Notes under the pieces: generated by a model | Seen by the model: only the letters and a program-made list of their open reading frames with translations | The model's database searches: none | What the model was told of the DNA's origin: nothing | NCBI GenBank assembly: GCA_039807685.1 | Contig: JBDHRR010000001.1 | Span: 60,505 to 124,504, forward strand | Origin: Burkholderiales bacterium | GTDB lineage: Bacteria > Pseudomonadota > Gammaproteobacteria > Burkholderiales > Casimicrobiaceae | Direction: 5' to 3' | DNA: 64,000 nucleotides | Position numbers and translations under genes: made by a program | In this document: positions 1 through 64,000 of the stretch, piece by piece | Layout of the letters: each line of letters starts with the position of its first letter | How positions within the stretch are numbered: position 1 is the stretch's first letter

Positions 1-711
1 ATACCCCGGATCCTCGACACCGACGGTGGTGCGCGCCGTCATCAGGAGGTCGGCCAGGAGGTAGAGCGCCTGCTGGGCGCCGACGGTGACGACGATCTCG
101 TCGGGCAGCGCCCACACGCCGCGCCGTGGCAGGACGCGCGCCTGGATCTGCTGGATGAGCGAGGCGTCGTCGCTGAAGATGAGATCGGGCGCCCACTCGC
201 GGATGTCGAGCACGCTCAGCGCCTTGAGCGAGCATTCGCGCCATTCGGCGGTGGGGAAGAGCGAGGCGTCGAACTGCGCGTAGAGGAATGGGTAGGGGTA
301 CTTCTGCCAGTCGGCGCGCTTGACGATGTTGCGCTGCATCGACGGCTGGAAGCGAAAGCGCCGCCGCCAGTCCGGCGCCGGGCCGAGCAATGGCGCCTCG
401 TCGCTCGCGACATGCCCGACCCGGCCCGCGAGCGCCTCCGGATGGACGTAGAACCCGCTACGCTCGCGGGAGACGAGAAATCCCTCGTCGACGAGCTGCT
501 GGTAGGCAATGACCACGGTATTGCGCGCCACCTGCAGGTGCAAGGCGAGCTCGCGGCTCGACGGAATCGGTGCGCCGACGGGCAACTGGCCGTCGAGCAC
601 GGCGGCGACCAGCATCTGCCGGATCCGGGCCTGGAGGCTGATGCCGCCATGTGCGGAGCGGCGAAAGAGCGGCTCCCAGATGGTCGCCGAGGGCCTTGCC
701 GGCGTAGTCAT
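1..711 (-). CDS. tauR: GntR/MocR-family PLP-dependent transcriptional regulator (TauR-like); N-terminal part only, runs off the window's left edge
   Basis: Not in the ORF track. Manual translation from ATG at 711: MTTPARPSATIWEPLFRRS...SLQARIRQMLVAAVLDGQLPVGAPIPSSRELALHLQVARNTVVIAYQQLVDEGFLVSRERSGFYV (GntR wHTH), then an aminotransferase-like region (IVVTVGAQQALYLLA...VGVEDPGY). Divergent from tauABC. Confidence 0.85.
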   Translation of the reverse strand, partial: MTTPARPSATIWEPLFRRSAHGGISLQARIRQMLVAAVLDGQLPVGAPIPSSRELALHLQVARNTVVIAYQQLVDEGFLVSRERSGFYVHPEALAGRVGHVASDEAPLLGPAPDWRRRFRFQPSMQRNIVKRADWQKYPYPFLYAQFDASLFPTAEWRECSLKALSVLDIREWAPDLIFSDDASLIQQIQARVLPRRGVWALPDEIVVTVGAQQALYLLADLLMTARTTVGVEDPGY

Positions 712-731
712 TCGGACCCGGTGTCGTCAAA

Positions 732-828
732 GTGGCCATTATCACCTCGAATTGCGTACGCTTCCCGCCGTGCCGCGCGGCGGCGACCGCGACCCTTGGC
801 GCAAGCGATTGCGGCCAACTGGCACTAG
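732..828. promoter_or_regulatory. Candidate TauR-binding direct repeats in the tauR-tauA intergenic region
   Basis: GTGGCCATTA (732-741) and CTGGCACTAG (819-828) resemble the CTGGAC[T/C]TAA direct repeat described for Rhodobacter TauR; matches are imperfect. Confidence 0.35.
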
Positions 829-965
829 TCGCGTGCACGCACCCCCCGTCACACTCGTTACGGCGTATCGTGAGCAAGGTGCGGCGCCGATCCGGAACCG
901 ATTGCGTACCGGCGACGGTCGAGGTCCGGCCTTTCACCACATATTTTTCGGAGGAGGAACGAAAC

Positions 966-1979
966 ATGAAACGGATATGGAGGACGCTCGCCGTCGCGCT
1001 GGGTTTGCCGCTGCTGTTCGGCGGATTGGCGCAGGCGCAGGACAAGACGGTCACCATCGGTTACCAGACGATCGTCGGCCCGTTCCCGACGGCGATCGCC
1101 AACGGCGTGTTCGAGAAGGCCACGGGCTACAAGATCAACTGGCGGCAGTTCACCTCGGCGGGTGACATCAGCGCGGCACTTGCCTCCGGCGACGTGCCGA
1201 TCGGCGTCATCGGCTCCACCGGCATCGCGGCGGCGACCAGCAACGGCGTCGACCTCGAACTCTTCTGGATCCTCGACAACATCGGGCAATCCGAGCAACT
1301 CGTCGCTCGCAACGGGTCGGGCATCAACACGCCGCAGGATCTCGTCGGCAAGAAGGTCGCGGTGCCGTTCGTGTCGACCTCGCACTTCCACCTCCTGCTG
1401 GCGCTGGAGAAGATCTGGAAGATTCCGCCGTCCAAGGTGCAGATCCTCAACATGAAGCCGCCCGAGATCGTCGCCGCCTGGTCGCGCGGCGACATCGACG
1501 CCGCGTACGTGTGGCCGCCGGCGCTGACGACGCTCCTGAAGAACGGGAAGACGCTCATCACCTCCGAGGAAGTCGGCGCCAAGACCGTGCCGACCTTCGA
1601 CGGCCTGGTGGTGAACAAGGCGTGGGCCGGGAAGAATGCGGCGTTCATGGCGGCGTTCACCAAGGCGCTGGCCACCTCGTACGCCGACTACAACGCGAAC
1701 AAGGCGAAGTGGACCGCGGCCTCGCCCGAGGTCAAGGCGATGACCAAGCTCGTTGGCGGTGACGCTGCCGAGAACGCCGACTCGCTCAAGCTCCTCACCT
1801 TCCCCGATGCCAAGCAGCAGGCGTCGACCGAGTGGCTGGGCGGCGGCAAGTCCGGCAAGGCGCTGGGTGCGATCACGCAAAGCGCCGAGTTCCTGAAGAC
1901 GCAGCGGCAGATCAACACGCTGCTGCCCGACTACAGCGCCTACGTGACGGCGAAGTACGCCGACGCCGCGGCCAAGTAA
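966..1979 (+). CDS. tauA: Taurine ABC transporter substrate-binding protein
   Basis: Strong RBS (GGAGGAGG) before ATG 966; signal peptide MKRIWRTLAVALGLPLLFGGLAQA; VTIGYQT...INWRQFTSAGDISAALASGDV, typical of TauA. Confidence 0.9.
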   Translation: MKRIWRTLAVALGLPLLFGGLAQAQDKTVTIGYQTIVGPFPTAIANGVFEKATGYKINWRQFTSAGDISAALASGDVPIGVIGSTGIAAATSNGVDLELFWILDNIGQSEQLVARNGSGINTPQDLVGKKVAVPFVSTSHFHLLLALEKIWKIPPSKVQILNMKPPEIVAAWSRGDIDAAYVWPPALTTLLKNGKTLITSEEVGAKTVPTFDGLVVNKAWAGKNAAFMAAFTKALATSYADYNANKAKWTAASPEVKAMTKLVGGDAAENADSLKLLTFPDAKQQASTEWLGGGKSGKALGAITQSAEFLKTQRQINTLLPDYSAYVTAKYADAAAK

Positions 1980-2066
1980 TCGGCTGTCCGTCACGGCGTG
2001 CCGGGGCCGCTCGTCCGGCACGCCGCGAGGCAGCCTGCGCCCGACAGCGACGCAGCGAGGATTGCG

Positions 2067-2894
2067 ATGGGAGCCCCGAGCGAAGCGCTCAGCATCGACG
2101 GCGTCAGTGTGCTCTTCCCCGGGCGGCGGGCTGGAGAGCAGGTCCAGGCGCTCGACAACATCAACCTGACGATCAATCCGGGCGACTTCGTCGTGGCACT
2201 CGGTGCCTCGGGTTGCGGCAAGACCACGTTGCTCAATCTGATGGCGGGATTCCTGTCGCCGTCGCGAGGCGTGCTGCGCCTGGGGCAGCGCACGATCACG
2301 GGGCCCGGCCCGGATCGCGGCGTGGTGTTCCAGAAGCACGCGCTCTTGCCGTGGCTCAACGTGATCCGCAATACCGAATTCGGCCTGAGTCTGCAAGGCG
2401 TCGATTCCCGCAAGCGTCAGGAGATTGCCGCGCACAATCTGGCGCTCGTCGGGTTGCAGGATTTTCACCAGCACATGATCTACGAGCTCTCGGGCGGAAT
2501 GCAGCAGCGCGTGGGCATCGCCCGGGCGCTCACCTGCAATCCGGCGACGCTGCTCATGGACGAGCCGATGGCCGCCCTCGATGCACTGACGCGCGAGACG
2601 ATCCAGGAGCTCCTGCTCGACGTCTGGCAGAAGACCGGCAAGATGGTCTTCTTCATCACGCACAGCGTCGAGGAGGCGCTGTTTCTCGCGACCCGGGTCA
2701 TCGTGATGTCGCCGCGGCCGGGGCGCATCACCAATGCCTACGAGGTCGACTTCAATCGCCGCTTCCTCGAATGTCGCGACGCGCGCAAGGTGAAATCGAG
2801 CGCGGATTTCATCCGCATGCGCGAGACGGTGCTCGGCATCATCTACGGCGACGAGCGTGGCGAGGGTCCAGGGGTGGAGACCGCGCATGTCTAG
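2067..2894 (+). CDS. tauB: Taurine ABC transporter ATP-binding protein
   Basis: Walker A GASGCGKT, signature [15 protein letters not shown], Walker B LLMDEP; start could be 1998 or 2067. Confidence 0.88.
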
Positions 2895-3774
2895 CGCTGC
2901 GCCCGATAGTCCCCGGCCCGCCGCCGCGTCGTCGCCCGCCGCCGGCGGACGGCGGCGGTGGTTCGCGAGCCGGGCGGCGGCGCCCGGCCAGGTCTACGGC
3001 GCACCCGGCCAGGGCAAGAGCACGACGATCAGCGTGGCCACCACGATCGTGCTCTTCGCGCTGTGGTTCCTCATCACCAACATGGGATGGATCAAGCCGC
3101 TCTTCCTGCCCACCCCGCAGGCGGTATGGGACAAGTTCATCCTCGCGGCCACCGAAGGCGTGGCGAACTCGACGCTCCTCGAGCACACGACGACGAGCTT
3201 GATGCGCGTGTTCGGCGCGTTCCTGCTGTCCTGCGTCACGGCGATCCCGATCGGCATCCTGATGGGCACCAACCGCGTGATGCGCGGCGTCTTCGATCCG
3301 CCGATCGAGTTCTATCGTCCGCTGCCGCCGCTCGCCTACCTGCCGCTCATGATCATCTGGTTCGGCATCGGCGAGCTGTCGAAGATCCTGCTCATCTTTC
3401 TCGCGGTCTTCGCACCGATGGCGATCTCCGCCAGGGCAGGGGTGCGCTCGGTAGGCATCGAGCAGATCCACGCCGCGTACACGATGGGGGCGTCGAAGTT
3501 CCAGATCATCTCGCGCGTCATCCTGCCCGCAGCGACCCCCGAGATCCTCACCGGGATGCGCATCGGCATCGGCTTCGGCTGGACCACGCTGGTGGCGGCC
3601 GAAATGATCGCGGCGAACCGCGGCCTGGGCTTCATGGTGCTCAATGCCGCCCAGTACCTGCAAAGCGATACCGTGATCATGGGGATCGTGGTGATCGGGC
3701 TCTTTGCCTTCGGCTTCGACCTCCTCATGCGCCGCGTCGAGCGCGTGCTGGTGCCGTGGAAGGGGAAGGTATGA
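2887..3774 (+). CDS. tauC: Taurine ABC transporter permease
   Basis: [22 protein letters not shown] and EAA-loop-like region; overlaps the tauB stop. Confidence 0.88.
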
Positions 3775-3786
3775 GCGGCCGCGCGC

Positions 3787-4545
3787 TCACCTGAGCGTGG
3801 CGGCGATGCGCGCCGCCGCGGCACGCATCTCGTCGGCGTAGCCCAGCGCGGTGGCAAGCGACATGCGCGCGGTCGGCGCATGGACCGCGATCGCCGCGGC
3901 GATACGTCCGCGCCGGTCGCGCACCGGCACCGCAATGGCCACGAGTCCCGCCATGTACTCCTCGTCGTCGACCCCGAGGTCGCGCTTGCGCAGACGGTCG
4001 AGCTCACGGTCGAGTTCGGCGCGGTCGACGATCGTCGCCGGCGCGTGACGTTCGAGCGGCGCCGCAGCGAGCAGCGCGGCACGGCGCGCCTTCGGCATGG
4101 TGGCGAGGAAGAGCTTGCCACTCGCCGTGCAATGGATCGGAACCCGCGAACCCGGCGCGAGGTGAAGGCGCAGGGGCCACTGGCATTCGACGCGGTCGAG
4201 GTAGACCACGTGTCCCCGGTCGAGCATGGTGAGGTTGCAGGTCTCGCCGATGCGGGTGGCGAGCCCTTCGAGGATGGCGTGGCGCTCGGTCTGCGCCGAG
4301 TCGCCCAGCAGGACCTCGCGGGCGAAGGCCGCGAGTTGCGCCGACGCGCGAAAGCCGCGTGACCCCGGCTCGCGCACGACGAGACCCGCATCCGCGAGCT
4401 GCGCGAGGACGCGGTGCGCCGACGATGCCGCGAGCCCGAGCTTCGCGGCGATGGTCGCCGCCACCGGCGGCCGCGGCGACGATGCGATGAGCGAGAGCAC
4501 CGCGAAGCTGCGCTCGAGCAACCGCGACGGTGGTTGCGCATCCAC
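3787..4545 (-). CDS. IclR-family transcriptional regulator (paralog 1)
   Basis: LLERSFAVLSLIA...HTH...GETCNLTMLDRGHVVYLDRVECQWPLRLHLAPGSRVPIHCTASGKLFLA; GTG start at 4545 is inferred. Confidence 0.85.
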   Translation of the reverse strand: MDAQPPSRLLERSFAVLSLIASSPRPPVAATIAAKLGLAASSAHRVLAQLADAGLVVREPGSRGFRASAQLAAFAREVLLGDSAQTERHAILEGLATRIGETCNLTMLDRGHVVYLDRVECQWPLRLHLAPGSRVPIHCTASGKLFLATMPKARRAALLAAAPLERHAPATIVDRAELDRELDRLRKRDLGVDDEEYMAGLVAIAVPVRDRRGRIAAAIAVHAPTARMSLATALGYADEMRAAAARIAATLR

Positions 4546-4568
4546 TGCCGCCGACGCGGGGGGCCGCG

Positions 4569-5885
4569 TCAGTCGCGGAGCACGGCCGGCAGCCACAGCG
4601 CGAGCTGCGGGAAGAAGAGGACGAGGAGGAGTCCGATCACCTGCAGCACCATGAACTGCATCATGCCCTTGTAGATGTCGCCCAGCCTCCACTCGGGAAC
4701 CACGCCCTTGAGGAAGTATGCCGACAGCGCGACCGGTGGCGACAGCCAAGCCGTTTGCAGGCAGACGGCGACCAGCGTGCAGAACCACACGATGTCGATT
4801 CCCATCTTCTGCACGAGCGGCAGCAGGATCGGCACCACGATGAGCACGATCGGTACCCACTCGAGCGGCCAGCCGAGCACGAAGATGATGCCGAGGATGA
4901 GGAGCAGCATCAGCGTCGGCGGCAGGTCGAGCCCCAGCAGCGATTCGGCGATGAGCGAGGCGCTGCCCAGGCGCGAGAAGACTGCGCCGAAATAGTTCGA
5001 CGCCGCGACGAGCAGCAGGATCATGCAGCTCGTGAGCAGCGTCGAATAGACGGCGGTCCGGAAGCCCTTCCAGCTCATCCGCCGATAGACGAGCGTCAGG
5101 AGCAGCACGGCAAAGGCGCCCACGGCACCGGCGTCGGTCGGCGTGGCGATCCCGGCGAGGATCACGCCGAGCGTCGCGAAGATGATGATGACGACCGGTG
5201 CGATGCCGAAGACGAGCTCACGCACGATCTCGCCGACTGACTCCGCACGCTCGTGCATCGGGACCGGGGGCCCGAGCTTCGGGTTGATGTAGCTGCGCGC
5301 GATGGCGTAGACGATGTAGAGCGTGGCGAGCAGCAATCCCGGGATCACCGCCGCGGCAAAGAGGTCGGTCGCGGGAACGCCGACCACCGGACCCATCACG
5401 ATCAGCATCACCGAGGGCGGGATGAGGATGCCGAGCGTCCCGCCGGCGGTGATCGCCCCGGCCGACAGCTGCACGTCGTAGCCGCTGCGCTTCATGGCGG
5501 GTGCGGCCATCACGCCGAGCAGCGTGACCGACGAGCCGACGATGCCCGTGGCCGCGGCGAAGATCGTCGCGGTCAGCAGCACCGCGAGATAGAGCGAGCC
5601 GCGGATCGGCGCGAGTGCGAGCTGCACGCCGCGAAACAATCGCTCCATCAATCCCGACTGCTCGAGCAAGTACCCCATGAAGAGGAAGAACGGCACCGCC
5701 GCGAGCGTCGGGTCGCGCATCACCGAGAAGACCTGCAACGTCATGAGGTGCATGGCGAGGGGGCCGAGTGCCACCCAGCCGCCGATCGCGGCTACCGCGA
5801 TCAGCGTGAAGGCGATCGGGAAGCCGATGAAGATCGCCGCGAACAGCACGGCGAGCAGTACGAGGCCGAACCATTCGGGACTCAC
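4569..5885 (-). CDS. TRAP transporter large permease (DctM)
   Basis: Polytopic; AGGTLGILIPPSVMLIV and LSPPVALSAYFLK DctM motifs. Confidence 0.92.
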   Translation of the reverse strand: MSPEWFGLVLLAVLFAAIFIGFPIAFTLIAVAAIGGWVALGPLAMHLMTLQVFSVMRDPTLAAVPFFLFMGYLLEQSGLMERLFRGVQLALAPIRGSLYLAVLLTATIFAAATGIVGSSVTLLGVMAAPAMKRSGYDVQLSAGAITAGGTLGILIPPSVMLIVMGPVVGVPATDLFAAAVIPGLLLATLYIVYAIARSYINPKLGPPVPMHERAESVGEIVRELVFGIAPVVIIIFATLGVILAGIATPTDAGAVGAFAVLLLTLVYRRMSWKGFRTAVYSTLLTSCMILLLVAASNYFGAVFSRLGSASLIAESLLGLDLPPTLMLLLILGIIFVLGWPLEWVPIVLIVVPILLPLVQKMGIDIVWFCTLVAVCLQTAWLSPPVALSAYFLKGVVPEWRLGDIYKGMMQFMVLQVIGLLLVLFFPQLALWLPAVLRD

Positions 5886-6457
5886 AGGACCACCTCGCCT
5901 TCGCCGGCGTCCGCACGGCTGTCGTCGGCGTCACCGCGATCGGGTCCGAAGGCATGCCCCCAGCAGCGGATGCACTCGGCCACGCCCTGCAGCAGCAGGA
6001 GCGCCGCCGATAGCGGCATCGTGAACTTGAACGGCCAGACGATCGGCATCCACGGGCTCGTCACGATGCGCTCGTTCTGCTGGAACGACTTCCAGAAGTA
6101 GTCCCAGGTGAGGTCGGCGAAGACGAACATCGCCGGGAAGAAGAGGATCGCGTAGCAGACGAGGTCGACGCGCGCCTGCGTACGCTTCGACCATCGCCCG
6201 TAGTAGACGTCGGTGCGGATGTGGCCGCCGCGCTGCAGCGTCCACGCCGAGCCGACCATGAAGAACGTGCCGTAGAGCATGAACGTCATGTCGTACGCCC
6301 AGACCGTCGGTGCGTCGAAGAAGTAGCGCGCGACGACCTCCCAGACGAGCGAGAGCACCATCGGGATGATCAGCCACGCGATCGCCTTGCCGGTGAAGCG
6401 CGTGATGGCGTCGATCGCGCCGGCGAGGCGCACGGCTCCGCTCGTATCGGATGTCAT
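5882..6457 (-). CDS. TRAP transporter small permease (DctQ)
   Basis: Four TM segments; GHIRTDVYY motif; 4-nt overlap with dctM. Confidence 0.9.
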   Translation of the reverse strand: MTSDTSGAVRLAGAIDAITRFTGKAIAWLIIPMVLSLVWEVVARYFFDAPTVWAYDMTFMLYGTFFMVGSAWTLQRGGHIRTDVYYGRWSKRTQARVDLVCYAILFFPAMFVFADLTWDYFWKSFQQNERIVTSPWMPIVWPFKFTMPLSAALLLLQGVAECIRCWGHAFGPDRGDADDSRADAGEGEVVL

Positions 6458-6522
6458 GTCGGGTCCAGAGAGGTGAGGCGCGGGCGCGCGGATGACGCGG
6501 CCGCGCCGCAAACGGATGCCAC

Positions 6523-6552
6523 CCGGCCGATCCCGATGCCGGGATCGGCCGG
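6523..6552. terminator. Intercistronic 13-bp stem-loop just downstream of dctP (mRNA stabiliser or attenuator; no U-tract)
   Basis: CCGGCCGATCCCG-ATGC-CGGGATCGGCCGG perfect inverted repeat between the SBP and permease genes. Confidence 0.55.
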
Positions 6553-6560
6553 ACTGGCCG

Positions 6561-7700
6561 TCACTTCGCTGCGGGTTGCGGTGCCTGCTGTGCGGCGAGC
6601 GCCGCGTTGCCCAAGGCCGCGTACAGGTCGAGGATCTTCGTCCAGTAGGGGACGACGACCTTCGCGAAATTGCGCTGCGAGTCGAGGACCTGCCGGAAGA
6701 AGGCATCCTTCGCCGCGTAGCGATCGAGCACCACCGTCGTCGCTCGCACGAACTCGGGATAGAAGTCCTTCGGCGTGTCGTGGATCTGCACCTTGAACTC
6801 GTTGCGCAGCTTCACGATCGCCTGCGCATTGCGGTAGACGTTGAAGGTGTACGTCTCCATCATCGACGCCATGACCGCGGTGCGGAAGATCTCCTGCAGG
6901 TCCGGCGAGAGCTTGTTCCACGCCGCCTTGTTGAGGATCAGCTCACCGATGTCGGTCGACTGGTGCAAGCCCTGCAGGTAGTAGTGCTTCCACACGGTTT
7001 GCAGGCCGAGGTTGAGGTCGTCGGCCGGCCCGATCCACTCGGCGGCGTCGATGACTCCGCGCTGCGCGGCCGGTACGATTTCACCACCCGGAAGCGCGAC
7101 GGCGGCGATGCCCATTTCCTTGAAGATCTCGCCGGTGATGCCGGGTGGCGAGCGGTACTTCATCTTCTTGAAATCGGCGGTGGAATTGATCGGCGACTTG
7201 AACCAGCCGAGCGGATCCGGACCCATCGGCTGGATGAAGAACGGCTCGACGTTGACCTTCAGCACGTCGCTGTAGAGCTTGCGATAGAGGTCGTAGCCGC
7301 CGCCTTCGAAGATCCACGCCACGTGCGAGAGCTGGTCGAGGCCCACACCGGCCCCGGCCATCGGATTGCTGAACAGGCCCGCCGCCGCGTTCTTGCCGGA
7401 CCAATAGTGCGTCCACGCATAGCCGCCTTCGACGATGCCCTTGTCGACCGCATCGAGGATCTCGAATGCCGGCACGATGGCGCCGTCGGGCAGCATCTCC
7501 ATCTTGATGCGGCCTCCCGACATCTTGTCGACGCGGTCGCCGAACCGTTTCAGGAGTTCGAAGTAAATGCTGGCCGACGGCACCGCCGTCTGGATCCGCA
7601 GCTTCGCCGGTTGCTGCGCGGTCTGCGCAAACGCCGTGGTGCAGGCGAGCGCGACGGCGCCGATGGCGAGCGCCGCGCGGGCGTACGCTGAACGCTTCAT
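6561..7700 (-). CDS. TRAP transporter substrate-binding protein (DctP/TakP-like); candidate isethionate binder
   Basis: RBS AGGAGGAG; signal peptide; DAAEWIGPADDLNLG and KMKYRSPPG motifs; divergent from the GMC oxidoreductase gene. Confidence 0.88.
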   Translation of the reverse strand: MKRSAYARAALAIGAVALACTTAFAQTAQQPAKLRIQTAVPSASIYFELLKRFGDRVDKMSGGRIKMEMLPDGAIVPAFEILDAVDKGIVEGGYAWTHYWSGKNAAAGLFSNPMAGAGVGLDQLSHVAWIFEGGGYDLYRKLYSDVLKVNVEPFFIQPMGPDPLGWFKSPINSTADFKKMKYRSPPGITGEIFKEMGIAAVALPGGEIVPAAQRGVIDAAEWIGPADDLNLGLQTVWKHYYLQGLHQSTDIGELILNKAAWNKLSPDLQEIFRTAVMASMMETYTFNVYRNAQAIVKLRNEFKVQIHDTPKDFYPEFVRATTVVLDRYAAKDAFFRQVLDSQRNFAKVVVPYWTKILDLYAALGNAALAAQQAPQPAAK

Positions 7701-7887
7701 GGGTTCTCCTCCTTGTGGGCCGCAAGCGCGGCGTCGTTGACGCGCTGCCGTCTTCCGCGGAGCACGCGCCGCAGCCAATGTAGACATTTCCATCGCGAAT
7801 GGCAATACTTTCCCGTCGAATCCGGAAATTGCCGTTTCACAATCCGATAATCCGGCATCGACACCAGGGTGAATACGGGAGGAATCG

Positions 7888-9483
7888 ATGGACGCTTACG
7901 ACTACGTCATCGTCGGCGCGGGTACCGCTGGGTGCGTTCTCGCCAATCGCCTGTCGGCGGACGGTCGGCATTCGGTGCTGCTCCTCGAAGCGGGCCCCAC
8001 CGATCGGTACCTGTGGATCCACATCCCGATCGGCTACGGGAAGACGATGTTCCATCCCGCGTACAACTGGGGATTCCATACCGATCCCGACCCGGGCATG
8101 GACGGTCGGCGCATCTACTGGCCGCGGGGGCGTGGTCTGGGCGGCAGCAGCTCGATCAACGGACTCATCTACGTGCGCGGCCAGCCCGAGGACTACGATC
8201 GCTGGGCCGCCGCCGGCAATCGCGGGTGGGGCTGGCGCGACGTGCTCCCGTTCTTCATTCGCAGCGAGGGCAACGAGCGTGGCGCGTCGCAGATGCACGG
8301 CGCCGACGGGCCGCTCAAGTGCTCCGACATCGGCGAGAAGCACGAATTGATGGAGGCGCTCATTGCCGGCGCCGGCGAGCTCGGCGTGCCGCGCAACGAC
8401 GATTTCAACGGCGGCGTGCAGGAAGGCGTGGGCTACTACCAGCTCTTCACGCACCGCGGCTGGCGCTGCAGCACGGCGGTTGCGTACCTCAAGCCGGCGC
8501 GCGGGCGAACGAACCTCGCGGTCGAGACCAACGCCCAGGCCACGCGCGTGCTGCTCGAGGAGGGGCGTGCGGTCGGCGTCGAGTATCGCCGCGCGGGCGA
8601 GACGCGCACCGCCCGCGCCCGGCGCGAGGTGATCCTCGCCGCCGGTGCGCTGCAGAGCCCGCAGCTCCTGCTGCTCTCGGGGATCGGACCGGGCGCGCAG
8701 CTCGCCGAACACGGAATCGGCGTCGTCCGCGACCTGCCCGGCGTGGGCGAGAACCTGCAGGACCATCTGCAATTGCGGCTCCTCTTCCGCTGCTCGAAGC
8801 CGATCACGACCAACGACGATCTCGCCTCGTGGTGGCGGTCGCTGAAGATCGGGCTGCGCTGGCTCGTGGCGCGCAAGGGACCGCTCGCGATCGGGATCAA
8901 CCAGGGGGGGCTCTTCACGCGCGTGCTGCGCGACTCCGCAACGCCCGACATCCAGTTCCATTTCGCGACGCTGTCCGCCGACATGGCGGGCGCCAAGCCG
9001 CACCCGTTTCCCGGCTTCACGATGAGCGTGTGCCAGCTGCGGCCGACCTCGCGCGGGAGCGTGCGCCTCGCCTCATCCGATCCGCTGGCGGCGCCGTCGA
9101 TGCAGCCGCATTATCTGTCCACTGCCGACGATCGCGCCTGCGCGGTGGCCGCGCTCAAGTTCGCGCGCCGGCTCGCGGCGACGAAGGCGGTCGCGCCGTA
9201 CATCGTCGAGGAGTTGCGGCCTGGGGCGGCGTTGCAAAGCGACGACGAGCTCCTCGGCTTCGCGCGTGCGTACGGGGCGACGATCTTCCACCCTTCGGGG
9301 ACCTGCAAGATGGGCAGCGACCCGCTGGCGGTCGTCGACGACCGCTTGCGCGTGCACGGCGTGGGCGGCTTGCGGGTGGTCGACTGCTCGATCATGCCGA
9401 CCCTCGTCTCGGGCAACACCAACGCGCCGGTGGTGATGATCGCCGAGAAGGCGTCCGACATGATCCTCGAGGACGAGCGATAG
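7888..9483 (+). CDS. GMC-family FAD oxidoreductase (choline dehydrogenase-like); probable isethionate dehydrogenase IseJ
   Basis: GAGTAG Rossmann motif, RGRGLGGSSSINGLIY, FHPSGTCKMG, SGNTNAPVVMIAEK; context between TRAP, IclR and xsc suggests IseJ. Confidence 0.8.
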   Translation: MDAYDYVIVGAGTAGCVLANRLSADGRHSVLLLEAGPTDRYLWIHIPIGYGKTMFHPAYNWGFHTDPDPGMDGRRIYWPRGRGLGGSSSINGLIYVRGQPEDYDRWAAAGNRGWGWRDVLPFFIRSEGNERGASQMHGADGPLKCSDIGEKHELMEALIAGAGELGVPRNDDFNGGVQEGVGYYQLFTHRGWRCSTAVAYLKPARGRTNLAVETNAQATRVLLEEGRAVGVEYRRAGETRTARARREVILAAGALQSPQLLLLSGIGPGAQLAEHGIGVVRDLPGVGENLQDHLQLRLLFRCSKPITTNDDLASWWRSLKIGLRWLVARKGPLAIGINQGGLFTRVLRDSATPDIQFHFATLSADMAGAKPHPFPGFTMSVCQLRPTSRGSVRLASSDPLAAPSMQPHYLSTADDRACAVAALKFARRLAATKAVAPYIVEELRPGAALQSDDELLGFARAYGATIFHPSGTCKMGSDPLAVVDDRLRVHGVGGLRVVDCSIMPTLVSGNTNAPVVMIAEKASDMILEDER

Positions 9484-9595
9484 CGCGCCGGCTCGGCGCG
9501 TCCGATCGTGCGTGGCGACCCCCAATGGCCTCGCCTTCGACGAAGGAACCGACGTCGAGGCTTCGGGCCGTCCTTCCCGCGGGTCCGTGCGGGCG

Positions 9596-10369
9596 TCAGC
9601 GCTTCGCGTCGCCGAACGTGGCGCCAAGGGCCGTCGCCGCACGCTTGAGCGCCGGCACGTGCGCAACCGCGTCGGCGAGCGTCATCCGGGCCACGGGCGC
9701 GTGCACGGCGACGCAGGCGACGTTGCGCCCGGCGCCGGTCATGACCGGGACCGCGACGCACACCAGCCCGGCGAGGTACTCCTCGTTGTCGGTCGCGTAG
9801 CCATCGCGGCGAATTGCTGCAAGCTCGGCGACGAGCGCCTTGCGGGTGGCGAGCGTGTGTTCCGTGTAACGGGGCAGCGGGAGTTCGGCGACGATGCGCC
9901 GCCGGCGCGCGGCCGGGAGCAGCGCCAGGAGGAGCTTGCCGCTCGCCGTGCAGTGCAGTGGCACGTGCGAGCCCGGCTGCAACGTCATGCGCAGCGGCCA
10001 TTGCGCCTCGACGCGGTCGAGGTAGACCACTTCGCTGCCGTCGAGCATGGTGAGATTCACCGTCTCGCCGAGTTCGGTGGCAAGGCGATTCAGGATGGCA
10101 TTGCGCGGTGCACGCACCGTCGCCGCGAGTTGCACGTCGAGCGCGAAGCGCACGAGGCGCGGGCCGGCACCGATGCGCCGTCCATCGGGTTCACGGGTCA
10201 CGAGGCCCGCCGACTCGAGCATCGCGAGCATCCGGTACACGGTGGGCTTCGGCAGGCCGGCGCCAGCGGCGAGATCCTGGAGGGTGGCGGCGCCATCGGC
10301 GGCGGCGATCCGCTCGAGCAATCCGAAGGCGCGCAGCAGCGGCGGGGTACGGTCGCGCTTGTCGGGCAT
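9596..10369 (-). CDS. IclR-family transcriptional regulator (paralog 2, IseR-like), divergent from xsc
   Basis: PLLRAFGLLERIA...GLPKPTVYRML (HTH); GETVNLTMLDGSEVVYLDRVEAQWPLRMTLQPGSHVPLHCTASGKLLLA. Confidence 0.88.
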   Translation of the reverse strand: MPDKRDRTPPLLRAFGLLERIAAADGAATLQDLAAGAGLPKPTVYRMLAMLESAGLVTREPDGRRIGAGPRLVRFALDVQLAATVRAPRNAILNRLATELGETVNLTMLDGSEVVYLDRVEAQWPLRMTLQPGSHVPLHCTASGKLLLALLPAARRRRIVAELPLPRYTEHTLATRKALVAELAAIRRDGYATDNEEYLAGLVCVAVPVMTGAGRNVACVAVHAPVARMTLADAVAHVPALKRAATALGATFGDAKR

Positions 10370-10493
10370 GGTATCGAGTTTATATCGAAATCTGGAACAA
10401 GACAAACCATATTTTGAGTACATGCACTTGCCGGATGGGGTCGGTTTGTGCAACACTGACCGGCCGTTGCCGGCCACCGGCCACGCGCCACCC

Positions 10494-10528
10494 GATCCCT
10501 GATCCCTGATCTCCGATACCTGGATTCC
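10494..10528 (+). repeat. Degenerate heptamer tandem repeat in the xsc leader
   Basis: GATCCCT GATCCCT GATCTCC GATACCT GGATTCC, directly before the RBS. Confidence 0.55.
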
Positions 10529-10541
10529 CCGAGGAGCCGCC

Positions 10542-12335
10542 ATGAACAAGCCAGTGGACCTGCCCGCCGCCGTCGTCGGGCGCCAGAAGATGACCCCATC
10601 GGAAGCCTTCGTCGAGACGCTCGTCGCGCAGGGCGTGAAGTACGTCTTCGGCATCGTCGGCTCCGCGTACATGGATGCACTCGACATGTTCCCGCTGGCC
10701 GGCATCCGCTTCATCTCGGTCGCGCACGAGCAGGGCGGCGGGCACATGGCCGACGGCTACTCGCGCGTCTCCGGCCGTCACGGCGTGTGCATCGCGCAGA
10801 ACGGCCCCGGCATCACCAACTTCGTGACGTCGGTCGCCGCGGCGTACTGGGCGCATTCCCCGGTCGTGTGCATCACGCCGGAAACCGGCTCGATGACGTT
10901 GGGGTTGGGCGGCTTCCAGGAGACCGAGCAGTTGCCGATCTTCACCAAGATCACCAAGTTCCAGGCACACGTCAACAACAAGGCGCGCATGGCCGAGTTC
11001 ACCGCACGCGCCTTCGATCGCGCGCACCTCGAGCTCGGACCCACGCAGCTCAACATCCCGCGCGACTTCTTCTACGGCGACATCGAGTGCGAGATCCCGC
11101 AACCGATCGTCATCGAGCGAGGCGCCGGCGGCGAGAAGAGCCTTGCCGACGCGGCTGAACTGCTGGCGAGCGCCAAGTTCCCGGTCATCCTGGCGGGCGG
11201 CGGCGTCATCATGGCCAACGGCCAGGCCGAGGCGCTCGCGCTGGCCGAACTTCTCCAGGCGCCGGTCGCGTGCTCGTACCTGCACAACGACGCGTTCCCC
11301 GCGCAGCATCCGTTGTGGTGTGGGCCGCTCGGTTATCAGGGCAGCAAGGCGGCGATGAAGCTCATCAGCGAAGCCGACGTCGTCGTGGCGCTCGGCACGC
11401 GGCTGGGACCCTTCGGCACGCTTCCCCAATACGGGCTCGACTACTGGCCGAAGCAGGCGAAGATCATCCAGATCGACGCCGACGCCAAGATGCTGGGCCT
11501 CGTCAAGCCGATCTCGGTGGGCATCTGCGGCGACGCCAAGGCGACGGCAGCCGCGCTCGTCGCGCGCTTGAAGGGCAAGTCGCTCGCCTGTCACGCGAAC
11601 CAGGCCGCGCGGCTCGCCAAGGTCAAGGCCGAGAAGGCGGCGTGGGAGGGCGAGCTCGACACCTGGACGCACGAGAAGGATCCGTGGTCGATCGAAGTGT
11701 CGAAGGGCAGCAGCGCGATGCATCCGCGCCAGATGCTGCGTGAACTCGAGCGCGCGATGCCCGAGCACGCGATGGTATCGACCGATATCGGCAACATCTG
11801 CTCGGTGTCGAACAGCTATCTGCGCTTCGCCCAGCCGCGCTCGATGTTCGCCGCGATGAGCTTCGGCAACTGCGGCTATGCATTCCCGACAATCATCGGC
11901 GCCAAGGTCGCGGCTCCCGACCGTCCGGCGATCGCCTACGTCGGCGACGGCGCCTGGGGCATGAGCTTCGGCGAGTTGCAGACCTGCGTGCGCGAGGCGA
12001 TTCCGGTGACCGCGGTCGTCTTCAACAACGGCCAGTGGGGTGCCGAGAAGAAGAACCACGTCGACTTCTACGCCAATCGCTTCGTCGGCGTGAACCTCGA
12101 CCAGCAGCCGTCGTGGGCGACCGTGGCCAAGGCAATGGGTGCCGAAGGCCTGCGCATCGAGAAGCTCTCCGACGTCGGCCCCGCGCTGCGGGCTGCCGCC
12201 GCGGCGCAGAAGGAGGGCAAGACGACGGTGCTGGAAATGATGGTTACCCGCGAGTTGGGTGACCCGTTCCGCCGCGATGCGCTGGCGCTTCCCACGCGCC
12301 ACCTCGCCAAGTACAAGTCGACTGCCGCGACGTAG
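10542..12335 (+). CDS. xsc: Sulfoacetaldehyde acetyltransferase (ThDP-dependent)
   Basis: MTPSEAFVETLVAQGV..FGIVGSAYMDALD, HEQGGGHMADGYSR, ThDP motif GDGAWGMS...NNGQWGAEKKN, C-terminal LGDPFRRDAL. Confidence 0.93.
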   Translation: MNKPVDLPAAVVGRQKMTPSEAFVETLVAQGVKYVFGIVGSAYMDALDMFPLAGIRFISVAHEQGGGHMADGYSRVSGRHGVCIAQNGPGITNFVTSVAAAYWAHSPVVCITPETGSMTLGLGGFQETEQLPIFTKITKFQAHVNNKARMAEFTARAFDRAHLELGPTQLNIPRDFFYGDIECEIPQPIVIERGAGGEKSLADAAELLASAKFPVILAGGGVIMANGQAEALALAELLQAPVACSYLHNDAFPAQHPLWCGPLGYQGSKAAMKLISEADVVVALGTRLGPFGTLPQYGLDYWPKQAKIIQIDADAKMLGLVKPISVGICGDAKATAAALVARLKGKSLACHANQAARLAKVKAEKAAWEGELDTWTHEKDPWSIEVSKGSSAMHPRQMLRELERAMPEHAMVSTDIGNICSVSNSYLRFAQPRSMFAAMSFGNCGYAFPTIIGAKVAAPDRPAIAYVGDGAWGMSFGELQTCVREAIPVTAVVFNNGQWGAEKKNHVDFYANRFVGVNLDQQPSWATVAKAMGAEGLRIEKLSDVGPALRAAAAAQKEGKTTVLEMMVTRELGDPFRRDALALPTRHLAKYKSTAAT

Positions 12336-12532
12336 GGAAGCGACCCGGCACCGCACCACCCTCCGCGCCGTGGCTCATGGGGCCGCGGCGCGGATGCGTG
12401 GGGCACCAACTTCACCGGCACCGACGCCGCGCCCGCCGGCTGCGCCCGGCCGTCGACAGCGGGCGCGCACTGGTCTAGGCTTTGCGGTCGCCCCTGCCTG
12501 TGCCCGGCCGCGCGCCGGGCTTTCCGCCCGCC

Positions 12533-13165
12533 ATGCGCACCCAGCCGCACGTCCTGGACCATCCACTCATCCAGCACAAGCTCACGCTCCTGCGCAAGAA
12601 GGAGACGAGCACCGCGAGCTTTCGCCGGCTGCTGACCGAGATCGGCTCGCTCATGGCCTACGAGGTGGTGCGCGACGTGCCGTTGCACGACGTGACCATC
12701 GACACGCCGCTCGAGACGATGGTGGGCCGGCTCATCGACGGCAAGAAGCTCGTCTTCGCGCCGATCCTGCGGGCGGGGATGGGCCTCCTCGACGGCTTCC
12801 TCACCGTGATTCCCTCCGCGCGTGTCGGCCACATCGGCCTGTACCGCGATCCCGCGACCCTCGCCGCGGTGGAGTATTACTTCAAGATGCCGGGCGGAAT
12901 GCCCGAGCGCGATGTGGTGGTGCTCGATCCGATGCTCGCCACCGGCCATTCGGCGGTGGCGGCGATCACCCGGCTGAAGGCCACCCGCCCGCGCTCGATC
13001 CGCTTCGTGTGCATCGTCGCCGCGCCGGAAGGCATTCGTGCGCTCACCGCGGCGCACCCCGACGTGCCGATCTACACCGCGGCGGTCGACCGCGAGCTGA
13101 ACGACCACAGCTACATCCTGCCGGGGCTGGGCGACGCCGGCGATCGGATCTTCGGAACCAAATAG
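12533..13165 (+). CDS. upp: Uracil phosphoribosyltransferase
   Basis: [24 protein letters not shown]-binding [30 protein letters not shown]. Confidence 0.95.
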
Positions 13166-13183
13166 GGGTCGTAGCCCGCTCGT

Positions 13184-13792
13184 TCACGGGCGCCGCGTTT
13201 CGCTGACGCAGAAACCCGCGATCCGGGTGAGAACGCGCGCGAGCGCCGCGTTTGCCGCGGCAACGCCACCCGCGGCGTTGTCGGAAGACGAGAGTTCCGT
13301 TTCCTCGAACACGTGGGTCGCCACGACGCGGCGCGTGCGTAGATCCGTGAGCTGGGCGCGCACCACGACCTCGCTGCGGCTCGGCGTCGCACTGAAGTTC
13401 TGCACGACGCGTACGATCTCGGTGTCGAGCCGATAGTCCGCCGGCGCGGCGGCCGGCGCCTGGACCACGGCGCGGAAGCCACCCGTCTGTTCGAGAGCGC
13501 GCACGACGAGCGGCGCCAGCATGCGCGGTGGCGTGTCGACCCAGCGATTGACGGCGAAGCGGTCGAGCTCGTAACCGCCGCGCGTGTACACCATGTCCGT
13601 CGTATCGAAGCCGGGCCACGCGCGTGGCGCCGCGACCTCGATGGCGGCGTCGCTCGGCGGCGCGGCGGCGGCGATCGTCGGCGCGGCGGCGAGGACGTGC
13701 ACCGTCACGGGCTCGGGCGCCGGGGGTTGCAGCGCACTGCACGAAGCGAGCACGAAGGCGGCCAGCACGGCAAACGCGAGTTTCATCGTCAT
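13184..13792 (-). CDS. ABC-type transport auxiliary lipoprotein (PqiC-like)
   Basis: Lipobox LASC; RWVDTPPRMLAPL; last gene of the Mla/Pqi-type operon. Confidence 0.82.
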   Translation of the reverse strand: MTMKLAFAVLAAFVLASCSALQPPAPEPVTVHVLAAAPTIAAAAPPSDAAIEVAAPRAWPGFDTTDMVYTRGGYELDRFAVNRWVDTPPRMLAPLVVRALEQTGGFRAVVQAPAAAPADYRLDTEIVRVVQNFSATPSRSEVVVRAQLTDLRTRRVVATHVFEETELSSSDNAAGGVAAANAALARVLTRIAGFCVSETRRP

Positions 13793-14715
13793 TCTCCGGG
13801 TCCGCGCTTGGCGGGCTGCCGTCCCCAGACGAGCGTGCCCGGATTGCGCTCGAGCTCGCTCGTCGTGCGGCGCAGCGTGCTGGTGACCTCGCGCAGTTCG
13901 GCGATGAGCTGGCGGACCTCGGGCAGCGTCTCCCCGGTGAACTGCGCGACCTCGCCGCGGCTGCCTTCGACGAGCTGCCCCGCGCTCGTCCCGGCGCTGG
14001 CGAGGCTTTGCGTCATGCGATCGAACGCGTCGGCGCTGCGCTCGATTCGCTGCACCAGCGCCGGCAGCTCGGCGGTGAATCGCGCGGCATTGGCCGTCGT
14101 GCGACCGGCGTCGGCGAGCGCCGCGTCGACCGTCGCCGAGCGCGCGGCGAGCGTGTGCGAGACGACGCGCAGGTCGGCGAGCGTTTGCGAGATCGCGCGA
14201 CGATTCTCCTCGTCGAGCACCGCGTTGATGTTGTCGAGCGCGCGCGTCGCCTTCTCGACGAGGACCGTCACCGAAGTGTCGAGGCGCGCGAACAGCGACG
14301 GCCCCGAGCGGATCACCGGATACGAATCACCGGGCTTGGCGACGAGCGGCGGCGACTCCTTGCGTCCGCCCATGAGCTCGACGTAGGCGATGCCGGTGAG
14401 GCCTTGCGTCTGCAGCGTCGCCACCGTGTCCTGCTTGACGGGTGTGTCGCGCTGGATCGACAGCGTGAGCTGCACCTCTTCGACGTTCGCGGGGTTGAGG
14501 ACGATGCCGCGGACGAATCCGACGTCGACGCCGCGGTACTTGACGGGCGCGTTGACGTTGAGGCCCGACACCGATTCGGTCAGGTACGCGAGATAGGTGT
14601 CGTAGCTCTTGCCGTAGTAGCGGCCGCTGGTGAGCCACAGCACGCCGCCGATCAGCGCCGTGCCGAGGAGCAGGACGAAGGCGCCTACGACGGCAAAGTT
14701 GAACTTCGCTTCCAA
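13789..14715 (-). CDS. MlaD/MCE-domain substrate-binding protein with helical C-terminus
   Basis: TTG start (MEAKFNFAVVGAFV); SVSGLNVNAPVKYRGVDVG MCE motif; QGLTGIAYVEL. Confidence 0.85.
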   Translation of the reverse strand: MEAKFNFAVVGAFVLLLGTALIGGVLWLTSGRYYGKSYDTYLAYLTESVSGLNVNAPVKYRGVDVGFVRGIVLNPANVEEVQLTLSIQRDTPVKQDTVATLQTQGLTGIAYVELMGGRKESPPLVAKPGDSYPVIRSGPSLFARLDTSVTVLVEKATRALDNINAVLDEENRRAISQTLADLRVVSHTLAARSATVDAALADAGRTTANAARFTAELPALVQRIERSADAFDRMTQSLASAGTSAGQLVEGSRGEVAQFTGETLPEVRQLIAELREVTSTLRRTTSELERNPGTLVWGRQPAKRGPGE

Positions 14716-15473
14716 GCCTGTTCCCGCGCGGCGCGGCCGCGCGGTCCGTAGAAGTACTCGTGGACGAGAGGATCGTCGAGTTTGGCGAGGTCGTCCATCG
14801 AGCCGACCCCCAGGATATGCCCCCGCCCGAGGACGGCCACCCGATCCGCGGCGCGCCACAGCAGGTCGAGATCGTGCGTGACCATCATGATCGACAGGCC
14901 CAGCGTATCGCGCAGGTTGCGCACGAGCTCGTCGATGCCGCTTGCGCTGAGCGGATCGAGTCCCGCGGTCGGCTCGTCGAGGAAGAGAAGCTCGGGATCG
15001 AGCGCCAGCGCCCGCGCCAGCGCCGCCCGCTTGCGCATGCCGCCCGACAGTTCGTTGGGGTACTTGGCACCGGCGTCGGCGGGCAATCCGGTGAGGGCGA
15101 TCTTGATCGCGGCCATCTCCGCGACGAGGCGCGGCGACAGGGCGGTGTGCTCGTGCAGGACCATGCCGACATTCTCGGCGACGGTGAGCGAGCTGAACAG
15201 CGCGCCGCGCTCGAATACCACGCCGAATCGCCGGCGCAGCGGGAGCGCCTCCTCGTCGCCGAGGCCGACGACTTCGCGGCCGAAGACGCGGATCGACCCG
15301 GCGGCGGGGGCGTGCAGCAGGAGGATCTCGCGCAACAGCGTCGACTTGCCGCAGCCGCTGCCCCCGACCAGCGCAAAGATCTCGCCGCGGCGCATCGCGA
15401 GGCTCACGCCATCGTGCACGACGGAAGCGCCGAAGCGGGTGACCAGGTCGGTGATCTCGACGACGTTATCCAT
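14685..15473 (-). CDS. MlaF-like ABC ATP-binding protein
   Basis: GGSGCGKS, LSGGMRKRAALARAL, FLDEPTAGLDP; TGATG coupling to mlaE. Confidence 0.9.
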   Translation of the reverse strand: MDNVVEITDLVTRFGASVVHDGVSLAMRRGEIFALVGGSGCGKSTLLREILLLHAPAAGSIRVFGREVVGLGDEEALPLRRRFGVVFERGALFSSLTVAENVGMVLHEHTALSPRLVAEMAAIKIALTGLPADAGAKYPNELSGGMRKRAALARALALDPELLFLDEPTAGLDPLSASGIDELVRNLRDTLGLSIMMVTHDLDLLWRAADRVAVLGRGHILGVGSMDDLAKLDDPLVHEYFYGPRGRAAREQAWKRSSTLPS

Positions 15474-16624
15474 CACAGATCGAGCAGGTTGAACACGATC
15501 GAGAAGATGGCGTCGGTGACGATCACGAGGAAGATCGACTGCACGACCGAGATCGTCGTTTGCCGCCCCACGCTGTCCGCGCTCCCCGCCGTCCGGAATC
15601 CCTGATAGCAACCGACGAGCGCGATGATCGCCGCGAACACCGGGGCCTTGCAAAGGCCCGTGAGGTACGTCGACAGCACGATCGCCTCCTTGAGCCGGTC
15701 GAAGAAGACCTGGAACGTCAGGCCGAGCTGCGTGCGCGCCATCAGCATGCCGCCGAGCACGCCCGTGACGTCGGTATAGACGGTGAGCAGTGGCAGCACG
15801 ATCATCAGCGCGAGCAGCTTGGGCAGCACGAGCAGCTCCTGCGGCACGATGCCCACGGTGCGCAGCGCGTCGATCTCCTCGGTCACCTTCATGGTGCCGA
15901 TCTGCGCGGTGAAGGCGGACCCCGAGCGTCCCGCGACGATGATCGCCGTGAGCAACGGCGAGAGCTCGCGCAGCATCGCGATGCCGACGAGGTCGGCCAC
16001 GAAGATGTTCGCACCGAAGCGGCGGAGCTGGTCGGCGCCCTGGTAGGCGATGACGATGCCCATCAGGAAGGAGAGCAACCCGGTGATCGGCAGCGCGTCG
16101 AAGCCGGCGAGCTGCACGTTGTGCAGCACCGCGCGCCAGCGGATGCGCCGCGGCTGCGCGAGCGCGCGGAGCAGCACCTGGAACGATTCGCCGACGAACG
16201 ATAGAAAGCCGGCGATATTGCGCGCGTCGTCCCACGCCTTGCGCCCGATGGCTTCGAACATCCCGACCCTGGCCACCGCCGGCGCCGTGCCGATCCCGTC
16301 GCCACGCGCGGCGACGAGTTCGAGGAGCGCGCCGAGCTCGGGGCGCAGGCCGGTGAGCTGCGCATCGATGCCTCCGGCCCGCAGGCGTGTGAGCGTGCGG
16401 TGGAGCAGCCACGCGCCCGCCGTGTCGAGCGCCGAGATCTGCGTCGCGTCGACGAAGAGGCTGCCGGTCGCGGGCCATGGCTTCGCGTCGATATGCGGCT
16501 CGAGCTCGGCGATGCCGTGAATCGTCCACTGGCCCGCGCATGTCGCGCGAGCGACGCCGGCGCCCGCGGGGGGGACGACTTCCAGCACTGCCTGGGCGGT
16601 CTCGACGGCATTCACAGGCGGCAA
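15473..16624 (-). CDS. STAS-domain plus MlaE ABC permease
   Basis: N-terminal STAS (LDTAGAWLL); RELSPLLTAIIVAGRSGSAFTAQIGTMKVTEEIDAL. Confidence 0.9.
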   Translation of the reverse strand: MPPVNAVETAQAVLEVVPPAGAGVARATCAGQWTIHGIAELEPHIDAKPWPATGSLFVDATQISALDTAGAWLLHRTLTRLRAGGIDAQLTGLRPELGALLELVAARGDGIGTAPAVARVGMFEAIGRKAWDDARNIAGFLSFVGESFQVLLRALAQPRRIRWRAVLHNVQLAGFDALPITGLLSFLMGIVIAYQGADQLRRFGANIFVADLVGIAMLRELSPLLTAIIVAGRSGSAFTAQIGTMKVTEEIDALRTVGIVPQELLVLPKLLALMIVLPLLTVYTDVTGVLGGMLMARTQLGLTFQVFFDRLKEAIVLSTYLTGLCKAPVFAAIIALVGCYQGFRTAGSADSVGRQTTISVVQSIFLVIVTDAIFSIVFNLLDL

Positions 16625-16798
16625 GATCGCCTTCGCACGCCCGGCGTGCGTTGACGCAGGTCAAGCCGGTCGGCTCCGGCCTCGCGAGGGCAACGGGCGC
16701 CGCCGGCTGGGGGCGCGGCGGCGCGGGCAACGACGCCGCGCTTGACCAAATGTCGGCGCGCCGAAATACTCACCGGTTCCTCCCGCGATTGCACACCC

Positions 16799-18091
16799 AT
16801 GGCCGACCTGCGCGTCACCAATGCCACGCTGCCCGACGGCCGTACCGGCATCGACGTGCTGGTGGCTGGCGGCCGCATCGTCGAGGTGCGGCCGCAGATC
16901 GAAGTTGCGGCCGCGCGCACGCTCGACGCCGGCGGCCTGCTCCTCACGCCGCCATTCGTGGACGCGCATTTCCATCTCGATTCGACGCTTTCCTACGGAC
17001 TGCCGCGCGTCAACCGCAGCGGCACGCTGCTCGAGGGCATCGCGCTGTGGGGCGAACTGAAACCGCAACTCACGCAGGAGGCGCTCGTCGAGCGCGCGCT
17101 CGCCTACTGCGACTGGGCAGTGGGGAAGGGGCTGCTCGCGATCCGCTCGCACGTCGACGTCTGCGATCCGCGCCTCACCGCGGTCGAGGCGCTCCTGCAC
17201 GTGAAGGCGCGCGTCGCCCCGTACCTCGATCTGCAACTCGTGGCCTTTCCGCAGGATGGCCTGCTGCGCAGCCCCGGGGCGCTCGATCTCGTGAAGCGAG
17301 CGCTCGCCATGGGCGTGGACGTGGTGGGCGGCATCCCGCACTTCGAGCGCACGATGGCCGACGGTGCCGAGAGCGTGCGTCTGCTGTGCGAGATTGCCGC
17401 CGACGAGGGGCGTCTCGTCGATCTGCACTGCGACGAGTCCGACGACCCCCTCTCGCGCCACGTCGAAGCGCTGGCGGCGCAGAGCGTGCGCCTGGGCCTG
17501 CAAGGACGCGTCACCGGGTCGCATCTGACGTCGATGCACTCGATGGACAACTACTACGTCTCGAAGCTCATCCCGCTCCTGGTCGACGGCGGTGTCAACG
17601 CGATCGCCAATCCGCTCATCAACATCACGCTGCAGGGGCGCCACGACAGCTATCCCAAGCGTCGCGGCATGACGCGCGTCCCCGAGCTCATGGCGGCCGG
17701 TGTCACCGTTGCGTTCGGTCACGATTGCGTGCTCGATCCGTGGTATCCGCTCGGCAGTGCCGACCTGCTCGAGGTGGCGGCGATGGGGCTGCACGTGGCG
17801 CAGATGACGGGGCAGGAGGCGATGCGCGCCTGTTTCGACGCGGTCACGGTCAACGCCGCGAGGATCCTCCATCTCGACGGCTACGGCATCGCTCCGGGCA
17901 ACCGCGCCGACTTCGTGCTCCTGCAGGCGCGCGATCCCGTCGAGGCGATCCGCCTGCGCGCGACGCGGTTGCACGTGTTCCGCGCAGGGCGCGAGATCGC
18001 GCATGCCTCGCCGGTGCGTGCCTGCCTCGATCTTCCCGGGCGTCCGCGCGAGGTCGACTGGCGGTTGCGCGGCGCGGAGGCTTCGACATGA
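16799..18091 (+). CDS. codA: Cytosine deaminase-like amidohydrolase
   Basis: FVDAHFHLD, IRSHVD, DLHCDESDD, FGHDCVLDPWYPLG metal-binding motifs. Confidence 0.8.
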   Translation: MADLRVTNATLPDGRTGIDVLVAGGRIVEVRPQIEVAAARTLDAGGLLLTPPFVDAHFHLDSTLSYGLPRVNRSGTLLEGIALWGELKPQLTQEALVERALAYCDWAVGKGLLAIRSHVDVCDPRLTAVEALLHVKARVAPYLDLQLVAFPQDGLLRSPGALDLVKRALAMGVDVVGGIPHFERTMADGAESVRLLCEIAADEGRLVDLHCDESDDPLSRHVEALAAQSVRLGLQGRVTGSHLTSMHSMDNYYVSKLIPLLVDGGVNAIANPLINITLQGRHDSYPKRRGMTRVPELMAAGVTVAFGHDCVLDPWYPLGSADLLEVAAMGLHVAQMTGQEAMRACFDAVTVNAARILHLDGYGIAPGNRADFVLLQARDPVEAIRLRATRLHVFRAGREIAHASPVRACLDLPGRPREVDWRLRGAEAST

Positions 18092-18807
18092 GTCGCGCGT
18101 CGGCGCGTTTCGCCGGCGGCCGTGCCCGAGGGGCGCGAACGCGGGTCGCCGTCGCGAGCCGCTGGGGGTGCGCGTGGCGTAGCACTTCGTTCGTCGTCGC
18201 CCTGTCGGTGCTCGCGGGTGGCGCGCTTGCCGCCGATGTCGGCAGCGCGCCGGCGACCCCGGCGGCCTCGGCAACGACGACGCTGCCAGCGGTGCAGGCC
18301 CGCGCCCGCAAGCAGGACAGCGGCTATGTGGTGACCGCATCGTTCACGGTCGCGGCGCCGCTGGGTCTGGTGTGGAGCGTGCTCGTCGATTTCGATCACA
18401 TGGCCGACATCCTGTCGAGCGTCGACGCGAGCAAGATCGTCAATCGCCGCGGCAACGAGTTCGACGTCGACCAGCGCAGTCACGCCAGCGCGGGGCCGTT
18501 GCGTATTTCGATGGACAACGTTCGCCACGTGACGCTCACTCCCGAGACCGAGATCCGCTCGCGCCTCGTGAGCAGCGGCAACCTGAAGGCGTCGGATTTC
18601 AGCACCCGGGTGACGCCGGTGGACAAGCGCGTGCGCGTCGACGTCGAGGGGACGTTCGTTCCCACGCTGCTCGCCGGCGCCGTGCTCAACGCCGACAACG
18701 TCGCCGCTCAAGTCGGCCGGCAATACACCGAGTTGCGCGACGAGATCCTCCGCCGCCAGAGCGGGACGCCACGTCCCGCGTGCCTCGCAACCAAGGATTG
18801 CCCTTGA
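18088..18807 (+). CDS. Secreted SRPBCC/START-domain (polyketide cyclase-like) protein
   Basis: Hydrophobic signal ending ALA-ADV; VAAPLGLVWSVLVDFDHMADILSSV, typical START N-terminus; ATGA overlap with codA. Start uncertain. Confidence 0.65.
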   Translation: MSRASARFAGGRARGARTRVAVASRWGCAWRSTSFVVALSVLAGGALAADVGSAPATPAASATTTLPAVQARARKQDSGYVVTASFTVAAPLGLVWSVLVDFDHMADILSSVDASKIVNRRGNEFDVDQRSHASAGPLRISMDNVRHVTLTPETEIRSRLVSSGNLKASDFSTRVTPVDKRVRVDVEGTFVPTLLAGAVLNADNVAAQVGRQYTELRDEILRRQSGTPRPACLATKDCP

Positions 18808-19874
18808 CGGCGTCGGGGGTCGCGGCGCCGCGGCGCCTGCCGGGACGCGCCGTCCTCGTCGGACTCGCCCTTCTGCTGGTGACGGTGGTCGTCCTTGCCG
18901 TTGGCCACGGCAGCTTTCGTGTCGCCCCGCTCGACGTGCTGCGCATTCTCGCGAGCAATGCGGGCCTCGACGTCGGGAGCGTCGATCCGCGCCAGGTTGC
19001 CGTGCTCAATTCGATCCGTTTGCCGCGGGTGCTGCTCGCCGTCATCGCCGGCGCGGGACTTGCGGTGGCCGGCGCCCTGATGCAGGGGCTCTTCCGCAAT
19101 CCGCTCGCCGATCCAACGCTCATCGGGGTGTCGTCGGGCGGGGCGCTGGCGGCTGCCTTCGTGATCGTGCTCGGCGCGACGTGGCTGCCGGGGATTTCGA
19201 AGGTGCTGGGGGCCTGGACGCTGCCGCTCGCCGCCTTCCTCGGCGCGCTGGCGGTGACGCTCGTCGTCTATCGCATCGGCGCCGCGGGGGGCTTCCTCTC
19301 GCTGCCGTCGGTGCTGCTCGCCGGCATCGCGCTCAATGCACTCGCCATGGCGGGCGTGGGCCTGTTGTCGTATCTCGCGAGCGACGAGCAGTTACGCAAC
19401 CTCACCTTCTGGAGCTTCGGCTCGCTGGGTGGCGCCACCTGGTCGATGCTGACCGCCGTGGTGCCGCTCGCCCTGGTGGCCGTGGTGGCGGGCAGCCTGC
19501 TCGCGCGCCCGCTCAATGCGCTGGCGCTGGGTGAGACGCAGGCGACGCACATCGGCGTCGACGTACTGGCCGTCAAGCGGGCGACGATCGTGCTGACCGC
19601 GCTGGCCGTCGGTTCGCTGGTGGCGGCGGCCGGTGTCATCGGCTTCGTCGGCCTCGTCGCGCCGCATGCGATTCGGCTCGCCTGCGGGCCCGATCACCGC
19701 ATCGTCCTCCCGGGCGCGGCGTTGCTGGGCGCCGTGCTGCTCGTGTTCGCCGATGCGCTCGCGCGTACCGTCGTGGCTCCCGCCGAATTGCCGATCGGCA
19801 TCCTGACGGCGACCTTGGGGGGGCCCTTCTTTCTCGTGCTGCTGCTGCGCCGGCGCGGCCAGATCGGGCTTTGA
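18804..19874 (+). CDS. hmuU: Heme/iron-chelate ABC permease (FecCD/HmuU)
   Basis: IRLPRVLLAVIAGAGLAVAGALMQGLFRNPLADP, GFVGLVAPH, AELPIGILTA; TTG start overlapping the upstream stop. Confidence 0.85.
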   Translation: MTASGVAAPRRLPGRAVLVGLALLLVTVVVLAVGHGSFRVAPLDVLRILASNAGLDVGSVDPRQVAVLNSIRLPRVLLAVIAGAGLAVAGALMQGLFRNPLADPTLIGVSSGGALAAAFVIVLGATWLPGISKVLGAWTLPLAAFLGALAVTLVVYRIGAAGGFLSLPSVLLAGIALNALAMAGVGLLSYLASDEQLRNLTFWSFGSLGGATWSMLTAVVPLALVAVVAGSLLARPLNALALGETQATHIGVDVLAVKRATIVLTALAVGSLVAAAGVIGFVGLVAPHAIRLACGPDHRIVLPGAALLGAVLLVFADALARTVVAPAELPIGILTATLGGPFFLVLLLRRRGQIGL

Positions 19875-19877
19875 ACC

Positions 19878-20690
19878 GTGCTCGAAGCGCGTAGCGTCAC
19901 CGTTCGCATCGGCATGCGCAAGCTGCTCGACGACGTCTCGCTGCAGGTTGCCGCCGGCGAGATCGTGGCGGTCGTCGGCGAGAACGGGGCCGGCAAGTCG
20001 ACGCTCCTGAAGCTTCTCGCCGGCGATCGCCTGCCGGCCGCCGCGCGTGTCGACGGCAGCGTGTGGATCGCCGGGCGCGAGCTCGTCGCGTGGTCGCTTG
20101 CCGAGCGCGCCCGGCTGCGGGCGGTGCTGCCGCAGCGGCCCGAACTCGCCTTCGCCTTCACCGCCCGCGAGGTCGCGGCCTTTGGTCGCTACCCGGTATC
20201 GACCCGCTGGCACGATCGCCGCGACCGCGAGATCGTCGATGCCGCGCTCGCTCTCGCCGACGCGACGCAACTCGCGGACCGCGAAGTCACGACCCTGTCC
20301 GGCGGCGAGCAGGCGCGCGTCCATCTGGCGACGGCGTTCGCGCAACTGTGGGAGATCGAGCATCTGCAGCCGCGCTTCCTCCTGCTCGACGAGCCGACGG
20401 CAGCCCTCGATCTCGCGCATCAGCACGCGTTGCTCGTCACCGCGCGCGCCTTCGCAGCGCGACGCAACATCGGCATCCTCGCCATCCTGCACGATCTCAA
20501 TCTCGCGGCGACCTATGCCGATCGGGTCGTCGTGCTGCATCGCGGACGGATGCTCGCACAGGGGGCGCCCGGCGACGTCTTGCAGCCGGCGACGATCGCC
20601 GCCGGCTTCGGGGTCGCGGCGCAAGTCCTGCGGCATCCGCTCACCGGCGGGCTCCTCATTGCGACGGCGGCCGTCGACCCCAGCGCCTGA
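19878..20690 (+). CDS. hmuV: Heme ABC transporter ATP-binding protein
   Basis: GENGAGKS, LSGGEQARVHLATAFAQLW, LLLDEPTAALDLAHQ, LHDLNLAATYADR. Confidence 0.85.
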   Translation: MLEARSVTVRIGMRKLLDDVSLQVAAGEIVAVVGENGAGKSTLLKLLAGDRLPAAARVDGSVWIAGRELVAWSLAERARLRAVLPQRPELAFAFTAREVAAFGRYPVSTRWHDRRDREIVDAALALADATQLADREVTTLSGGEQARVHLATAFAQLWEIEHLQPRFLLLDEPTAALDLAHQHALLVTARAFAARRNIGILAILHDLNLAATYADRVVVLHRGRMLAQGAPGDVLQPATIAAGFGVAAQVLRHPLTGGLLIATAAVDPSA

Positions 20691-21000
20691 CCGAGCCGCG
20701 GACGACCGGCGCATGCCCCTGGCGGCGTGTAGGACAAAGGCTGTTCGTCCCCTGTGAGACGCTGTAGGATATGTCCGACACGGCTTTCCGCCGGGCGCCG
20801 ATGCGGACAACCCCGTGCTTTGCCTACCATGGGGGCGTTCGACAGCAGGATTCGAGCGAGCCAAGCGACATCGACGGCCCATTCCCGGAGCGAGCGCGCA
20901 AGCGCAGGCGATGCCGGGGCAGCGATGGCGCCGTCACCCCACGATCATGGAAGTTGCCACCCCCAGCGCTGCCGTCGAGACGCGCCATCATCCCGCGACC

Positions 21001-21633
21001 ATGATCCGCATCCTGATCGCCGATGATCACGCCATCGTGCGCGCCGGCCTCCGGCAGTTCATCGCCGATCAGGCGGACATGGAAGTCGCGGGTGAGGCCG
21101 CCACCGGCAGCCAGTGCATCGATCTCGTGCGCAACGGCGAGTTCGACGTGGTGCTGCTCGACATCTCGATGCCCGACAAGAACGGCATCGACACCTTGAA
21201 AGCGCTCAAGCAGATCCGGCCGAGCCTGCCGGTGCTGATGCTGTCCGGATACGCCGAGGATCAGTACGCGGTCAACCTCCTGCGGGCGGGCGCCGCCGGA
21301 TATCTCGGCAAGGAGGCGGCATCGACCCAGCTCGTCGGCGCCATCCGCACCGTCGTCCACGGGCGCAAATTCGTGAGCCCGGCGCTGGCACAGATCCTTG
21401 CCGCAGGTGTTGCCGGCGATAGCGACAAGCCGCTGCACGGCGAATTGTCGCAGCGCGAGTTCCAGATCTTCTGCAAGATTGCCGCGGGTGCGGCGGTGTC
21501 GCGCATCGCCGACGAGTTGCACCTGTCGGTGAAGACCGTCAGCACGTATCGCACCCGCGTCCTCGAGAAGATGGGCATGAAATCGAATGCCGACCTCACC
21601 TACTACGCCATCAAGAACGGGCTCATCGATTGA
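21001..21633 (+). CDS. NarL/LuxR-family response regulator
   Basis: ILIADDH, LLDISMP, LSQREFQIF...LSVKTVSTYRTRVLEKM. Confidence 0.92.
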   Translation: MIRILIADDHAIVRAGLRQFIADQADMEVAGEAATGSQCIDLVRNGEFDVVLLDISMPDKNGIDTLKALKQIRPSLPVLMLSGYAEDQYAVNLLRAGAAGYLGKEAASTQLVGAIRTVVHGRKFVSPALAQILAAGVAGDSDKPLHGELSQREFQIFCKIAAGAAVSRIADELHLSVKTVSTYRTRVLEKMGMKSNADLTYYAIKNGLID

Positions 21634-21808
21634 ACGCCGATCGAACGTTGCGCGCGGCGGTCCCTTCACGCGCGCCGATGCGTCGGCCGCGGCTCGCGCG
21701 GCTCGGTTGCGCGGCACGCGTGCGGCCCGCGCCGCGGTGGAGCGCGTGATTGCAGCGCCCACACCGCACGTGGAACTGGCCGATCTCCAACCGAGGGCGG
21801 GCGTGACG

Positions 21809-22228
21809 ATGCAGCCGGGTGCGTCGTCTGCCGAAGCCGTCTTGCGGGTGGTGATCGTCGAGGATTCGGCGCTCATTCGCGCGCGCCTGTCCGAGACGCT
21901 GGCCGAGATCCCGAATCTCGCCATCGTCGAACAGGTCGAGAACGAAGCGGCCGCGATCGCGGTGCTGCGCGATCAGCGCTGGGATGCCGTCGTGCTCGAC
22001 CTCCAGTTGAAGCAGGGCACCGGGCTCGGCGTGCTGAAGGCGCTCGCCAAGGGCACCAAACCGCAGCACGCGACGGTGATCGTCTTCACCAACTTCGCGT
22101 TTCCGCAGTACCGCGAGCGGAGTCTCGCGCTCGGCGCGGATTATTTTTTCGACAAGGCGCGCGAGTTCCACCGCGTGCGCGAAGTCCTGACCGCACTTGC
22201 CGCCGGCGGGTCGGCGGCGGCGCATTGA
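21809..22228 (+). CDS. Single-domain response regulator
   Basis: VVIVEDS, VVLDLQL, FTN, YFFDK; no output domain. Confidence 0.85.
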   Translation: MQPGASSAEAVLRVVIVEDSALIRARLSETLAEIPNLAIVEQVENEAAAIAVLRDQRWDAVVLDLQLKQGTGLGVLKALAKGTKPQHATVIVFTNFAFPQYRERSLALGADYFFDKAREFHRVREVLTALAAGGSAAAH

Positions 22229-22303
22229 TTCCCGACCTCCAACGTAACGGTTTCCATCATGACTCTAGTCGACGAAATCAAGCTCCTGCTAGAAGCCCCC
22301 ACC

Positions 22304-22771
22304 ATGAACGCGCGCGACATCCGTACGCTGCTGCGTAACGACCACGACGAGATCCTCATCCTGGCCCGCGACATGTACGAGTCCGAGAGCGGGGACGAGC
22401 GCCGCGCACTGCTGCGGCAATTGCGGCCGGCGCTCTTCCTGCACGCGCGCGCCGAGGAGCGGGACGTCTACGACGCCCTCCTCGCGCGCGACAACGACGA
22501 GCTCCGGACGCTCGCCTACGAGGGCTACGTCCGGCATGGCATCGTCGACGATCTCGTGGAGAAGCTCGTCAAGAGCCGCAAGACCGAAACCGACGAGTGG
22601 AAGGCGTATGCGAAGGTCCTCTTCGACGTCCTCGAGCAGCGCATCGAGGATGAACGCACGCACCTCCTGCCGGTGCTCGAAGAGATCTTCGACGACGACG
22701 CGCGGGAAGCGATGGGCCGCCGCTTCAATGCGACCAAGGCGCGGCTGTCGATGAAGCTCAAGGCGGCGTAA
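22304..22771 (+). CDS. Hemerythrin/HHE-domain protein (partly degenerate)
   Basis: NDHDEI, HARAEERDVY, VRHGIVD; start may be 22259. Confidence 0.72.
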   Translation: MNARDIRTLLRNDHDEILILARDMYESESGDERRALLRQLRPALFLHARAEERDVYDALLARDNDELRTLAYEGYVRHGIVDDLVEKLVKSRKTETDEWKAYAKVLFDVLEQRIEDERTHLLPVLEEIFDDDAREAMGRRFNATKARLSMKLKAA

Positions 22772-24191
22772 CGGACGCTTCCTCGGCGGGCCGCGCGTGG
22801 ATCGGCACGTTGACCTCGATCAGCGTGCCACCGTCGGGTCGCCGCGAGATCGCGAACTCACCGTGCAGCGCGCGTACGCGCTGGCGCATTCCCGCGATTC
22901 CATGTGACAGCAGGTTGCCCTGCGCATCCTCCGGGATGCCGATCCCGTCGTCCTCGATCAGCAAGATGACGTCGGTAGCCGTGGCGCCGAGGTCGACGCG
23001 CACCGTCTTCGCCCGAGCGTACTTCACGATGTTGGTGAGCGCCTCCTGCAGGATGCGGTAGAGCGCGATTGCGACGTCGGACGGGATCCGGCTATCGTCG
23101 CCCGGCGTGTCGATCGTGCACGCGAGCCCGGCGCGGTCGCAGACCTCGCGGACCTGCCAATCGAGCGCTGCGCTGAGGCCGAGGTTGTCGAGCAGCGTCG
23201 GCCGCAGGTCCTCGATGATCCGCCGCTTGATCTGCACGCCGTCGTCGAGCGCTTTCTGCGCGCGTTCGAGCTTGGCCGTGACCTGCGGCTCGTGGTGCTT
23301 GCGCAGGTAGTCTTCCACCCACGCGATGTCCATCTTCGCGCTCACCAGGATGCCGCCCAATTCGTCGTGGATGTCACGGGCGAGCTTCGACTTTTCGTCC
23401 TCCCGCACGCGTTGCAGGTAGCTCGACAGCTCGGACAGTTCTGCCGTGCGCTGCTCGACCTCGCTTTCGAGGCGTCGCTTGTCCTCGACCATCGTGCGCC
23501 GGCGCGCCTCGCGCTGCTGCGCGTCACGGCGGGCGAGGAGCCACACCACGAGCAGCAGGGCAATGGCGAAGCCGGTCATGATCTGCATGCCGAGGCGGGC
23601 GAAGGCGACGTCGGCAGACCAGCGATTCATGGCGGCCGTGAGCTGCTGCTGCTGCGCGGCGGCCATGCCGTCGACTTCCGCGCGGATGTCGTCCATGGCG
23701 CGCCGGCCGATGCCGGTATCGAGGAGCGCTTGCGCCGCCGAGTCGCCGTTTCGCTTGTACAGCGCGAGCGCCGACTCGAGTTCGGCGAGTTTCTGGCCGA
23801 CCAGGCCGTTGAGCTTGGAGAGCGCATCGCGCTCCTGCGCGGTTCCGTACGTCACCAGCATTTCGCGCAACCGGTTGAAGGTGCCGCCGATCTTCGGCAG
23901 TGCATTGTTGTACGGCGTGAGATATTCCACCTTTCCAGTGAGGAGATAGCCGCGCTGCCCGGTCTCGGCATCGACCACGAGTGCGAGCGCCTCGTGCAAC
24001 GACGCCTGCAGTTCGAGCGCCGCGGCGATCTGCCGGTTGGCCACTTCGAGTCGCCGATACCCGAGTTCGGCGTACACGGCGATGGCGATCGACGCGATCA
24101 TGCCGAGGACGAGCGGGGCGACGAGCTTCAGCGGGAGAACGTGCTTCACGGGTATGGGCAGGTGCGCGACGGCATCGTTGCCGCAGCGCAA
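22758..24191 (-). CDS. CHASE3-domain sensor histidine kinase (HisKA_3)
   Basis: DAETGQRGYLLTGKVEYLTPY (CHASE3); LARDIHDELGG (H-box); LYRILQEALTNIVKY, EDDGIG, HGIAGMRQR. Confidence 0.9.
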   Translation of the reverse strand: MRCGNDAVAHLPIPVKHVLPLKLVAPLVLGMIASIAIAVYAELGYRRLEVANRQIAAALELQASLHEALALVVDAETGQRGYLLTGKVEYLTPYNNALPKIGGTFNRLREMLVTYGTAQERDALSKLNGLVGQKLAELESALALYKRNGDSAAQALLDTGIGRRAMDDIRAEVDGMAAAQQQQLTAAMNRWSADVAFARLGMQIMTGFAIALLLVVWLLARRDAQQREARRRTMVEDKRRLESEVEQRTAELSELSSYLQRVREDEKSKLARDIHDELGGILVSAKMDIAWVEDYLRKHHEPQVTAKLERAQKALDDGVQIKRRIIEDLRPTLLDNLGLSAALDWQVREVCDRAGLACTIDTPGDDSRIPSDVAIALYRILQEALTNIVKYARAKTVRVDLGATATDVILLIEDDGIGIPEDAQGNLLSHGIAGMRQRVRALHGEFAISRRPDGGTLIEVNVPIHARPAEEASVTPP

Positions 24192-24253
24192 CGAGGCAGT
24201 CTATACCGATCGTGCGGCGATGTCGTAGCCGGCTTGCCGTCTTAGAATGCGGG

Positions 24254-24595
24254 ATGTCTTCACTACGACCATCTCCCACGCTTGCCGCACCGCTGCTCGC
24301 GGCGTTCCTCCTCGCCGGCTGCGCGAGCGCGCCAGGCAAGGATCCGCAGACGGTCGGCGAAGCCGATGCGTCCTATCTCAATCGCGAGTGCAAGCTCCTC
24401 GGTACGGTCACCAGCCGCAGTCTCTTCGGGGGTCTCTCCGACGAGGCGAAGATCCAGGGCGCGATCAAGGACGTGCGCGCGAAGGCGGCGGCGATGGGAG
24501 CGACGCACATCCTGATGCTGAAGGCCGAGATTTCGGGGGTTGCGAACCTGGGCGAGGCTACTGCCCGCGCGTATCGCTGCCCGGTCAAGCCCTGA
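24254..24595 (+). CDS. Small lipoprotein, DUF4156-like
   Basis: Lipobox LAGC; ECKLLG...AAAMGATHI...AYRC pattern. Confidence 0.7.
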   Translation: MSSLRPSPTLAAPLLAAFLLAGCASAPGKDPQTVGEADASYLNRECKLLGTVTSRSLFGGLSDEAKIQGAIKDVRAKAAAMGATHILMLKAEISGVANLGEATARAYRCPVKP

Positions 24596-24672
24596 GGGCG
24601 AAGGGCACTTGCATAGAGACGCCGGGACGCAGAGGAATCGTTCTTCTCGGCGCCTGTGCGTCTCCCGTGGAA

Positions 24673-27195
24673 TCAATCGCCGAGGGCGAGGGCGAACGCG
24701 GCTTCGAGATCCATTGCCTCGCCTTCGGCGCGCAGGCGCGCGATCTCGGCCGGCGCCATGGCCTGCGCGAGTTCTGCCGCGAGCCTTGCGTGGACGCGCA
24801 GTTCGCCACGCTGGCGCAGGATCTCCCGTGCGGCGTGTGCCGCATCGCTGCAGCCGCCGATGCGCGCGGCATCGGCGAGTCGGCCGGTGCGTGCCGCGCG
24901 CAGCGCGAGGTGGTCGAGGAGCTGAGGGGCGAGTCCGTTGTCGCGACAGGGTGGGTGCGCGTCGTGCGCCACGCGCAGCGCGGCCGCGAGGTCGCCACGC
25001 TCGACCAGCATGCCGATCCGATTGATCAGACACAGCGCCATGGCGGTACCGCCTGCCATGTCGGGCATCCCGCGCAGCGTCGTCATGACCTCGTGGTTGG
25101 CCACCAGCGCGCGGTCGAGGTCGCCCGCCAGCCACGCCATTTCGGCGACGTTGCTCTGCAGCAGCGCGGCGACGCGCGTGACGCCGGTGCTGCGGCACAG
25201 GGCGATCGCCTGCTCGCTCGTGGCCAGCGCGCCCTCGGCATCATCGCGGACCGACATCATGTAGGCGACCGCTCCGAGGTAGGCGATGCGCGAGCGCGTC
25301 TGCGTCGAGCCTTCGAGGAGGCGCGCCGCCTCGGCGAGCGCGGCGTCGGCCTCGGCGAGCCGGTTGGCGTAGACGAGCGGATAGGCGCCACTCACCAGCG
25401 CATAGGCAAGCCCTTCGCGGTCGCCGGCAGCCCGTTGGGCCGCGATCGCCTCGGCGAATGCGTCGATCACCACGGTCAGCGACGACACCTCGGCCAGCAT
25501 CGCTTGCGCCAGGGCGAGCCGCGCGCGATCGCGCGCTGAAGTCGTGTGATCCGCCCGCGCCAGCGCATGCGCGATCCACTCGCGTGCCTCGTTGCGGTCG
25601 GCGAGATTGTTGACGAAGAGCCGCACCGCGACTGCCGCGAGGGTGATGCCGAGCGCCGCATCACCACCGCCGAGCGCCCAGGCGAGGGCGGCCCGCACGT
25701 TGCCGAGTTCGGGTGTGCATGCGGCGTGCCACTCGGCGTCCGACATGCCCTGCCAGCGGTCGAATATCTCGCTGAAGAGGTCGCGATAGTGCTCCGCGTG
25801 ACGCCGCTGCACGTCGGTCGTTTCGCCTGCTTCGGCGAGCCTTTCCAGCGCGTAAGCGCGCGTCGTCTGGTGCAGGTGGTAGCGCGGCAAGCCGCTGCCG
25901 CCGCTGGCGACGACGAGCGAGCGTTTCTCGAGACGGGCGAGCACGTCGACCGCGGCATGCGCATCGATCGCCGGATCGGCAACCACGGCGGCGATCCCGG
26001 CGAGCGTCGCGCCATCGACGAAGACCGCCATGCGTCGCAGCACGCTCCGCTCGTCCTGCGCCAGGAGGTCGTAGCTCCAGTCGAGGACGGTGCGCAGCGT
26101 CTGGTGATGCCGGGTGGACGTTGCCGTGGTCCTCGTCAGCAGCCGGAAGCGGTCGTCGAGGCGCGCCGCGATCTGCTCGATCGACAGCGTTTGCATCCGG
26201 GCAGCGGCGATTTCGAGTGCCAGGGGCATGCCGTCGAGGTCGATGCACAGTTGCGCCACCAGCGGCGCGGAGGCGGTGGTCAGCGCGAAGTCCGGCTGCT
26301 GCTGGCGGGCGCGCGCGACGAACAGGCGCGCGGCGTCGCTGCGGGCGACGGTCTCGGCGTCGGCACCGGGCGCGGGCAGTGTCAGCGGGTCGAGCCGGTA
26401 CGTCCGCTCCTGGGCAAGATCGAGTGGCTCGCGGCTGGTGGCGAGGATTTTCAACCGTGGGGCGCGCTCGATGAGCGTCGCCACGAGGTCAGCGCTGGCG
26501 GCGCGCACGTGCTCGCAGTTGTCGATGACGAGGAGGGCGCAGCGCGCGGCGAGGTACCCCGCGATGGCCTCCGACAGCACCTGCGCTCCCTGGCGGCGGA
26601 TTCCCAGCACCTGGGCCACGGTGTCGGCGACGCGAGCCGGGTCGGTCACGTTCGCGAGTCCGATGAACCAGATCCCGTCGGGGTACGCATCCGCCTGCCG
26701 TGCGGCCAGTTCCACGGCGAGGCGGGTCTTGCCGCTGCCGCCGGCGCCGACGATCGTCAGGACGCGCGCCGCCCGCAGCTCCCGCGCGATCTCGTCCTGC
26801 TCGCGTTCGCGACCGATGAACGAGGTCGTGGCGGCCCTGAGGTTGGTGTGCGCCACGCGGCTCGATGCGGGCGCGGCATCCGCGGACGTCACCGGTCCCA
26901 CGAACCGGTAACCGCGCCACGGCACCGTCTCGATCCACTTCGCGGCACCCGGCACCGCCTTGAGTGCCCTGCGGATCGCGGAGATCTGTACCGCGAGGTT
27001 GCTCTCCTCGACGACAGCGTCGCGCCACGCCGCATCGAGGATATCCGCCTTGGCGACCATCTCCGGCGCGTGCCGGACGAGCATCGCCAGCACGGCAACC
27101 GCGCGCGGTCCGAGCGGAAGCGACGTCCCGGCGTGGCTCAGAAGCGCGGCGTCGACGTCGAGGCGCAGCGGTCCGAGGTCGAAAATTCGGGTCAT
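24673..27195 (-). CDS. OmpR-type winged helix plus STAND NTPase plus TPR-like regulator
   Basis: N-terminal LGPRAVAVL...VEESNLAVQISAIRRAL...IETVPWRGYRF; Walker A GAGGSGKT; Walker B LLVIDNCEH; LDGMPLALEIAAAR; helical C-terminus. Confidence 0.88.
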   Translation of the reverse strand: MTRIFDLGPLRLDVDAALLSHAGTSLPLGPRAVAVLAMLVRHAPEMVAKADILDAAWRDAVVEESNLAVQISAIRRALKAVPGAAKWIETVPWRGYRFVGPVTSADAAPASSRVAHTNLRAATTSFIGREREQDEIARELRAARVLTIVGAGGSGKTRLAVELAARQADAYPDGIWFIGLANVTDPARVADTVAQVLGIRRQGAQVLSEAIAGYLAARCALLVIDNCEHVRAASADLVATLIERAPRLKILATSREPLDLAQERTYRLDPLTLPAPGADAETVARSDAARLFVARARQQQPDFALTTASAPLVAQLCIDLDGMPLALEIAAARMQTLSIEQIAARLDDRFRLLTRTTATSTRHHQTLRTVLDWSYDLLAQDERSVLRRMAVFVDGATLAGIAAVVADPAIDAHAAVDVLARLEKRSLVVASGGSGLPRYHLHQTTRAYALERLAEAGETTDVQRRHAEHYRDLFSEIFDRWQGMSDAEWHAACTPELGNVRAALAWALGGGDAALGITLAAVAVRLFVNNLADRNEAREWIAHALARADHTTSARDRARLALAQAMLAEVSSLTVVIDAFAEAIAAQRAAGDREGLAYALVSGAYPLVYANRLAEADAALAEAARLLEGSTQTRSRIAYLGAVAYMMSVRDDAEGALATSEQAIALCRSTGVTRVAALLQSNVAEMAWLAGDLDRALVANHEVMTTLRGMPDMAGGTAMALCLINRIGMLVERGDLAAALRVAHDAHPPCRDNGLAPQLLDHLALRAARTGRLADAARIGGCSDAAHAAREILRQRGELRVHARLAAELAQAMAPAEIARLRAEGEAMDLEAAFALALGD

Positions 27196-27407
27196 GAGCA
27201 GGCAAAGGCGCGGATTCTCGGCAACGGCCGCGACCCGCGAGCGTCACCCGATCGGCGCCATCGGCGTGGCGCTCGATCAGGTCAAGCCTACCATTCTCGC
27301 CGCCGCGGGAGGTTACGGACGCGGCGACGGCCGGGCGCCGTCGTCGCGCGCTGCGCCGTGATCGCGCGGGAGAAGAATGCGGGCGGGCAGCGCCCCGCGC
27401 CGACAGG

Positions 27408-28028
27408 CTAGCCCGGCGCGATGCCGGCGTGGGATCCAGCCGATTCCACGAGCTGGATGAGTTGCGCCGGCGAGCGGGCGCCGAGCTTGCGCATCGCTCG
27501 CGAGCGGTGGACCTTCACCGTGCTCTCGGTGCACGCGAGGTCCGCCGCAATCTGCTTGTTGAGGAGTCCGCCGGCTACCCGAGTGAGAACCGCCCGCTCG
27601 CGCTGCGTGCAACGTGCCAGGAGGTCGTGCGCGCGGGCGGCGTGACGGGCATCGGCGTGACTCGTGATCGCGCGGGTCGCCGCCGCCTCGATCGCCGCGA
27701 TGAGCGTGCCGTCGTCGGTCGGCGATGGCAGCACGTCGATGACGCCGGCGCGCATCGCGCGCACCACGAAGCGCAGGTCGACTCCCCGATATACGACGAT
27801 CACGGCAGCGCCGATCGCGCACAGCCGCTGGCAGAGCTGCGTATCCACTTCGGGTGAGCTGTCGTCGACGTCGATCACCACGCACGTGGGCGTCGCCAGG
27901 GTTGCGGCGGCGCCCCAGACCGCGAGCGAGTCGACCGTGTCGATCCGATAGCGATCCGGAAGCCGGAGGGAGGCGAGGCGGGTGGTTGCGGTGGAGTCGC
28001 AGACGACGCGAATGATCGGAGGCTGCAT
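27408..28028 (-). CDS. FixJ-like LuxR regulator with atypical receiver domain
   Basis: C-terminal TQRERAVLTRVAGGLLNKQIAADLACTESTVKVHRSRAMRKL; VRAMRAGVIDVLPSP where FixJ has GAxDFxxKP. Confidence 0.75.
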   Translation of the reverse strand: MQPPIIRVVCDSTATTRLASLRLPDRYRIDTVDSLAVWGAAATLATPTCVVIDVDDSSPEVDTQLCQRLCAIGAAVIVVYRGVDLRFVVRAMRAGVIDVLPSPTDDGTLIAAIEAAATRAITSHADARHAARAHDLLARCTQRERAVLTRVAGGLLNKQIAADLACTESTVKVHRSRAMRKLGARSPAQLIQLVESAGSHAGIAPG

Positions 28029-28219
28029 GGCTGGGCCGGGACACCGCCGCGCTTGGGGCGGCGTCGGTAGTCGAGCAAACGATTGCCGGCGCCACGCGAC
28101 GTGGCCGCGGCGGCTTCGGCGATGCCCCGCACGATGCGGCAAAGCCGTCGAAAAATCCTGAAGAATTCCTGAAAATGCCGCGCAAGACGGCGAAGCGGCG
28201 GCCCGCGGCCGCCGTGCGG

Positions 28220-29260
28220 TCATCGCGGCGGCTCGGATCGCGCTGCGGTCGATCCGCGCGGCGGCCGTGTTGGCGTCGGTGCCCGCGATGCGCGGGCGCC
28301 CCCGGCGACGATTCCCAGCGTCATGACGAGGAGGGTAGCAACGACGTTGTGCAGGGTCGCCGCCACGAGCGGACGGATACCGATCGAGGTCGCGGCGCCG
28401 ATGACCACCTGCGCGGCAACGAGCACCACCAGCCACACCGCGAGTCGACGCCGCGTCGCGCGCAGGCGCCATGCCAGCAGGCCAACCGCGAGCGCAAACG
28501 CCAGCGCGACGATGCGGTGCGCAACCTGCAGTCCTTGCCGGGCGCCGGCATCCAACGCGGGCGACGCTTGCCACGGATCGAATGCCGCGACGCTCGGTCG
28601 CGCGCCGCTCATGCACAGCGGCGTGGCACAGGCGTCGATCGCGTGCCGGGCGCCGATCATCGTGCCGCTGTACGCGAGGAGGGCGACGAGCGCCAAGGCC
28701 ACGAGCGCGCTGCGGGTGATCGCGGCGCCGGCCGGCGCGCTGGCGTCGACGGCGGGCGAGCCCGCTTCCCCGCGGCGGTGCAACGCTGCCGCGACCCACC
28801 CGAGGACAGCGGTCAGGAGGAGCCCGCCGACGAGGTTGCCGAGCGTCACCAGTGGCAGGTCGTGCGGGGTATAGCGACCCAACCACGCGAGGAAGGCGGT
28901 CACGGTCACTGCCACGACGGCGGCGACGCGTCCCGAGACGGCGAGCGACGTCCAGCCGAGCACGGTCACGACGAGAACGAGAACGCCGACGGTCGTCGCG
29001 CTCACCCGGTGCAGCGCGCGGGCGCTGCGCACGCCGGGGAGATCGTCGGTCTTCGCGGTGACCGCAGCCGGCGGGTGGGACGTGGTGCCGGGAGCGGGGC
29101 TGGCGGCGATGCCCGGCGCTGCGGCGGTCGCATGCGCGGTCCGATAGCACGCCGGCCAATCGACGCAGCCCACCCCGTTCTGCGCATGACGGATGAAGGC
29201 GCTCGACGCGGTGATGCACACCGTGAGCAGCGCCGCGACGAGCGCGACGAGCCGGATCAT
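28220..29260 (-). CDS. ctaA: COX15/CtaA (heme A synthase)-family protein with altered catalytic residues
   Basis: GCVDWPAC loop, second Cys pair CATPLC, ALHR, VAHR, TLHN; the second substrate-site His appears as N (TLGNL). Confidence 0.75.
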   Translation of the reverse strand: MIRLVALVAALLTVCITASSAFIRHAQNGVGCVDWPACYRTAHATAAAPGIAASPAPGTTSHPPAAVTAKTDDLPGVRSARALHRVSATTVGVLVLVVTVLGWTSLAVSGRVAAVVAVTVTAFLAWLGRYTPHDLPLVTLGNLVGGLLLTAVLGWVAAALHRRGEAGSPAVDASAPAGAAITRSALVALALVALLAYSGTMIGARHAIDACATPLCMSGARPSVAAFDPWQASPALDAGARQGLQVAHRIVALAFALAVGLLAWRLRATRRRLAVWLVVLVAAQVVIGAATSIGIRPLVAATLHNVVATLLVMTLGIVAGGARASRAPTPTRPPRGSTAARSEPPR

Positions 29261-30693
29261 CGGGCCGGACGCGCCGCGATCACGCTCGCCAGCACCACCC
29301 ACACGAAGAGGACGCCGCCGGCGATGGCGAGCAAACCGCCCAGCCCCATCAAGCCCATGCCCGCCACCTCCTGCGTGGTGCGCAGCGTCTGCTCGGCACC
29401 CGCCACCTTGCGCTGCACGCCGTAGCCGCCGGACCACAGCAGGCCCAGGATGTGCAGCAATTGCCCACCGCCGTACAGCCACGGCTGCCAGTCGGCGAGC
29501 CGTCCGCGGACCTCACGAAAGCCCAGGCGCGGCAGGAGCGCGTACGCCAACCCCATGAGCGCCAGCGTCACGCCGACGATCGAGCCGTGGTAGTGCGCCG
29601 GAATCCGCACGTCGGAGCCCTGGATGAGGAAGCCGATCAGGCCCCCGGCCGCGAACAGCAGTAGCGAGGCAACGAGCGCCGCGCGCAGCGGTCGCGTCAC
29701 CGGGGTCGTCGCCCGCTGCCGCACCAGCGCCACCGCGAGTGCCAGCACCATCGGCAGGATGGCGAGCCCGCCGCCGAAGCGCATGAGCCAGGTCATCATC
29801 CTGCGATACTCGACCGAGACCACGGTCCAGTTGAGATAGATGAGCGGCGCGACGAATACCGAGACGAGACCGATCGCGTAGACGAGGACGACCACGCGCG
29901 GACTCAGCGGCAGCGGCGAGCCGGCAAGCGTGGCGAGCCACGCCCAGGCGACCAGCATGAGGAGCGTCCATGTGAACTGGATGACGTGCCCGGGGCCCCA
30001 GAACAGGAGTTCGTAATAGGTGAGCGCGTCGACGTCGCGCGGAACCTCGGCGAGCGACCACGCCAGCGCCAGCAGCGCAACCGCGCTCGATACCGCGGCG
30101 GCCTTGAGGCCGAAGCGCAGCGCATCGGCCCCGTCGAGGCGCAGGCTCATGCGCGCCGGCGCGACGAACGAGCGCAGGGTGAGGAGCAGGAAGCCCGCGC
30201 CCAGCACGACGAGTCCGGCGAGGAAAGTGTCATTGTCGAGGACCGGCACGTAGTTCGACATCACCGGTACGGCAGCGCCGGTGAAGGGGGCCGCCGCCAT
30301 CAGTGCGGTGCCGGCGGCGGTCACCGCGAGCGCGAGCCACCCCAGCCAGACGAAACGCGGCGACGTATCGAGTGTCCACAGCATGCCCGCCATCGACACG
30401 AACCAGACCAGCACCGACAGGTCGACGTGAACGACGAGCGCGACCCGGAAGAAATCCCCTGCCGGCACGATTCCGGCGAAGAACGGCGTGCGGGCGAGCA
30501 CCAGCAGGATCGAGAACACGCCGGCGCCGATCAGCGCCGCGACACCCAGCAGCAGCCAGCCGGTGGCGATCGAGCGCTGCGCGGTGGCGGGAATCGCGAT
30601 CTCGAAGCGGGCGTCGCGTATCCCGCGCGCGACGCCGCCGAGCACGCGCGCCGGCTCCGCCGATGAGGTGCTGCTCAGCGCGCGCTGCGGCAT
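29257..30693 (-). CDS. Divergent heme-copper-superfamily subunit I paralog lacking the His-His pair
   Basis: About 12 TM; VVHVDLSVLVW (helix II), FWGPGHVIQF (helix VI), PAHYHGSIVG (helix X); no HH in the helix VII region. Confidence 0.72.
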   Translation of the reverse strand: MPQRALSSTSSAEPARVLGGVARGIRDARFEIAIPATAQRSIATGWLLLGVAALIGAGVFSILLVLARTPFFAGIVPAGDFFRVALVVHVDLSVLVWFVSMAGMLWTLDTSPRFVWLGWLALAVTAAGTALMAAAPFTGAAVPVMSNYVPVLDNDTFLAGLVVLGAGFLLLTLRSFVAPARMSLRLDGADALRFGLKAAAVSSAVALLALAWSLAEVPRDVDALTYYELLFWGPGHVIQFTWTLLMLVAWAWLATLAGSPLPLSPRVVVLVYAIGLVSVFVAPLIYLNWTVVSVEYRRMMTWLMRFGGGLAILPMVLALAVALVRQRATTPVTRPLRAALVASLLLFAAGGLIGFLIQGSDVRIPAHYHGSIVGVTLALMGLAYALLPRLGFREVRGRLADWQPWLYGGGQLLHILGLLWSGGYGVQRKVAGAEQTLRTTQEVAGMGLMGLGGLLAIAGGVLFVWVVLASVIAARPAR

Positions 30694-30744
30694 GCTGGTG
30701 CCCTTCCCGCCGGCGGGCGCGGGGATGAATGTCGTTTCATCGTT

Positions 30745-31251
30745 TCATCGGATGACGACGCCGCCTTGATCGGGCACGAAGTCGATGAGGACGACCTGTC
30801 CGGGGGCGAGCTTGATCCGACGCTCCGCCTCGTGATTGAAGCCCTTGACGCGAACGCTGTCGTTCACCTGCACGCGCAGGAGATGCTCGCCGGCGGGAAT
30901 CGGCTGCCGGCGATAGCCGCTCGCCGCGCCGTCGCGACGCAGCCCTGCCGGCGCGAACGTCTCGTCCAGCACCAGCTTGCCGTCGAGATCGACGCGCACG
31001 TGCACCGGCGAACGCTCGCGCGGGCAGTCCATCTGCGCGCGCAGTTGTGGCGACATCTTGGCGAGCTCCTCGGGACTGCGCGGACGGCAGTCGGTGGTGA
31101 GCTGGCCGGGCGCGCGGAACGACAGCCGCAGGAGCGCCTGATCGGGCGGCAGGTGCTGGTACGCGGGCGCCGTCGAGAAATAGCCGATGAAAGCAGCGAA
31201 CAGGATGTAGAGGATCGCCTGTCCGCCGTAGCGCAACGCCGAGTTAGCCAT
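30745..31251 (-). CDS. Hypothetical membrane-anchored protein with two Cys
   Basis: Single N-terminal TM (QAILYILFAAFIGYF), TTDCRPR and MDCPRER, beta-rich C-terminus; overlaps the upstream gene's stop. Confidence 0.75.
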   Translation of the reverse strand: MANSALRYGGQAILYILFAAFIGYFSTAPAYQHLPPDQALLRLSFRAPGQLTTDCRPRSPEELAKMSPQLRAQMDCPRERSPVHVRVDLDGKLVLDETFAPAGLRRDGAASGYRRQPIPAGEHLLRVQVNDSVRVKGFNHEAERRIKLAPGQVVLIDFVPDQGGVVIR

Positions 31252-32836
31252 GGATACTGTCTCCGAGCGGGTGGCGGGTCGTCCCGCCGTCTGCCTTTCT
31301 TGTCTCGCCCGCGGGGAGCCGCGCGCGGAACGATTCGATGTCGCTGTCGAGTGCGGCGCCCTGTTCGCGGCCGGCATGGATCACCGCGAGCCGCCTCCGA
31401 TCGACGCTGCGGCGCAGCCACGGCGGACGCAGGCCGGCGATGCGCTCGAGCGTCCATCGTACCCCGAAGCGGTATTCGCAATCGCCCATCGCGCACGTTG
31501 CCACCACGACCCCGGCCGCGCCCGCGCGCAAGCCGTAGTCGACGAAGGTCGGCGGCAGCATGCCGGTACACGGCAGTCCGATGACGATCGTGCCGGGTTG
31601 CCTGGTCGGCTGCGCACCGTGGTGACAGGCGAAGACCAGGAGTGAGCCGCTCGCGTCGGGTCGGCCGAATGCAGTGTCGATCGCTGCGCGCACCGTATCC
31701 ACCGTGTAGTACGGCAGGTCGATGCCACTCACCAAGGCGGTGACCGAACGGAACGGCACCGCCGACGGGCAGGCGCCCGCGCAGATCCCGCAGGAGGCAC
31801 AGCGATCGGCGTCGACCACCGCGATCTCGCCCCTGCCGCTCGGATGCGGCGCCATGGCGATCGCGGCGTAGGGGCAATCCTCGAAGCAGCGCCGGCAGCC
31901 GTTGCAATACAGCGGGACGACCACCGCCGGCGCCGGTCGCGGCGTGCGACCGAGCCACGGCAGCACCGCGAGCAGCAGCGTCAGGCCTACGCTCGCGATC
32001 CAGACCGCCTCCGGCGAAGTGGTGTAGATGGCCGGCAACGGCGCGAGATAGAACCAGTCGATCGGCAGGTCGGTAGGGATTCGCGCGAGGTCGGCGGGCG
32101 GCCCCGACACCGCCGGTACGACGAGCGACAGCGCGACGAGCGCGGCGAGACTCGCCAGCGCCACGCGCCGCGTGGTGCCGGTCTGTGGGCGGGTGAGCCT
32201 TTGCACGTGTGCCCACATGGTAAGCAGCAGCACGAGCGGCAGCCCGATGTGCAGGAAGGCAACCAGCGAGAACAGGCGGTCGGACACCGCGCTCTCGGCG
32301 ATGAAATTGCGCACCAGCGCCGGCCCGAAGCCGGGAAGGACGCCGAACCATTCGGTGGTGGCGGTGGCGACGAACTGCGCGAGCGTGTCCCACACCATCC
32401 AGTAGCCGACCACACCGGCGGCGACCGCGAGCCAGAGCGTGGGGATGCCGCTCACCCAGCTGTACCAGCGAAAGCCGCGGAAGCGCCCGAGCAGCAATTC
32501 GCGCAGGAGATGCACGATGATCACCACCACGAAGGCGTCCGACGCGTAGCGGTGGAGGCTGCGCATCAGCCCGCCGGCCCACCGCTGGCCGTGCGTGAGT
32601 GTCTCGACCGAGGCGTACGCACCGACGACGCTGGTGTCGTAGAAGATGTACAGGTAACCGCCGGTCAACGCGATCAGCCAGAAGAGGTAGAACCCGAGTC
32701 CCCCGAGCTGGCGCAATGGATTGTCGTCGACGCCGCAGAGGCGGTCGAGGGCATGCTCGCCGGCGCGCCACGCGCGCGCCGCCGCGGCGTCGGCCGCGAC
32801 CGCGGCATCGGGAGTCGAAGACAGGTTGAACGCCAT
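31244..32836 (-). CDS. Cytochrome b - 2x[4Fe-4S] - FlpD/MvhD-type Fe-S fusion protein
   Basis: Four heme His (SLHRY, IVHLLR, FLHIG, WAHVQ); IDWFY; CNGCRRCFEDCP and CASCGICAGACP; FACHHG, LPCTGMLPP, TCAMGDCEY. Confidence 0.85.
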   Translation of the reverse strand: MAFNLSSTPDAAVAADAAAARAWRAGEHALDRLCGVDDNPLRQLGGLGFYLFWLIALTGGYLYIFYDTSVVGAYASVETLTHGQRWAGGLMRSLHRYASDAFVVVIIVHLLRELLLGRFRGFRWYSWVSGIPTLWLAVAAGVVGYWMVWDTLAQFVATATTEWFGVLPGFGPALVRNFIAESAVSDRLFSLVAFLHIGLPLVLLLTMWAHVQRLTRPQTGTTRRVALASLAALVALSLVVPAVSGPPADLARIPTDLPIDWFYLAPLPAIYTTSPEAVWIASVGLTLLLAVLPWLGRTPRPAPAVVVPLYCNGCRRCFEDCPYAAIAMAPHPSGRGEIAVVDADRCASCGICAGACPSAVPFRSVTALVSGIDLPYYTVDTVRAAIDTAFGRPDASGSLLVFACHHGAQPTRQPGTIVIGLPCTGMLPPTFVDYGLRAGAAGVVVATCAMGDCEYRFGVRWTLERIAGLRPPWLRRSVDRRRLAVIHAGREQGAALDSDIESFRARLPAGETRKADGGTTRHPLGDSIHG

Positions 32837-32879
32837 GCGCAGACGGCCGCCAGCCGGGAACCACTGCCGCTGCCGCCGC

Positions 32880-33731
32880 TCAGGCGCGGCGCGTCCGCCG
32901 CAACTCGCGCAGCGTGAACCAGGCGATTGCCCCGAGCGTGGTCAAGCCGGCGAAGATCTCGAAGAACAGCGAATAGTTGAGACGGTAGCCGCCGCCTTGC
33001 GGATCGTACACGGTACAGTACAGGATCACCTTGTCCCAGACGTTGCCCAGTGTGAGTTCGCGCGAGGCCTGCCCCGAGCGCAATTCCTTGAGCGGTTGCA
33101 CGAGCATCGGCAGGTCGAAATTCTCGCCGTAGACCTGGCGGTAGATGACGCCTTCGGCATCGACGATGGTGACCTGCGTGACGTGATCGAAGCCCTTGGC
33201 GGTGGCCTCGTAGACGAAGCCCAGGTTGGCGGTGAGTGCCTCGACCTGCGTCGGATCGGGGCTCAGGAAATGCCAGCCGGGCTCATCGATGCGGTTCTGG
33301 CGCTTGAAGGCGGCCATTGCCGCCGGCGTGTCAAAGGGTTGATTGAAGCCGATCGACACCACGGTGAAGGCGTCGTCGCCCAAGGCCCGGCGCGCCTCGC
33401 GCACGGCCTGCGCGAGGAACTGCGTGGCGACCGGACAGGCCTGGAAGCAGCCGGTGTACACGAGGCTGACCAGCAGGGGTCGTCCCTGGTAGTCGCGCAG
33501 GCGAACGTCCTTGCCGTTGCTGTCGCGCAGGCGGATGTCGGCAACCGGCCGGCCGATCGCCGCCTGGCTCGTCGTGACGGCGCGCTGGTAATCGGGCGCC
33601 CGGGGTGCCTTGGCGCTGTCTTCTGCCGTCGCCCGCGCCGGCAGCGCGACCATGCAGGCGGCGGCGCCGGCCGCGAGCGAGGTGATCAGGATGCGGGCGA
33701 GCGGTGCGCGGCGGGAGCTGCGACTCGGCAC
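32880..33731 (-). CDS. SCO-family copper chaperone with C-terminal membrane extension
   Basis: YTGCFQACP (CxxxC) and GFDHVTQ His; C-terminal TM FFEIFAGLTTLGAIAWF. Confidence 0.88.
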   Translation of the reverse strand: MPSRSSRRAPLARILITSLAAGAAACMVALPARATAEDSAKAPRAPDYQRAVTTSQAAIGRPVADIRLRDSNGKDVRLRDYQGRPLLVSLVYTGCFQACPVATQFLAQAVREARRALGDDAFTVVSIGFNQPFDTPAAMAAFKRQNRIDEPGWHFLSPDPTQVEALTANLGFVYEATAKGFDHVTQVTIVDAEGVIYRQVYGENFDLPMLVQPLKELRSGQASRELTLGNVWDKVILYCTVYDPQGGGYRLNYSLFFEIFAGLTTLGAIAWFTLRELRRTRRA

Positions 33732-33735
33732 GGCG

Positions 33736-34602
33736 TCAGGCCCCGAGCGAGGACCTCATCCAGCCGTCGGCGATGGTTCCCATGAGGAGCAGCGAGAGCT
33801 GGACGAGCGAGGCGTGGAAGCTTGCCAGCGCATTGGCCCGATTCGGCGTGCGGGCCAGCAGCCAGGCACGCCACACGAAGAGCGCACTGCCGGTCGCTGC
33901 ACATGCGAGGTAGAGCCAACCCGGGCCGAAGAATGCAAGCGCGAGCGAACAGCCGACCATGACGAGCGCGTGCCAGAAGATCGCCCAGGCCGCGAAGCGG
34001 TCGCCCTTGACCACCGGCAGCATCGGCACCCCGACGCTCGCGTAGTCGTCGCGGCAGACGATCGCGAGACTCCAGAAGTGCGGCGGCGTCCACAGGAACA
34101 GCACGAGGGCGAGGACGAGCGCCTCCGGCGAAAGCTGCGGGGAGACCGCCGCCGCGCCGGCCAGCACCGCGAAGCTGCCGGCCAGCCCTCCGATCACGAT
34201 GTTCCACGCGCTGCGACGCTTGAGCCAGACGGTGTACACGATCGCGTAGACGAAGGCGCCCAGGAACGTGTACAGCGCCGCGGCCGCGTTGGTGGCGAGC
34301 CACGCCGCCGCCACCGCGATTCCGGTCAGCGCGACGATGAGTACCAGCCAGCCGCGATGGTGCCGCATGTGCCCGCTCACGAACGGGCGGCGACGCGTCC
34401 GCGTCATCCGCGCGTCGAGATCGACCTCGTAGAACTGGTTGAAGGCACCTGCGGCCGCCGACGACAGCAGCACGGCAAGCGTCAGGACCACGCCTTGCCA
34501 GGGGGCGAGGGTGCTGCCGGGCGACACCATCAGCCCGGCGACCGCGGTGAGCGCGATCGCCACGCCGATGCGCAGCTTGAAGAGATTGAGCAGCGCCTTC
34601 AT
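33736..34602 (-). CDS. ctaB: Protoheme IX farnesyltransferase (heme o synthase)
   Basis: LFKLRIG, NQFYEVDLDARMTRTRRRP, YTVWLKRR, LWTPPHFWSLA, DYASVGVPMLP. Confidence 0.93.
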   Translation of the reverse strand: MKALLNLFKLRIGVAIALTAVAGLMVSPGSTLAPWQGVVLTLAVLLSSAAAGAFNQFYEVDLDARMTRTRRRPFVSGHMRHHRGWLVLIVALTGIAVAAAWLATNAAAALYTFLGAFVYAIVYTVWLKRRSAWNIVIGGLAGSFAVLAGAAAVSPQLSPEALVLALVLFLWTPPHFWSLAIVCRDDYASVGVPMLPVVKGDRFAAWAIFWHALVMVGCSLALAFFGPGWLYLACAATGSALFVWRAWLLARTPNRANALASFHASLVQLSLLLMGTIADGWMRSSLGA

Positions 34603-34678
34603 GCCGCGCTGCCAGCGCCGGACCGCGGAGCGCGGCCCGGCGCCGTCGACGGCTGCGAGAAGAGCAGGGCGCCCACGC

Positions 34679-36385
34679 CTAGCTCAGACCCCAGACCGTC
34701 GACAGGTACTTCCAGTTGACGAAGTAGTACAGCACGAAGGCGACCAGGAACACCATCGCGAACACGAAGGTACCCGGAACGCCCCAGCCGCCGCCGTGGC
34801 CGCCATCCTCGACGAGCGAGACCTCCACCGGCAGGCGCAGCGGCGTCACCTTGGTCGAGTAGGCACCCGAATCCAGTCGCTTGCCGAAGAGGATGGTGCC
34901 GACCGTCACGGTGATGTACATCACGCCGCCGATGACCGCGATGATGCCGCCGATCGCGAAGATGGCGATCATGAGCAGTGCCGTTCCCGGGAACTCGTAG
35001 GGGAATGCGGCGCCGGCGAAGGTGATGTCCCAGCTGCGACGCGGCACGCCGAGCGTGCCGGCGCCCATCATGGCGAGCGTGAACACACCCATGCCGAGAC
35101 CGAAGACGTACGGCTGCAGCTTCGCCCAACCCGGGAGGATCAGCTCGCGATTGAAGAGCGTGGGCAGCAGGAAGTACGTCAGCGCCATGAAGGCGAGCGT
35201 GGTACCGATCACCACCGTGGCGTGGAAGTGCCCCGGCACGTAGATCGTGTTGTGGATGATCATGTTGAGCTGCTCGGTGCCCATCATCACGCCCGAGATG
35301 CCGCCCAGGAAGCCGAAGCCGATGAGCGAGATGAACATCCCCGAGAACACCGGATTGCTCCACGGCGCCTTGCGCAGCCACTCGAAGAGCCCCTTCGTGT
35401 AACCCTTCGCCCGCTGCGCGGCTTCGATCGCGCCCGGCACGGTGAGGCCGTGCAGCATCGACGCCAGCACCGCGAGGTACATCGCGTAGCTCGTGTTGAA
35501 CACCTTCCACTCGGTGCCCACCGCCGGGTCGGCCAGGATGTGGTGCGCCGACGCGAGTTGCAGGAACAGGATGTAGAGGAGGAACGCGGAGCGGCTCACC
35601 CGCTCGGACATCGGCTTCGCGCCGAAGACGATGGCGGCGATCGCATACCACACCGCGATGTGCGCCGACACGTTGATCTGCTGCGACGAGTGACCGAACG
35701 CCCACCAGATCACGCGGTACATCGCCGGATCGATGTGGCTGATGTATCCCGCCGACCACAGGAAGGTGGGGATGAGGATGATCGCACCCGAGGCGATCGT
35801 GAAGATCGCGATGATGCAGGCGGTGATCGCGCCGAAGGTGACGAGCGGAACCGAGCCCTCGTAGGTCTTCTCGGACTTGGCGATGACGAGCGTACCCAGG
35901 AACACGAAGCAGCCGATGAGCGCGCCGACCGCGAACAGGATGAGGCCCAGGTAGAACGCCGGAATCGCCGGCAGCGGCACGTAGGACGTCATCATCACCG
36001 TCGCGTTGCCGGTGAAGATCGCGACGTTGAAGGTGATGGTGCCGATCACCATCAGCGCCCAGGCGAGCCAGGCGAGTCGCGGGGTGGCGATCCGGCAGCG
36101 CAGCAACGTCGACGAGCAGAAATAGAGGATCGCGATCTCGAAGAAGATGATCCAGACGACCAGCATGTCGAGACCGTGCGCGGTCAGGTACATGTAGAAG
36201 TTGTCGGCGTCGAGCAGGTGGATCGCCTGCCAGCGCGTGAGCGTGATCAGCAGGGCGAGAACTCCGCCGATCAGCAGCGCGACGACGGCGGCGACGGCGT
36301 TGGCCTTGATGAGCAACTCGGCCGACTTGTGGAATTGCAGCCCCGTGCGGGGGCAGATGCGGTACTGCGGGACGGCGGTGGCCAT
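34679..36385 (-). CDS. B-family-derived heme-copper subunit I; probable eNOR-type nitric oxide reductase catalytic subunit
   Basis: All six His present (LTAHG; GHSSQQ; SAHHI; GHFH). Helix VI reads H-S-S-Q-Q (35678-35692) instead of HPxxY, so there is no His-Tyr cross-link. Confidence 0.8.
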   Translation of the reverse strand: MATAVPQYRICPRTGLQFHKSAELLIKANAVAAVVALLIGGVLALLITLTRWQAIHLLDADNFYMYLTAHGLDMLVVWIIFFEIAILYFCSSTLLRCRIATPRLAWLAWALMVIGTITFNVAIFTGNATVMMTSYVPLPAIPAFYLGLILFAVGALIGCFVFLGTLVIAKSEKTYEGSVPLVTFGAITACIIAIFTIASGAIILIPTFLWSAGYISHIDPAMYRVIWWAFGHSSQQINVSAHIAVWYAIAAIVFGAKPMSERVSRSAFLLYILFLQLASAHHILADPAVGTEWKVFNTSYAMYLAVLASMLHGLTVPGAIEAAQRAKGYTKGLFEWLRKAPWSNPVFSGMFISLIGFGFLGGISGVMMGTEQLNMIIHNTIYVPGHFHATVVIGTTLAFMALTYFLLPTLFNRELILPGWAKLQPYVFGLGMGVFTLAMMGAGTLGVPRRSWDITFAGAAFPYEFPGTALLMIAIFAIGGIIAVIGGVMYITVTVGTILFGKRLDSGAYSTKVTPLRLPVEVSLVEDGGHGGGWGVPGTFVFAMVFLVAFVLYYFVNWKYLSTVWGLS

Positions 36386-36396
36386 GGTTCCCCCGA

Positions 36397-36936
36397 TTAC
36401 TTGACGTAGAGCCGCGAGACCATCTTGTGATGGCCGATGCCGCAGAATTCGTTGCAGACGATCGCGTACTGGCCCGAGCGATTGGGCGTGACCGTCACCA
36501 CGTGCTGGTAGCCGGGAAGGACCTGGATGTTGATGTTCTCAGGCTGCAGCGAGAATCCGTGCTGGTAATCCATCGAGCTCAGGTTGAGGCGATAGCTCTT
36601 GCCCTTCTCGAGTTCGAGGATCGGCCACCAGTCCCACAGGCGCGCGATGAGGTAGATGTCGCTGCCCGCGGGCGGCGCCACCACCGGCACCTTGCCCTCG
36701 CCCTCGGTGCGCACGGTGTACTTGTCGACCATGTCCTGCGCGGCCTTGGCGAAGAGTTCGGGCTTGACGCGGTACGTTTCCGATGACAGGTTCTGCTTAC
36801 CGAACACGTGCCAGTACGGCATCATGAAGAACATGATCATGCACCACACGAAGGCGATGACGATCCAGATGATCTCGATCTTGTCGACCGGTTGCTTCCA
36901 CCAGATGCGTTGCGGCGGGGGCAGTATGGCGCTCAC
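36397..36936 (-). CDS. CuA-containing subunit II (single TM, ba3-type architecture)
   Basis: DYQHGF...CNEFCGIGHHKM CuA motif; one N-terminal TM. Confidence 0.92.
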   Translation of the reverse strand: MSAILPPPQRIWWKQPVDKIEIIWIVIAFVWCMIMFFMMPYWHVFGKQNLSSETYRVKPELFAKAAQDMVDKYTVRTEGEGKVPVVAPPAGSDIYLIARLWDWWPILELEKGKSYRLNLSSMDYQHGFSLQPENINIQVLPGYQHVVTVTPNRSGQYAIVCNEFCGIGHHKMVSRLYVK

Positions 36937-36964
36937 GGCGTGTCTCCTGACGGATTGCGTTCGG

Positions 36965-37144
36965 TCACTTGGCGAGCGGCGTCACCGGCACCGTTGCGAT
37001 TTCCATGACGCCCCAGAGGATATAGAGCACGGTGGGAATCACGACGCCCAGGAACAGCAGCAGGAACGGGTTGTCGAGGATCTGCTGCATCACGGGGATG
37101 CGCTCTTCTTGGTTTTCGGGCTGCGATCGAGTATGGTCAGCCAT
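36965..37144 (-). CDS. Small single-TM subunit (subunit IIa-like), 59 aa
   Basis: MADHTRSQPENQEERIPVMQQILDNPFLLLFLGVVIPTVLYILWGVMEIATVP; RBS GAAGGGGGAG; first gene of the operon. Confidence 0.75.
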   Translation of the reverse strand: MADHTRSQPENQEERIPVMQQILDNPFLLLFLGVVIPTVLYILWGVMEIATVPVTPLAK

Positions 37145-37227
37145 GGCGGCTCCCCCTTCCTGTCGATGAAATTGGCAACGAAATCGGCAACACCGGGCAT
37201 CATGGTTGGCGGGGGCCTGCATCCGCC

Positions 37228-37241
37228 TTGACCTGCATCAA
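37228..37241. promoter_or_regulatory. FNR/DNR/NnrR-type box
   Basis: TTGAC-CTGC-ATCAA, one mismatch to TTGAT-N4-ATCAA, about 90 bp upstream of the eNOR operon start in the divergent intergenic region. Confidence 0.75.
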
Positions 37242-37452
37242 AGGTAACCCGGTTGCGCCGCCACCGCAATACGGAATCCAACACGTTGCAACGCGCGTCG
37301 AGCGCCATTCGGCCGCATCGCACGGTGCATTCTTGCAATGATGCGGTATTGCCGCTAGTTTCCACATCTTTGCCATTTCGCTCGCGACGCGATGCGTCGC
37401 CCGCGGCCGGTGCCCGCGCGGGGCCGGGCGCACGGCATCACGGAGGATCACG

Positions 37453-39372
37453 TTGCTCAAGATAGTCCAAGGCTTCCTGCAGTGGTTTTTCCTGCGGATG
37501 GAGGCGATCGGCAACCGGGTATTCGGCGATCGGCTGAACCCGATGTACTACCTGGGCGCGACGAGCTACTGGATGTTCTGGATCGTCGTCGCCAGCGGCC
37601 TGTACGTCTACGTTTTCTACGAGACCGGGGTCGACAAGACATACGCCTCGATGGAGGCGATCACGCACGGGCAGTGGTTCGCCGGCGGCATCATGCGCAG
37701 CGTGCACCGCTACGCGTCCGACGCGATGGTGCTGACCATGCTGCTGCACATGCTGCGGCATTTCGCCTTCGACCGCTATCGCAGCTTCCGCGCCTTCTCG
37801 TGGGTCACCGGCGTGATCGTGCTGTGGCTCGTCTACGCCTCGGGCGTGAACGGCTTCATGCTGCCCTGGGACAAGCTCGCGCAGTTCGTGGTGATCGGCA
37901 CCACCGAATGGCTCGATTCGCTGCCGGTGTTCAACGGCATCCTGACGCGCAATTTCATCACCCCCGACGCGATCACCGACCGGCTTTTCTCGCTCCTGTC
38001 GTTCCTGCACATCGGCATTCCGCTGGTGGTGATGCTCGCGCTGTGGATCCACACGCAGCGCGTGCCGCGCGCGTCGCAGATTCCGCCTCGCCGTCTCGCC
38101 TTCGGACTGCTCGCGATGCTGCTCGTGCTGTCGCTCGTGAAGCCGGTGGTGAGCCAGGCGCCCGCCGATTTCAACACGGTGCCGATGCGGCTCGACTTCG
38201 ACTGGTTCTATCTCACCGTCTATCCGCTCATCTACGCCTGGGATCCGCTCAAGCTGTGGATCCTCTGTGCCGGCGTCACCGTACTGCTGCTGGCGTTGCC
38301 GTGGCTGCCACCGGCGCGCAGCGGCAAGGGCCGCGCGTATCACCTGACGGCGCACCCGGGTCGCCAGGGCGCACCGGTGCGCGTCGGCGAGACGCTGCTC
38401 GACGCGGGGCTGCGCGCGGGCATCGCGCTGCCTTACGAATGCCGCTCTGGCGGCTGCGGCGTGTGCAAGGCGACGATGATCGGCGGCGAGGTCGAGATGT
38501 CGGGCTACCAGCCCTCCGCGCTCTCCGCCGAGGAGCGCAGCGCGGGTCGCATCCTGCTGTGCTGCGCCCGCGCGCTGTCCGATGTCGAGTTCGAATACGA
38601 GGCGGATGCGGCCGCCCGCGGCACGAAGATCGAGACCTACGAGACGCGCGTCGAGCGACTGGCGCCGCTCGCCCACGACGTGATGCTCGTCGCGCTGCGC
38701 CTGCCCGAGGGACGCAAGATCGAGTTCGAGGCCGGCCAGTACGTGAACGTCGTGCTCGACGGCGGCGCACGACGCAGCTACTCGTTCACGACGCCGTCGG
38801 GCGCCACCGACCTCATCGAACTGCACGTGCGGCTGATGCCTGGCGGGTTGTTCACCTCGCGCGTCTTCGAATCGATGAAGGTGGGCGATCCCATCACCAT
38901 CGAGGGCCCGGTGGGGTCGTTCGTGCTGCACGAGCCGAGCGAGAAGCCGCTCATCTTCGTCGCCGGCGCGACCGGCTTCGCGCCGGTCAAGAGTCTCCTC
39001 GAACAGGCTTTCCACATGGGGATCCAGCGGCCGCTCTACCTGTACTGGGGCGTGCGCCGTCGCCGCGATCTCTACCTCACCGAGTTGCCGGAACGCTGGG
39101 CGCGCGAGCACCCCAATTTCCACTTCGTGCCCGTGCTCTCGGAGGCGGCCCCCGAGGACGACTGGCACGGCCGCACGGGCCTCGTCCACGAGGCGATCCT
39201 CGCCGATTTCCCGAACCTGTCGGGCTTTGCGGTCTACGCCTGCGGTTCGGTGCGCATGGTCGCCGCGGCGCGGCCGGCGTTCGTCACGCAGGGCCTGCAC
39301 GAGGATGCGTGCTACTCCGACGCGTTCATCCCCGCCGGTGGCGCCGAGCCGGGAGTCGCGCCGCCCGCGTAA
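37453..39372 (+). CDS. Cytochrome b - [2Fe-2S] ferredoxin - FAD/NAD(P)H reductase fusion
   Basis: Heme His SVHRY, LLHML, FLHIG, WIHTQ; FDWFY; CRSGGCGVC...LLCC; RSYS (FAD); AGATGFAP and YACG (NAD). RBS GGAGGA before TTG. Confidence 0.88.
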   Translation: MLKIVQGFLQWFFLRMEAIGNRVFGDRLNPMYYLGATSYWMFWIVVASGLYVYVFYETGVDKTYASMEAITHGQWFAGGIMRSVHRYASDAMVLTMLLHMLRHFAFDRYRSFRAFSWVTGVIVLWLVYASGVNGFMLPWDKLAQFVVIGTTEWLDSLPVFNGILTRNFITPDAITDRLFSLLSFLHIGIPLVVMLALWIHTQRVPRASQIPPRRLAFGLLAMLLVLSLVKPVVSQAPADFNTVPMRLDFDWFYLTVYPLIYAWDPLKLWILCAGVTVLLLALPWLPPARSGKGRAYHLTAHPGRQGAPVRVGETLLDAGLRAGIALPYECRSGGCGVCKATMIGGEVEMSGYQPSALSAEERSAGRILLCCARALSDVEFEYEADAAARGTKIETYETRVERLAPLAHDVMLVALRLPEGRKIEFEAGQYVNVVLDGGARRSYSFTTPSGATDLIELHVRLMPGGLFTSRVFESMKVGDPITIEGPVGSFVLHEPSEKPLIFVAGATGFAPVKSLLEQAFHMGIQRPLYLYWGVRRRRDLYLTELPERWAREHPNFHFVPVLSEAAPEDDWHGRTGLVHEAILADFPNLSGFAVYACGSVRMVAAARPAFVTQGLHEDACYSDAFIPAGGAEPGVAPPA

Positions 39373-39382
39373 CCGGCCGCCC

Positions 39383-40117
39383 CTATCGGGGTTCGACGCT
39401 GCACAGGTACGGCATCCAGGGGTGCAGCGCCGGTATCGCGGTGACGAGCCACGGTCCGGTGAGCGTGAGCGTCGCCCCGGCGAGCAGCACGACGCCCGCA
39501 CCGCGGCGCAGCGCGGGGCGCGAACCGAGTGCCGCGAGCCGGCGCGCACCGAACGCCACGGCGAGCATCGCCGGCGCGGTGCCGAGGCCGAACATCAGCA
39601 TCGTGGCCGCGGCGCGCAGCGCGTCGAGTTGCAGCGCGGCCAGGGTCAGCACCGTGTAGACGAAGCCGCAGGGCATGAATCCCCAGACCATGCCGAAGCC
39701 GATCGCGCGCGGCAGGCTCGTCACCGGCAGGAGCTTGCGGCCGAGCGGCGCGAGCTTGGGCCAGAGGTGGCGGCCGACGAAGCCGGCGCCGACGTCGCGC
39801 AGGCGACCGAAGGCGACGAGAGCCGCGACGAGCAGTGCGAGCGCGGCAATGACCCGCAGCGTGCGGCGCACCGCCTCGGCAGCGAGCGCGTCGGCAAGCG
39901 CGCCGAGCGCACCACCCACGACGAGCGCAACGAGCGCGTAGGCGAGCACGCGGCCGACCTGGTAGCCGATGAGGAAGTCGGCGCGGGGCCGTCCATTCGC
40001 CCCGCGCGCGGTCGCGAGTCCGAGTGCTGCGGAAATCCCGCCGCACATCACGAGGCAGTGTCCGCCCGCGGCGAGCCCCAGCAGGAGTGCCGCGAGGAGC
40101 GTGATGTTGCCGGTCAT
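39383..40117 (-). CDS. cbb3-associated DsbD_2/TauE-like membrane protein
   Basis: GGHCLVMCGG, GYQVGRVLAY, WGFMPCGFVY, FGLGTAPAM; end of the cco operon. Confidence 0.82.
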   Translation of the reverse strand: MTGNITLLAALLLGLAAGGHCLVMCGGISAALGLATARGANGRPRADFLIGYQVGRVLAYALVALVVGGALGALADALAAEAVRRTLRVIAALALLVAALVAFGRLRDVGAGFVGRHLWPKLAPLGRKLLPVTSLPRAIGFGMVWGFMPCGFVYTVLTLAALQLDALRAAATMLMFGLGTAPAMLAVAFGARRLAALGSRPALRRGAGVVLLAGATLTLTGPWLVTAIPALHPWMPYLCSVEPR

Positions 40118-40317
40118 GGCGTCTCGCCCGGTGTCACCTGCCAGCGTGCCGCGGGTGGCACGGGTGGCGCCGCCAGCGGGTCGACGTCGGTGAGCGGCAG
40201 CAGGCCCGGCGTTTCCATGTCGTCGAACTGCCCGTGGTCGACCGCCCAGAAGAGGACGAAGCCGGCGCCGATGAGGACCACGATCGAGACGCCGATGAGC
40301 ACGACGAGAATGCTCAC
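40114..40317 (-). CDS. ccoS: cbb3 oxidase maturation protein CcoS/FixS
   Basis: GTG start; MSILVVLIGVSIVV...FWAVDHGQFDDMETP. Confidence 0.88.
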   Translation of the reverse strand: MSILVVLIGVSIVVLIGAGFVLFWAVDHGQFDDMETPGLLPLTDVDPLAAPPVPPAARWQVTPGETP

Positions 40318-40378
40318 CGGACGACCCTCCGCGCGATCGCGCTGCGGGGCAATCCGCCCTCGGGACGGCCCGTCGGGC

Positions 40379-42832
40379 TCATGCTGCCACCTGCGCCGGC
40401 GTTGGTGCCGGTTGCACGGTGTGGCGCCGCTCGCGTCCGATGCGCAGCGCATTGAGCACCACGATGAGCGAGCTCGCCGACATGCCGAGTGCCGCAAGCC
40501 ACGGCGGCACGAAGCCGAGCGCGGCGAGCGGGACCGCGGAAAGGTTGTAGAACAGCGCCCAGCGCTGGTTGACGAGGAGCGTCGCCAGCGTGCGCTTCGC
40601 CAGTGCGCAGGTGTCGGCGAGCGCGCGCGGATCGTCGCGGGCGAGCACGACGTCGCTTGCCGTCTGCGCGATCGCCGCTCCGGAGGCCATCGCCACCCCG
40701 ACGTCGGCGCCGGCGAGCACCGGGGCGTCGTTGATCCCATCACCCACGGCGACGACGCGCGCGCCACCTGTCCGCCGTTCGCGCAGCCAGACGAGCTTGC
40801 CGGCGGGATCGGTGCCCGCACGCCACGTCGCGATGCCGAGCGCGGCGGCGGTTGCGGCGACCTTGGACGGCGCGTCGCCACTCACCAGCGCGACCTCGAT
40901 CCCCGCTGCACGCAACCGGTCGACGGCGTCGCGCGCGCCTTCACGGAGGCGCTCGCGCACGTGCAGCACGGCGATCACTCCCGCCTCGTCGGCGAGCACG
41001 ACGGCGTCGTCGCCGTGTACTGCGGCGTCGCGCGCGGCGGGGTCGCGCAGCGCGAAGCCGGCGTGGCCGAGCCGCAGGCGGCGCGCGCCGATGCACCCCG
41101 CGACCCCGGCACCGGCCTCGGTGATGGCATCGTCGACGTGCAGCGGCGACGCGGGCACCGCGGCGGCAATCGCCCGCGATACCGGGTGCGTGCTGGTACG
41201 CGCGAGTGCTGCGGCCAGCGCCAGTGCCTCGTCACGCGCGATGCCGCCGAAGACCTCGACGCGGTCGAGTTCGAGCCACGGCTCGGTGAGCGTCCCCGTC
41301 TTGTCGAACATCACGTGGGTCGCGCCGGCGAGCGCTTCCAGCGCATCGGGCCGAACCACCAGCACGCCGCGCGCGGCGAGGACCGCGAGCGCACGCGTCA
41401 CCGCTGCCGGGGCGGCGAGCGCGAAGGCGCACGGACACGAGACGACGAGCACGGCGACGGTCGCTGCAAACGCGCGCGTCGGATCGACGATGCTCCAGCC
41501 GAGTGCGGTCAAGGCGGCGAGCGTGAGGACGCGGGCGACGAATCGCGCGGCGGCGCGTTCGCCGGCCAGCGCGATGCGCGGCCGCTCGCTTGCCGCGCGG
41601 GAGGCGAGGGCGACGATCGAGGACAGGACGGTGTCGGCACCGGTGCGCTCGACGCGCACGGTCGCCGCCACGTCGACGACCACGCTGCCCGCGCACAGCG
41701 CGTCGCCGGTGCGCTTGACGACTGGCGTCGACTCGCCGGTGAGCAGCGACTCGTCGACGCGACAGGGCGCGCTCTCCAGCATGCCGTCGGCCGGGACGAG
41801 CGTGCCGACTGCGACCAGCACGCGATCGTCGGGGACGAGTTCGAATGCTCCCACGCGGGTCGTCGTGCCGTCGGCGGCAAGACGCAGCGCGACCTGCGGC
41901 GCCGAGCGCGCCAGCGCGTCGGTGAGATCGCCGGCACGATGGCGCGCCCGCATCTCGAGATAGCGCCCGACCAGCAGGAAGAAGACGAACATGCTCACCG
42001 ATTCGAAGTACACCTCGCCGCTGCCGCGCAGCACTTCGATCACGCTGCCGGCGTAGATGAGCGCAATGGCGAGTGCGACCGGCACGTCCATGCCGAGGCG
42101 ACGCGCGCGCAGGAGGCGCAGCGCGCCGGCAAAGAACGGCGCGCCGGCGTAGATCACCACCGGCGTGGCGACCGCGAAGCCCAGCCATCGGAAAAGTTCG
42201 CGGGCCGCCGGATCGAGATCGTCGAAGGCGCCGAAGTAGAGTGCGCTTGCATACATCATCGCCTGCATGGCGCCGAAGCCGGCCACCGCCAGGCGCTTCA
42301 TGGCCGAGCGCGATTCGCGCCCGCGGGCGTCGTCGAGCGCCGCGGCGTCGAGCGGCAGCGCCCGGTAACCCAGGCGCGCGAAGGCGTCGACGATCGCCGG
42401 CAGCGCCACGCGGGCGGGATCGAAGCTGATGCGCGCGCGCCGCGCGCTGCCGTTGACGGCCACCTGCGCCACGCCCGGCAGCGTCCCCACGCCGTGCTCG
42501 ATCAACCACGAGCACGCCGCGCAGCGCAGGCCGTCGACGACGACCACGGTTTGCGCGCTGCCATCGGGCAGTGCCTGCACGAGATGGCGCGCGAGTTCGG
42601 GGCGGGCGAAGGCCTGCGCCGCACGCGCGGTCTCGTCGAGATCGGGCGCTCGCGGCGCAACGCGCTCGCGCAGGCGGTAGTAGTCGGCGAGTCCGAGTGT
42701 GCCGATCCATTCGGCGGCGGCACGACAGCCGGGACAGCACACCGCGTGCGCTTCGCCGGCGACGTGCGCGAGCGGCGGGTCGTGCGGCAGCGGTTCACCG
42801 CAGTGCCAGCAACCGTGGCGGTCGCTGCTCAT
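40379..42832 (-). CDS. ccoI: cbb3-associated copper P1B-ATPase CcoI/FixI
   Basis: N-terminal CWHC...CCPGC, CAAC HMA domain, [21 protein letters not shown]. Confidence 0.92.
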   Translation of the reverse strand: MSSDRHGCWHCGEPLPHDPPLAHVAGEAHAVCCPGCRAAAEWIGTLGLADYYRLRERVAPRAPDLDETARAAQAFARPELARHLVQALPDGSAQTVVVVDGLRCAACSWLIEHGVGTLPGVAQVAVNGSARRARISFDPARVALPAIVDAFARLGYRALPLDAAALDDARGRESRSAMKRLAVAGFGAMQAMMYASALYFGAFDDLDPAARELFRWLGFAVATPVVIYAGAPFFAGALRLLRARRLGMDVPVALAIALIYAGSVIEVLRGSGEVYFESVSMFVFFLLVGRYLEMRARHRAGDLTDALARSAPQVALRLAADGTTTRVGAFELVPDDRVLVAVGTLVPADGMLESAPCRVDESLLTGESTPVVKRTGDALCAGSVVVDVAATVRVERTGADTVLSSIVALASRAASERPRIALAGERAAARFVARVLTLAALTALGWSIVDPTRAFAATVAVLVVSCPCAFALAAPAAVTRALAVLAARGVLVVRPDALEALAGATHVMFDKTGTLTEPWLELDRVEVFGGIARDEALALAAALARTSTHPVSRAIAAAVPASPLHVDDAITEAGAGVAGCIGARRLRLGHAGFALRDPAARDAAVHGDDAVVLADEAGVIAVLHVRERLREGARDAVDRLRAAGIEVALVSGDAPSKVAATAAALGIATWRAGTDPAGKLVWLRERRTGGARVVAVGDGINDAPVLAGADVGVAMASGAAIAQTASDVVLARDDPRALADTCALAKRTLATLLVNQRWALFYNLSAVPLAALGFVPPWLAALGMSASSLIVVLNALRIGRERRHTVQPAPTPAQVAA

Positions 42833-42860
42833 CGTCGTGGCGGGCCGGCGAGCACGGCCG

Positions 42861-43103
42861 TCAGCGCGGCGTGGCGGCCCCACCTTCGGTGACGGGCGGT
42901 GCCGGCGCTCGCTCGCGGGGGACCTTGAAGACGGTGGCGCTACCTACGGCAACGTCGGTGTCGGCGTGACGGACCGCGACCACGATCAACCAGATGCAAC
43001 CGGCGAGCGAGGCGGCGAGGATCGCCGCCCCGATCCAGATCAGCGGCGGGATGTTGCGCAGGGTGCGTGCCGGCGCGACGGCGCGCTCATCGTCGCGCGG
43101 CAT
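42861..43103 (-). CDS. Short FixH/CcoH-like single-TM protein
   Basis: Position between ccoP and ccoI; PPLIWIGAAILAASLAGCIWLIVVAVRHAD resembles the FixH N-terminal TM. Confidence 0.55.
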   Translation of the reverse strand: MPRDDERAVAPARTLRNIPPLIWIGAAILAASLAGCIWLIVVAVRHADTDVAVGSATVFKVPRERAPAPPVTEGGAATPR

Positions 43104-43998
43104 CGGGATGCGAGATCGCGTACACGTAGGCCGCGATCATGCGCATGTCGTCGTCGGAAAGTCGTCCGCGCCACGCCGGCATGACGCCGCCGCGGCCACC
43201 GCGCACGGTGCGCAGCAGGTCCGCCTGCTCGCCGCCGTAGAGCCAGATGGTGTCGGTGAGGTTGGGCGCACCCATCGCCGTATTGCCCTTGCCGTCGGCG
43301 CCGTGGCACACGGCGCAATTCGCCTTGAAGACCGTCCTGCCGACTTGGGCGCGCAGGCTGTCGTGCGGTTTGCCGGCGAGGCTGCGCACGTACTGGACGA
43401 CGTCCATGATCGATGCCTCCGGGAGCACGCCCGCAAACGCCGGCATGCCGCCTTGCCGGCCGTCCTCGATCGAGGTCAGGATTGCCTTGCCGTCGCCACC
43501 GTAGAGCCAGTCGCCGTCGGTGAGGTCGGGGGCGCCGATCACCGGATTCCCGTGGCCCTCGCGCCCGTGGCACGAGGCGCAGTTGTCGATGAACATCCGC
43601 TGGCCGATGCGCACCACCTCGCGATCGGTCGCGAGCGTCTCGATCGGCGTGCTGGCGACGCGTGCGCGCACCGGCGCCTCGAGCGCCGCGTTGGCGGCGG
43701 TGTCCTGCGCGTGTTCTCCGGCCGAGGTCCAGCCGAGGGCGCCCTTGGAAGCGCCGAACCCGGGATACAGCGCGAGATAGGTGAAGCCGCTGACGAACAG
43801 CGCCGCGGAGATCACGATCCACCACGTCGGCAACCGGTGCAGGCCCTCGCGCAGCACGCCGTGCGCCCAGACGTGACCGGTGGTGCCGTCGGGCTGCGTC
43901 GGGATGTCGACGCGCGGCCCCCACAGGAAGAGGAACAGCGTGATCCCGAGGTTGAAGACGATGAGCGCGATCACCCACCCGGACCAGAAGGTTGTCAT
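43087..43998 (-). CDS. ccoP: cbb3 oxidase subunit III (diheme cytochrome c)
   Basis: TTGHVW..LREGLHRLPTWW; CASCH and CAVCH. Confidence 0.93.
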   Translation of the reverse strand: MTTFWSGWVIALIVFNLGITLFLFLWGPRVDIPTQPDGTTGHVWAHGVLREGLHRLPTWWIVISAALFVSGFTYLALYPGFGASKGALGWTSAGEHAQDTAANAALEAPVRARVASTPIETLATDREVVRIGQRMFIDNCASCHGREGHGNPVIGAPDLTDGDWLYGGDGKAILTSIEDGRQGGMPAFAGVLPEASIMDVVQYVRSLAGKPHDSLRAQVGRTVFKANCAVCHGADGKGNTAMGAPNLTDTIWLYGGEQADLLRTVRGGRGGVMPAWRGRLSDDDMRMIAAYVYAISHPDAARR

Positions 43999-44153
43999 GG
44001 CGTTTCTTCGCTCTCGTCTTCCATCGGCAACCGCGCCAGGGCATCGAACGTCGGCCGGTGATACGGCAGCCACGCCCAGATCCAGATGCCGATGAAGACG
44101 AGCATCAGGATCACGGTGATGACACCGGCCAGGTGTCCCCAGAGCGGATTCAT
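43995..44153 (-). CDS. ccoQ: cbb3 oxidase subunit IV (52 aa)
   Basis: Below the ORF-track cutoff; manual translation [52 protein letters not shown]; 4-nt overlaps on both sides. Confidence 0.88.
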
Positions 44154-44866
44154 GGCTTGCCGCCTTCCGCGGCCTTGGTGTTGCCGGCGGCGGCCGCCGC
44201 AGTGCCGGCCGGTGCAGCGCTGCCGGATGCCGGCGCGGCGCCCGGATGCGGCGTGACGTTCAGCACGCCCAGCCCCTGCAGGTAGGCGACGATCGCGTCC
44301 ATGTTGGTCTTGCCTTCGACCGCCTTGGCGGCACCGGCGATGTCTTCGTCGGTGTACGGGTCACCCAGGGTGCGCAACGTGCGCATGCGTGCGGCAACAT
44401 CAGCACCGTCGATCTTCTCGTCGACGAGCCACGGATACCCGGGCATGTTCGATTCGGGCACGAAGTGCCGGGGCGCGATCAGGTGTTGGCGCTGCCACTC
44501 GTCGGAGTATTTGCCGCCGACGCGCGCGAGGTCGGGGCCGGTGCGCTTCGAGCCCCACTGGAACGGCCGGTCGTAGACCGATTCGCTCGCCACCGAGTAC
44601 GCGCCGTAGCGCTGCGTCTCGGCGCGCAGCGAGCGGATCATCTGCGAGTGACACAGGTAGCAGCCCTCGCGCACGTAGATGTCGCGGCCGGCGAGCCGCA
44701 AGGCGTCGTAGGGTTTGACGCCCTCCGGCGCTGCCATCTTGTGCGCCTCGACGAAGATCGGCGTGATCTCCGAGAGGCCGCCCAAAGACACCATGACGAG
44801 GGTCAGCACGCCGAGGAGTGCAGCGTTCTTCTCGATCGCCTCGAAATACTTGTAACCGCGGGCCAT
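44150..44866 (-). CDS. ccoO: cbb3 oxidase subunit II (monoheme)
   Basis: [47 protein letters not shown]. Confidence 0.95.
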
Positions 44867-44876
44867 CGCTTGTTCC

Positions 44877-46352
44877 TCAGCCTTGCGCCGGCAACGGAGC
44901 CGGAACCTGATGCGGCTCAGGCTCGGGGATCGGTACCGGGATCGGATTGATGAGCCGCGCGCGGGCATCCGCGGCCGTGTGCCAGAGATTCCACGCCATC
45001 ACCACCATGCCGGTGAGGATGAGCACGCCGCCGAACCAGCGCACGACGTACAGCGGCTTGATCGCGATCAGGCTGTCGATGAACGGATAGACGAGCGAGC
45101 CGTCGGGGTGCGTGGCGCGCCACATGAGACCCTCGGTGACGCCGGCGATCCACATCGAGATCACGTAGAGCAGCGTGCCGGCCGTGTGCAGCCAGAAGTG
45201 CAGCTCCATCCCGCCGTGCGAGTGCATCGCCGGCCGGCCGAGCGCGCGCGGCGCCATCGCGTACAGCGAACCGATGGTGATCATCGCCACCCAGCCGAGC
45301 GACCCCGAGTGCACGTGCGCGATCGTCCAGTCGGTGTAGTGCGACAGCGCGTTGACCGTCTTGACCGCCATCAGCGAGCCCTCGAACGTCGACGCCGCGT
45401 AGAAGACGAGCGAGAGCACCATGAACTTGGCCGCGGGGTCGCTGCGCAGCCGGTGCCACGACCCGTTGAAGGTGAGGAGGCCGTTGGCGGCCGAACCCCA
45501 GCTCGGCATGAGGAGGACGAGCGAGAACGCCATGCCGACCGACTGCACCCAGTCGGGCAGCGCGGTGAACATGAGGTGGTGCGGCCCCGCCCACATGTAG
45601 ATCGAGATCAGCGCCCAGAAATTGACGATCGAGAAGCGGTAGCTCCAGAGCGGCTGCTGCGCCTGCCGCGGGACGAAGTAGTACATCATCCCGAGGAAGC
45701 CCGCGGTGAGGAAGAAGGCCACCGCGTTGTGGCCGTACCACCACTGCACCAGCGCGTCGACGGTGCCCGAATACACCTGGTAAGACTTGCCCATCGAGAC
45801 GGGAAGCGCGATGTTGTTGACGATGTGCAGGAGGCCCACCGCGATGATGAAGGCGCCGTAGTACCAGTTGGCGACGTAGATGTGGCGGATGCGTCGCTTG
45901 GCGAGCGTGCCGAAGAAGACAACGCCGAAGCTCACCCAGACCGCGGCGACCGCGATGTCGACGAACCACTCGGGCTCCGCGTACTCCTTGCTCTGCGTGA
46001 TGCCGAACGGCATCGTCGACATCGCCAGGATGCAGCCCAGTTGCCAGCCCCAGAAGGTGACGTTGGCGAGCGCGGTGAAGGCGAGCCGCGTGTGCGCGGT
46101 GCGCTGCACGACGTAGTAGCAGGTGCCGATCAGCGCCGACCCGCCGAAGGCGAAGATCACGCCGAACGTGTGGTTGGCGCGGATGCGGCTGAAGGTGAGC
46201 CAGGGGACGTCGAAATTGAGCGCCGGCCAAGCGAGTTCCGCCGCCGCGTAGACGCCGATCGACATGCCGACGATGCCCCACACCGCCGCGGCGAGCAGGA
46301 ACAACCGTACGATCTGGTCGTTGTAGGTTTCCTTGGGTCGCGTGACTGGCAT
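44877..46352 (-). CDS. ccoN: cbb3 oxidase subunit I
   Basis: [17 protein letters not shown] (C-family Tyr present), [15 protein letters not shown]; start 46352 or 46424. Confidence 0.95.
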
Positions 46353-46509
46353 GGCGGGCGTGGGCGTGATCGGCCGGAAGTGGGCGCGGGCCTGACACGT
46401 CGGGCCAACCAGCGGGGGCGGCACGACCGCGCGCTGCCGGCGTGAGCCCGCATTTTCACCTCATCACATGCCTTTCATCAAGCGGCGCGTGCCCGAAGCG
46501 ATCGGGAGA

Positions 46510-46523
46510 TTGATTCCGATCAA
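46510..46523. promoter_or_regulatory. FNR box upstream of ccoN
   Basis: Perfect TTGAT-TCCG-ATCAA. Confidence 0.88.
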
Positions 46524-46730
46524 GGGCGCTATCCGTCCGGATCGCATCGTCTGCGACGCGACCTCGGCACTGACGAAGGTGGAGCGATGCACGCGAGGAC
46601 TCGATCGTGGGTCGAGACCGGGTGGCGTTACGAAGTCCGACTAGCACTGTAGAATGCCCCGTGATGACCCTCGTCGGCGATGTCGGGGTCGAGGCGGCAA
46701 GTACGATCGCGAGCCGGATCGCGCCGATGT

Positions 46731-47733
46731 TATTGATCAGGAAATATTTAACTTGAAGCCCTCGGATACGCCATCATGTGGTGGTGATGGAAGCAACCGA
46801 CATGAGAACGCTGTCGCGCGACGCGCGGCACGAAAGGCGCGTGCAGGTGATTCGACTGCGCAAAGCGGGTCGAACCTACGACGAGGTCGCGGCGCAGACT
46901 GGCTTGAGCCGCACCGGCGTGTTCGACATCTGCAAGCGCCACGCGGCGGCGGGCGCGAAAGCCTTGCGAGACGCGCCCAGTGGGCGCAAGGCCGGTGAGG
47001 GCCGGCTGCTCGATGCGACGCAGGAGGCGTTGGTGCGCAAGCTCATCACCGACAAGACGCCCGACCAGTTGAAGATGCCCTACGCGCTGTGGACCCGTGC
47101 GGCGGTCTCGCAGCTGATCGAGCAGCGCTTTGGCATTGGCCTGCCGGTGCGCACCATGGGGCTGTACCTGGCGCGCTGGGGCTTTACGCCGCAAAAGCCG
47201 ATCAAGAAGGCCTACGAGCAGTCGCCCGCGGCCGCGGCTTCGCGTCGGCGGGCCGCAAGCCGCTGGTGCGGGTGAACAACAAGCGCGACGGCCTGTCGGT
47301 GATTTCCACCGTGACCAACAAGGGGCAGATGCGCTGGCGCATCTTCGATGGCGCGCTCAACGCCGACATCCTGATCGATTTCCTGCGCCGGCTGATCAAA
47401 GGCGCGGACAGGAAGCTGTTCCTGATCCTGGACAACCTGCGGGTGCATCACGCCAAGCCGGTCAAGGCCTGGCTGGCCGAGCACGCCAACGAGATCGAGG
47501 TGTTCTACCTGCCCAGCTACAGCCCCGAACTCAACCCTGACGAGATGGCCAACGCCGACATCAAGCAGGCCGTCACGAAGTTCGCTCCTGCGCGCGCCAA
47601 GCTGCAGTTGGTCAAGGCCACGGCGCGCCACCTGCGCAGCGTGCAGCGACAGCCCGAGCGCATTCGCAAGTACTTCGAGCATGATCCGGTTCGCTATGCG
47701 GCTTGATTCAAGTTCGTTGATGCCGGCTCAATA
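46731..47733 (+). mobile_element. IS630-family insertion sequence (defective)
   Basis: TA at both ends. Imperfect 27-bp terminal inverted repeats: left TATTGATCAGGAAATATTTAACTTGAA versus reverse complement of right TATTGAGCCGGCATCAACGAACTTGAA (19/27). Confidence 0.88.
46778..47706 (+). pseudogene. IS630 transposase with internal deletion and frameshift
   Basis: N-terminal HTH (WGFTPQKPIKKAYEQSPAA) joins out of frame at about 47230 to RGFASAGRKPLVRVNN...LDNLRVHH...YLPSYSPELNPDE; the usual WGDETG segment with the first catalytic Asp is absent. Confidence 0.82.
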
Positions 47734-47822
47734 GGCGCGGTGAGGCCGACGACGCTTGGCGCGCTGCAGGCGGCGAAACGGCAGACACAAGTCGAATGAT
47801 CACAGCAGGGAAGGGGAGATCG

Positions 47823-49040
47823 ATGTTGCGTCACGCTCGTCCATTCGTGTTGCTCGCGCTGCTGGCCATCCTGGCGCCAGTCGCGGTCGCCGCCGTAACG
47901 ACCACGGTTGTCGACCTACCGACGCGCCCGGGCGTCACCCAGCGGATCCTGCTGCTGCGTCCGGACGCACCGGTCGCCAATCTCCTGTTCGCGCCGGGCG
48001 GCGACGGGGCACTCAACATCAGGCAGGACGGAACGATGAGCGGGACGGGCGCGACCTGTTCGCCGATCGCACGTTACCGGCAGGCTTACGCGGACGCCGG
48101 CATCGCCGTCGCACTGGTCGACGTCCCGTCCGATGGCTACGCGTTCAACCCGATCGACGCGGTTGCGGTGGCTCGTTACATGCGATCGCTCGACGCCGTG
48201 CCGACGTGGATTGCCGGCATCAGCTCGTCGACGGCGATGGTCGTGGACACGGCGCTCGCCATCCCGCCGGACGTGCCGGCCGGATTCATCGCGATGTCGC
48301 CCGATCCCACGGCGCCGTCGGAAGTGAACAAGATCGCGCGCACGACGCTGGTCGTGTATCACCAGCAAGACGCCCTGGCGCATGCCGGCGCGCTCTACGC
48401 GGCTCTGACGTCGGCTCCGGCCAAGGAGATCGTCGGGCTCACTGGCGGCAGCAACGCTGGCCGCTGCCTCGGCTATCACACCTTCACCGACCTGGACGAG
48501 GAGCTGAAGGTCACGCTCACCGGTCTCATGGCCAAGTACGCAGGCACGGTGGCGGCGAGCCCGGCGGCGCGCGCCGTCGAGTTCTACAACCAGGGTCTCG
48601 ATCACTATTTCCTCACCCATGTCGCCGCCGAGATCGCGATCCTCGACGCCGGGACCACGATCAAGGGCTGGGTGCGCACGGGCGAGAGCTTCCCCGTCTA
48701 CGCGGCCGCGCAGGCCGGCTCGTCGCCCGTGTGCCGGTTCTACATTCCGCCGGACAAGGGCGATTCCCATTTCTACGGCCGCGGCACCGCGGAGTGCGAC
48801 GCGACCGCCGCCGCGAACCCGTCGTTCGTCAACGAGGACTCGCAGTTCTTCCACGTCGCGCTGCCGGTGGCGGGCATCTGCTCCGCAGGCACGCAGCCGG
48901 TGTACCGCGTCTTCAGTAACCGCGCCGACGCGAACCACCGCTACATGGTCAAGCGCGAGATTCGCGATCGGATGGCCGCTCGCGGCTGGGTCGTCGAGGG
49001 CGACGGCGCCGACTTCGTGGTGATGTGCGCGCCGGCTTGA
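47823..49040 (+). CDS. Secreted alpha/beta-hydrolase-like protein with a C-terminal DUF5648-like (HYFLT...GW...CRFY...HFY...NHRY) domain
   Basis: Signal peptide; DLPTRPGVTQR...LFAPGGDG, WIAGISSS, CLGYHTF; C-terminal AVEFYNQGLDHYFLT domain. Confidence 0.7.
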   Translation: MLRHARPFVLLALLAILAPVAVAAVTTTVVDLPTRPGVTQRILLLRPDAPVANLLFAPGGDGALNIRQDGTMSGTGATCSPIARYRQAYADAGIAVALVDVPSDGYAFNPIDAVAVARYMRSLDAVPTWIAGISSSTAMVVDTALAIPPDVPAGFIAMSPDPTAPSEVNKIARTTLVVYHQQDALAHAGALYAALTSAPAKEIVGLTGGSNAGRCLGYHTFTDLDEELKVTLTGLMAKYAGTVAASPAARAVEFYNQGLDHYFLTHVAAEIAILDAGTTIKGWVRTGESFPVYAAAQAGSSPVCRFYIPPDKGDSHFYGRGTAECDATAAANPSFVNEDSQFFHVALPVAGICSAGTQPVYRVFSNRADANHRYMVKREIRDRMAARGWVVEGDGADFVVMCAPA

Positions 49041-49128
49041 AGGCGCACGCGCTCCTCGAACGCCATGCCTTCGGCGGCGTGAACGTTCGCATGCCGTGAA
49101 AGCATGAACCGATCGACGTGACCGACTG

Positions 49129-50820
49129 CTAGACGAGCACGTCCTCGTCACGCGCCATGAAGCGGAACAGGACGACGATCGGCACGAGGCTCACCGCGAT
49201 CAGCACGGTGCCGACCACCGAGGCGTTGGCGAAATTGCCCTGCAGCACCTGCGCGAAGACCTCGACGGGCAAGGTGCGCGTCGCGCCGCTGTAGAGGATC
49301 ACCGTCGAATTGAATTCGCGGGCGATGGTGGCGAAGGTGAGGAGCGCGCCCGACAGGAGCGCAGGGGTCAGCATCGGCACCGTGACGCGCCAGAAGGTGC
49401 GGCCAGGCGGAACGCCGAGGTTGATCGACGCTTCCTCCACCTGTGTGCCGATCTGGCTCAGCATGCCCGAGACCGAACGGATCGAGTAGGGCAGGCGACG
49501 GATGAAGTAGACCATGACGAGGATCGCGACGGTGCCGCCGAGATAGAACGGCTTGCCGCCGAAGGCGACGGCGATGGCGATGCCCATCACCACGCCGGCC
49601 ACTGCGTAGGGCACCATCGAGAAGGCGTCGATCGCGCCGGCGAGGCGCCCGCGCTGGCGCACGACGACGTAGCCGACGAGCGCGCCGGCGGCGACGCACA
49701 GGATCGTCGACACGGTCGACAGCATCACCGTGTTGAAGAGCGCGTGCGGCAGGCGCAGCGCATTGACGTAGCCGTCGAGCGTGAACTCGCCGGTGATGAG
49801 CGGCCCCTTCGCCCGGAGGAACGACGACACGACGATGGTCACGATGGGCAGGCTCGCGGCGAGCACCACCGCGTAGACGTAGGCGGTGGCTGCGGCGCGG
49901 GCGCGCGGCGACAGACTGCGCATGGCGAGCGGGCGTACCGTCTCCTGGCCGTACGCGCGCTTCCTGACCCACGCCCGCTGCCAGAGGAGCGCGCCGACGG
50001 TGACGACCAGCAGGATGAGCGACAGCGCGCTCGCCACCGCTGGATTGCCGCCGTGCTCGTTGACGAACTCGGTATAGATCTGGCTCGCGAGCACGCGGAA
50101 ATTCTCGCCGATGATCATCGGCGTGCCGAAATCGGAGAGCGAGGTGACGAACACGAGCAGCGCGCCGGTGGCGAGCGAGGGCACGATGAGCGGCGCGATC
50201 ACCGTGAGCGCCACCGCCGCCGGCCGCTTGCCGAGGTTGACCGCCGCGTCCTCGATGCTCTGGTCGACCGTCCGCAATCCCGCGCTCACCAGCAGGAAGA
50301 CGAACGGCAGCGCCTGCAGCGTGAAGACCAGCACGACGCCGGTCACCCCGTAGATCGAGGGCAGGCGCAGCCCCAGGTCGGCGAACCAGCCGGTGATCAC
50401 GCCGTTGCGGCCGAGGAGCAGGATCCACGCATAGGCGCCGATGAACGGCGGCGACACGAAGGTGAGCACGATGAGCGCACGGATCAGGAGCTTGCCCGGG
50501 ATGTCGAAGCGCGCGACGAGGTAGGCGAGCGGCGCGCCGAGCGCCGTGGCGATCACCGTGACGAGCGCGCTCACGCCGATGCTGTGCAGCAGCGTCTCGT
50601 AGTAGTAGCGGCGCGTGAAGAACTCGACGTAGGTGCGCAGCACCACCGCGCCGCCCCCCTCGTCGCCGGTCATGCTGGCGATGAGCAGGCGCGCGAGCGG
50701 GTACACGAGCAGCACGAGGAAGACGACCAGCGCCGCGATGGTGACCACGCCCCAGAAATCGAATCGCCCCCACCCCCGCGCGCGGCGCGCGGTCGGCGCT
50801 GCGGCACGGGCAGTCGTCAC
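49129..50820 (-). CDS. FbpB/ThiP-type ABC permease (two fused modules)
   Basis: SPPFIGAYAWILLLGRNG, IEDAAVNLG, DFGTPMIIG, VEEASINLG. Confidence 0.88.
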   Translation of the reverse strand: MTTARAAAPTARRARGWGRFDFWGVVTIAALVVFLVLLVYPLARLLIASMTGDEGGGAVVLRTYVEFFTRRYYYETLLHSIGVSALVTVIATALGAPLAYLVARFDIPGKLLIRALIVLTFVSPPFIGAYAWILLLGRNGVITGWFADLGLRLPSIYGVTGVVLVFTLQALPFVFLLVSAGLRTVDQSIEDAAVNLGKRPAAVALTVIAPLIVPSLATGALLVFVTSLSDFGTPMIIGENFRVLASQIYTEFVNEHGGNPAVASALSLILLVVTVGALLWQRAWVRKRAYGQETVRPLAMRSLSPRARAAATAYVYAVVLAASLPIVTIVVSSFLRAKGPLITGEFTLDGYVNALRLPHALFNTVMLSTVSTILCVAAGALVGYVVVRQRGRLAGAIDAFSMVPYAVAGVVMGIAIAVAFGGKPFYLGGTVAILVMVYFIRRLPYSIRSVSGMLSQIGTQVEEASINLGVPPGRTFWRVTVPMLTPALLSGALLTFATIAREFNSTVILYSGATRTLPVEVFAQVLQGNFANASVVGTVLIAVSLVPIVVLFRFMARDEDVLV

Positions 50821-51926
50821 AGCTCGACGCTCGTGTCGTCACCCGGGAAGAGCATCACCTGCTCGGGTGCGACGCTCAGCACGACCGCGGTTCCCTCCGG
50901 CAGGCGGCCAGCGTCGCCGCTGGCCGCCACCTGTGCCGCCAGTGCGCGGTCGAGCCCGCAGTCGATCTCGTAGCGTACCTGCGAGCCCAGGTACGTGCGT
51001 CCGCGCACGGTGCCGGCGAGCGCGCCCGGCGGGCTCGCCCCGGCGGGCGCGACGTGCACGTCCTGCGGACGAAAGCCGATCCAGACGTCGCCACGCGGGG
51101 TGCCGCCCGCAGCGGCGACCCGAATCGTCGCGCCGTTGGCGAGCACCACGCCGTTGCCGGCCGGCTGCCCGCGCAGGAAGTTGCCTTCACCGATGAATTC
51201 GGCCACGCGCAGCGCGGCGGGCCGCACGTAGACGTCCTCGGGCGTCCCCACCTGGAAGATCTCGCCGCCGCTCATGACGGCGATGCGATCGGACAGGCTC
51301 AGCGCCTCCTCCTGGTCGTGCGTGACGTACACCGTGGTGATGCCGAGGCGCCGCTGCAGGCGCTTCAGATCGTTGCGCAGCCGCACGCGCAGCTTCGCAT
51401 CGAGGTTGGCGAGCGGCTCGTCCATGAGTAGGACCCGCGGGCGCACGGCGAGCGCGCGGGCGATCACCACGCGCTGCTGCTGCCCGCCGGAGAGCTGCTT
51501 GGGCATGCGCTTCTCGAGGCCGGTGAGGTCGACCATGGCGAGCGTTTCGGCCACGCGCTGCGCCGCGTCGGTGCCGGTCACGCGCCGGTTGGCGAGGCCG
51601 TAGGCGACGTTGTGCCACACGTCGAGGTGCGGAAAGATCGCGTAGTTCTGGAACACCATCCCGGTGTCGCGATGCCACGCGGGGATGTCGTCGACGACGG
51701 TGCCGGCGATGCGGATCGTCCCCTCGGTCTGCCGATTGAAGCCGGCAATCGCGCGCAGGAGCGTCGTCTTGCCGCAGCCCGACGGCCCCAGGAGCGTGAA
51801 GAACTCGCCACCCGCGATGTCGAGCGTCGCGCTGCGGACCGCGACGACCTCGTCGAAGCGGATGCTGACGCCGGCGAGTTCGACACCGGCGGCCGTCGCG
51901 GGGGGCTTTGCCATCGCCGCCGTCAC
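50817..51926 (-). CDS. PotA/FbpC-type ABC ATP-binding protein
   Basis: GPSGCGKT, LSGGQQQRVVIARAL, YVTHDQEEAL, C-terminal TOBE region. Confidence 0.92.
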   Translation of the reverse strand: MTAAMAKPPATAAGVELAGVSIRFDEVVAVRSATLDIAGGEFFTLLGPSGCGKTTLLRAIAGFNRQTEGTIRIAGTVVDDIPAWHRDTGMVFQNYAIFPHLDVWHNVAYGLANRRVTGTDAAQRVAETLAMVDLTGLEKRMPKQLSGGQQQRVVIARALAVRPRVLLMDEPLANLDAKLRVRLRNDLKRLQRRLGITTVYVTHDQEEALSLSDRIAVMSGGEIFQVGTPEDVYVRPAALRVAEFIGEGNFLRGQPAGNGVVLANGATIRVAAAGGTPRGDVWIGFRPQDVHVAPAGASPPGALAGTVRGRTYLGSQVRYEIDCGLDRALAAQVAASGDAGRLPEGTAVVLSVAPEQVMLFPGDDTSVEL

Positions 51927-51930
51927 GCCG

Positions 51931-52971
51931 TCAGCGGGTGCCGATCATGATTTCCTTCCACTTGGCGAGCCACTCCTTCTGCTGCGCCTTGGCTTCGTCG
52001 GTGGGATAAGGGAGCACCTTGAGGTCCGCTGCGGCCGGCATCCCTGCCGGGAACTTGACCGTGGTGTTCGCCGGTCGCCGCCCCACGAAGTTGTCGACCA
52101 GCGCCTGCTCCTGCGGGGTGGACAGCACGAAGTCGGCGAACTTCTTCGCGTTGACGGGATTCGGGCCGCCCTTGATGAGGAAGAGCCCGCCCGGCAGCAG
52201 GGTGACGCCGTCGGCGGGATAGACGATGCCCACCTTGCCGGTCTTCTGCACGCGGTACGCGCCTTCCTCGTAGGCGACGCCGAGCGGCGCCTCGCCCTGC
52301 GCCACCGCGGTGAACGGTGCGCTGGAGCTCTCGTCGATGATCATGTTCTTCGCGAGCTTCTCGACGAGCGGCCAGTCGCCGATGAGCTTCCAGTTGACGA
52401 GTGCTGCGTACGAGGAACTCGACGACGTCGGATTGGCGAAGCGGATCTTGCCCTTCCACTTGGGATCGGCCAGGTCGGCCCAGGTCTTCGGCACCTCGGC
52501 CGCCGGCACGAGATCCTTGTTGTAGACGATGACCATCGCGAATGCGTCGAAGGGCGCGTTGTACCCCGCCGGATCCTGCAATTCCTTGCTGATGTCCTTC
52601 AGGACTGGCGCGTCGTACTTCACGAAGAGATCCGGCGCGCTGCCGCCCGTCGTCGAGCTGCCGCCCCAGAGGAGGTCGCCCTGCGGCCGATCCTTCTCCG
52701 CCTTGACGCGGCCGAGGAGATCACCCGTGCCGCCGGTGATGAGTTCGACCTTGACGCCGGGATTCTCCTTCTCGAACGCCTTGATGAAGAAGTCGACCAT
52801 CTCCGTCGGGTGCGAGGCGTAGAGCACCAGCGCCTTGGTGGCGGCAGGCGGCGTCGCGGGCGCGGGCGTCGTCGACTGCGCGGTCTGCGCGGGCTTGCCG
52901 CTGTCCGAGCAGGCGGCGAGGATGGCGGCGGCGGCAATGGCGGTGACCATCGAGCAGGCACGGCGAATCAT
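51931..52971 (-). CDS. ABC substrate-binding lipoprotein (AfuA/PhnS-like)
   Basis: Lipobox LAAC; GGTGDLLGRVKAEKDRPQGDLLWGG; ANPTSSSSSY. Confidence 0.82.
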   Translation of the reverse strand: MIRRACSMVTAIAAAAILAACSDSGKPAQTAQSTTPAPATPPAATKALVLYASHPTEMVDFFIKAFEKENPGVKVELITGGTGDLLGRVKAEKDRPQGDLLWGGSSTTGGSAPDLFVKYDAPVLKDISKELQDPAGYNAPFDAFAMVIVYNKDLVPAAEVPKTWADLADPKWKGKIRFANPTSSSSSYAALVNWKLIGDWPLVEKLAKNMIIDESSSAPFTAVAQGEAPLGVAYEEGAYRVQKTGKVGIVYPADGVTLLPGGLFLIKGGPNPVNAKKFADFVLSTPQEQALVDNFVGRRPANTTVKFPAGMPAAADLKVLPYPTDEAKAQQKEWLAKWKEIMIGTR

Positions 52972-53174
52972 GACGTTCTCCACCGGGGATGCAAAACGGG
53001 ATCGGCGGCGGTGCCTCCCCTTGGCAGCCGTCGCGCGGGCGAGGTGCCGGGAATCCGGCGCCGCCTTGGACGCAGGGATTATGACACCGCGCGCAAAAGT
53101 TGCGCCGTCCGCGCTTTTGCGCACCCGCCACGATCTCCCCGGCGAGGCCGGCGGCACCTCGCAAGATGCGGTGC

Positions 53175-54089
53175 TCACCACGCGAACGATGCGATGAGAT
53201 ATTCGGGCACGACCTTCGATCCGGCAAGAAAGGCAGTCCAGTGCGCCGCATCCGGAAGCTGGCCGGGCGTCACGCCGAGCGCGTCGCGGTGGATGCCGCC
53301 GGCGACGAGCGCGCAGGCGAGTCCGGCTCCGTGCGCGCCGGCGACGTCGTTGGGCAGCGAGTCGCCAACGGCGATCGTGCGCGCTGCAGCGATGCCGAAC
53401 CGGGCGAGCGCCGCGAGCGCGAGAGCGTAGACGCCGCGATCGGGCTTGCCGTGGTAGCGCACACGCCCGCCCAGTGCCTCGTAGCGCCGGGCGATGGCGC
53501 CGGGGCCGTCGATCACCTCGCCGTGCGAGACGACGGTCACGTCGGGGTTGGCGCAGACCATCGGCAGGTCGCGCTCCCGCGCCGCGACAAGCTGCGCTTC
53601 GCTCTCGCGCGCGGTCCGGCCGTCGGCCTCGACACTCAGCACCAGCACGAGATCCGCGATCGCGACGTCGGTGGCGACGAGGCCGAAATCGGCGACCTGC
53701 TCCGCGTCTCCGTCGCGCGCGATCACCAGCGCGCGCCGGCCGAGCGCACGGTGGAAGGGATCGGTGCGGGCGCGGAAAGCCTCGCGCGCATCGTCGCCGG
53801 CGGTGACCACCGCGTCGTGGAGCGCCGGGGTGATGCCGAAGCGTCGCATCGCCTGCGCGTTCTCGGCGCCGCTGCGTCCGGAGTTGGACAGGATCAGCAC
53901 GCGCTTGTGGGCGGCGCGAAGTTCGGCGAGACAGGCGAGCGCCCCCGGCAGCGCGTGCGCGCCGTCGTGCAGGACGCCCCACTGGTCGACCAGGAAGGCG
54001 TCGTAGCGCGCGGCGAGTTCACGCACGCCGGATAGCGGCACGCAACGCGCGGTCACATCGAGCGTGGCGTTGTTCCCCGCGCTTGCCAT
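53175..54089 (-). CDS. HAD-superfamily hydrolase, class IIA (TIGR01459-like)
   Basis: FLVDQWGVLHDG, ILSNSG, CANPD, YHGKP, AVGDSLPNDVAGA; coupled to the upstream phnE stop. Confidence 0.88.
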   Translation of the reverse strand: MASAGNNATLDVTARCVPLSGVRELAARYDAFLVDQWGVLHDGAHALPGALACLAELRAAHKRVLILSNSGRSGAENAQAMRRFGITPALHDAVVTAGDDAREAFRARTDPFHRALGRRALVIARDGDAEQVADFGLVATDVAIADLVLVLSVEADGRTARESEAQLVAARERDLPMVCANPDVTVVSHGEVIDGPGAIARRYEALGGRVRYHGKPDRGVYALALAALARFGIAAARTIAVGDSLPNDVAGAHGAGLACALVAGGIHRDALGVTPGQLPDAAHWTAFLAGSKVVPEYLIASFAW

Positions 54090-54910
54090 CAGGAGATGCG
54101 CGAGCGCACGAACGCGGAGAGCGCTTCGCTCGCGAGGACGATCACGGAGGTTGCGATCAGGATCACCGTCACCTGCTGCCACGCGAACTGGTTGATCGAG
54201 GCGTAGAGGTACAGGCCGATGCCGCCGGCGCCGACGAAGCCCAGCACGCTCGATTCGCGCACGTTGATGTCCCAGCGGTAGACCGCGGTGCCGACGAGAA
54301 CGGGCAGGACCTGCGGCAGGATCGCCATCGTCCACACCTGCGAGGTGCGCGCGCCGGTCGCCGCGATCGCCTCGACCTGCCCCACCTGGACCTCCTCGAT
54401 CGCCTCGGCGACGAGCTTGGCGAGAAAGCCGACCGAGCGCGCCGCGACGGCGCAGATCCCGGCCACCGGCCCCGGGCCGAAGACCGCGACGAAGACGAGC
54501 CCCCAGATCACCGTGTTGACCGAGCGCGACACGACGAGGATGCCGCGGCCGACGAGCCAGGTCGTGCGATTGGCGGTCGTGTTGCGGGCGGCGAGGAAGG
54601 CGACCGGCAGCGAGAAGACGACCGCGATGGCGGTGCCGAGGGTGGCGATGTGGATGGTCTCGACGAGCGGCTTCACGATCTGCGGCAGGTACGCCCAGCG
54701 CGGCGGCCACATGCGGCCGAGGAGGTCGGCGGCCTGCGCGTGCGCATCGGCGAAGAATGCCCACTCGATGTCGAGCGCGGACACCGACCACGCGGTGACG
54801 AAGGCGGCAGCGGCGAAGGCGAGCCACGCGCGCAGCGCCGCGCCGCGCGAGCGCCGCTGCCAGGTGCGTCGCTCGCGAGTGGCGGCTGCGGGTGGCGTGA
54901 CTCCGCTCAT
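54089..54910 (-). CDS. phnE: Phosphonate-type ABC permease
   Basis: RSVNTVIWGLVFV, KLVAEAIEE, RWDINVRESSVLGFVGAGGIG. Confidence 0.85.
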   Translation of the reverse strand: MSGVTPPAAATRERRTWQRRSRGAALRAWLAFAAAAFVTAWSVSALDIEWAFFADAHAQAADLLGRMWPPRWAYLPQIVKPLVETIHIATLGTAIAVVFSLPVAFLAARNTTANRTTWLVGRGILVVSRSVNTVIWGLVFVAVFGPGPVAGICAVAARSVGFLAKLVAEAIEEVQVGQVEAIAATGARTSQVWTMAILPQVLPVLVGTAVYRWDINVRESSVLGFVGAGGIGLYLYASINQFAWQQVTVILIATSVIVLASEALSAFVRSRIS

Positions 54911-55710
54911 CGCAGTCGCCGGCGCACCCAGTCGCTGAACCATTCGCCGAGCGCCACCAGCGCCGCGATGCACAGCAGGATCGCCGCGCTGAAATCGTAG
55001 TCGTAGCGCGTGAAGGACGCCGCGAGGGTTTGCCCGATGCCGCCGGCGCCGACGATGCCGATCACCGTCGAGTGGCGCAGGTTGGCGTCGATGCGATAGA
55101 TGAAGACGCCGAGCGCGCGCACGACCACCTGCGGCACGATGGCGAAGACGACCACCTGGCCGAAGCGCGCGCCGGTGGCGCGGATCGCCTCGACCGGGCC
55201 GGGTCGCACGTTCTCGATGTCCTCGGCGATCATCTTGGCGAGGAAGATCGCCGACGAAAAGGCGAGCGTCAGCATGCCCGCGACCGCGCCGAAGCCGAAG
55301 AGCTTCACGAAGAGGATCGCCACGATCACCTCGTGGAACGTGCGGCCGACCACGATGAGCGCCCGCGCAGCGAGGTAGAGGGGGGTGGGCGCGAGGTTGC
55401 GTGCGGCACACAGCGCTAGCGGTATGCACAGCAGCGCACCGGCGACACTTGCCGCGATCGCCATCTGGATGCTCTCGAGCATGCCCTTGCCGAGGATCTG
55501 CCAGCGGCTGAAGTCGGGAGGCCACATGCGCGCGAGCATGTCGGCGGCGCGGCCGAAACCGCGCCACACCCGCGGGTAGTCGATCGGCAGGTCGCGCACC
55601 GACCACACGCAATACGCGGCGAAGATGAGGAGCAGCGTGCGTCGTTGCCACGGCCCGCCGAACATCGACGAGCGCCGCCAGCTGCGCGGTGCGGCGAGCG
55701 CGGTGCTCAT
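54907..55710 (-). CDS. phnE: Phosphonate-type ABC permease
   Basis: RTFHEVIVAILFV, KMIAEDIEN, RIDANLRHSTVIGIVGAGGIG. Confidence 0.85.
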   Translation of the reverse strand: MSTALAAPRSWRRSSMFGGPWQRRTLLLIFAAYCVWSVRDLPIDYPRVWRGFGRAADMLARMWPPDFSRWQILGKGMLESIQMAIAASVAGALLCIPLALCAARNLAPTPLYLAARALIVVGRTFHEVIVAILFVKLFGFGAVAGMLTLAFSSAIFLAKMIAEDIENVRPGPVEAIRATGARFGQVVVFAIVPQVVVRALGVFIYRIDANLRHSTVIGIVGAGGIGQTLAASFTRYDYDFSAAILLCIAALVALGEWFSDWVRRRLR

Positions 55711-55774
55711 CGCGACGTGTCGCGAGTCCGCCGGAAGGCTGCCGCGCCACGGCCGAAGCGCCGCGCGTCGTCGC

Positions 55775-56659
55775 TCACCCGGCTACCCCGGTGTCGTCAC
55801 CCAAGGCGAGTCCGCGCGTTGCCGCCGATGGCGCTGATGGCGCGTCGTCGTCCGGCGCGGCGTTCCACGCCTCGCCGCCGTAGATGCGATCGAGCGTGGC
55901 GTCGTCGAGAGCGGTCGGGGCGTCGTCGAAGACGATGCGCCCGGCGCTGAATGCCACCACGCGATCGGCGAATTCGCGGGCCAGCGCGACGTCGTGCAGA
56001 TTCACGATCGCCGGGGTGGCGCGCTCGACCGCGAGTTCGCGCACGAGGCGCATGATCTGGCGCGCCGTGCGCGGATCGAGGCTCGCCGTCGGCTCATCGA
56101 CGAGCAGGAGGTCGGGGCGCTGGATGAGCGCGCGGGCGATGCCCACGCGCTGGCGCTGTCCGCCCGAGAGCGCGTCGGCGCGCCGGTCATGGAAGCCTTC
56201 GAGCCCGACGCGGGCGAGGAGCTCGAAGGCGGCGTCGACGTCCTCGGGAGCGAAACGGCGCCGCAGCGTGTCGAGGAGGCCGACGTGGCCGAGCCGGCCG
56301 GCGAGCACGTTCTCCATCACGGTGAGCCGCTCGACCAGGTTGAATTCCTGGAAGATCATGCCGATGCGCCGGCGCGCGGTGCGCAGTCCCGCGCGATCGA
56401 GGCGAACGAGATCGACCCCGTCGAGCAGGATCGCCCCGGACGTTGGCTCGACCAGCCGGTTGATGCAACGAATGAAGGTGCTCTTGCCCGCGCCCGACGA
56501 GCCGATCACCGCAATGACCCCCGGCGTGCGGATGACGAGGTCGACGGCGTCGAGTGCCCGCTTGCCGGTGGCGTAGACCTTGGTGAGGCCGACGACGCGC
56601 AGGCGCTCGCGCTCGCCGGCGGCGCCTTCCGCTGGCGCCGTCATGTCCGCGCGCGTCAC
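55775..56659 (-). CDS. phnC: Phosphonate-type ABC ATP-binding protein
   Basis: [48 protein letters not shown]. Confidence 0.9.
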
Positions 56660-56660
56660 C

Positions 56661-57659
56661 CTATTCCTTGTTGCCGAGCTTCGAGAGGCTTTCTGGCGTG
56701 TAGTGGATGCCCGACTGCGACTGGATGAGGCGGATGTCCTTCCAGCCGCTCGCGTAGTCGACCGCCTTGAAGCCCGACACGTCCTTGAACTCCTTGGCGA
56801 GCGCCGAGTTCTTGAAGTCGAAGGTCAGGAATGCCTCCTTGATCTTCGCCTGCAGCTCGGGCTTGAGGTTGTACGCGACGCCGTAGGCGGTGCGCGGGAA
56901 GGGCTGCGACTCGTACACCACGCGCAGCGCGTCGGGCTTGAACATTCCGCGCGCCTGCATCCGGTCCTTGACCGACGAGGCGATCGGCGCCGCGTCGTAG
57001 TCGCCGTTGACCACCCCCATCACCGAGTTGTCGTGCTTGCCGGAGAAGACGACCTCGTAGTCCTTGCCGGGCTCGATGCCGAACTGCTTGAACAGCACGC
57101 GCGGGGCGGTGTCACCGGAGTTCGACGACGGCGACACGTGCGCCACCCGCTTGCCCTTGAGGTCGGCGACCTTGGTGATCGGACTGTCCTTGCGCACGAT
57201 GAGCTGCAGCGTGTAGCCGATCGTGCCGTCGGCGTGCTGCATGGCGACGAGCGGTACGAAGCCCGCGAGGTTGACCGCGTACGGCGTCGGACCCGCGGCC
57301 ACGCCGGCGATGTGCAGGCGTCCCGAGCGCATCGCCTCGACCTGCGCCGCGTACGATTCGGCCGGGAACCACTTCACGCGCTTGCCGGTGAGCTTGGCGA
57401 TGTGCTGCATGAGCCCGTCGAACACGTTCTCGTAGACCGACGGATCCTCCACCGGCGTGTACGAGAAGACGAGCGTGGCCGGATCCTGCCAGTCCTTGGG
57501 GTTCTTCGGCGTGTCGGCGACGAGATCGCGATTCTCGTCGCAATAGCGGGCGTCGAGGTCGCCACGATTGCTGCAGGTCTGCGCCGCTGCGGGCAGGCAG
57601 AACGCGAACGCGAGAACGGCGAGCGCTGCCGCGCGCGTGGGGATCGAACGGATCGACAT
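56661..57659 (-). CDS. phnD: Phosphate/phosphite/phosphonate ABC substrate-binding protein (PhnD-like)
   Basis: Signal peptide; [44 protein letters not shown]. Confidence 0.85.
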
Positions 57660-57747
57660 GGAACTCTCCTCCTGGTGCCGGACGTATGTTCGTCCGGTCG
57701 ATGGCGAGCGTGATTCTAGTCCCGATCGCCGGTGGCGCGCCAATCGC

Positions 57748-58941
57748 TCAGCGATCGGCGGACGCGCCCGCGCGTCGCCGCGCGCCGAGCCACAGGATCG
57801 CCACCGCTGCCGCGACGAGCCACGGCAGCAGCACGAGGTTCATCCGCACCCACCCGAGACTCTCCAGCAATCCGCCGGCGGCAAACGACGAAGTCACCCC
57901 GACGGCAAAGATCGTGAGGTCGTTGATCGCCTGCGCGCGGGCCCGTTCCGCCGGCGTGTACGTTCCGGTGAGCAGCGTCGTGCCGCCGATGTAGAGGAAA
58001 TTCCAGCCTACGCCGAGGAGCACGAGCGCGGCTGCGAACGAGCCGAATCCGGTGCCGGTCAACGTCATGACGATGTGCCCGGCGAGGATCACGGCGCCGG
58101 TGAACATGATGCGCAGGACGCCGAAGCGCGCGATGAGCGAGCCGGTGACGAAAGAGGGGAGGAACATGCCGAGGACGTGGAGCTGGATCACCATCGCCGC
58201 AGCTCCGAGATCGTGCTCGTGGTGGAGCATGGCGATCGGCGTGGCGGTCATGGCGAGGATCATGATGCCGTAGCCGGTCGCGGCGCCGAAGAGCGCGACG
58301 AGATACGCGGGTTGTCCGACCACGGTGCGCCATGGCCGCGCCTTGGCGGCATCGGCGTGGCCCGCGTGCTCGCGCGGCATGCGCAATCCCGTCAGCAGAC
58401 CCGTGGCGAGCAGCGCCACCACGACGAGCAGGACGAATGACCCCAGGTACTCCGGCTTCAGCAGCGGGCCGCCGATGCGCGCGAGCCAGGGCCCGAGGAT
58501 CGCCGCGACGACGCCGCCCGCCATCACCCACGAGATCGCGCGCGGCCGGAATGCGGCGTCGGCGATCTCGCTCGCGGCGAAGCGGTAGAACTGTGCAAAC
58601 GCCTGGTAGGCGCCGACGAGGAACGTCCCGAACGACAGCAGCGCGAGCGATCCGATCGCGATCCCGGCGGCCGCGACGACGCCGCCCGCGGCACCGAGCA
58701 GCGTGCCCGCGAGAAAGCCCGCCCGGCGCCCGACCCGCGCCATCCACATCGACGCCGGGAACATCGCGCACGCGGTGCCGAGGAACATCGTGGCGATCGG
58801 CAGCGTCGCCCAGCGCGGCGACGGCGCGATCTGCGCACCGGCGAGTCCGCCGATCGTCATCACCATCACGGATGCAATCTGGAAGAGCGCCTGGGCGCCG
58901 GCGAGGAGCAGCACCTGCCGGTGCATCGATTCGAGCGGCAT
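57748..58941 (-). CDS. MFS transporter (RfnT-like)
   Basis: 12 TM; RVGRRAGF loop; YRFAASE, GWNFLYIGGTTLL. Confidence 0.85.
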   Translation of the reverse strand: MPLESMHRQVLLLAGAQALFQIASVMVMTIGGLAGAQIAPSPRWATLPIATMFLGTACAMFPASMWMARVGRRAGFLAGTLLGAAGGVVAAAGIAIGSLALLSFGTFLVGAYQAFAQFYRFAASEIADAAFRPRAISWVMAGGVVAAILGPWLARIGGPLLKPEYLGSFVLLVVVALLATGLLTGLRMPREHAGHADAAKARPWRTVVGQPAYLVALFGAATGYGIMILAMTATPIAMLHHEHDLGAAAMVIQLHVLGMFLPSFVTGSLIARFGVLRIMFTGAVILAGHIVMTLTGTGFGSFAAALVLLGVGWNFLYIGGTTLLTGTYTPAERARAQAINDLTIFAVGVTSSFAAGGLLESLGWVRMNLVLLPWLVAAAVAILWLGARRRAGASADR

Positions 58942-58980
58942 CGGGTTGCGCGGAACGGATGAGGAAACGGTGCGGCGGCC

Positions 58981-60333
58981 TCAGCGCGCTTTGTCGCCGG
59001 TGAGGCGGGCGGCGATCAGCGTCGCGTCCCACACCGGCGAGAACGGCGGCGCATAGCCCAGGTCGAGTTGCGAGAATTCGTCGGCGGTCATCCCGTTCCA
59101 TACGGCCACCGCCAGCGCATCGATGCGCTTCGCGGACTCGGGTCCGCCGACGATCTGCGCGCCCAGCAGGCGGCCGCTGCCCCGCTCGGCCACGAGCTTC
59201 ACCGCGATCTTCGCGGCGTCGGGATAGTAGTGCGCCCGCGTGACGCCTTCGATCGACTGCGCGACGGCGTCGAAACCGGCCGCCTGTGCGGCACGCTCGT
59301 TGAGGCCCGTGAGGCCGATCTCGGTTGCGCCCACTCTCGTCACGGCGGTGCCGATCACGCCCGGAAATCGCGCGTGGGTGCCGCTCACGTTCGAGCCGAC
59401 CACGCGACCCTGCTTGTTGGCATGCGTGCCCAAGGCGATCCACGTCGGTCGCCCGCTCACCCGATGGAAGCTCTCCGCGCAATCACCCGCTGCCCAGATG
59501 CGCTCCACCGCGGTCGCCATGCGCGCATCGGTGGCGATGGCGCCCGTCGCGCCGAGCGCGATGCCCGCATCCTTCGCGAGCGCGACGTTGGGGCGAACGC
59601 CCAGTCCCAACACCACGAGATCCGCCGCGACGGCGCCGGAACTCGTGGCAACCGCGCGCACCCACCCGTCGGCGCCCATCTCGAAGCCCTCGACGCCGAC
59701 GCCGAGTTGCAGCTCCACGCCCATCGCGCGCATCGCGGCGGCGACACGCTCGCCCATGTCGGGGTCGAGGGTCGCCATCGGAACGTCGAGCTTCTCGATC
59801 ACCGTGACCTCGAGGCCACGGTTCACCAGCGCTTCGACCACCTCGATGCCGATGTATCCGGCGCCGACAACCACGGCGCGCCTTGGCTTGCGGCTGCGGA
59901 TCGCCTCGTCGATGGCGGTCGCGTTCGGGATCGTGTGGATGACGTGGACGCCCTTCGCGTCGATATTCGCGAACGGCGGGCGGATCGGCGAGGCGCCGGT
60001 GGCGATCACCAGGTGATCGAAGGGCTCGGTGGATTCGCGGCCGTCGGCAAGCGCGCGCACCTGCACGCGGCGCGCCGCGGTGTCGATGGACAGTACCTCG
60101 TGCCCGGTGCGCACGTCGATACCGTTCGCGCGGTGCTGCTCAGGCGAGCGGGCGACGAGTCGTGCCGCATCGGGCACCTGTCCGCCGACGAAGTACGGCA
60201 GGCCGCAGGCCGCGAACGAGGTGTACTCGCCACGCTCGAATACGACGAGTTCCACCGGTTGCGCACCCCGGCTCGCCACGGCCGCCGCCGACATGCCCGC
60301 AGCATCACCCCCAATGACAACGACTTTGGACAT
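58981..60333 (-). CDS. CoA-disulfide reductase / NADH oxidase-family flavoprotein
   Basis: GGDAAGMSAA, SFAACGLPY (single redox Cys), GAGYIG, WAAGDC, LDLGYAPPFS. Confidence 0.88.
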   Translation of the reverse strand: MSKVVVIGGDAAGMSAAAVASRGAQPVELVVFERGEYTSFAACGLPYFVGGQVPDAARLVARSPEQHRANGIDVRTGHEVLSIDTAARRVQVRALADGRESTEPFDHLVIATGASPIRPPFANIDAKGVHVIHTIPNATAIDEAIRSRKPRRAVVVGAGYIGIEVVEALVNRGLEVTVIEKLDVPMATLDPDMGERVAAAMRAMGVELQLGVGVEGFEMGADGWVRAVATSSGAVAADLVVLGLGVRPNVALAKDAGIALGATGAIATDARMATAVERIWAAGDCAESFHRVSGRPTWIALGTHANKQGRVVGSNVSGTHARFPGVIGTAVTRVGATEIGLTGLNERAAQAAGFDAVAQSIEGVTRAHYYPDAAKIAVKLVAERGSGRLLGAQIVGGPESAKRIDALAVAVWNGMTADEFSQLDLGYAPPFSPVWDATLIAARLTGDKAR

Positions 60334-60630
60334 CGAGCCTCCGCAGCGAACGAGATTGTCACGACAAGCATACCGCAGGAGATTTGCGCTCGGTTCGTGC
60401 CACTGCCCATGCGCGCGCTGCTCGGCCATCTGCAAGCGCACTCAGATGCCGATCAGTGCCGCGACGGCGTACGACGACGTGAAGGTATCCGGCCCTCGGA
60501 TTAGCGGGAGCCCCGCGCCGAGAATCTTTGCCACCGATAAATGGGCGTCGACGCGTGTGGTTCGGCGGCAACGCAGCGCGAGGATCAAGGGGGTGAGGTT
60601 GATGCCGTAGCCGACCAAGCCGACGAGTTT

Positions 60631-60795
60631 CTGCTCGGTGAGTCCAATTGTGTCGGCCGCTGGCTGCTTCTGAATGGCGAGGAGGACGGCGGGGCCTCCG
60701 AAGTAGCCGGCGTCGCCTCGCTTGATGGCGGGAGCGAACGTCACGTCGGCGACGCCGCTGAACAGGATCGGCTGCCCATGCTTGACGTCGATCGT
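60631..60795 (-). pseudogene. Internal fragment of a CusA/CzcA-type RND efflux permease
   Basis: TIDVKHGQPILFSGVADVTFAPAIKRGDAGYFGGPAVLLAIQKQPAADTIGLTEQ embedded in otherwise non-protein-like sequence. Confidence 0.65.
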
Positions 60796-61061
60796 TGGCC
60801 GCCCCACGTGCGAGCGCTGCGACGTACGTCCGAAGTCGACCATGTTGCACGAAACTGCCATGAAGATGACAACAACGTAATCTTCGGAACAGCTGGGTGA
60901 AAGCATGGCCCCCCCAGAATCTCCCCATCGTGAGATTTGGGGTTCATCAAGCGGTCGCCCGAGATACGCCAGCGCCACAATGAGCTCAATGCTCAGTACC
61001 GCAAGTTCTCGCCCCGATAGTCGGTCGGGCGCACGCTGGGTGTGTCCGCCGGGAATGCCGG

Positions 61062-61092
61062 TTGACGATTCCATGATGGCAAGGTTGAGAGT
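61062..61092 (+). promoter_or_regulatory. CueR (MerR-type) promoter for copA
   Basis: -35 TTGACG, 19-bp spacer ATTCCATGATGGCAAGGTT (compare E. coli copA TTCCCCTTGCTGGAAGGTT), weak -10 GAGAGT, 25 bp before the start codon. Confidence 0.75.
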
Positions 61093-61116
61093 GGAGTCAA
61101 CTCCCAAACAAAAGGC

Positions 61117-63267
61117 ATGGACATGAATCGTCACTCGCATTACGACGGCCACGCGGGCGGCGAACAGGCTCCAGTGGGAACCATTTACACCTGCCCCATG
61201 CACCCCGAGGTGCAGCAGGATCATCCCGGCAGTTGTCCCAAATGCGGCATGACGCTGGAGCCCATCGTTCCGCTCGACGCGGACGACAACCACGAGCTCA
61301 AGGACTTCCAGCGTCGCTTCTGGTGGACGCTGCCGCTCACGGTCATCGTCACGGTGCTGGCGATGTTCGGCCACCGCTTGGGCTGGTTCGCCATGGCGAC
61401 GCAGAGCTGGATCGAGCTGGTGCTGTCACTGCCCGTGGTGCTGTGGGCCGGCTGGCCCTTCTTCGTGCGTGGCTGGCGCTCCATCGTGCGGCGCAGCCCC
61501 AACATGTGGACCCTGATCGCCCTGGGCACCGGGGCGGCATTCGTCTACAGCGTCGTCGCTACGCTGGCGCCGCAGGTGTTCCCCGCCTCGTTCGTGGCCA
61601 TGGGCCGCGTGGCCGTGTACTTCGAGGCGGCCGTGGTCATCATCTCGTTGACCATGCTCGGGCAGATCCTGGAACTGAAGGCGCGCTCGCAGACCTCGGC
61701 CGCGCTCAAGTCCCTGCTGGGCCTGGCGCCCAAGACCGCGCGCCGCATCAACGCCGATGGCAGCGAGGAGGACGTGCCGCTCGCCCACGTGCACGTCGGC
61801 GACCTGCTGCGCGTGCGCCCCGGCGAGAAGGTGCCCGTCGATGGCGTCGTGACCGAGGGGCGCAGCGCGGTCGATGAATCCATGCTGACCGGCGAGCCCG
61901 TACCCGTGACCAAGCGCGTCGGCGACGCGCTGATCGGCGCCACGCTCAACACCAGCGGGGCGCTGGTCATGCGCTCCGAGAAGGTCGGCGCGGCCACCAT
62001 GCTGGCGCAGATCGTGCAGATGGTGGCCGCAGCCCAGCGCTCCAAGGCGCCCATGCAGCGCATGGCCGACGTGGTGGCGGGCACGTTCGTCCTGGTGGTG
62101 GTGGCAATCGCGGTCGCCACCTTCTTCGTCTGGGGCCTGTTCGGCCCCGAGCCCAGTTGGGTGTTCGGCCTGATCAACGCGGTGGCGGTGCTGATCATCG
62201 CCTGCCCTTGCGCGCTGGGCTTGGCCACGCCCATGTCGGTGATGGTGGCCACGGGACGCGCGGCCACGCAGGGCGTGCTGTTCCGCGATGCCGCAGCCAT
62301 CGAGAAGATGCGCGAGGTGGATACGCTGATCGTGGATAAGACCGGCACGCTCACGGAAGGCCGGCCCGCGTTCGAGACGGCTATTGCCACTCCTGGGTTC
62401 ACGCCCGCCGAAGTGCTGCGCCTGGCGGCCAGCCTGGACCAGGGTAGCGAACACCCGTTGGCCGATGCCATCGTCAGTGCGGCGCGCGAGCAGGGCCTGC
62501 CATTGGCCAAGCCGGCCGACTTCGAGTCGGGCAGCGGCATCGGCGTGCGCGGCATGGTCGAGGGGCGGCGGCTGGCGCTGGGCAATACCACGCTCATGGA
62601 GCAGGAGGGCGTCGACGTGGCGGCGTTGAGGACCGATGCCGAGCGCCTGCGCGGCGAGGGCGCCAGCGTCATGCACCTGGCGGTCGATGGCCGTCTCGCT
62701 GGCCTGCTGGCCGTGACCGACCCCGTCAAGTCCAGCACGCCCGAGGCCATCCGCACCCTGCACGCCAGCGGCCTGCGCATCGTCATGGCCACAGGCGACG
62801 GCCTGACCACCGCCCGCGCCGTGGGTGCCCGGCTGGCAATTGACGAGGTACATGGCGAGGTCAAGCCCGCCGACAAGCTGGCCCTGGTCGAGAAACTGCA
62901 GCAGGAGGGTCGTGTGGTCGCCATGGCCGGCGACGGTATCAACGATGCGCCGGCGCTGGCCAAGGCCGACGTGGGCGTTGCCATGGGCACCGGCACCGAC
63001 GTGGCGATGAACAGCGGCCAGGTCACCTTGGTCAAGGGCGACCTGCGCGGCATCGCGGCGGCGCGCGAAATCTCGACCGACACCGTGCGCAACATGCGGC
63101 AGAACCTGCTGTTCGCCTTCGTCTACAACGGCATCGGCGTGCCGATCGCTGCCGGCCTCCTGTATCCGTTCACGGGCTGGCTGCTGTCGCCGTTGATCGC
63201 CGCGCTGGCGATGAGCCTGAGCTCGGCCTCCGTCATCTTCAACGCGCTGCGGCTGCGGCGCGCATAG
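61117..63267 (+). CDS. copA: Cu(I)-exporting P1B-ATPase with N-terminal heavy-metal-binding domain
   Basis: IYTCPMHP...[31 protein letters not shown] and MSLSS. Confidence 0.93.
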
Positions 63268-63311
63268 GGCGAGCCATTGACCTCGAAACCTTCAAACATA
63301 GGGGATGCATC

Positions 63312-63572
63312 ATGATGTATGGATGGGCTAACGGCGATATAGCCTGGTGGTTGGGTGCCCACTGGTTCACGATGCTACTGGGCGCGGTGATGATCGTGCT
63401 GCCGTTCTGGAGGATCTTTGCCAAGGCGGGGTTTTCCGGCTGGCTCAGCCTGCTGATGATCGTCCCCATGGTCAACCTGATTGCGTTGTATGTGCTGGCG
63501 TTCTCGGACTGGCCGATTGCGAGGCGCGGGAGCGCGCGGGATACCGGTTCCGCGGGGCCAGATCTGCGGTGA
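63312..63572 (+). CDS. Small membrane protein of unknown function
   Basis: RBS AGGGG; FWRIFAKAGFSGWLSLLMIVPMVNLIALYVLAFSDWP. Confidence 0.7.
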   Translation: MMYGWANGDIAWWLGAHWFTMLLGAVMIVLPFWRIFAKAGFSGWLSLLMIVPMVNLIALYVLAFSDWPIARRGSARDTGSAGPDLR

Positions 63573-63613
63573 CTTGCATGCCCGCAGAGAAGCCGTTGCA
63601 GTCGGTTGGAACT

Positions 63614-64000
63614 TCAGGTTGAACGAGATACGTCGGTTGGCCTACTCGCCGGTGGCGGAAACCGGATTTCGAAGCGCGTTCGCCCACCCGCCGATTGCAC
63701 GTGCACCGACCCGCGGTGCGCGGCCAGGATCGCTTTGGTGATTGCCAATCCAAGACCGGCGCCTTCGGTCGAACGTTTACGCGACGGGTCGACTCGGTAA
63801 AAGCGATCGAAGACTCGCTCAAGATGCTCGGGTGCAATTCCCGCACCCGGGTTTTCCACGGAAAGCGCAACCTCCCCCTCGCCCGCCGGCTCGATCAGCA
63901 CGACGATGATGCCGCTCCTCGGTGTCTGAATGATCGCATTCGACAACAGGTTGCCCACGGCGCGGCGAATCATGAGGCGTTCGCCCGCGACAATACCCTC
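63614..64000 (-). CDS. Heavy-metal sensor histidine kinase (CusS/CopS-like), C-terminal part; runs off the right edge
   Basis: RRAVGNLLSNAI, VENPGAGI, VFDRFYRVDPSR, GAGLGLAI HATPase boxes. Confidence 0.85.
   Translation of the reverse strand, partial: EGIVAGERLMIRRAVGNLLSNAIIQTPRSGIIVVLIEPAGEGEVALSVENPGAGIAPEHLERVFDRFYRVDPSRKRSTEGAGLGLAITKAILAAHRGSVHVQSAGGRTRFEIRFPPPASRPTDVSRST

What the first reader, a model, noticed from the sequence alone, without database searches (positions are those of the whole stretch)
31244..32836. Cytochrome b fused to 2x[4Fe-4S] and an FlpD/MvhD-type domain inside a NOR operon
Seen: a full four-His cytochrome b with the Qo-site PEWY replaced by IDWFY, two CxxCxxCxxxCP motifs, then a Cys pattern (FAC...LPCTG...TCAMGDCEY) like MvhD/FlpD. 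Known: MvhD/FlpD [2Fe-2S] modules normally relay electrons to HdrA in anaerobic electron-bifurcating complexes. Inference: an anaerobe-type Fe-S relay has been grafted onto a bc1-type cytochrome b, linking the quinone pool to a low-potential cytoplasmic partner.
Basis: partly seen in the sequence, partly recalled or inferred. Interest (0 to 1): 0.75.

Follow-up and report, generated by a model that had tools for sequence, protein, structure and literature searches.

The report
Cytochrome b–iron-sulfur partner of eNOR
The gene is real and encodes a membrane cytochrome b fused to a cytoplasmic chain of three iron-sulfur clusters; it belongs to a widespread, already noticed but never tested family that travels with an eNOR-type nitric-oxide reductase and probably wires that N2O-producing enzyme to the cell's electron supply.

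Summary
ORF 31244-32836 (-) is a 530-aa protein with a bc-type cytochrome b (four invariant His, six helices A-F, IDWFY in place of PEWY). It also carries two CxxCxxCxxxCP [4Fe-4S] motifs and a FlpD/MvhD domain with four invariant Cys.

It is not a new fusion. Kao & Hunte (2014) named it the "PDWF-FeS clade", and a 2026 Ferrigenium preprint describes the same operon. No function has been tested.

The neighbouring oxidase is an eNOR, not an sNOR, because Gln replaces the cross-link Tyr.

New here:
- In 400 and in 191 sampled genomes the gene co-occurs almost perfectly with eNOR subunit I (23/23 and 34/35), even where the two genes lie about 930 kb apart, and with nirS (25/27).
- The downstream 168-aa anchored beta-sandwich protein is fused to this protein in 77 of the 150 best family representatives, so the two are partners.
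- Qi-site residues are absent.
- HdrA is not the partner: an sHdrA exists in this genome but does not co-occur with the family.
- Sister fusions carry NAD(P)H-flavoprotein modules.

Best reading (moderate confidence): a dedicated transmembrane electron module of eNOR, most likely carrying cytoplasmic electrons outward. A Rieske-less Qo-type bifurcation is not excluded.

The parts
31244..32836 (-). The finding: 530-aa cytochrome b / 2x[4Fe-4S] / MvhD-like fusion protein
   Evidence: Pfam hits; 50-86% identical full-length homologues; AF2 model with pLDDT 81 and pTM 0.81
31949..32785 (-). Cytochrome b module, residues about 18-296: surface helix a; TM helices A-F; cd and ef helices; heme ligands H95/H196 (P side) and H109/H210 (N side)
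   Evidence: Foldseek aligns about 285-290 columns with bc1 cytochrome b (TM-score 0.55 on the target, rmsd about 4 A). Helix map. His conserved in 80/80 relatives.
32048..32062 (-). Qo-like motif I259-D-W-F-Y263 (PEWY position)
   Evidence: D and W invariant in 80/80 relatives; first residue L/I/P/V/F. Aligns with the PVWY of the genome's own petB. This loop has low AF2 confidence.
31757..31924 (-). Ferredoxin-like domain with two CxxCxxCxxxCP motifs (2x[4Fe-4S])
   Evidence: Fer4_7 and related Pfam hits; eight Cys invariant in A1/A2; aligns with the C-terminal ferredoxin domain of HdrA chains
31316..31642 (-). FlpD/MvhD-like domain with C404, C423, C448 and C453 (putative [2Fe-2S])
   Evidence: PF02662 above cut-off. 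Aligned with MvhD of 5ODC, 9SW2 and 7BKB. Cys conserved in 78-80 of 80 relatives. Fer4+FlpD together align with positions 570-768 of the HdrA2 model.
30748..31251 (-). 168-aa partner: N-terminal TM helix plus a periplasmic Ig-like beta-sandwich. Its ATG overlaps the stop codon of the fusion gene (ATGGCTAA).
   Evidence: Sequence read. Present next to the fusion gene in 73/74 loci. Fused to its C-terminus in 77 of 150 family representatives. AF2 pLDDT 96. No Pfam family and no significant PDB fold match.
32880..33731 (-). SCO1/SenC copper chaperone, 43 nt upstream of the fusion gene
   Evidence: Pfam; found in 68/71 loci
33736..34602 (-). Heme O synthase (CtaB/CyoE)
   Evidence: TIGR01473, 263 bits, above cut-off
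34679..36385 (-). eNOR subunit I: a B-family-derived heme-copper protein with Gln at the cross-link Tyr position (G-H-S-S-Q-Q)
   Evidence: Alignment with T. thermophilus ba3; Gln conserved in 58/58 orthologues; diagnostic table in PMC8756737
36397..36936 (-). eNOR subunit II, a cupredoxin with a CuA motif (CNEFCGIGHHKM)
   Evidence: COX2 and CoxB hits; motif read from the translation
36965..37144 (-). Small one-helix membrane protein upstream of subunit II (ORF listed to 37222; likely start MADH at 37144)
   Evidence: Conserved in position in the related loci; start inferred
29257..30693 (-). 478-aa paralogue of subunit I. It keeps the helix VI His and the HxH of helix X but has lost the HH of helix VII, so the metal-B site is degenerate.
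   Evidence: PF00115, 55.7 bits; pairwise alignment; present in 47/69 loci
28220..29260 (-). CtaA/COX15-like heme A synthase (likely start MIRL at 29260, overlapping the upstream stop codon)
   Evidence: PF02628, 81.7 bits; start inferred
37453..39372 (+). Divergently transcribed sister fusion: the same type of cytochrome b (FDWFY; 49% identical over the cytochrome b part) joined to [2Fe-2S] ferredoxin, FAD and NAD(P)H domains (BenC/Fre type)
   Evidence: Pfam and NCBIfam; identity; present in 23/36 loci with enough flank

Best explanation
The protein is the membrane electron-transfer subunit of an eNOR-type nitric-oxide reductase system.

Shown:
- It is a bc-type cytochrome b with two hemes stacked across the membrane and a Qo-like xDWF pocket on the periplasmic side.
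- It has six helices, so both termini are cytoplasmic.
- It lacks the Qi-site residues.
- On its cytoplasmic face it carries two [4Fe-4S] clusters and an MvhD-type [2Fe-2S] domain.
- It is translationally coupled to, and in half of the family fused with, a membrane-anchored periplasmic beta-sandwich protein.
- Across genomes it occurs essentially only together with eNOR subunit I.

Inferred:
- The cytochrome b and the beta-sandwich form one complex that serves eNOR.
- Electrons most likely run outward: from a low-potential cytoplasmic donor (ferredoxin-like, docking at the MvhD-type cluster), through the two [4Fe-4S] clusters, heme bH and heme bL, to the periplasmic side. There they reach the CuA centre of eNOR, either directly or through a quinone bound in the xDWF pocket.
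- The neighbouring cytochrome b-ferredoxin-FNR fusion would do the same from NAD(P)H.

This works like NADPH oxidase/ferric reductase or MsrQ-Fre conduits, built here on a bc-type cytochrome b. The link to eNOR is well supported (about 0.8). The outward direction is the weaker part (about 0.4-0.45).
For: Architecture and cofactor ligands.

Fold and helix map. Helices A-F only, so the Fe-S tail lies on the same side as the N-terminus. This is confirmed by the natural fusions, in which the MvhD domain is followed by one TM helix and then the beta-sandwich.

Qi site: the Qi His (bH ligand +5) and the KD at the start of helix E are present in the genome's own petB but absent from both fusions.

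Conserved cluster in the 80 related loci: TM-CoxB-CoxA-(CtaB)-SenC-X-beta-sandwich. COX1 is present in 59/59 loci, SenC in 68/71 and the beta-sandwich in 73/74.

Phylogenetic profile:
- Class sample: 23/23 eNOR-positive genomes carry the gene (p=1e-33).
- Phylum sample: 34/35 (p=5e-33). This includes genomes where the two genes are 13-20 kb or about 930 kb apart (G408).
- nirS is present in 25/27 carriers against 46/373 others.

Support for the direction:
- Sister fusions of the same cytochrome b clade carry NAD(P)H-oxidising flavoprotein modules: BenC type in this window and flavodoxin-FAD-NAD (CysJ/CPR type) in P0210. From established knowledge, all characterised relatives of these modules pass electrons from NAD(P)H to an acceptor.
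- No cytochrome c or cupredoxin donor gene lies in the cluster.
- The physiological donor of eNOR is unknown; it was assayed only with TMPD/ascorbate (PMC11214002).
- Both cytochrome b fusions were detected in the Ferrigenium proteome under denitrifying conditions (bioRxiv 10.64898/2026.01.22.701106).
Against: - No experiment exists for any member of the family.
- The invariant Asp-Trp of the Qo-like motif, and the retention of helices E/F and the cd helices, argue that quinol or quinone chemistry matters. A pure wire would not need them.
- Outward electron flow dissipates membrane potential.
- Two representatives (P0168, P0175) have the cytochrome b and the beta-sandwich but no cytoplasmic Fe-S module, so the cytoplasmic input is not universal.
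- The cytochrome b-FNR sister is missing from most carriers outside the close relatives.
- No cytoplasmic donor was identified.
- I could not read coordinates of the AF2 model, so cluster-to-heme distances are not verified.
- Purified R. marinus eNOR is active without such a partner when given artificial donors.
Confidence: 0.45

Rival explanations
1. Rieske-less Qo-type quinol oxidase coupled to eNOR. Quinol is oxidised in the xDWF pocket. One electron goes to the high-potential side (CuA/eNOR, perhaps helped by the beta-sandwich or SenC). The other is driven through bL, bH and the Fe-S chain to a low-potential cytoplasmic acceptor. This would be quinone-based bifurcation, or reverse electron flow powered by NO reduction.
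For: - Invariant D-W in the Qo motif and retained Qo-forming helices.
- Strict coupling to a CuA-bearing, very high-potential enzyme.
- No Qi site, so the second electron must leave through the Fe-S chain.
- Many carriers are sulfur- or iron-oxidising lithotroph lineages that need reverse electron flow, such as Sulfuritalea, Sulfuricaulis, Gallionella and Acidiferrobacteraceae.
- The 2026 preprint proposes quinol:NAD+ reduction for the sister fusion.
Against: - No Rieske protein or other evident one-electron acceptor. The beta-sandwich partner has no recognisable cofactor fold, and its best-conserved His (H47) is Ala in this window.
- Electron transfer from bH to ferredoxin-type clusters runs uphill and against the membrane potential.
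- The BenC- and CPR-type modules of the sister fusions are NAD(P)H oxidisers in all known cases.
Confidence: 0.2
2. Inward redox loop of the NarGHI / HdrDE / DsrMK / Qmo kind. Quinol is oxidised at the periplasmic side and both electrons cross to the cytoplasmic Fe-S chain, reducing an unidentified cytoplasmic acceptor. This is.
For: A di-heme cytochrome b plus a cytoplasmic Fe-S chain is the classic layout of such loops (established knowledge). Qo-like pocket on the P side and no Qi site. An MvhD-like terminal cluster suggests docking to another protein.
Against: - No candidate cytoplasmic reductase is encoded in the conserved cluster.
- HdrA is not coupled: 3 of 27 carriers have sHdrA.
- It does not explain the near-obligate coupling to eNOR, whose substrate site and CuA receive electrons from the periplasmic side.
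Confidence: 0.12
3. Maturation factor rather than catalytic partner. It would be a transmembrane reductase supplying electrons for eNOR assembly: reduction of Cu(II) or Fe(III) for the CuA or metal-B sites together with SenC, or electron supply to heme A synthase. CcoG does this kind of job for cbb3 oxidase, and ferredoxin does it for Cox15.
For: The gene sits between SenC and the heme O / heme A synthase genes. Strict co-occurrence with eNOR fits an assembly factor equally well. From established knowledge, CcoG also combines 2x[4Fe-4S], membrane helices and an Ig-like domain.
Against: - A complete bc-type cytochrome b with a conserved Qo-like pocket is elaborate for a chaperone role.
- CtaA and CtaB are absent from many loci that keep the gene.
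- The protein was detected in the proteome together with eNOR under denitrifying growth, but stoichiometry is unknown.
Confidence: 0.13

Closest known systems
'PDWF-FeS clade' of cytochrome b (Kao & Hunte 2014, Genome Biol Evol, PMC4122944)
   Same: [quoted passage not shown] The same clade holds a cytochrome b-ferredoxin-flavin reductase fusion (Alicycliphilus), like the window's second gene. No Rieske protein accompanies it.
   Different: Nothing essential; the window's protein is a member (first motif residue Ile instead of Pro). That paper gave no genomic context, partner or function.
eNOR operon accessory proteins of Ferrigenium straubiae (bioRxiv 10.64898/2026.01.22.701106; genes 2878407319 and 2878407323)
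   Same: Same operon content: eNOR II, eNOR I, heme O synthase, Sco1, a 'scaffold' protein, and two cytochrome b fusions. A Gallionella locus (L048) with this order is syntenic with the window.
   Different: The preprint calls the two fusions unusual and possibly Ferrigenium markers. Here they are shown to be widespread (at least 588 species) and near-obligately linked to eNOR. The preprint proposes NAD+ reduction; I favour the opposite direction.
Cytochrome b of Rieske/cytochrome b complexes (bc1, b6f + subunit IV)
   Same: Fold of helices A-F, four His ligands with bc1 spacing, cd and ef surface helices, and a Qo-motif position with an acidic residue followed by Trp.
   Different: No Rieske partner, no Qi His or Asp, no helices G/H, no heme c1/f subunit, and a cytoplasmic Fe-S tail.
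MvhD / FlpD, and the ferredoxin-domain+MvhD cassette at the C-terminus of HdrA2
   Same: PF02662 above cut-off. The Cys of the [2Fe-2S] site align. The whole Fer4+FlpD stretch aligns with HdrA2 model positions 570-768.
   Different: No hydrogenase or bifurcating HdrA context. The host is a nirS/cbb3/aa3-bearing Burkholderiaceae denitrifier. The domain is tethered to a membrane cytochrome.
Di-heme cytochrome b plus cytoplasmic Fe-S systems (NarI-NarH, HdrE-HdrD, DsrM-DsrK, QmoC with the MvhD-like domain of QmoB) and outward conduits (NOX/FRE, MsrQ-Fre). From my own knowledge; not tested here.
   Same: Works-like analogues: two hemes spanning the membrane, connected to cytoplasmic Fe-S or flavin modules.
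   Different: Those use NarI-type or ferric-reductase-type four- to six-helix cytochromes, unrelated to bc-type cytochrome b. None is dedicated to a heme-copper NO reductase.

Membership tests
PDWF-FeS clade of cytochrome b (Kao & Hunte 2014) | bc-type cytochrome b carrying an xDWF Qo motif | tested here: met
   IDWFY at residues 259-263; D-W in 80/80 relatives
PDWF-FeS clade of cytochrome b (Kao & Hunte 2014) | C-terminal fusion to a 4Fe-4S domain and an MvhD domain; no Rieske gene alongside | tested here: met
   Pfam; no Rieske hit among the cluster ORFs
Rieske/cytochrome b complex (bc1/b6f) cytochrome b | Four His ligands for hemes bL and bH on helices B and D | tested here: met
   H95/H109 and H196/H210, invariant
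Rieske/cytochrome b complex (bc1/b6f) cytochrome b | Adjacent Rieske iron-sulfur protein and a c-type cytochrome subunit | tested here: not met
   None in the cluster or in the 80 related loci. The genome's canonical petB lies on contig C62.
Rieske/cytochrome b complex (bc1/b6f) cytochrome b | Qi site (His five residues after the bH ligand; Lys/Asp at the start of helix E) | tested here: not met
   Present in the genome's own petB; replaced by Thr and absent in the fusion
Rieske/cytochrome b complex (bc1/b6f) cytochrome b | Helices G and H (or G in subunit IV) | tested here: not met
   The cytochrome b part ends after helix F at about residue 296
MvhD/FlpD (PF02662) | Profile match above the curated threshold | tested here: met
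   44.4 bits against 22.3; 47.6 bits in the genome scan
MvhD/FlpD (PF02662) | Four Cys ligands of the [2Fe-2S] cluster | tested here: met
   C423, C448 and C453 align with the Cys of solved MvhD chains. C404 is invariant in the family but lies outside the aligned stretch. Cluster binding itself was not tested.
MvhD/FlpD (PF02662) | Functional association with HdrA and/or an Mvh/Frh-type hydrogenase | tested here: not met
   No such gene in the cluster. sHdrA is elsewhere in the genome but is present in only 3/27 carriers.
eNOR (neighbouring heme-copper enzyme) | Gln at the position of the cross-linked Tyr (sNOR and bNOR have Asn, gNOR Asp, O2 reductases Tyr; PMC8756737 Table A4) | tested here: met
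   H232-S-S-Q-Q236 aligned with H233-P-I-V-Y237 of ba3; 58/58 orthologues; table
eNOR (neighbouring heme-copper enzyme) | B-family K-channel Ser (S309 of ba3) retained; it is missing in sNOR (PMC11214002) | tested here: met
   Ser aligned with S309; criterion
eNOR (neighbouring heme-copper enzyme) | CuA-type subunit II, and heme A biosynthesis genes in the operon | tested here: met
   CNEFCGIGHHKM motif; CtaB and CtaA-like genes
eNOR (neighbouring heme-copper enzyme) | NO reductase activity and absence of O2 reduction | not testable with these tools
   Shown only for the R. marinus enzyme

The most novel reading that the evidence does not exclude
The cytochrome b, its beta-sandwich partner and eNOR form a Rieske-less supercomplex. 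Quinol oxidation at the xDWF pocket is bifurcated: one electron reduces NO via CuA, and the other is pushed through bL, bH, two [4Fe-4S] clusters and the MvhD-type cluster to make a low-potential cytoplasmic reductant (ferredoxin or NAD(P)H). This would be a quinone-based electron bifurcation that lets lithotrophic denitrifiers gain reducing power from NO respiration.
Probability: 0.15. Interest if true: 0.85.

Novelty: new member of a known kind. Interest (0 to 1): 0.45.

Why it matters
eNOR is one of the most common N2O-forming enzymes in nature (PMC11214002), yet its physiological electron donor is unknown. In Proteobacteria it almost never occurs without this cytochrome b-Fe-S protein and its periplasmic partner. 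That points to a concrete, testable candidate for how eNOR is supplied with electrons, and to a respiratory module not in the textbooks.

If electrons come from the cytoplasm, NO reduction by eNOR would bypass the bc1 complex and change the energy yield assumed for aerobic denitrifiers. If the Qo-like site bifurcates, it would be a new way to generate low-potential reductant. In practice, the gene is a good marker for correcting eNOR operons that are misannotated as 'cytochrome c oxidase' and 'hydrogenase iron-sulfur subunit'.

Tried and rejected
1. sNOR classification (norSY-senC-orf1 of ammonia oxidisers). Rejected: the residue at the Tyr position is Gln, not Asn, and S309 is kept.
2. HdrA as partner of the MvhD-like domain. 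An sHdr-like cluster exists on contig C155 but does not co-occur with the fusion. Rejected.
3. A curated family name. NCBIfam gives only partial, below-cut-off hits (ExtP for the cytochrome b part, HdrA2 for the tail). Source names are generic.
4. Fold of the 168-aa partner. The model is confident, but Foldseek finds only generic Ig/CBM-like sandwiches at E>0.007 and Pfam finds nothing. There is no cupredoxin, Rieske or PCuAC likeness.
5. Heme-to-cluster distances. Model coordinates are not exposed to the Python box.
7. Supplementary tables of PMC11214002 are not held.
8. I did not find a named Rhodothermus or Nitrosomonas locus for a direct tree. The collection tools return only the 80 best loci, and the genome search gives no names.
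9. An obligate heterodimer with the cytochrome b-FNR sister is unlikely. The sister is absent from most carriers in the even sample and from 13 of 36 well-flanked loci.
Full report
OBSERVATION. The ORF at window 31244-32836 on the minus strand encodes 530 aa with the codon bias of real genes in this 69% G+C genome (GC3 0.87). Pfam finds three modules:
- Cytochrome_B, residues 44-213, E 5.8e-18.
- A 4Fe-4S dicluster domain, residues 311-359.
- FlpD/MvhD (PF02662), residues 413-507, 44.4 bits against a cut-off of 22.3.

In alignments of 17 and of 72 full-length homologues the following are invariant:
- the four heme ligands H95, H109, H196 and H210;
- the eight Cys of the two CxxCxxCxxxCP motifs;
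- the four Cys of the FlpD domain (C404, C423, C448, C453);
- D260-W261 of the IDWFY motif.

The same residues hold in 78-80 of 80 genomic relatives. C423, C448 and C453 align with the Cys of solved MvhD subunits (5ODC_D, 9SW2_D, 7BKB_F). The whole Fer4+FlpD stretch aligns with the C-terminal ferredoxin-domain/MvhD cassette of the HdrA2 model.

ANATOMY. An AlphaFold2 model built on 72 sequences has pLDDT 81 and pTM 0.81. Foldseek aligns its first ~290 residues with bc1 cytochrome b (about 285-290 columns, rmsd ~4 A). The helix map reproduces the bc1 elements: surface helix a, A, ab, B, C, cd1, cd2, D, E, ef and F. Helices G and H are missing. With six transmembrane helices, the C-terminal Fe-S domains lie on the same side as the N-terminus, which is the cytoplasm.

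An alignment with the genome's own canonical petB (contig C62) addresses the Qi site. The Qi-site His (five residues after the bH ligand) and the Lys-Asp at the start of helix E are absent from this protein and from its sister fusion. The acidic-Trp core of the Qo motif is kept. The protein therefore has a Qo-like periplasmic pocket and no Qi site. Electrons on heme bH can only exchange with the Fe-S chain. That last step is an inference, because I could not read model coordinates.

SURROUNDINGS. The minus-strand cluster reads as follows:
- a small one-helix protein;
- a CuA-type subunit II (CNEFCGIGHHKM);
- a heme-copper subunit I;
- heme O synthase;
- SCO1/SenC;
- the fusion gene;
- a 168-aa protein whose ATG overlaps the fusion's stop codon (ATGGCTAA);
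- a 478-aa paralogue of subunit I that has lost the helix VII His-His;
- a CtaA-like heme A synthase.

Divergently transcribed is a second cytochrome b of the same type. It is 49% identical over the cytochrome b part, carries FDWFY, and is fused to a [2Fe-2S] ferredoxin and FAD/NAD(P)H domains of the BenC/Fre type. Further on lie a DsbD_2 protein, a CcoI-type copper ATPase and ccoNOP.

WHICH NOR. Aligned with T. thermophilus ba3, subunit I has Gln at the position of the cross-linked Tyr237 (G-H-S-S-Q-Q). It keeps the His-His pair and the K-channel Ser309. Gln is present in all 58 orthologues in related loci. PMC8756737 (Table A4, after Hemp & Gennis) lists Tyr for O2 reductases, Asn for sNOR and bNOR, Asp for gNOR and Gln for eNOR. 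PMC11214002 states that Ser309 is lost in sNOR and that eNOR uses heme A, with CtaA in many operons. The enzyme is therefore an eNOR, not the sNOR (norSY-senC-orf1) of ammonia oxidisers. The genome also has nirS and a cNOR-like NorB but no nirK. The host is a denitrifier. Its closest public relatives are Burkholderiaceae MAGs and Lautropia sp. SCN 69-89.

NOT A NEW FUSION. [quoted passage not shown] They also described an Alicycliphilus cytochrome b fused to ferredoxin and a flavin oxidoreductase. They named the group the PDWF-FeS clade and noted the lack of a Rieske protein. A 2026 preprint on Ferrigenium straubiae describes exactly this operon as an eNOR operon. It reports both cytochrome b fusions in the proteome and proposes a quinol:NAD+ oxidoreductase supercomplex. 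Databases name the protein 'hydrogenase iron-sulfur subunit' or 'cytochrome b N-terminal domain-containing protein'. No experiment on function exists in the library searched.

DISTRIBUTION AND COUPLING (new here). At least 588 species-level genomes encode a relative. 669 clusters at 50% identity match the family profile at E<=1e-30. In the 80 best loci the gene order is conserved. Where the flank allows, COX1 is present in 59/59 loci, COX2 in 58/58, SenC in 68/71, the 168-aa gene in 73/74, the subunit-I paralogue in 47/69 and the cytochrome b-FNR sister in 23/36.

Even samples of genomes gave the following:
- Class sample, 400 genomes. The fusion is in 27 and eNOR-type subunit I in 23. All 23 eNOR genomes carry the fusion. 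The four fusion-only genomes are fragmented assemblies (Fisher p=1e-33).
- Phylum sample, 191 genomes. The overlap is 34, with 3 fusion-only and 1 eNOR-only genomes (p=5e-33).
- Unlinked cases. The association persists where the two genes are unlinked: 13-20 kb apart in several genera, and about 930 kb apart in G408. It is therefore not only an operon effect.
- nirS-family genes are in 25 of 27 carriers against 46 of 373 non-carriers (p=8e-19). They often lie within 5-20 kb.

THE PARTNER. The 168-aa protein is a TM helix plus an Ig-like beta-sandwich (AF2 pLDDT 96). It has no Pfam family and no significant fold match. Its invariant residues are C55, C76, R78 and R80, and H47 and H123 are nearly invariant.

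In 77 of the 150 best family representatives this domain is fused to the C-terminus of the cytochrome b-Fer4-MvhD protein. One example is P0124: 39% identity over 152 aa, E 3e-42. This Rosetta-stone fusion shows that the two are parts of one machine. It also confirms the topology: the MvhD domain is inside, one helix crosses the membrane, and the sandwich is outside.

The cytoplasmic module is interchangeable within the clade:
- Fer4+MvhD, as in this gene;
- Fer2-FAD-NAD, as in the window's sister gene;
- flavodoxin-FAD-NAD of the CysJ/CPR type (P0210);
- none at all (P0168 and P0175, cytochrome b joined directly to the sandwich).

THE HdrA IDEA. The genome has a single FlpD domain. Unexpectedly, it also has an sHdr-like cluster next to ATP sulfurylase on contig C155: HdrC-like, HdrB-like and HdrA-like genes, the HdrA-like one scoring 190 bits to the HdrA2 model. 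However, sHdrA is in only 3 of the 27 carriers of the fusion, against 22 of 373 others. HdrA is therefore not its general partner.

MECHANISM. What is shown:
- a two-heme transmembrane path;
- a Qo-like pocket outside;
- no Qi site;
- three Fe-S clusters inside;
- a periplasmic sandwich partner;
- near-obligate coupling to eNOR.

My best reading is a dedicated electron module of eNOR, with electrons most likely moving outward from a low-potential cytoplasmic donor to CuA. The reasons are:
- The interchangeable cytoplasmic modules of sister proteins are NAD(P)H-oxidising reductases in all characterised relatives (established knowledge of BenC/Fre and CPR/CysJ families).
- Ferredoxin-type clusters, b hemes and CuA form a downhill series, and the membrane potential assists outward electron movement.
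- The cluster encodes no cytochrome c or cupredoxin donor.
- The natural donor of eNOR is unknown.

Several points count against it. The conserved Asp-Trp pocket suggests quinol chemistry. The outward route wastes membrane potential. Variants without a cytoplasmic module exist.

The rivals are a Rieske-less bifurcating Qo site (the most novel case), a NarGHI/Qmo-like inward loop, and an assembly-factor role beside SenC, CtaA and CtaB. None can be excluded by sequence alone.

VERDICT. The gene is real and correctly read, and the operon is a NOR operon of the eNOR type. The 'graft' is an old, widespread, previously noticed family, not a novelty of this genome. Interest lies in the family's untested role as the likely missing electron-supply module of a globally important N2O-forming enzyme. 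I rate it moderate, at 0.45.

Noticed in passing
window 37453-39372 (+): A second cytochrome b of the same PDWF type is fused to [2Fe-2S] ferredoxin plus FAD/NAD(P)H domains (BenC/Fre-like), divergent from the eNOR operon. It matches the Alicycliphilus fusion of Kao & Hunte and gene 2878407319 of Ferrigenium. It is optional: present in 23/36 close loci and rare in the even class sample.
   Followed up: partly
window 29257-30693 (-): A 478-aa paralogue of heme-copper subunit I keeps the heme ligands and one metal-B His (GHVIQF) but has lost the helix VII His-His pair. It is conserved in 47/69 related loci. Its function is unknown; the 2026 preprint calls it a 'scaffold'.
   Followed up: partly
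window 30748-31251 (-), residue 47: The beta-sandwich partner has Ala where 97% of relatives have His (SFRHPG becomes SFRAPG). C55, C76 and H123 are kept. If 2 Cys + 2 His form a metal site, this copy lacks one ligand; it could also be an assembly error.
   Followed up: no
own genome contig C155:9600-14500 (L102 5632-10476): An sHdr-like cluster (HdrC-like, HdrB-like with a CCG domain, HdrA-like flavoprotein, second Fer4 protein) lies next to ATP sulfurylase. This suggests sulfur-compound oxidation in this Burkholderiaceae genome.
   Followed up: partly
genomes G457, G493, G524, G547, G566 (family f256): Two full-length copies of the cytochrome b-Fer4-MvhD gene lie in tandem next to a more divergent eNOR subunit I (51-62% identity). 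Some copies carry an internal stop codon (TGA or TAA).
   Followed up: no
P0168, P0175, P0210 (representatives): Architectural variants of the clade: cytochrome b fused directly to the beta-sandwich with no Fe-S module (P0168, P0175), and cytochrome b fused to a flavodoxin-FAD-NAD diflavin reductase (P0210).
   Followed up: partly
window 20815-24191 and 27408-28100: Regulatory genes flank the cluster: a hemerythrin-domain protein (22259-22771), a CHASE3 histidine kinase (22758-24191), two LuxR-type regulators, and an 840-aa STAND/Trans_reg_C ATPase (24673-27195). They are possible O2/NO-responsive control of the operon.
   Followed up: no
window 39383-46424 (-): ccoNOP (cbb3 oxidase), a CcoI-type copper P-type ATPase and a DsbD_2 membrane protein lie directly beside the eNOR cluster. 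Two copper-dependent low-oxygen respiratory enzymes and their copper supply are therefore grouped.
   Followed up: no
own genome C1:9562-10764: A cNOR-type NorB (207 bits to 4XYD_A) matches no NCBIfam model at 1e-10. The genome thus has two different NO reductase types plus nirS.
   Followed up: partly

What the first reader, a model, noticed from the sequence alone, without database searches (positions are those of the whole stretch)
34679..36385. 'Cytochrome c oxidase' subunit I is probably a cryptic nitric oxide reductase (eNOR)
Seen: all six canonical His are present, but helix VI reads WWAFG-H-S-S-Q-Q-IN (35678-35692) with Gln where A/B-family oxidases have the cross-linked Tyr (HPxxY). 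There is also no C-family Tyr before the HH (LQLASAHH). Known, from recollection: B-family-derived eNORs carry a CuA subunit II, a-type heme and an active-site Gln; the characterised member is from Rhodothermus marinus and the Magnetospirillum 'cytochrome a1' belongs to the family. Inference: the organism can reduce NO to N2O without norB/norZ, so standard denitrification screens would miss it.
Basis: partly seen in the sequence, partly recalled or inferred. Interest (0 to 1): 0.78.

Follow-up and report, generated by a model that had tools for sequence, protein, structure and literature searches.

The report
eNOR-type nitric oxide reductase operon

Summary
ORF 34679-36385(-) encodes a 568-aa heme-copper subunit I with all six His ligands. 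Helix VI reads G-H232-S-S-Q235-Q236, with Gln236 where Thermus ba3 has the cross-linked Tyr237.

I identified genome G030 as Rhodothermus marinus DSM 4252. Its eNOR (570 aa, GHGSQQ; position fits Rmar_0161) falls in one clade with the window protein (bootstrap 100, SH-aLRT 99), apart from B-family oxidases. The window protein matches all 40 positions invariant in 156 eNOR-clade sequences. A CuA subunit II lies next to it. It sits in a tight nine-gene operon with ctaB, sco1, two accessory proteins, a degenerate subunit-I paralog and a ctaA-like gene. An FNR-type box lies upstream.

Among 301 genomes of the same order, 36 of 39 eNOR carriers have nirS. Of 85 nirS carriers, 26 have eNOR as their only heme-copper NOR.

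One inference is wrong for this genome. A cNOR-type norCB-ytfE cluster with all catalytic ligands lies on contig C1. nirS is present and nosZ was not found.

The family (Hemp & Gennis 2008; Murali 2024) and this operon layout (Ferrigenium straubiae preprint, 2026) are published. This is a new, mis-annotated member of a known kind, of low to moderate interest.

The parts
37228..37241 (+). FNR/DNR-type box TTGACCTGCATCAA, about 85 bp upstream of the first operon gene, in the divergent intergenic region
   Evidence: three matches to TTGAYNNNNRTCAA in the window against 0.07 expected by chance. One of the others (46510) lies just upstream of ccoN. Sequence read.
36965..37144 (-). Small single-TM protein (59 aa from the ATG at 37144, preceded by GGAAGGGGGAG); possibly a small eNOR subunit
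   Evidence: A homologue lies upstream of subunit II in 76 of 80 Burkholderiales-type loci and 23 of 83 loci of other phyla.
36397..36936 (-). eNOR subunit II, 179 aa, one TM helix plus a CuA cupredoxin domain (H126, C161, E163, C165, H169, M172; E21 at the TM start)
   Evidence: Pfam COX2. Best PDB matches are T. thermophilus ba3 subunit II and its CuA domain, E about 3e-17, with the ligand motif aligned. R. marinus subunit II is also 179 aa and has E21 and CNEFCGIGH.
34679..36385 (-). eNOR subunit I, 568 aa: heme ligands H70/H388 (low spin) and H386 (high spin); non-heme metal ligands H232, H281, H282; Q235-Q236-x-N238 replaces V-Y-x-W of the B family; K-path-like Y247, S260, S309, H312, T315
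33736..34602 (-). Heme O synthase CtaB
   Evidence: NCBIfam TIGR01473 at 263.5 bits, above the cut-off. Conserved at this position in 71 of 80 loci.
32880..33731 (-). SCO1/SenC-type copper chaperone, probably for CuA assembly
   Evidence: Pfam PF02630. Conserved in 70 of 80 loci.
31244..32836 (-). Cytochrome b (N-terminal di-heme domain) fused to 2x[4Fe-4S] and an FlpD/MvhD-like domain; candidate electron-transfer partner
   Evidence: Pfam. Found next to eNOR I in 68 of 80 Burkholderiales-type loci and 61 of 83 loci of other phyla. Described for the Ferrigenium eNOR operon.
30745..31251 (-). 168-aa membrane-anchored protein with no family match; its start overlaps the previous gene by 8 nt
   Evidence: Conserved in 60 of 80 and 36 of 83 loci.
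29257..30693 (-). Degenerate subunit-I paralog, 478 aa. It keeps the helix II His, GH-V-I-Q and HYH, but has no HH pair
   Evidence: Pfam COX1 at 55.7 bits. Sequence read. Present in 55 of 80 and 34 of 83 loci.
28220..29260 (-). Divergent CtaA-like heme A synthase homologue, 346 aa, last gene of the operon
   Evidence: PF02628 at 81.9 bits at C128:88823-89752, which is window 28319-29248. Start codon located. A canonical CtaA lies elsewhere on the contig.
37453..39372 (+). Divergently transcribed cytochrome b fused to [2Fe-2S] ferredoxin and an FAD/NAD(P)H reductase, 639 aa
   Evidence: Pfam and NCBIfam. Present in 61 of 80 Burkholderiales-type loci. Described in Ferrigenium.

Best explanation
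Genes 36936-34679(-) encode the two core subunits of an eNOR-family nitric oxide reductase, a B-family-derived heme-copper enzyme. The likely mechanism is as follows. A periplasmic donor reduces the binuclear CuA centre of subunit II (shown: all ligands are present). Electrons then pass to the low-spin heme (H70/H388) and on to the high-spin heme (H386) and the adjacent non-heme metal held by H232, H281 and H282. There, two NO are reduced to N2O and water (inferred from the R. marinus enzyme). Gln236 replaces the redox-active cross-linked Tyr needed for four-electron O2 reduction, so O2 reductase activity is not expected. Protons probably arrive from the cytoplasm through a K-channel-like path (E21 of subunit II, T315, H312, S309, Y247), which would make the reaction electrogenic (inferred). 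The operon supplies its own cofactor and assembly genes (ctaB, ctaA-like, sco1). This points to an a-type heme enzyme whose maturation needs some O2. The FNR-type box upstream points to micro-oxic or NO-responsive expression (inferred). In this organism, which has nirS but no detected nosZ, the enzyme would work alongside a cNOR-type enzyme to remove NirS-derived NO, with N2O as the end product.
For: Identity of the fold: Pfam COX1; nearest solved structures are B-family ba3 oxidases at 1e-48, far ahead of the A family at 1e-6.

Anchor enzyme: G030 has contigs of 3,261,604 and 125,133 bp, and the second is 100% identical to NC_013502.1 of R. marinus DSM 4252. A Pfam COX1 scan listed three subunit-I genes there. 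The one that is neither A- nor B-family-like is a 570-aa protein with GHGSQQINL and an adjacent 179-aa CuA subunit. The preprint names Rmar_0161 as eNOR, which fits its position at 174 kb.

Phylogeny: the window protein and the R. marinus eNOR share a clade of 26 rows with UFBoot 100 and SH-aLRT 99. This clade is separate from Tyr-containing relatives and from the B family (quick tree).

Signature residues: all 40 positions that are at least 98% invariant in 156 eNOR-clade sequences and differ from the B family are matched. The six His, Q235, Q236, N238, Y247, S309, H312 and R449/R450 are invariant, and T315 is kept in 153 of 156.

Literature: Gln at the Tyr site is the published diagnostic for eNOR (PMC8756737). 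The R. marinus eNOR reduces NO and not O2, and carries heme As (PMC11214002).

Genomic context: nine genes with gaps of -8 to 76 nt. The same layout is described for Ferrigenium straubiae, where the eNOR subunits and both cytochrome b fusion proteins were found in the proteome under denitrifying conditions. There is an FNR-type box upstream.

Comparative genomics: 36 of 39 eNOR-positive genomes in the order carry nirS, against 49 of 262 eNOR-negative ones (odds ratio 52, Fisher p=1e-19, not corrected for phylogeny). eNOR lies within 20 kb of nirS in 15 genomes. Of 85 nirS-positive genomes, 26 have eNOR only and just 4 have neither eNOR nor cNOR/qNOR.
Against: No activity, metal content or heme type was measured for this protein or for any close (over 50% identical) relative. 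The characterised R. marinus enzyme is only 45-46% identical and lacks the accessory genes seen here. The genome also has a cNOR-type norCB, so eNOR is not needed to explain NO reduction in this organism. The co-occurrence statistics are not corrected for phylogeny. The FNR-type box is only a consensus match.
Confidence: 0.85

Rival explanations
1. It is an unusual B-family-like terminal oxidase that reduces O2 without the cross-linked Tyr, for example using another redox-active residue such as the invariant Y271 or Y247.
For: The closest solved structures are ba3 oxidases. The operon resembles an oxidase operon (ctaB, ctaA-like, sco1). The promoter box resembles that of the neighbouring cbb3 oxidase operon. 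A Tyr-retaining sister group exists.
Against: Gln at the Tyr site is invariant in 156 of 156 family members. Y271 lies ten residues (about three helical turns) before the HH pair, not at the C-family position as I recall it. The R. marinus family member showed no O2 reduction with several donors (PMC11214002), and the Magnetospirillum member was reported to lack cytochrome c oxidase activity (as cited). There is strong association and physical linkage with nirS.
Confidence: 0.04
2. In this lineage the enzyme is mainly a bc1-independent NO detoxification or redox-balancing module. It would be fed from cytoplasmic NAD(P)H or Fe-S donors through the two cytochrome b fusion proteins, or run in reverse as a quinol:NAD+ oxidoreductase coupled to NO reduction. 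It would not be a cytochrome-c-dependent respiratory NOR.
For: The cyt b-4Fe4S-FlpD fusion is adjacent to eNOR I in 68 of 80 and 61 of 83 loci across many phyla. The cyt b-2Fe2S-FNR fusion is present in 61 of 80 Burkholderiales-type loci. The genome already has a cNOR. The Ferrigenium preprint proposes a supercomplex with a quinol:NAD+ oxidoreductase.
Against: The catalytic chemistry would still be NO reduction, so this refines the main explanation rather than replacing it. R. marinus eNOR works without these partners, with TMPD/ascorbate as donor. No interaction or activity data exist.
Confidence: 0.1
3. It acts on a different small substrate, for example as an N2O reductase or an NO dismutase, rather than reducing NO to N2O.
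For: The genome lacks NosZ. Other HCO-derived families have been proposed for such chemistry (PMC11214002).
Against: Those proposals concern families in the cNOR/qNOR branch, not eNOR. The characterised eNOR produces N2O from NO.
Confidence: 0.01

Closest known systems
Rhodothermus marinus DSM 4252 eNOR (Rmar_0161 and its subunit II; Murali et al. 2024, PMC11214002)
   Same: Same clade (UFBoot 100). Same helix VI motif G-H-x-S-Q-Q-I-N. Same six His. Same K-path-like residues (S309, H312, T315, Y247). A 179-aa CuA subunit II with E21 directly upstream.
   Different: Only 45-46% identical. The R. marinus locus lacks ctaB, sco1, the cytochrome b fusions, the degenerate paralog and the ctaA-like gene. 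It is from a thermophile of another phylum.
Ferrigenium straubiae (culture KS) eNOR operon (bioRxiv 10.64898/2026.01.22.701106)
   Same: A betaproteobacterial operon with eNOR II, eNOR I, heme O synthase, sco1, a protein of unknown function, one cyt b-FeS-FAD-NADH fusion and one cyt b-FeS fusion. It was mis-annotated as coxAB.
   Different: I did not retrieve its sequences, so identity was not measured. That operon is said to lack a ctaA copy, whereas this one ends with a ctaA-like gene. The preprint calls the cytochrome b fusions 'rather unusual', but here they are found in most eNOR loci.
Magnetospirillum magnetotacticum 'cytochrome a1-like' hemoprotein
   Same: Assigned to the eNOR family by Murali et al. 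[quoted passage not shown]
   Different: Sequence not retrieved here. Its function was never determined experimentally.
Thermus thermophilus ba3 (B-family O2 reductase; 1EHK, 1XME)
   Same: Best structural homologue of both subunits. Shares the six His, the CuA ligands and part of the K-path.
   Different: The V236-Y237-x-W239 motif of ba3 is replaced by Q-Q-x-N, and T312 by His. There are 40 family-specific substitutions.

Membership tests
eNOR (heme-copper NO reductase, B-family derived) | Heme-copper subunit I with the six canonical His ligands | tested here: met
   H70, H232, H281, H282, H386 and H388 align to ba3 H72, H233, H282, H283, H384 and H386. They are invariant in 156 of 156 relatives.
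eNOR (heme-copper NO reductase, B-family derived) | Gln in place of the helix VI cross-linked Tyr (the diagnostic used in PMC8756737, after Hemp & Gennis 2008) | tested here: met
   Q236 aligns to ba3 Y237. The R. marinus eNOR has the same GH-x-S-Q-Q motif.
eNOR (heme-copper NO reductase, B-family derived) | No substitute Tyr at the C-family helix VII position | tested here: met
   The residue 6 before H281 is L275. The nearest Tyr, Y271, is at HH-10 (sequence). The C-family position is from my own knowledge of cbb3.
eNOR (heme-copper NO reductase, B-family derived) | Phylogenetic placement with the characterised eNOR, outside the B family | tested here: met
   A clade of 26 rows including R. 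marinus eNOR, with UFBoot 100 and SH-aLRT 99. SH-aLRT 99 in the 60-row tree rooted on an A-family sequence.
eNOR (heme-copper NO reductase, B-family derived) | Adjacent CuA-binding subunit II | tested here: met
   H126, C161, C165, H169 and M172 align to the ba3 CuA ligands. The gene lies 11 nt upstream of subunit I.
eNOR (heme-copper NO reductase, B-family derived) | Conserved K-channel-like proton path resembling the B family (including the S309 equivalent) | tested here: met
   Y247, S260, S309 and T315 are retained and T312 is replaced by His. Y247, S309 and H312 are invariant across the clade, T315 is kept in 153 of 156, and S260 varies (S in 94, N in 62). E21 in subunit II is shared with R. 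marinus. Whether the path conducts protons was not tested.
eNOR (heme-copper NO reductase, B-family derived) | a-type heme (heme As) in both heme sites; ctaA/ctaB often in the operon | tested here: inconclusive
   ctaB (263 bits) and a ctaA-like gene (81.9 bits) are in the operon. The heme type itself cannot be determined from sequence.
eNOR (heme-copper NO reductase, B-family derived) | Reduces NO to N2O, does not reduce O2; non-heme Fe rather than Cu | not testable with these tools
   Only genomic context is available: the association and linkage with nirS.
B-family O2 reductase (ba3 type) | H-P-x-V-Y motif with the cross-linked Tyr | tested here: not met
   H-S-S-Q-Q here. All 13 B-family representatives have V-Y at these columns.
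cNOR/qNOR | Glu ligand four residues after the first metal His (H-x-W-V-E), plus a cytochrome c subunit or fused domain | tested here: not met
   The window protein has Q236 at that position and a CuA partner. By contrast, the separate contig C1 protein has HYWVEGVWE and a c-heme partner.

The most novel reading that the evidence does not exclude
In most eNOR-bearing lineages, though not in R. marinus, the enzyme is part of a larger, uncharacterised membrane module. The module would contain two paralogous di-heme cytochrome b fusion proteins (one with 2x[4Fe-4S]+FlpD, one with [2Fe-2S]+FAD/NAD(P)H), a 168-aa anchored protein and a degenerate subunit-I paralog lacking the metal His pair. Together these would link cytoplasmic NAD(P)H/Fe-S redox chemistry or the quinone pool directly to NO reduction, bypassing bc1 and cytochrome c.
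Probability: 0.25. Interest if true: 0.6.

Novelty: new member of a known kind. Interest (0 to 1): 0.25.

Why it matters
[quoted passage not shown] Gene-based denitrification surveys that look only for norB/norZ therefore under-count NO-reducing, N2O-producing bacteria. In the sampled order, 26 of 85 nirS carriers would appear to lack any NOR.

For this genome the practical result is a corrected annotation: nirS plus two heme-copper NORs and no nosZ. That predicts a truncated denitrifier that releases N2O.

This is not a discovery of a new system. The family, its diagnostic Gln, a characterised member and the betaproteobacterial operon layout are all published.

Tried and rejected
1. NCBIfam has no model that captures the protein; the best hit is CtaD at 66 bits against a cut-off of 670. 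HMM placement against curated eNOR/sNOR/gNOR models was therefore not possible, and a tree with an identified reference was used instead.

2. The supplementary datasets of Murali et al. (alignment, tree, leaf labels) are not held.

3. The first attempt to centre genome search on a locus id failed.

4. I considered that contig C1, which carries the NorB-like gene, might be mis-binned. This was rejected: its GC is 0.692 against 0.685 for the genome, and its tetranucleotide correlation is 0.995 (rank 24 of 85 contigs). A 91%-identical relative exists in another Burkholderiales MAG.

5. I considered that the C1 protein might belong to the cNOR-related putative 'N2O red' family. The paper says the new families have novel active sites, whereas this protein keeps every cNOR ligand. 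I could not test this further because the supplement is not held.

7. No structure prediction was run. The tools return no coordinates, so active-site geometry could not be measured.

8. sNOR, gNOR and nNOR reference sequences were not obtained, so exclusion of those families rests on the active-site residue (Gln, not Asn or Asp) and on clustering with the R. marinus eNOR.

Full report
**The observation**

The ORF at 34679-36385 on the minus strand is open and encodes 568 aa. It matches Pfam COX1 over residues 27-469 at 220.6 bits. It falls far below every NCBIfam equivalog cut-off for the A family, quinol oxidases and cbb3.

Its nearest solved relatives are the B-family ba3 oxidases of Thermus thermophilus and entry 7deg, another cytochrome c oxidase subunit I (E about 1e-48). 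A-family enzymes follow only at 1e-6.

Mapping that HMMER alignment to native ba3 numbering gives:
- H70 = H72
- H232 = H233
- Q236 = Y237
- H281/H282 = H282/H283
- H386 = H384
- H388 = H386

The stretch WWAFG-H-S-S-Q-Q-IN occupies residues 227-238, and H232-Q236 correspond to bases 35678-35692. The residue six positions before the HH pair, where I recall the C-family oxidases place their Tyr, is L275.

**Family placement**

The literature defines eNOR by Gln at the cross-link Tyr position, a CuA subunit II and one K-type channel (PMC8756737). [quoted passage not shown]

The curated alignments of that paper are not held, so I needed a reference sequence. A scan of public genomes with a family alignment returned Rhodothermales loci. 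Searching that order gave genome G030. Its two contigs are 3,261,604 and 125,133 bp long, and the second is 100% identical to NC_013502.1, the plasmid of R. marinus DSM 4252.

A Pfam COX1 scan of that genome listed three subunit-I genes. The one that is neither A- nor B-family-like is a 570-aa ORF with 'GHGSQQINL', directly preceded by a 179-aa CuA subunit. Its position at 174 kb fits the locus tag Rmar_0161 given for eNOR in the preprint version.

In a maximum-likelihood tree (LG+C20+F+G4), the window protein, the R. marinus eNOR, a haloarchaeal homologue and homologues from a dozen phyla form one clade, with ultrafast bootstrap 100 and SH-aLRT 99. A 60-row tree rooted on the genome's own A-family CtaD gives the same clade at SH-aLRT 99.

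Immediately outside this clade lie archaeal sequences that read GH-x-x-Q-Y and so retain the Tyr. Next comes a small family with altered metal ligands, and then the B family.

Across 156 full-length clade members, the six His, W228, Q235, Q236, N238, Y247, S309, H312 and R449/R450 are invariant, and T315 is kept in 153. The window protein matches all 40 positions that are at least 98% invariant in the clade and differ from the B family. Membership in the eNOR family is therefore well supported.

**Subunit II and the operon**

The upstream gene (36397-36936) best matches the ba3 CuA domain. It keeps H126, C161, C165, H169 and M172. Like the R. marinus subunit, it has E21 at the start of its TM helix, which is the position of the ba3 K-path entrance Glu.

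Nine minus-strand genes are packed with gaps of -8 to 76 nt:
- a 59-aa TM protein
- subunit II
- subunit I
- ctaB (TIGR01473, 263 bits)
- sco1
- a cytochrome b-2x[4Fe-4S]-FlpD fusion
- a 168-aa anchored protein
- a 478-aa degenerate subunit-I paralog that lacks the HH pair
- a divergent ctaA-like gene (PF02628, 81.9 bits)

A cytochrome b-[2Fe-2S]-FAD/NAD(P)H fusion is transcribed divergently.

The shared intergenic region holds TTGACCTGCATCAA at 37228-37241. The window has three such FNR-type boxes against 0.07 expected, and another sits just upstream of ccoN.

tblastn against 163 homologous loci shows that the whole layout is conserved in 55 to 78 of 80 Burkholderiales-type loci, depending on the gene. 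The cyt b-FeS-FlpD gene lies next to eNOR I in 61 of 83 loci from other phyla. None of the accessory genes occurs at the R. marinus locus.

A 2026 preprint on Ferrigenium straubiae describes essentially this operon. It shows the eNOR subunits and both cytochrome b fusions in the proteome under denitrifying Fe(II)-oxidising conditions, and notes the same mis-annotation as coxAB.

**The rest of the genome**

The assembly is 3.8 Mb in 223 contigs, 97.7% complete. It holds the following:
- an A-family oxidase
- a cbb3 oxidase, also in the window (CcoN at 649 bits)
- the eNOR
- the degenerate paralog
- a NorB-like gene on contig C1

The C1 protein scores 207 bits against the Roseobacter cNOR (4xyd). 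It keeps every cNOR ligand: the His60 equivalent, HYWVEGVWE, HH, the Glu280 equivalent and HAH. It is preceded by a NorC-like di-heme cytochrome c and followed by a YtfE/DnrN-like gene.

The contig's composition fits the genome. Relatives of 70-91% identity occur in other Burkholderiales, Castellaniella and Thiobacillus.

nirS is present (513 bits on C223). nirK is absent. Neither NosZ clade was found; only the CuA domain of eNOR subunit II matched.

The predicted phenotype is a nirS-type truncated denitrifier with two NORs and N2O as end product.

**Comparative test of function**

In one sample of 301 genomes of the order:
- eNOR occurs in 39 genomes (28 of 144 genera), nirS in 85, and a cNOR/qNOR homologue in 103.
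- 36 of 39 eNOR carriers have nirS, against 49 of 262 non-carriers (odds ratio 52, Fisher p = 1e-19, not corrected for phylogeny).
- Among the 85 nirS carriers, 45 have only cNOR/qNOR, 26 have only eNOR, 10 have both and 4 have neither.
- eNOR and nirS lie within 20 kb of each other in 15 genomes.

This complementary pattern is what a functional NO reductase would show.

**Verdict**

The finding is real and correctly interpreted as an eNOR. However, the family (Hemp & Gennis 2008; Murali et al. 2024), its diagnostic residue, a characterised member, its abundance in Betaproteobacteria and this operon architecture are already in the literature. The gene is a new, mis-annotated member of a known kind.

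What remains open is the role of the widely conserved accessory module.

Noticed in passing
Own genome, contig C1:8362-11774 (outside the window): A cNOR-type cluster: a NorC-like protein with two c-heme motifs (327 aa), a 562-aa NorB-like protein with all cNOR ligands and a C-terminal extension, and a YtfE/DnrN-like di-iron protein. No homologue above 35% identity was found in 300 sampled genomes of the order. [quoted passage not shown]
   Followed up: partly
window 29257-30693 (-): A 478-aa subunit-I paralog inside the eNOR operon. It keeps the helix II His, GH-V-I-Q and HYH, but has no HH metal-ligand pair. Conserved in 55 of 80 Burkholderiales-type loci and 34 of 83 loci of other phyla.
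   Followed up: partly
window 31244-32836 (-) and 37453-39372 (+): Two cytochrome b N-terminal domains fused to different cytoplasmic redox modules (2x[4Fe-4S]+FlpD; [2Fe-2S]+FAD/NAD(P)H). The first lies next to eNOR I in 61 of 83 loci from Myxococcota, Verrucomicrobiota, Planctomycetota, Rhodothermales MAGs and others. It is therefore much more widespread than the 'rather unusual' wording of the Ferrigenium preprint suggests.
   Followed up: partly
window 28220-29260 (-): A divergent CtaA-like gene (81.9 bits, against 386.8 bits for the canonical CtaA elsewhere on the same contig) closes the operon.
   Followed up: partly
proteins P0131, P0132, P0133, P0145 (public metagenomes; Hodarchaeales and Thermoproteota): A sister group of eNOR with helix VI GH-x-x-Q-Y-[IV]-N. 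It shares eNOR-specific residues (E83, Q235, N238, Y271, H312 in window numbering) but retains the cross-link Tyr. It may be a Tyr-retaining intermediate between B-family oxidases and eNOR.
   Followed up: partly
proteins P0177, P0194, P0231, P0257 (one from a Dehalococcoidia MAG): A heme-copper family branching between the B family and eNOR. Helix VI reads F-H-x-x-H-Y, and helix VII reads L-Y-H where others have H-H.
   Followed up: no
window 16651-16664 and 46510-46523: Two further FNR-type boxes. The one at 46510 (a perfect TTGAT-N4-ATCAA) lies just upstream of ccoN (cbb3 oxidase, window about 45021-46460). The eNOR and cbb3 operons, separated by ccoI/ccoS-type genes, thus appear to be under similar control.
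   Followed up: partly
whole genome G000: No NosZ of either clade and no nirK, in a 97.7% complete assembly that has nirS and two NOR candidates. This predicts N2O as the end product.
   Followed up: yes
window about 27408-28000 (-) and 22758-24191 (-): A FixJ/LuxR-type response regulator lies directly downstream of the operon, and a membrane histidine kinase lies a few kb further. They may be regulators of the operon.
   Followed up: no

Follow-up and report, generated by a model that had tools for sequence, protein, structure and literature searches.

A cytochrome b-ferredoxin-reductase fusion confined to eNOR gene clusters in Burkholderiales and its possible role as an electron-input subunit

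The window analysed here, a whole stretch of 64,000 nt from a Burkholderiales bacterium, contains a conserved module of about ten genes centred on a predicted eNOR, an unusual type of nitric oxide reductase, and including two cytochrome b fusion genes, which we refer to as cytbFNR and cytbFeS (Table 1). The cytbFNR gene is transcribed divergently from the eNOR operon, starts on a TTG codon with a GGAGG Shine-Dalgarno sequence immediately 5′ of it, and shares the resulting MLK... N-terminus with its homologues. Only three FNR/Dnr-type boxes (≤1 mismatch) were found in the 64-kb window, one of which is located in the divergent promoter region, and an equivalent box was present in 39/64 promoter regions of related loci.

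Table 1. Genes and other features of the cytbFNR-eNOR locus, with positions in the window
Feature	Position	Strand	Basis
cytbFNR, cytochrome b / [2Fe-2S] ferredoxin / FAD-NAD(P)H reductase fusion, 639 aa	37453..39372	+	ORF, Pfam, 61-sequence alignment, AF2
cytbFNR membrane domain, six-helix b6-like cytochrome b	37453..38337	+	Pfam, BLASTP, alignment, solved relatives, AF2
cytbFNR plant-type [2Fe-2S] ferredoxin domain, C330-x4-C335-x2-C338...C370	38371..38574	+	Pfam Fer2; four Cys invariant (61 homologues)
cytbFNR FNR-type FAD-binding and NAD(P)H-binding domains	38650..39273	+	Pfam; sequence and fold matches GcoB, BenC, T4moF, NqrF
FNR/Dnr-type box TTGACCTGCATCAA, divergent promoter region between cytbFNR and eNOR operon	37228..37241		motif scan
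Small membrane protein, head of eNOR operon	36965..37222	-	kept in nearly all related loci; no Pfam family
Predicted eNOR subunit II, cupredoxin, complete CuA motif H-x34-C-x-E-x-C-x3-H-x2-M	36397..36936	-	sequence; Pfam COX2
Predicted eNOR subunit I, B-family-derived haem-copper enzyme, H-S-S-Q-Q replacing H-P-x-x-Y	34679..36385	-	alignment to T. thermophilus ba3
Haem o synthase CtaB	33736..34602	-	NCBIfam TIGR01473, 263.5 bits, above cut-off
SCO1/SenC copper chaperone	32880..33731	-	Pfam
cytbFeS, paralogous cytochrome b + 2x[4Fe-4S] + MvhD/FlpD-like domain	31244..32836	-	Pfam, BLASTP
168-aa protein, N-terminal membrane anchor + periplasmic beta-sandwich	30745..31251	-	AF2, pLDDT 92.8
Degenerate subunit-I paralogue	29257..30693	-	Pfam COX1, E 5e-15; in 38/41 loci
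Haem A synthase CtaA variant, end of operon	28220..29482	-	Pfam COX15-CtaA

Pfam identified in cytbFNR the domains Cytochrome_B (residues 26-200, E 1.5e-18; 67.8 bits against a cut-off of 27.2), Fer2 (residues 307-374, E 4.6e-15), FAD_binding_6 (residues 400-490, E 3.1e-14) and NAD_binding_1 (residues 502-607, E 4.6e-22), and the flavin and nicotinamide motifs R441..S444, G505-x-T-G-F-A-P511 and C597-G598 are, like the cluster cysteines, invariant in 61 homologues, so that the reading of this gene in an earlier note as a cytochrome b joined to a plant-type [2Fe-2S] domain and an FAD/NAD reductase is borne out. The reductase tail matched the solved structures 5ogx (E 4e-29) and 1krh (E 9e-27) in fold. 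In the single-chain AF2 model (pLDDT 77), the six membrane helices A-F and the cd and ef surface helices are followed by the soluble domains, the arrangement of which is of low confidence (pTM 0.56). The fusion is real and far beyond chance. An erroneous joining of a cytochrome b to the soluble Fer2-FNR reductase was rejected as an explanation, since single ORFs of full length are present in 80/80 of the related loci retained from a species-genome scan. A soluble Fer2-FNR homologue is encoded separately in most of 301 genomes. Open frames of 1194-1223 aa in three genomes were considered as natural fusions of cytbFNR to its neighbours and also rejected, as tblastn resolved them into separate genes in different frames. 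Genes of this kind are currently annotated merely as 'FAD-binding oxidoreductase' and 'cytochrome c oxidase'.

The closest solved relatives of the membrane domain are cytochrome b6 (E 1.6e-19) and then bc1 cytochrome b (E 5.6e-8), with which cytbFNR shares helices A-F, the LPWD(Q) motif of the cd helix, an ef-loop sequence that resembles PEWY and four histidines in twofold H-x13-H spacing, predicted to ligate a P-side (H85/H186) and an N-side (H99/H200) haem and invariant in the 61 homologues. The LPWD motif is invariant as well, and PEWY is represented by F-D-W-F-Y, in which D250 and F252 are invariant. Unlike the b6f and bc1 complexes, cytbFNR has only six helices, carries a covalently attached cytoplasmic reductase, lacks the haem cn-binding cysteine (Cys35 of b6 is a Tyr) and has no Rieske or c1/f partner in its cluster. 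Pfam detected no Rieske or cytochrome c domain in any cluster ORF, and the 168-aa anchored protein, which alone among the periplasmic proteins of the cluster had no assignment, was rejected as a Rieske or cupredoxin substitute, as its confident AF2 model matched no Rieske, cupredoxin or cytochrome fold in the fold comparison; both results agree with the earlier proposal of a system without Rieske protein or cytochrome c1. The canonical cytochrome b of this genome is encoded on another contig. Six helices with b6-like topology, together with homology, place the reductase, which lies about 10 residues past helix F, on the cytoplasmic (N) side, and the conservation of a Qo-like pocket (LPWD, D250-W-F-Y) points to some involvement of quinones.

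The enzyme encoded by the divergent operon has a glutamine at the position of the cross-linked active-site tyrosine, which is the published criterion for eNOR (PMC8756737), and a CuA-bearing subunit II, and is thus predicted to be an eNOR; the H-S-x-Q-Q motif was found in 68/68 subunit I orthologues. The degenerate subunit-I paralogue was named 'eNOR scaffold protein' in a preprint on Ferrigenium (bioRxiv 10.64898/2026.01.22.701106), and the CtaA variant is of a class listed for betaproteobacteria such as Accumulibacter (PMC8239418). The gene for the 168-aa protein is always located 3′ of a cytochrome b gene and is kept in 40/41 well-flanked loci.

A survey of 301 genomes from this order found eNOR in 40, and these are the same 40 that have a cytochrome b fusion; 39 of them carry cytbFNR, which was found in 0/261 eNOR-free genomes. 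Both eNOR subunit genes are within 10 kb of the cytbFNR homologue in 40/41 well-flanked loci, and more distant relatives have the gene inside the operon, between those for SCO and the anchored protein. The genetic linkage of cytbFNR to eNOR is therefore exclusive, which indicates that it serves eNOR and not the general quinone pool. The end point first suggested for this gene, a stand-alone NAD(P)H:quinone 'half-bc' complex, ignores the strongest of the signals, its confinement to eNOR clusters. None of 48 eNOR genomes elsewhere in the phylum has the reductase-tailed form. Most hosts are heterotrophic denitrifiers, and close homologues are abundant in Rhodocyclaceae. Cultured bacteria that carry the gene include Zeimonas arvi CC-CFT501, Denitratisoma sp. 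DHT3 and Pelomicrobium sp. G1. The same module, including the cytbFNR gene, adjoins norCB in Ca. Nitricoxidivorans perseverans, a NO-respiring bacterium reported to lack bc1, with complex I listed in its paper. Judged by position, its cytochrome b genes should be the locus tags around OHM77_13105-13115. When these cells grew on NO, the eNOR subunits (annotated coxBA) were abundant at both transcript and protein level.

The membrane domains of cytbFNR and cytbFeS are 50% identical over 265 residues (BLASTP, E 2e-82), an alignment that includes all motifs on which the earlier note had based their paralogy, and both have kept the Qo-site motifs in the cd helix and the ef loop. That note envisaged a heterodimer, and took independent occurrence of the two fusions in most genomes as evidence against it. 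Such independence was not seen, as both are present in 36/40 genomes and 38-39/41 well-flanked loci, but the co-occurrence is not universal: two intact clusters, one in a one-contig genome (G048) and one in G230, have the reductase fusion only, and another (G014) has only the Fe-S fusion. These natural single-fusion clusters imply that pairing is not obligatory, and hence a cytbFNR:cytbFeS heterodimer, if there is any, cannot be obligatory. Three loci encode a second cytochrome b without Fe-S tail. All the reductase-tailed cytochrome b domains analysed form one clade, and a tandem cytochrome b pair from another family of the phylum (L088) was rejected as orthologous to the cytbFNR/cytbFeS pair, since its copies are sisters and thus arose by independent duplication.

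On this basis cytbFNR probably moves electrons for eNOR, and the reading that we favour, tentatively and at somewhat less than an even chance, is that of a dedicated redox subunit of the betaproteobacterial eNOR module which functions as a transmembrane electron-input wire. We infer the direction of flow, the acceptor and any dimer as follows: the FNR-type domain would oxidise cytoplasmic NAD(P)H, and electrons would pass from FAD via the [2Fe-2S] cluster to the N-side and then the P-side haem b, leaving on the periplasmic side for the CuA centre of eNOR, either directly within a supercomplex, via a quinone in the conserved Qo-like pocket, or via periplasmic carriers. In this reading the cytbFeS protein is the older, general partner of eNOR and provides a second cytoplasmic arm, and the two cytochromes may share one dimeric haem 'bus'. 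Such a wire is supported by the invariance of all cofactor-binding residues in the 61 homologues, by the sequence and fold of the tail, which belongs to the BenC/GcoB/T4moF/NqrF class, by the b6-like topology that puts the reductase in the cytoplasm, by the exclusive eNOR linkage together with the FNR/Dnr-type boxes, and by the abundant eNOR subunits and the module beside norCB in Ca. Nitricoxidivorans. The membrane potential, as well as the chemistry (NADH at -320 mV versus CuA and NO), also favours flow from inside to outside. Against it, the published proposals run in the opposite direction, from quinol to NAD(P)+; the conservation of a Qo-like pocket suggests a function that a simple wire does not need; the cluster encodes no periplasmic redox carrier to bridge the P-side haem and CuA; and a route from NAD(P)H to eNOR would conserve little energy. 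The R. marinus eNOR, the only one for which NO reductase without O2 reductase activity has been shown, is a two-subunit enzyme that artificial donors can drive, and the fusion is thus not needed for catalysis.

The opposite direction is the essence of a published hypothesis, in which Rieske-less, Q-cycle-like quinol:NAD(P)+ reduction is coupled to NO reduction: quinol would be oxidised at the Qo-like pocket, with one electron going to CuA and eNOR and the other through the b haems, [2Fe-2S] and FAD to NAD(P)+. This function was proposed for a Ferrigenium straubiae gene of the same architecture, the operon proteins of which are present in the proteome, and a similar one for the Accumulibacter 'novel quinol reductase'. 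It is consistent with the Qo-site motifs kept in both paralogues and with the cytbFeS tail, as ferredoxin-type clusters and MvhD are typical of low-potential electron transfer, and it would account for the link between the module and an acceptor of very high potential. We nevertheless regard it as unlikely, as electrons would have to climb to about -320 mV (judged from standard potentials) and, in crossing from P to N side, work against the membrane potential, while CuA (about +250 mV) pulls no harder than a Rieske centre and a semiquinone would hardly reach NAD+ with ubiquinone. Furthermore, BenC/NqrF-type modules are known as NADH oxidisers, the cluster has no Rieske-like proton-accepting partner, and most hosts, as heterotrophic denitrifiers, have no need for reverse electron flow. 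An extended version, in which cytbFNR and cytbFeS heterodimerise and so form the core of a Qo-type machine that docks on eNOR and splits electrons without a Rieske protein, seems quite improbable; there, the NO-reducing branch would pull quinol oxidation via CuA, and the second electron would cross the b haems and exit through [2Fe-2S]/FAD to NAD(P)+ or through 2x[4Fe-4S]/MvhD to a low-potential carrier, so that some of the very large free energy that NO reduction releases would be retained in the form of reducing power.

A Rieske-less NAD(P)H:quinone oxidoreductase with an N- or P-side quinone site, possibly as heterodimer with cytbFeS, as the earlier note had it, accords with the b6-like membrane domain and the retained quinone-pocket motifs. 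In chloroplasts, FNR and ferredoxin dock on the N side of b6f for cyclic electron flow to plastoquinone, an arrangement of which cytbFNR would be the covalent version, and electron transfer between the haems bL of the two monomers is established for bc1. We consider this rather unlikely, since a general quinone reductase would not need eNOR and the gene is absent from all eNOR-free genomes analysed, while eNOR, a CuA enzyme, does not itself oxidise quinol, which would leave the link from quinol to CuA still missing; the genomes also have other NADH:quinone routes, such as the complex I of Ca. Nitricoxidivorans. Supply of transmembrane electrons for eNOR cofactor biogenesis, to CtaA or the degenerate 'scaffold', instead of turnover, is in our view similarly improbable. 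The operon does encode CtaB, SCO, a CtaA variant and the scaffold protein, eNOR has modified haem A in both sites, and CtaA requires O2 and a reductant. Yeast Cox15 depends on the ferredoxin and ferredoxin reductase pair Yah1/Arh1, the same chemistry as that of the cytbFNR tail, and the CtaA haems, being near the outer face, could be reached by a transmembrane wire. However, many clusters without CtaA have kept the fusion, organisms with aa3 oxidases need no such protein for haem A synthesis, and two haems plus a flavin/Fe-S arm, in a protein that proteomes contain, seem more than an assembly factor would call for.

Reports put the distribution of eNOR on a par with that of the classical nitric oxide reductases and describe high expression in wastewater phosphorus-removing bacteria and nitrate-dependent iron oxidisers, and cytbFNR and its Fe-S paralogue are the only candidates for an eNOR electron donor that are encoded with it. 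If NAD(P)H feeds NO reduction directly, this would be a short, bc1-independent route to N2O, which could explain how a NO-respiring bacterium without complex III manages; if cytbFNR runs in reverse, it would represent a new way to conserve energy from NO. Either direction would change the way in which genomes are interpreted for N2O-producing potential and energy yield.

The cytbFNR family has already been noted in Ferrigenium (2026 preprint) and probably also in Accumulibacter. The Ferrigenium straubiae KS eNOR-operon protein IMG 2878407319 ('cytochrome b, [Fe-S], FAD-binding, NADH-binding') was detected in the proteome and proposed to be a 'quinol:NAD+ oxidoreductase' (bioRxiv 10.64898/2026.01.22.701106). 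Compared by description, cytbFNR matches this type in its four-part architecture, in domain order and in being encoded in or next to an operon with eNOR II, eNOR I, haem o synthase, sco1, scaffold and a second cytochrome b/[Fe-S] protein; the Ferrigenium protein is known only from annotation, and its gene is located inside the operon, whereas cytbFNR is divergent. Accumulibacter carries eNOR, and its 'novel cytochrome b/b6' gene presumably belongs to the cytbFNR family; the product is a Rhodocyclaceae protein, as are many close homologues of cytbFNR. Also termed 'novel quinol reductase' (Garcia-Martin et al. 2006, cited in PMC4930944 and PMC6593511), it was proposed to link quinol and NAD(P)H, with a role in redox balance of the anaerobic TCA cycle.

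The proposed path, from cytoplasmic NAD(P)H via flavin and two stacked b haems to an acceptor across the membrane, is functionally analogous to that of the NADPH oxidases and ferric reductases (NOX/FRE), which have an unrelated membrane fold and, for NOX, no Fe-S cluster, suggestive of convergent design; membership of that family was rejected, as the Pfam scan gave no PF01794 (Ferric_reduct) match. The tail has the layout of BenC, GcoB, T4moF, MMOR and NqrF in sequence and fold, with an N-terminal plant-type [2Fe-2S] domain followed by the FAD and NAD(P)H domains, and all BenC/NqrF-type motifs (Cx4Cx2C...C, RxYS, GxxGxxP and the C-terminal CG) are kept. Characterised members of the BenC/GcoB/T4moF/NqrF class oxidise NAD(P)H and send single electrons outward through the [2Fe-2S] cluster. 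NqrF of Na+-NQR is likewise tethered to the membrane and feeds membrane cofactors, but the acceptors in this group are soluble oxygenases or the NQR flavin/Fe chain, and cytbFNR differs from all of them in being fused to a dihaem cytochrome b.

The gene cytbFNR, which encodes a fusion of a cytochrome b with a [2Fe-2S] ferredoxin and a FAD-NAD(P)H reductase, is a real and well-conserved gene, in which a tether of ~10 residues joins an NAD(P)H/FAD/[2Fe-2S] module to a membrane-spanning dihaem cytochrome b; the databases hold only generic names for its product. The earlier note had read these domains from the sequence and proposed paralogy with cytbFeS, a cytochrome b/2x[4Fe-4S]/FlpD-MvhD fusion, and both were confirmed by Pfam domains and by an alignment of the two membrane domains (50% identity over 265 residues, E 2e-82) which holds all the motifs quoted there. 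Across 61 aligned homologues, no variation was seen in the haem ligands H85/H99 and H186/H200 (H-x13-H per pair), the cluster cysteines C330, C335, C338 and C370, or the flavin and nicotinamide motifs. The AlphaFold2 model (pLDDT 77) has six membrane helices (A-F) and cd/ef surface helices, followed by the soluble domains, and because the helices are even in number and their topology is b6-like, homology and cofactors place the reductase part in the cytoplasm.

Features of the cytbFNR region and the adjacent eNOR operon
Feature	Position	Strand	Remarks
cytbFNR ORF	37453-39372	+	TTG start after GGAGG ribosome-binding site; 639 residues
Cytochrome_B domain of cytbFNR	residues 26-200		Pfam
Fer2 domain of cytbFNR	residues 307-374		Pfam
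FAD_binding_6 domain of cytbFNR	residues 400-490		Pfam
NAD_binding_1 domain of cytbFNR	residues 502-607		Pfam
FNR/Dnr-type box TTGACCTGCATCAA	37228-37241		divergent promoter region
Small membrane protein (operon)		-	
CuA subunit II (operon)		-	CuA motif complete
Subunit I (operon)		-	568 aa
Haem o synthase (operon)		-	
SCO (operon)		-	
cytbFeS ORF, cytochrome b/Fe-S (operon)	31244-32836	-	like cytochrome b domain, then two [4Fe-4S] motifs and FlpD/MvhD domain
Anchored protein (operon)	30745-31251	-	168 aa
Degenerate subunit-I paralogue (operon)	29257-30693	-	
CtaA variant (operon)	28220-29482	-	
LuxR/GerE-type (FixJ-like) regulator	27408-28040	-	

eNOR, the nitric oxide reductase with a CuA subunit II and Gln replacing the cross-linked Tyr, is encoded by a minus-strand operon situated between both cytochrome b genes and counting cytbFeS among its members. 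Alignment to Thermus ba3 placed H-S-S-Q-Q of subunit I at the position of the oxidase H-P-x-x-Y, Gln in the Tyr position being diagnostic of eNOR (PMC8756737), and H-S-x-Q-Q was present in 68/68 collected subunit I orthologues. The regulation signals at cytbFNR are of the low-oxygen or NO type; just three FNR/Dnr-type boxes occur across the 64-kb window, including that of the divergent promoter region, for which an equivalent was detected in 39/64 promoter regions of related loci. The other two are located at 45058 and 46510. The region 3' of cytbFNR, comprising 39383-42883 on the minus strand and its continuation to ~46.5 kb, contains genes for a membrane protein of the DsbD_2 family, a copper ATPase of the CcoI type and the cbb3 oxidase, so that low-oxygen respiratory genes are clustered here. 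The operon's CtaA belongs to a variant class with E57K and H123N substitutions, ascribed to betaproteobacteria such as Accumulibacter (PMC8239418). The LuxR/GerE-type regulator gene is immediately past the CtaA end, and a Crp/FNR-family regulator is found on the corresponding side of the locus of Ca. Nitricoxidivorans perseverans. In addition, the genome encodes aa3 and cbb3 oxidases, a further haem-copper enzyme and nirS, and it has a canonical cytochrome b at another site.

A pattern scan with one genome per species gave at least 594 stretches with cytbFNR relatives, and the best 80 of these were fetched, with 41 loci having ≥8 kb of flank on each side. Within these 41, eNOR subunits I and II were present in 40, the anchored protein in 40, the subunit-I paralogue in 38, a second cytochrome b in 38-39 and its Fe-S tail in 37. 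Three loci (L024, L038 and L049) have a second cytochrome b with the membrane domain and no recognisable Fe-S/MvhD tail, and that of L058 has a long tail, yet without a match. The cytbFNR gene of more distant relatives (57-61% identity) is inside the operon, in the order small protein, II, I, CtaB, SCO, cytbFNR, anchored protein, cytbFeS and subunit-I paralogue. Of 301 genomes sampled evenly from the same order, 39 encode full-length cytbFNR and 40 encode eNOR subunit I; those 40 eNOR-bearing genomes coincide with the set of 40 that carry a cytochrome b fusion, and the other 261 have neither. The cytbFNR gene is co-inherited exclusively with eNOR.

The reductase-tailed copies form one clade in membrane-domain trees (SH-aLRT 94 and 99; 100% of bootstrap trees). 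Among 48 genomes that have eNOR and belong to the phylum but not to the order, the reductase-tailed fusion was found in none and the Fe-S-type fusion in 47. It follows that the reductase fusion arose within one lineage as a derivative of a general partner of eNOR that is older. Its tail probably came from a soluble Fer2-FNR protein (340-360 aa), encoded by a separate gene in most of the 301 genomes and 45-50% identical to cytbFNR residues 290-630. The specialised cytochrome b family comprises 289 clusters at E 1e-30 among 1.84 billion representatives, with lengths grouping near 500-530, 645 and 690-720 residues.

The earlier note had suggested that the two cytochromes b may heterodimerise and, as a check, asked whether their genes always co-occur. 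Both fusions were present in 36 of the 40 fusion-bearing genomes. Of the other four, G048 (one contig), G118 and G230 have the reductase fusion alone, and G014 has the Fe-S fusion alone; such single-paralogue clusters show that either paralogue is able to work without the other. A different family of the phylum has small genomes (~2 Mb), and there an eNOR operon (L088, G366:C1:89000-101000) contains two tandem cytochrome b/2x[4Fe-4S]/FlpD genes (5651-8886; 508 and 524 aa), which the membrane-domain trees identify as an independent duplication. A possible heteromeric cytochrome b core would fit co-occurrence, adjacency and one old duplication, and also the facts that a second cytochrome b can be kept without its tail and that an independent duplication took place elsewhere; in bc1, haem transfer between monomers is established.

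The anchored protein, always encoded after a cytochrome b gene, is predicted to have an N-terminal membrane helix and, with confidence, a plain beta-sandwich (pLDDT 92.8), and its model had no significant match in the PDB. Its conserved residues include C55, C76 and H123, and position 47 is His in most homologues and Arg in the window. As the model matched neither Rieske proteins nor cupredoxins, the cluster encodes no periplasmic carrier.

We infer both the direction of electron flow and the acceptor. Our tentatively preferred reading is that cytbFNR would move electrons from NAD(P)H via the P-side haem to the CuA of eNOR, from inside to outside, because all characterised reductases of this class work in this direction, because such flow is downhill both chemically and with the membrane potential, and because eNOR would gain a donor independent of both bc1 and cytochrome c. 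Three points speak against it: conservation of the Qo-like pocket hints at quinone chemistry, the cluster has no gene for a periplasmic carrier, and published hypotheses run in the opposite direction. Reverse or bifurcating operation is attractive, but strained and doubtful, as it would require electrons to travel against the membrane potential and to climb to -320 mV with nothing but CuA pulling them. The plain NAD(P)H:quinone reductase of the earlier note is improbable, and it leaves the absolute tie to eNOR unexplained. A maturation role, such as supplying electrons to haem A synthase, has an analogue in yeast, where Cox15 depends on the Yah1/Arh1 pair, but CtaA is missing from many related clusters that retain cytbFNR, and we give this role a small chance. 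For the electron supply of eNOR, a widespread N2O-forming enzyme, cytbFNR is the obvious candidate.

The cytbFNR family was already noticed in two literatures, and the observation itself is not new. The 'novel quinol reductase' of Accumulibacter is presumably a member of this family, as the presence of eNOR in Accumulibacter suggests. Accumulibacter papers cite this 'novel quinol reductase' or 'cytochrome b/b6', for which quinol re-oxidation was proposed in 2006 (PMC4930944, PMC6593511). A 2026 preprint on Ferrigenium straubiae (bioRxiv 10.64898/2026.01.22.701106) described a like operon with its proteins present in the proteome, termed both cytochrome b genes unusual, and suggested that a protein with the cytbFNR architecture may act as a quinol:NAD+ oxidoreductase within an eNOR supercomplex; the eNOR paper does not mention cytochrome b partners. 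In Ca. Nitricoxidivorans perseverans (L084, CP107246.1, 3501-14878), an organism reported to lack bc1 from an NO-respiring enrichment, the whole module, including a 637-aa cytbFNR orthologue, directly adjoins norCBQ. Its published 'coxB/coxA' (OHM77_13135/13130) encode eNOR II and I with H-S-S-Q-Q, an identification that is firm because gene lengths and locus-tag order match; CtaB, SCO, the two cytochrome b fusions and the anchored protein come next in the locus. The published tables give higher transcript and protein signals for 'coxB/coxA' than for norB, so that eNOR may serve this culture as a main NO reductase.

The membrane domain of cytbFNR has cytochrome b6 as its nearer relative (E 1.6e-19) and is less close to bc1 cytochrome b (5.6e-8). 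The haem cn-binding cysteine of b6 is replaced by tyrosine, and the cd-helix LPWD and the ef-loop F-D-W-F-Y, counterpart of PEWY, are conserved in cytbFNR and cytbFeS alike. The tail matches GcoB, BenC, T4moF, the carbazole dioxygenase reductase and NqrF in both sequence and fold, and characterised members of the BenC/GcoB/T4moF/NqrF class oxidise NAD(P)H and pass single electrons onward via the [2Fe-2S] cluster.
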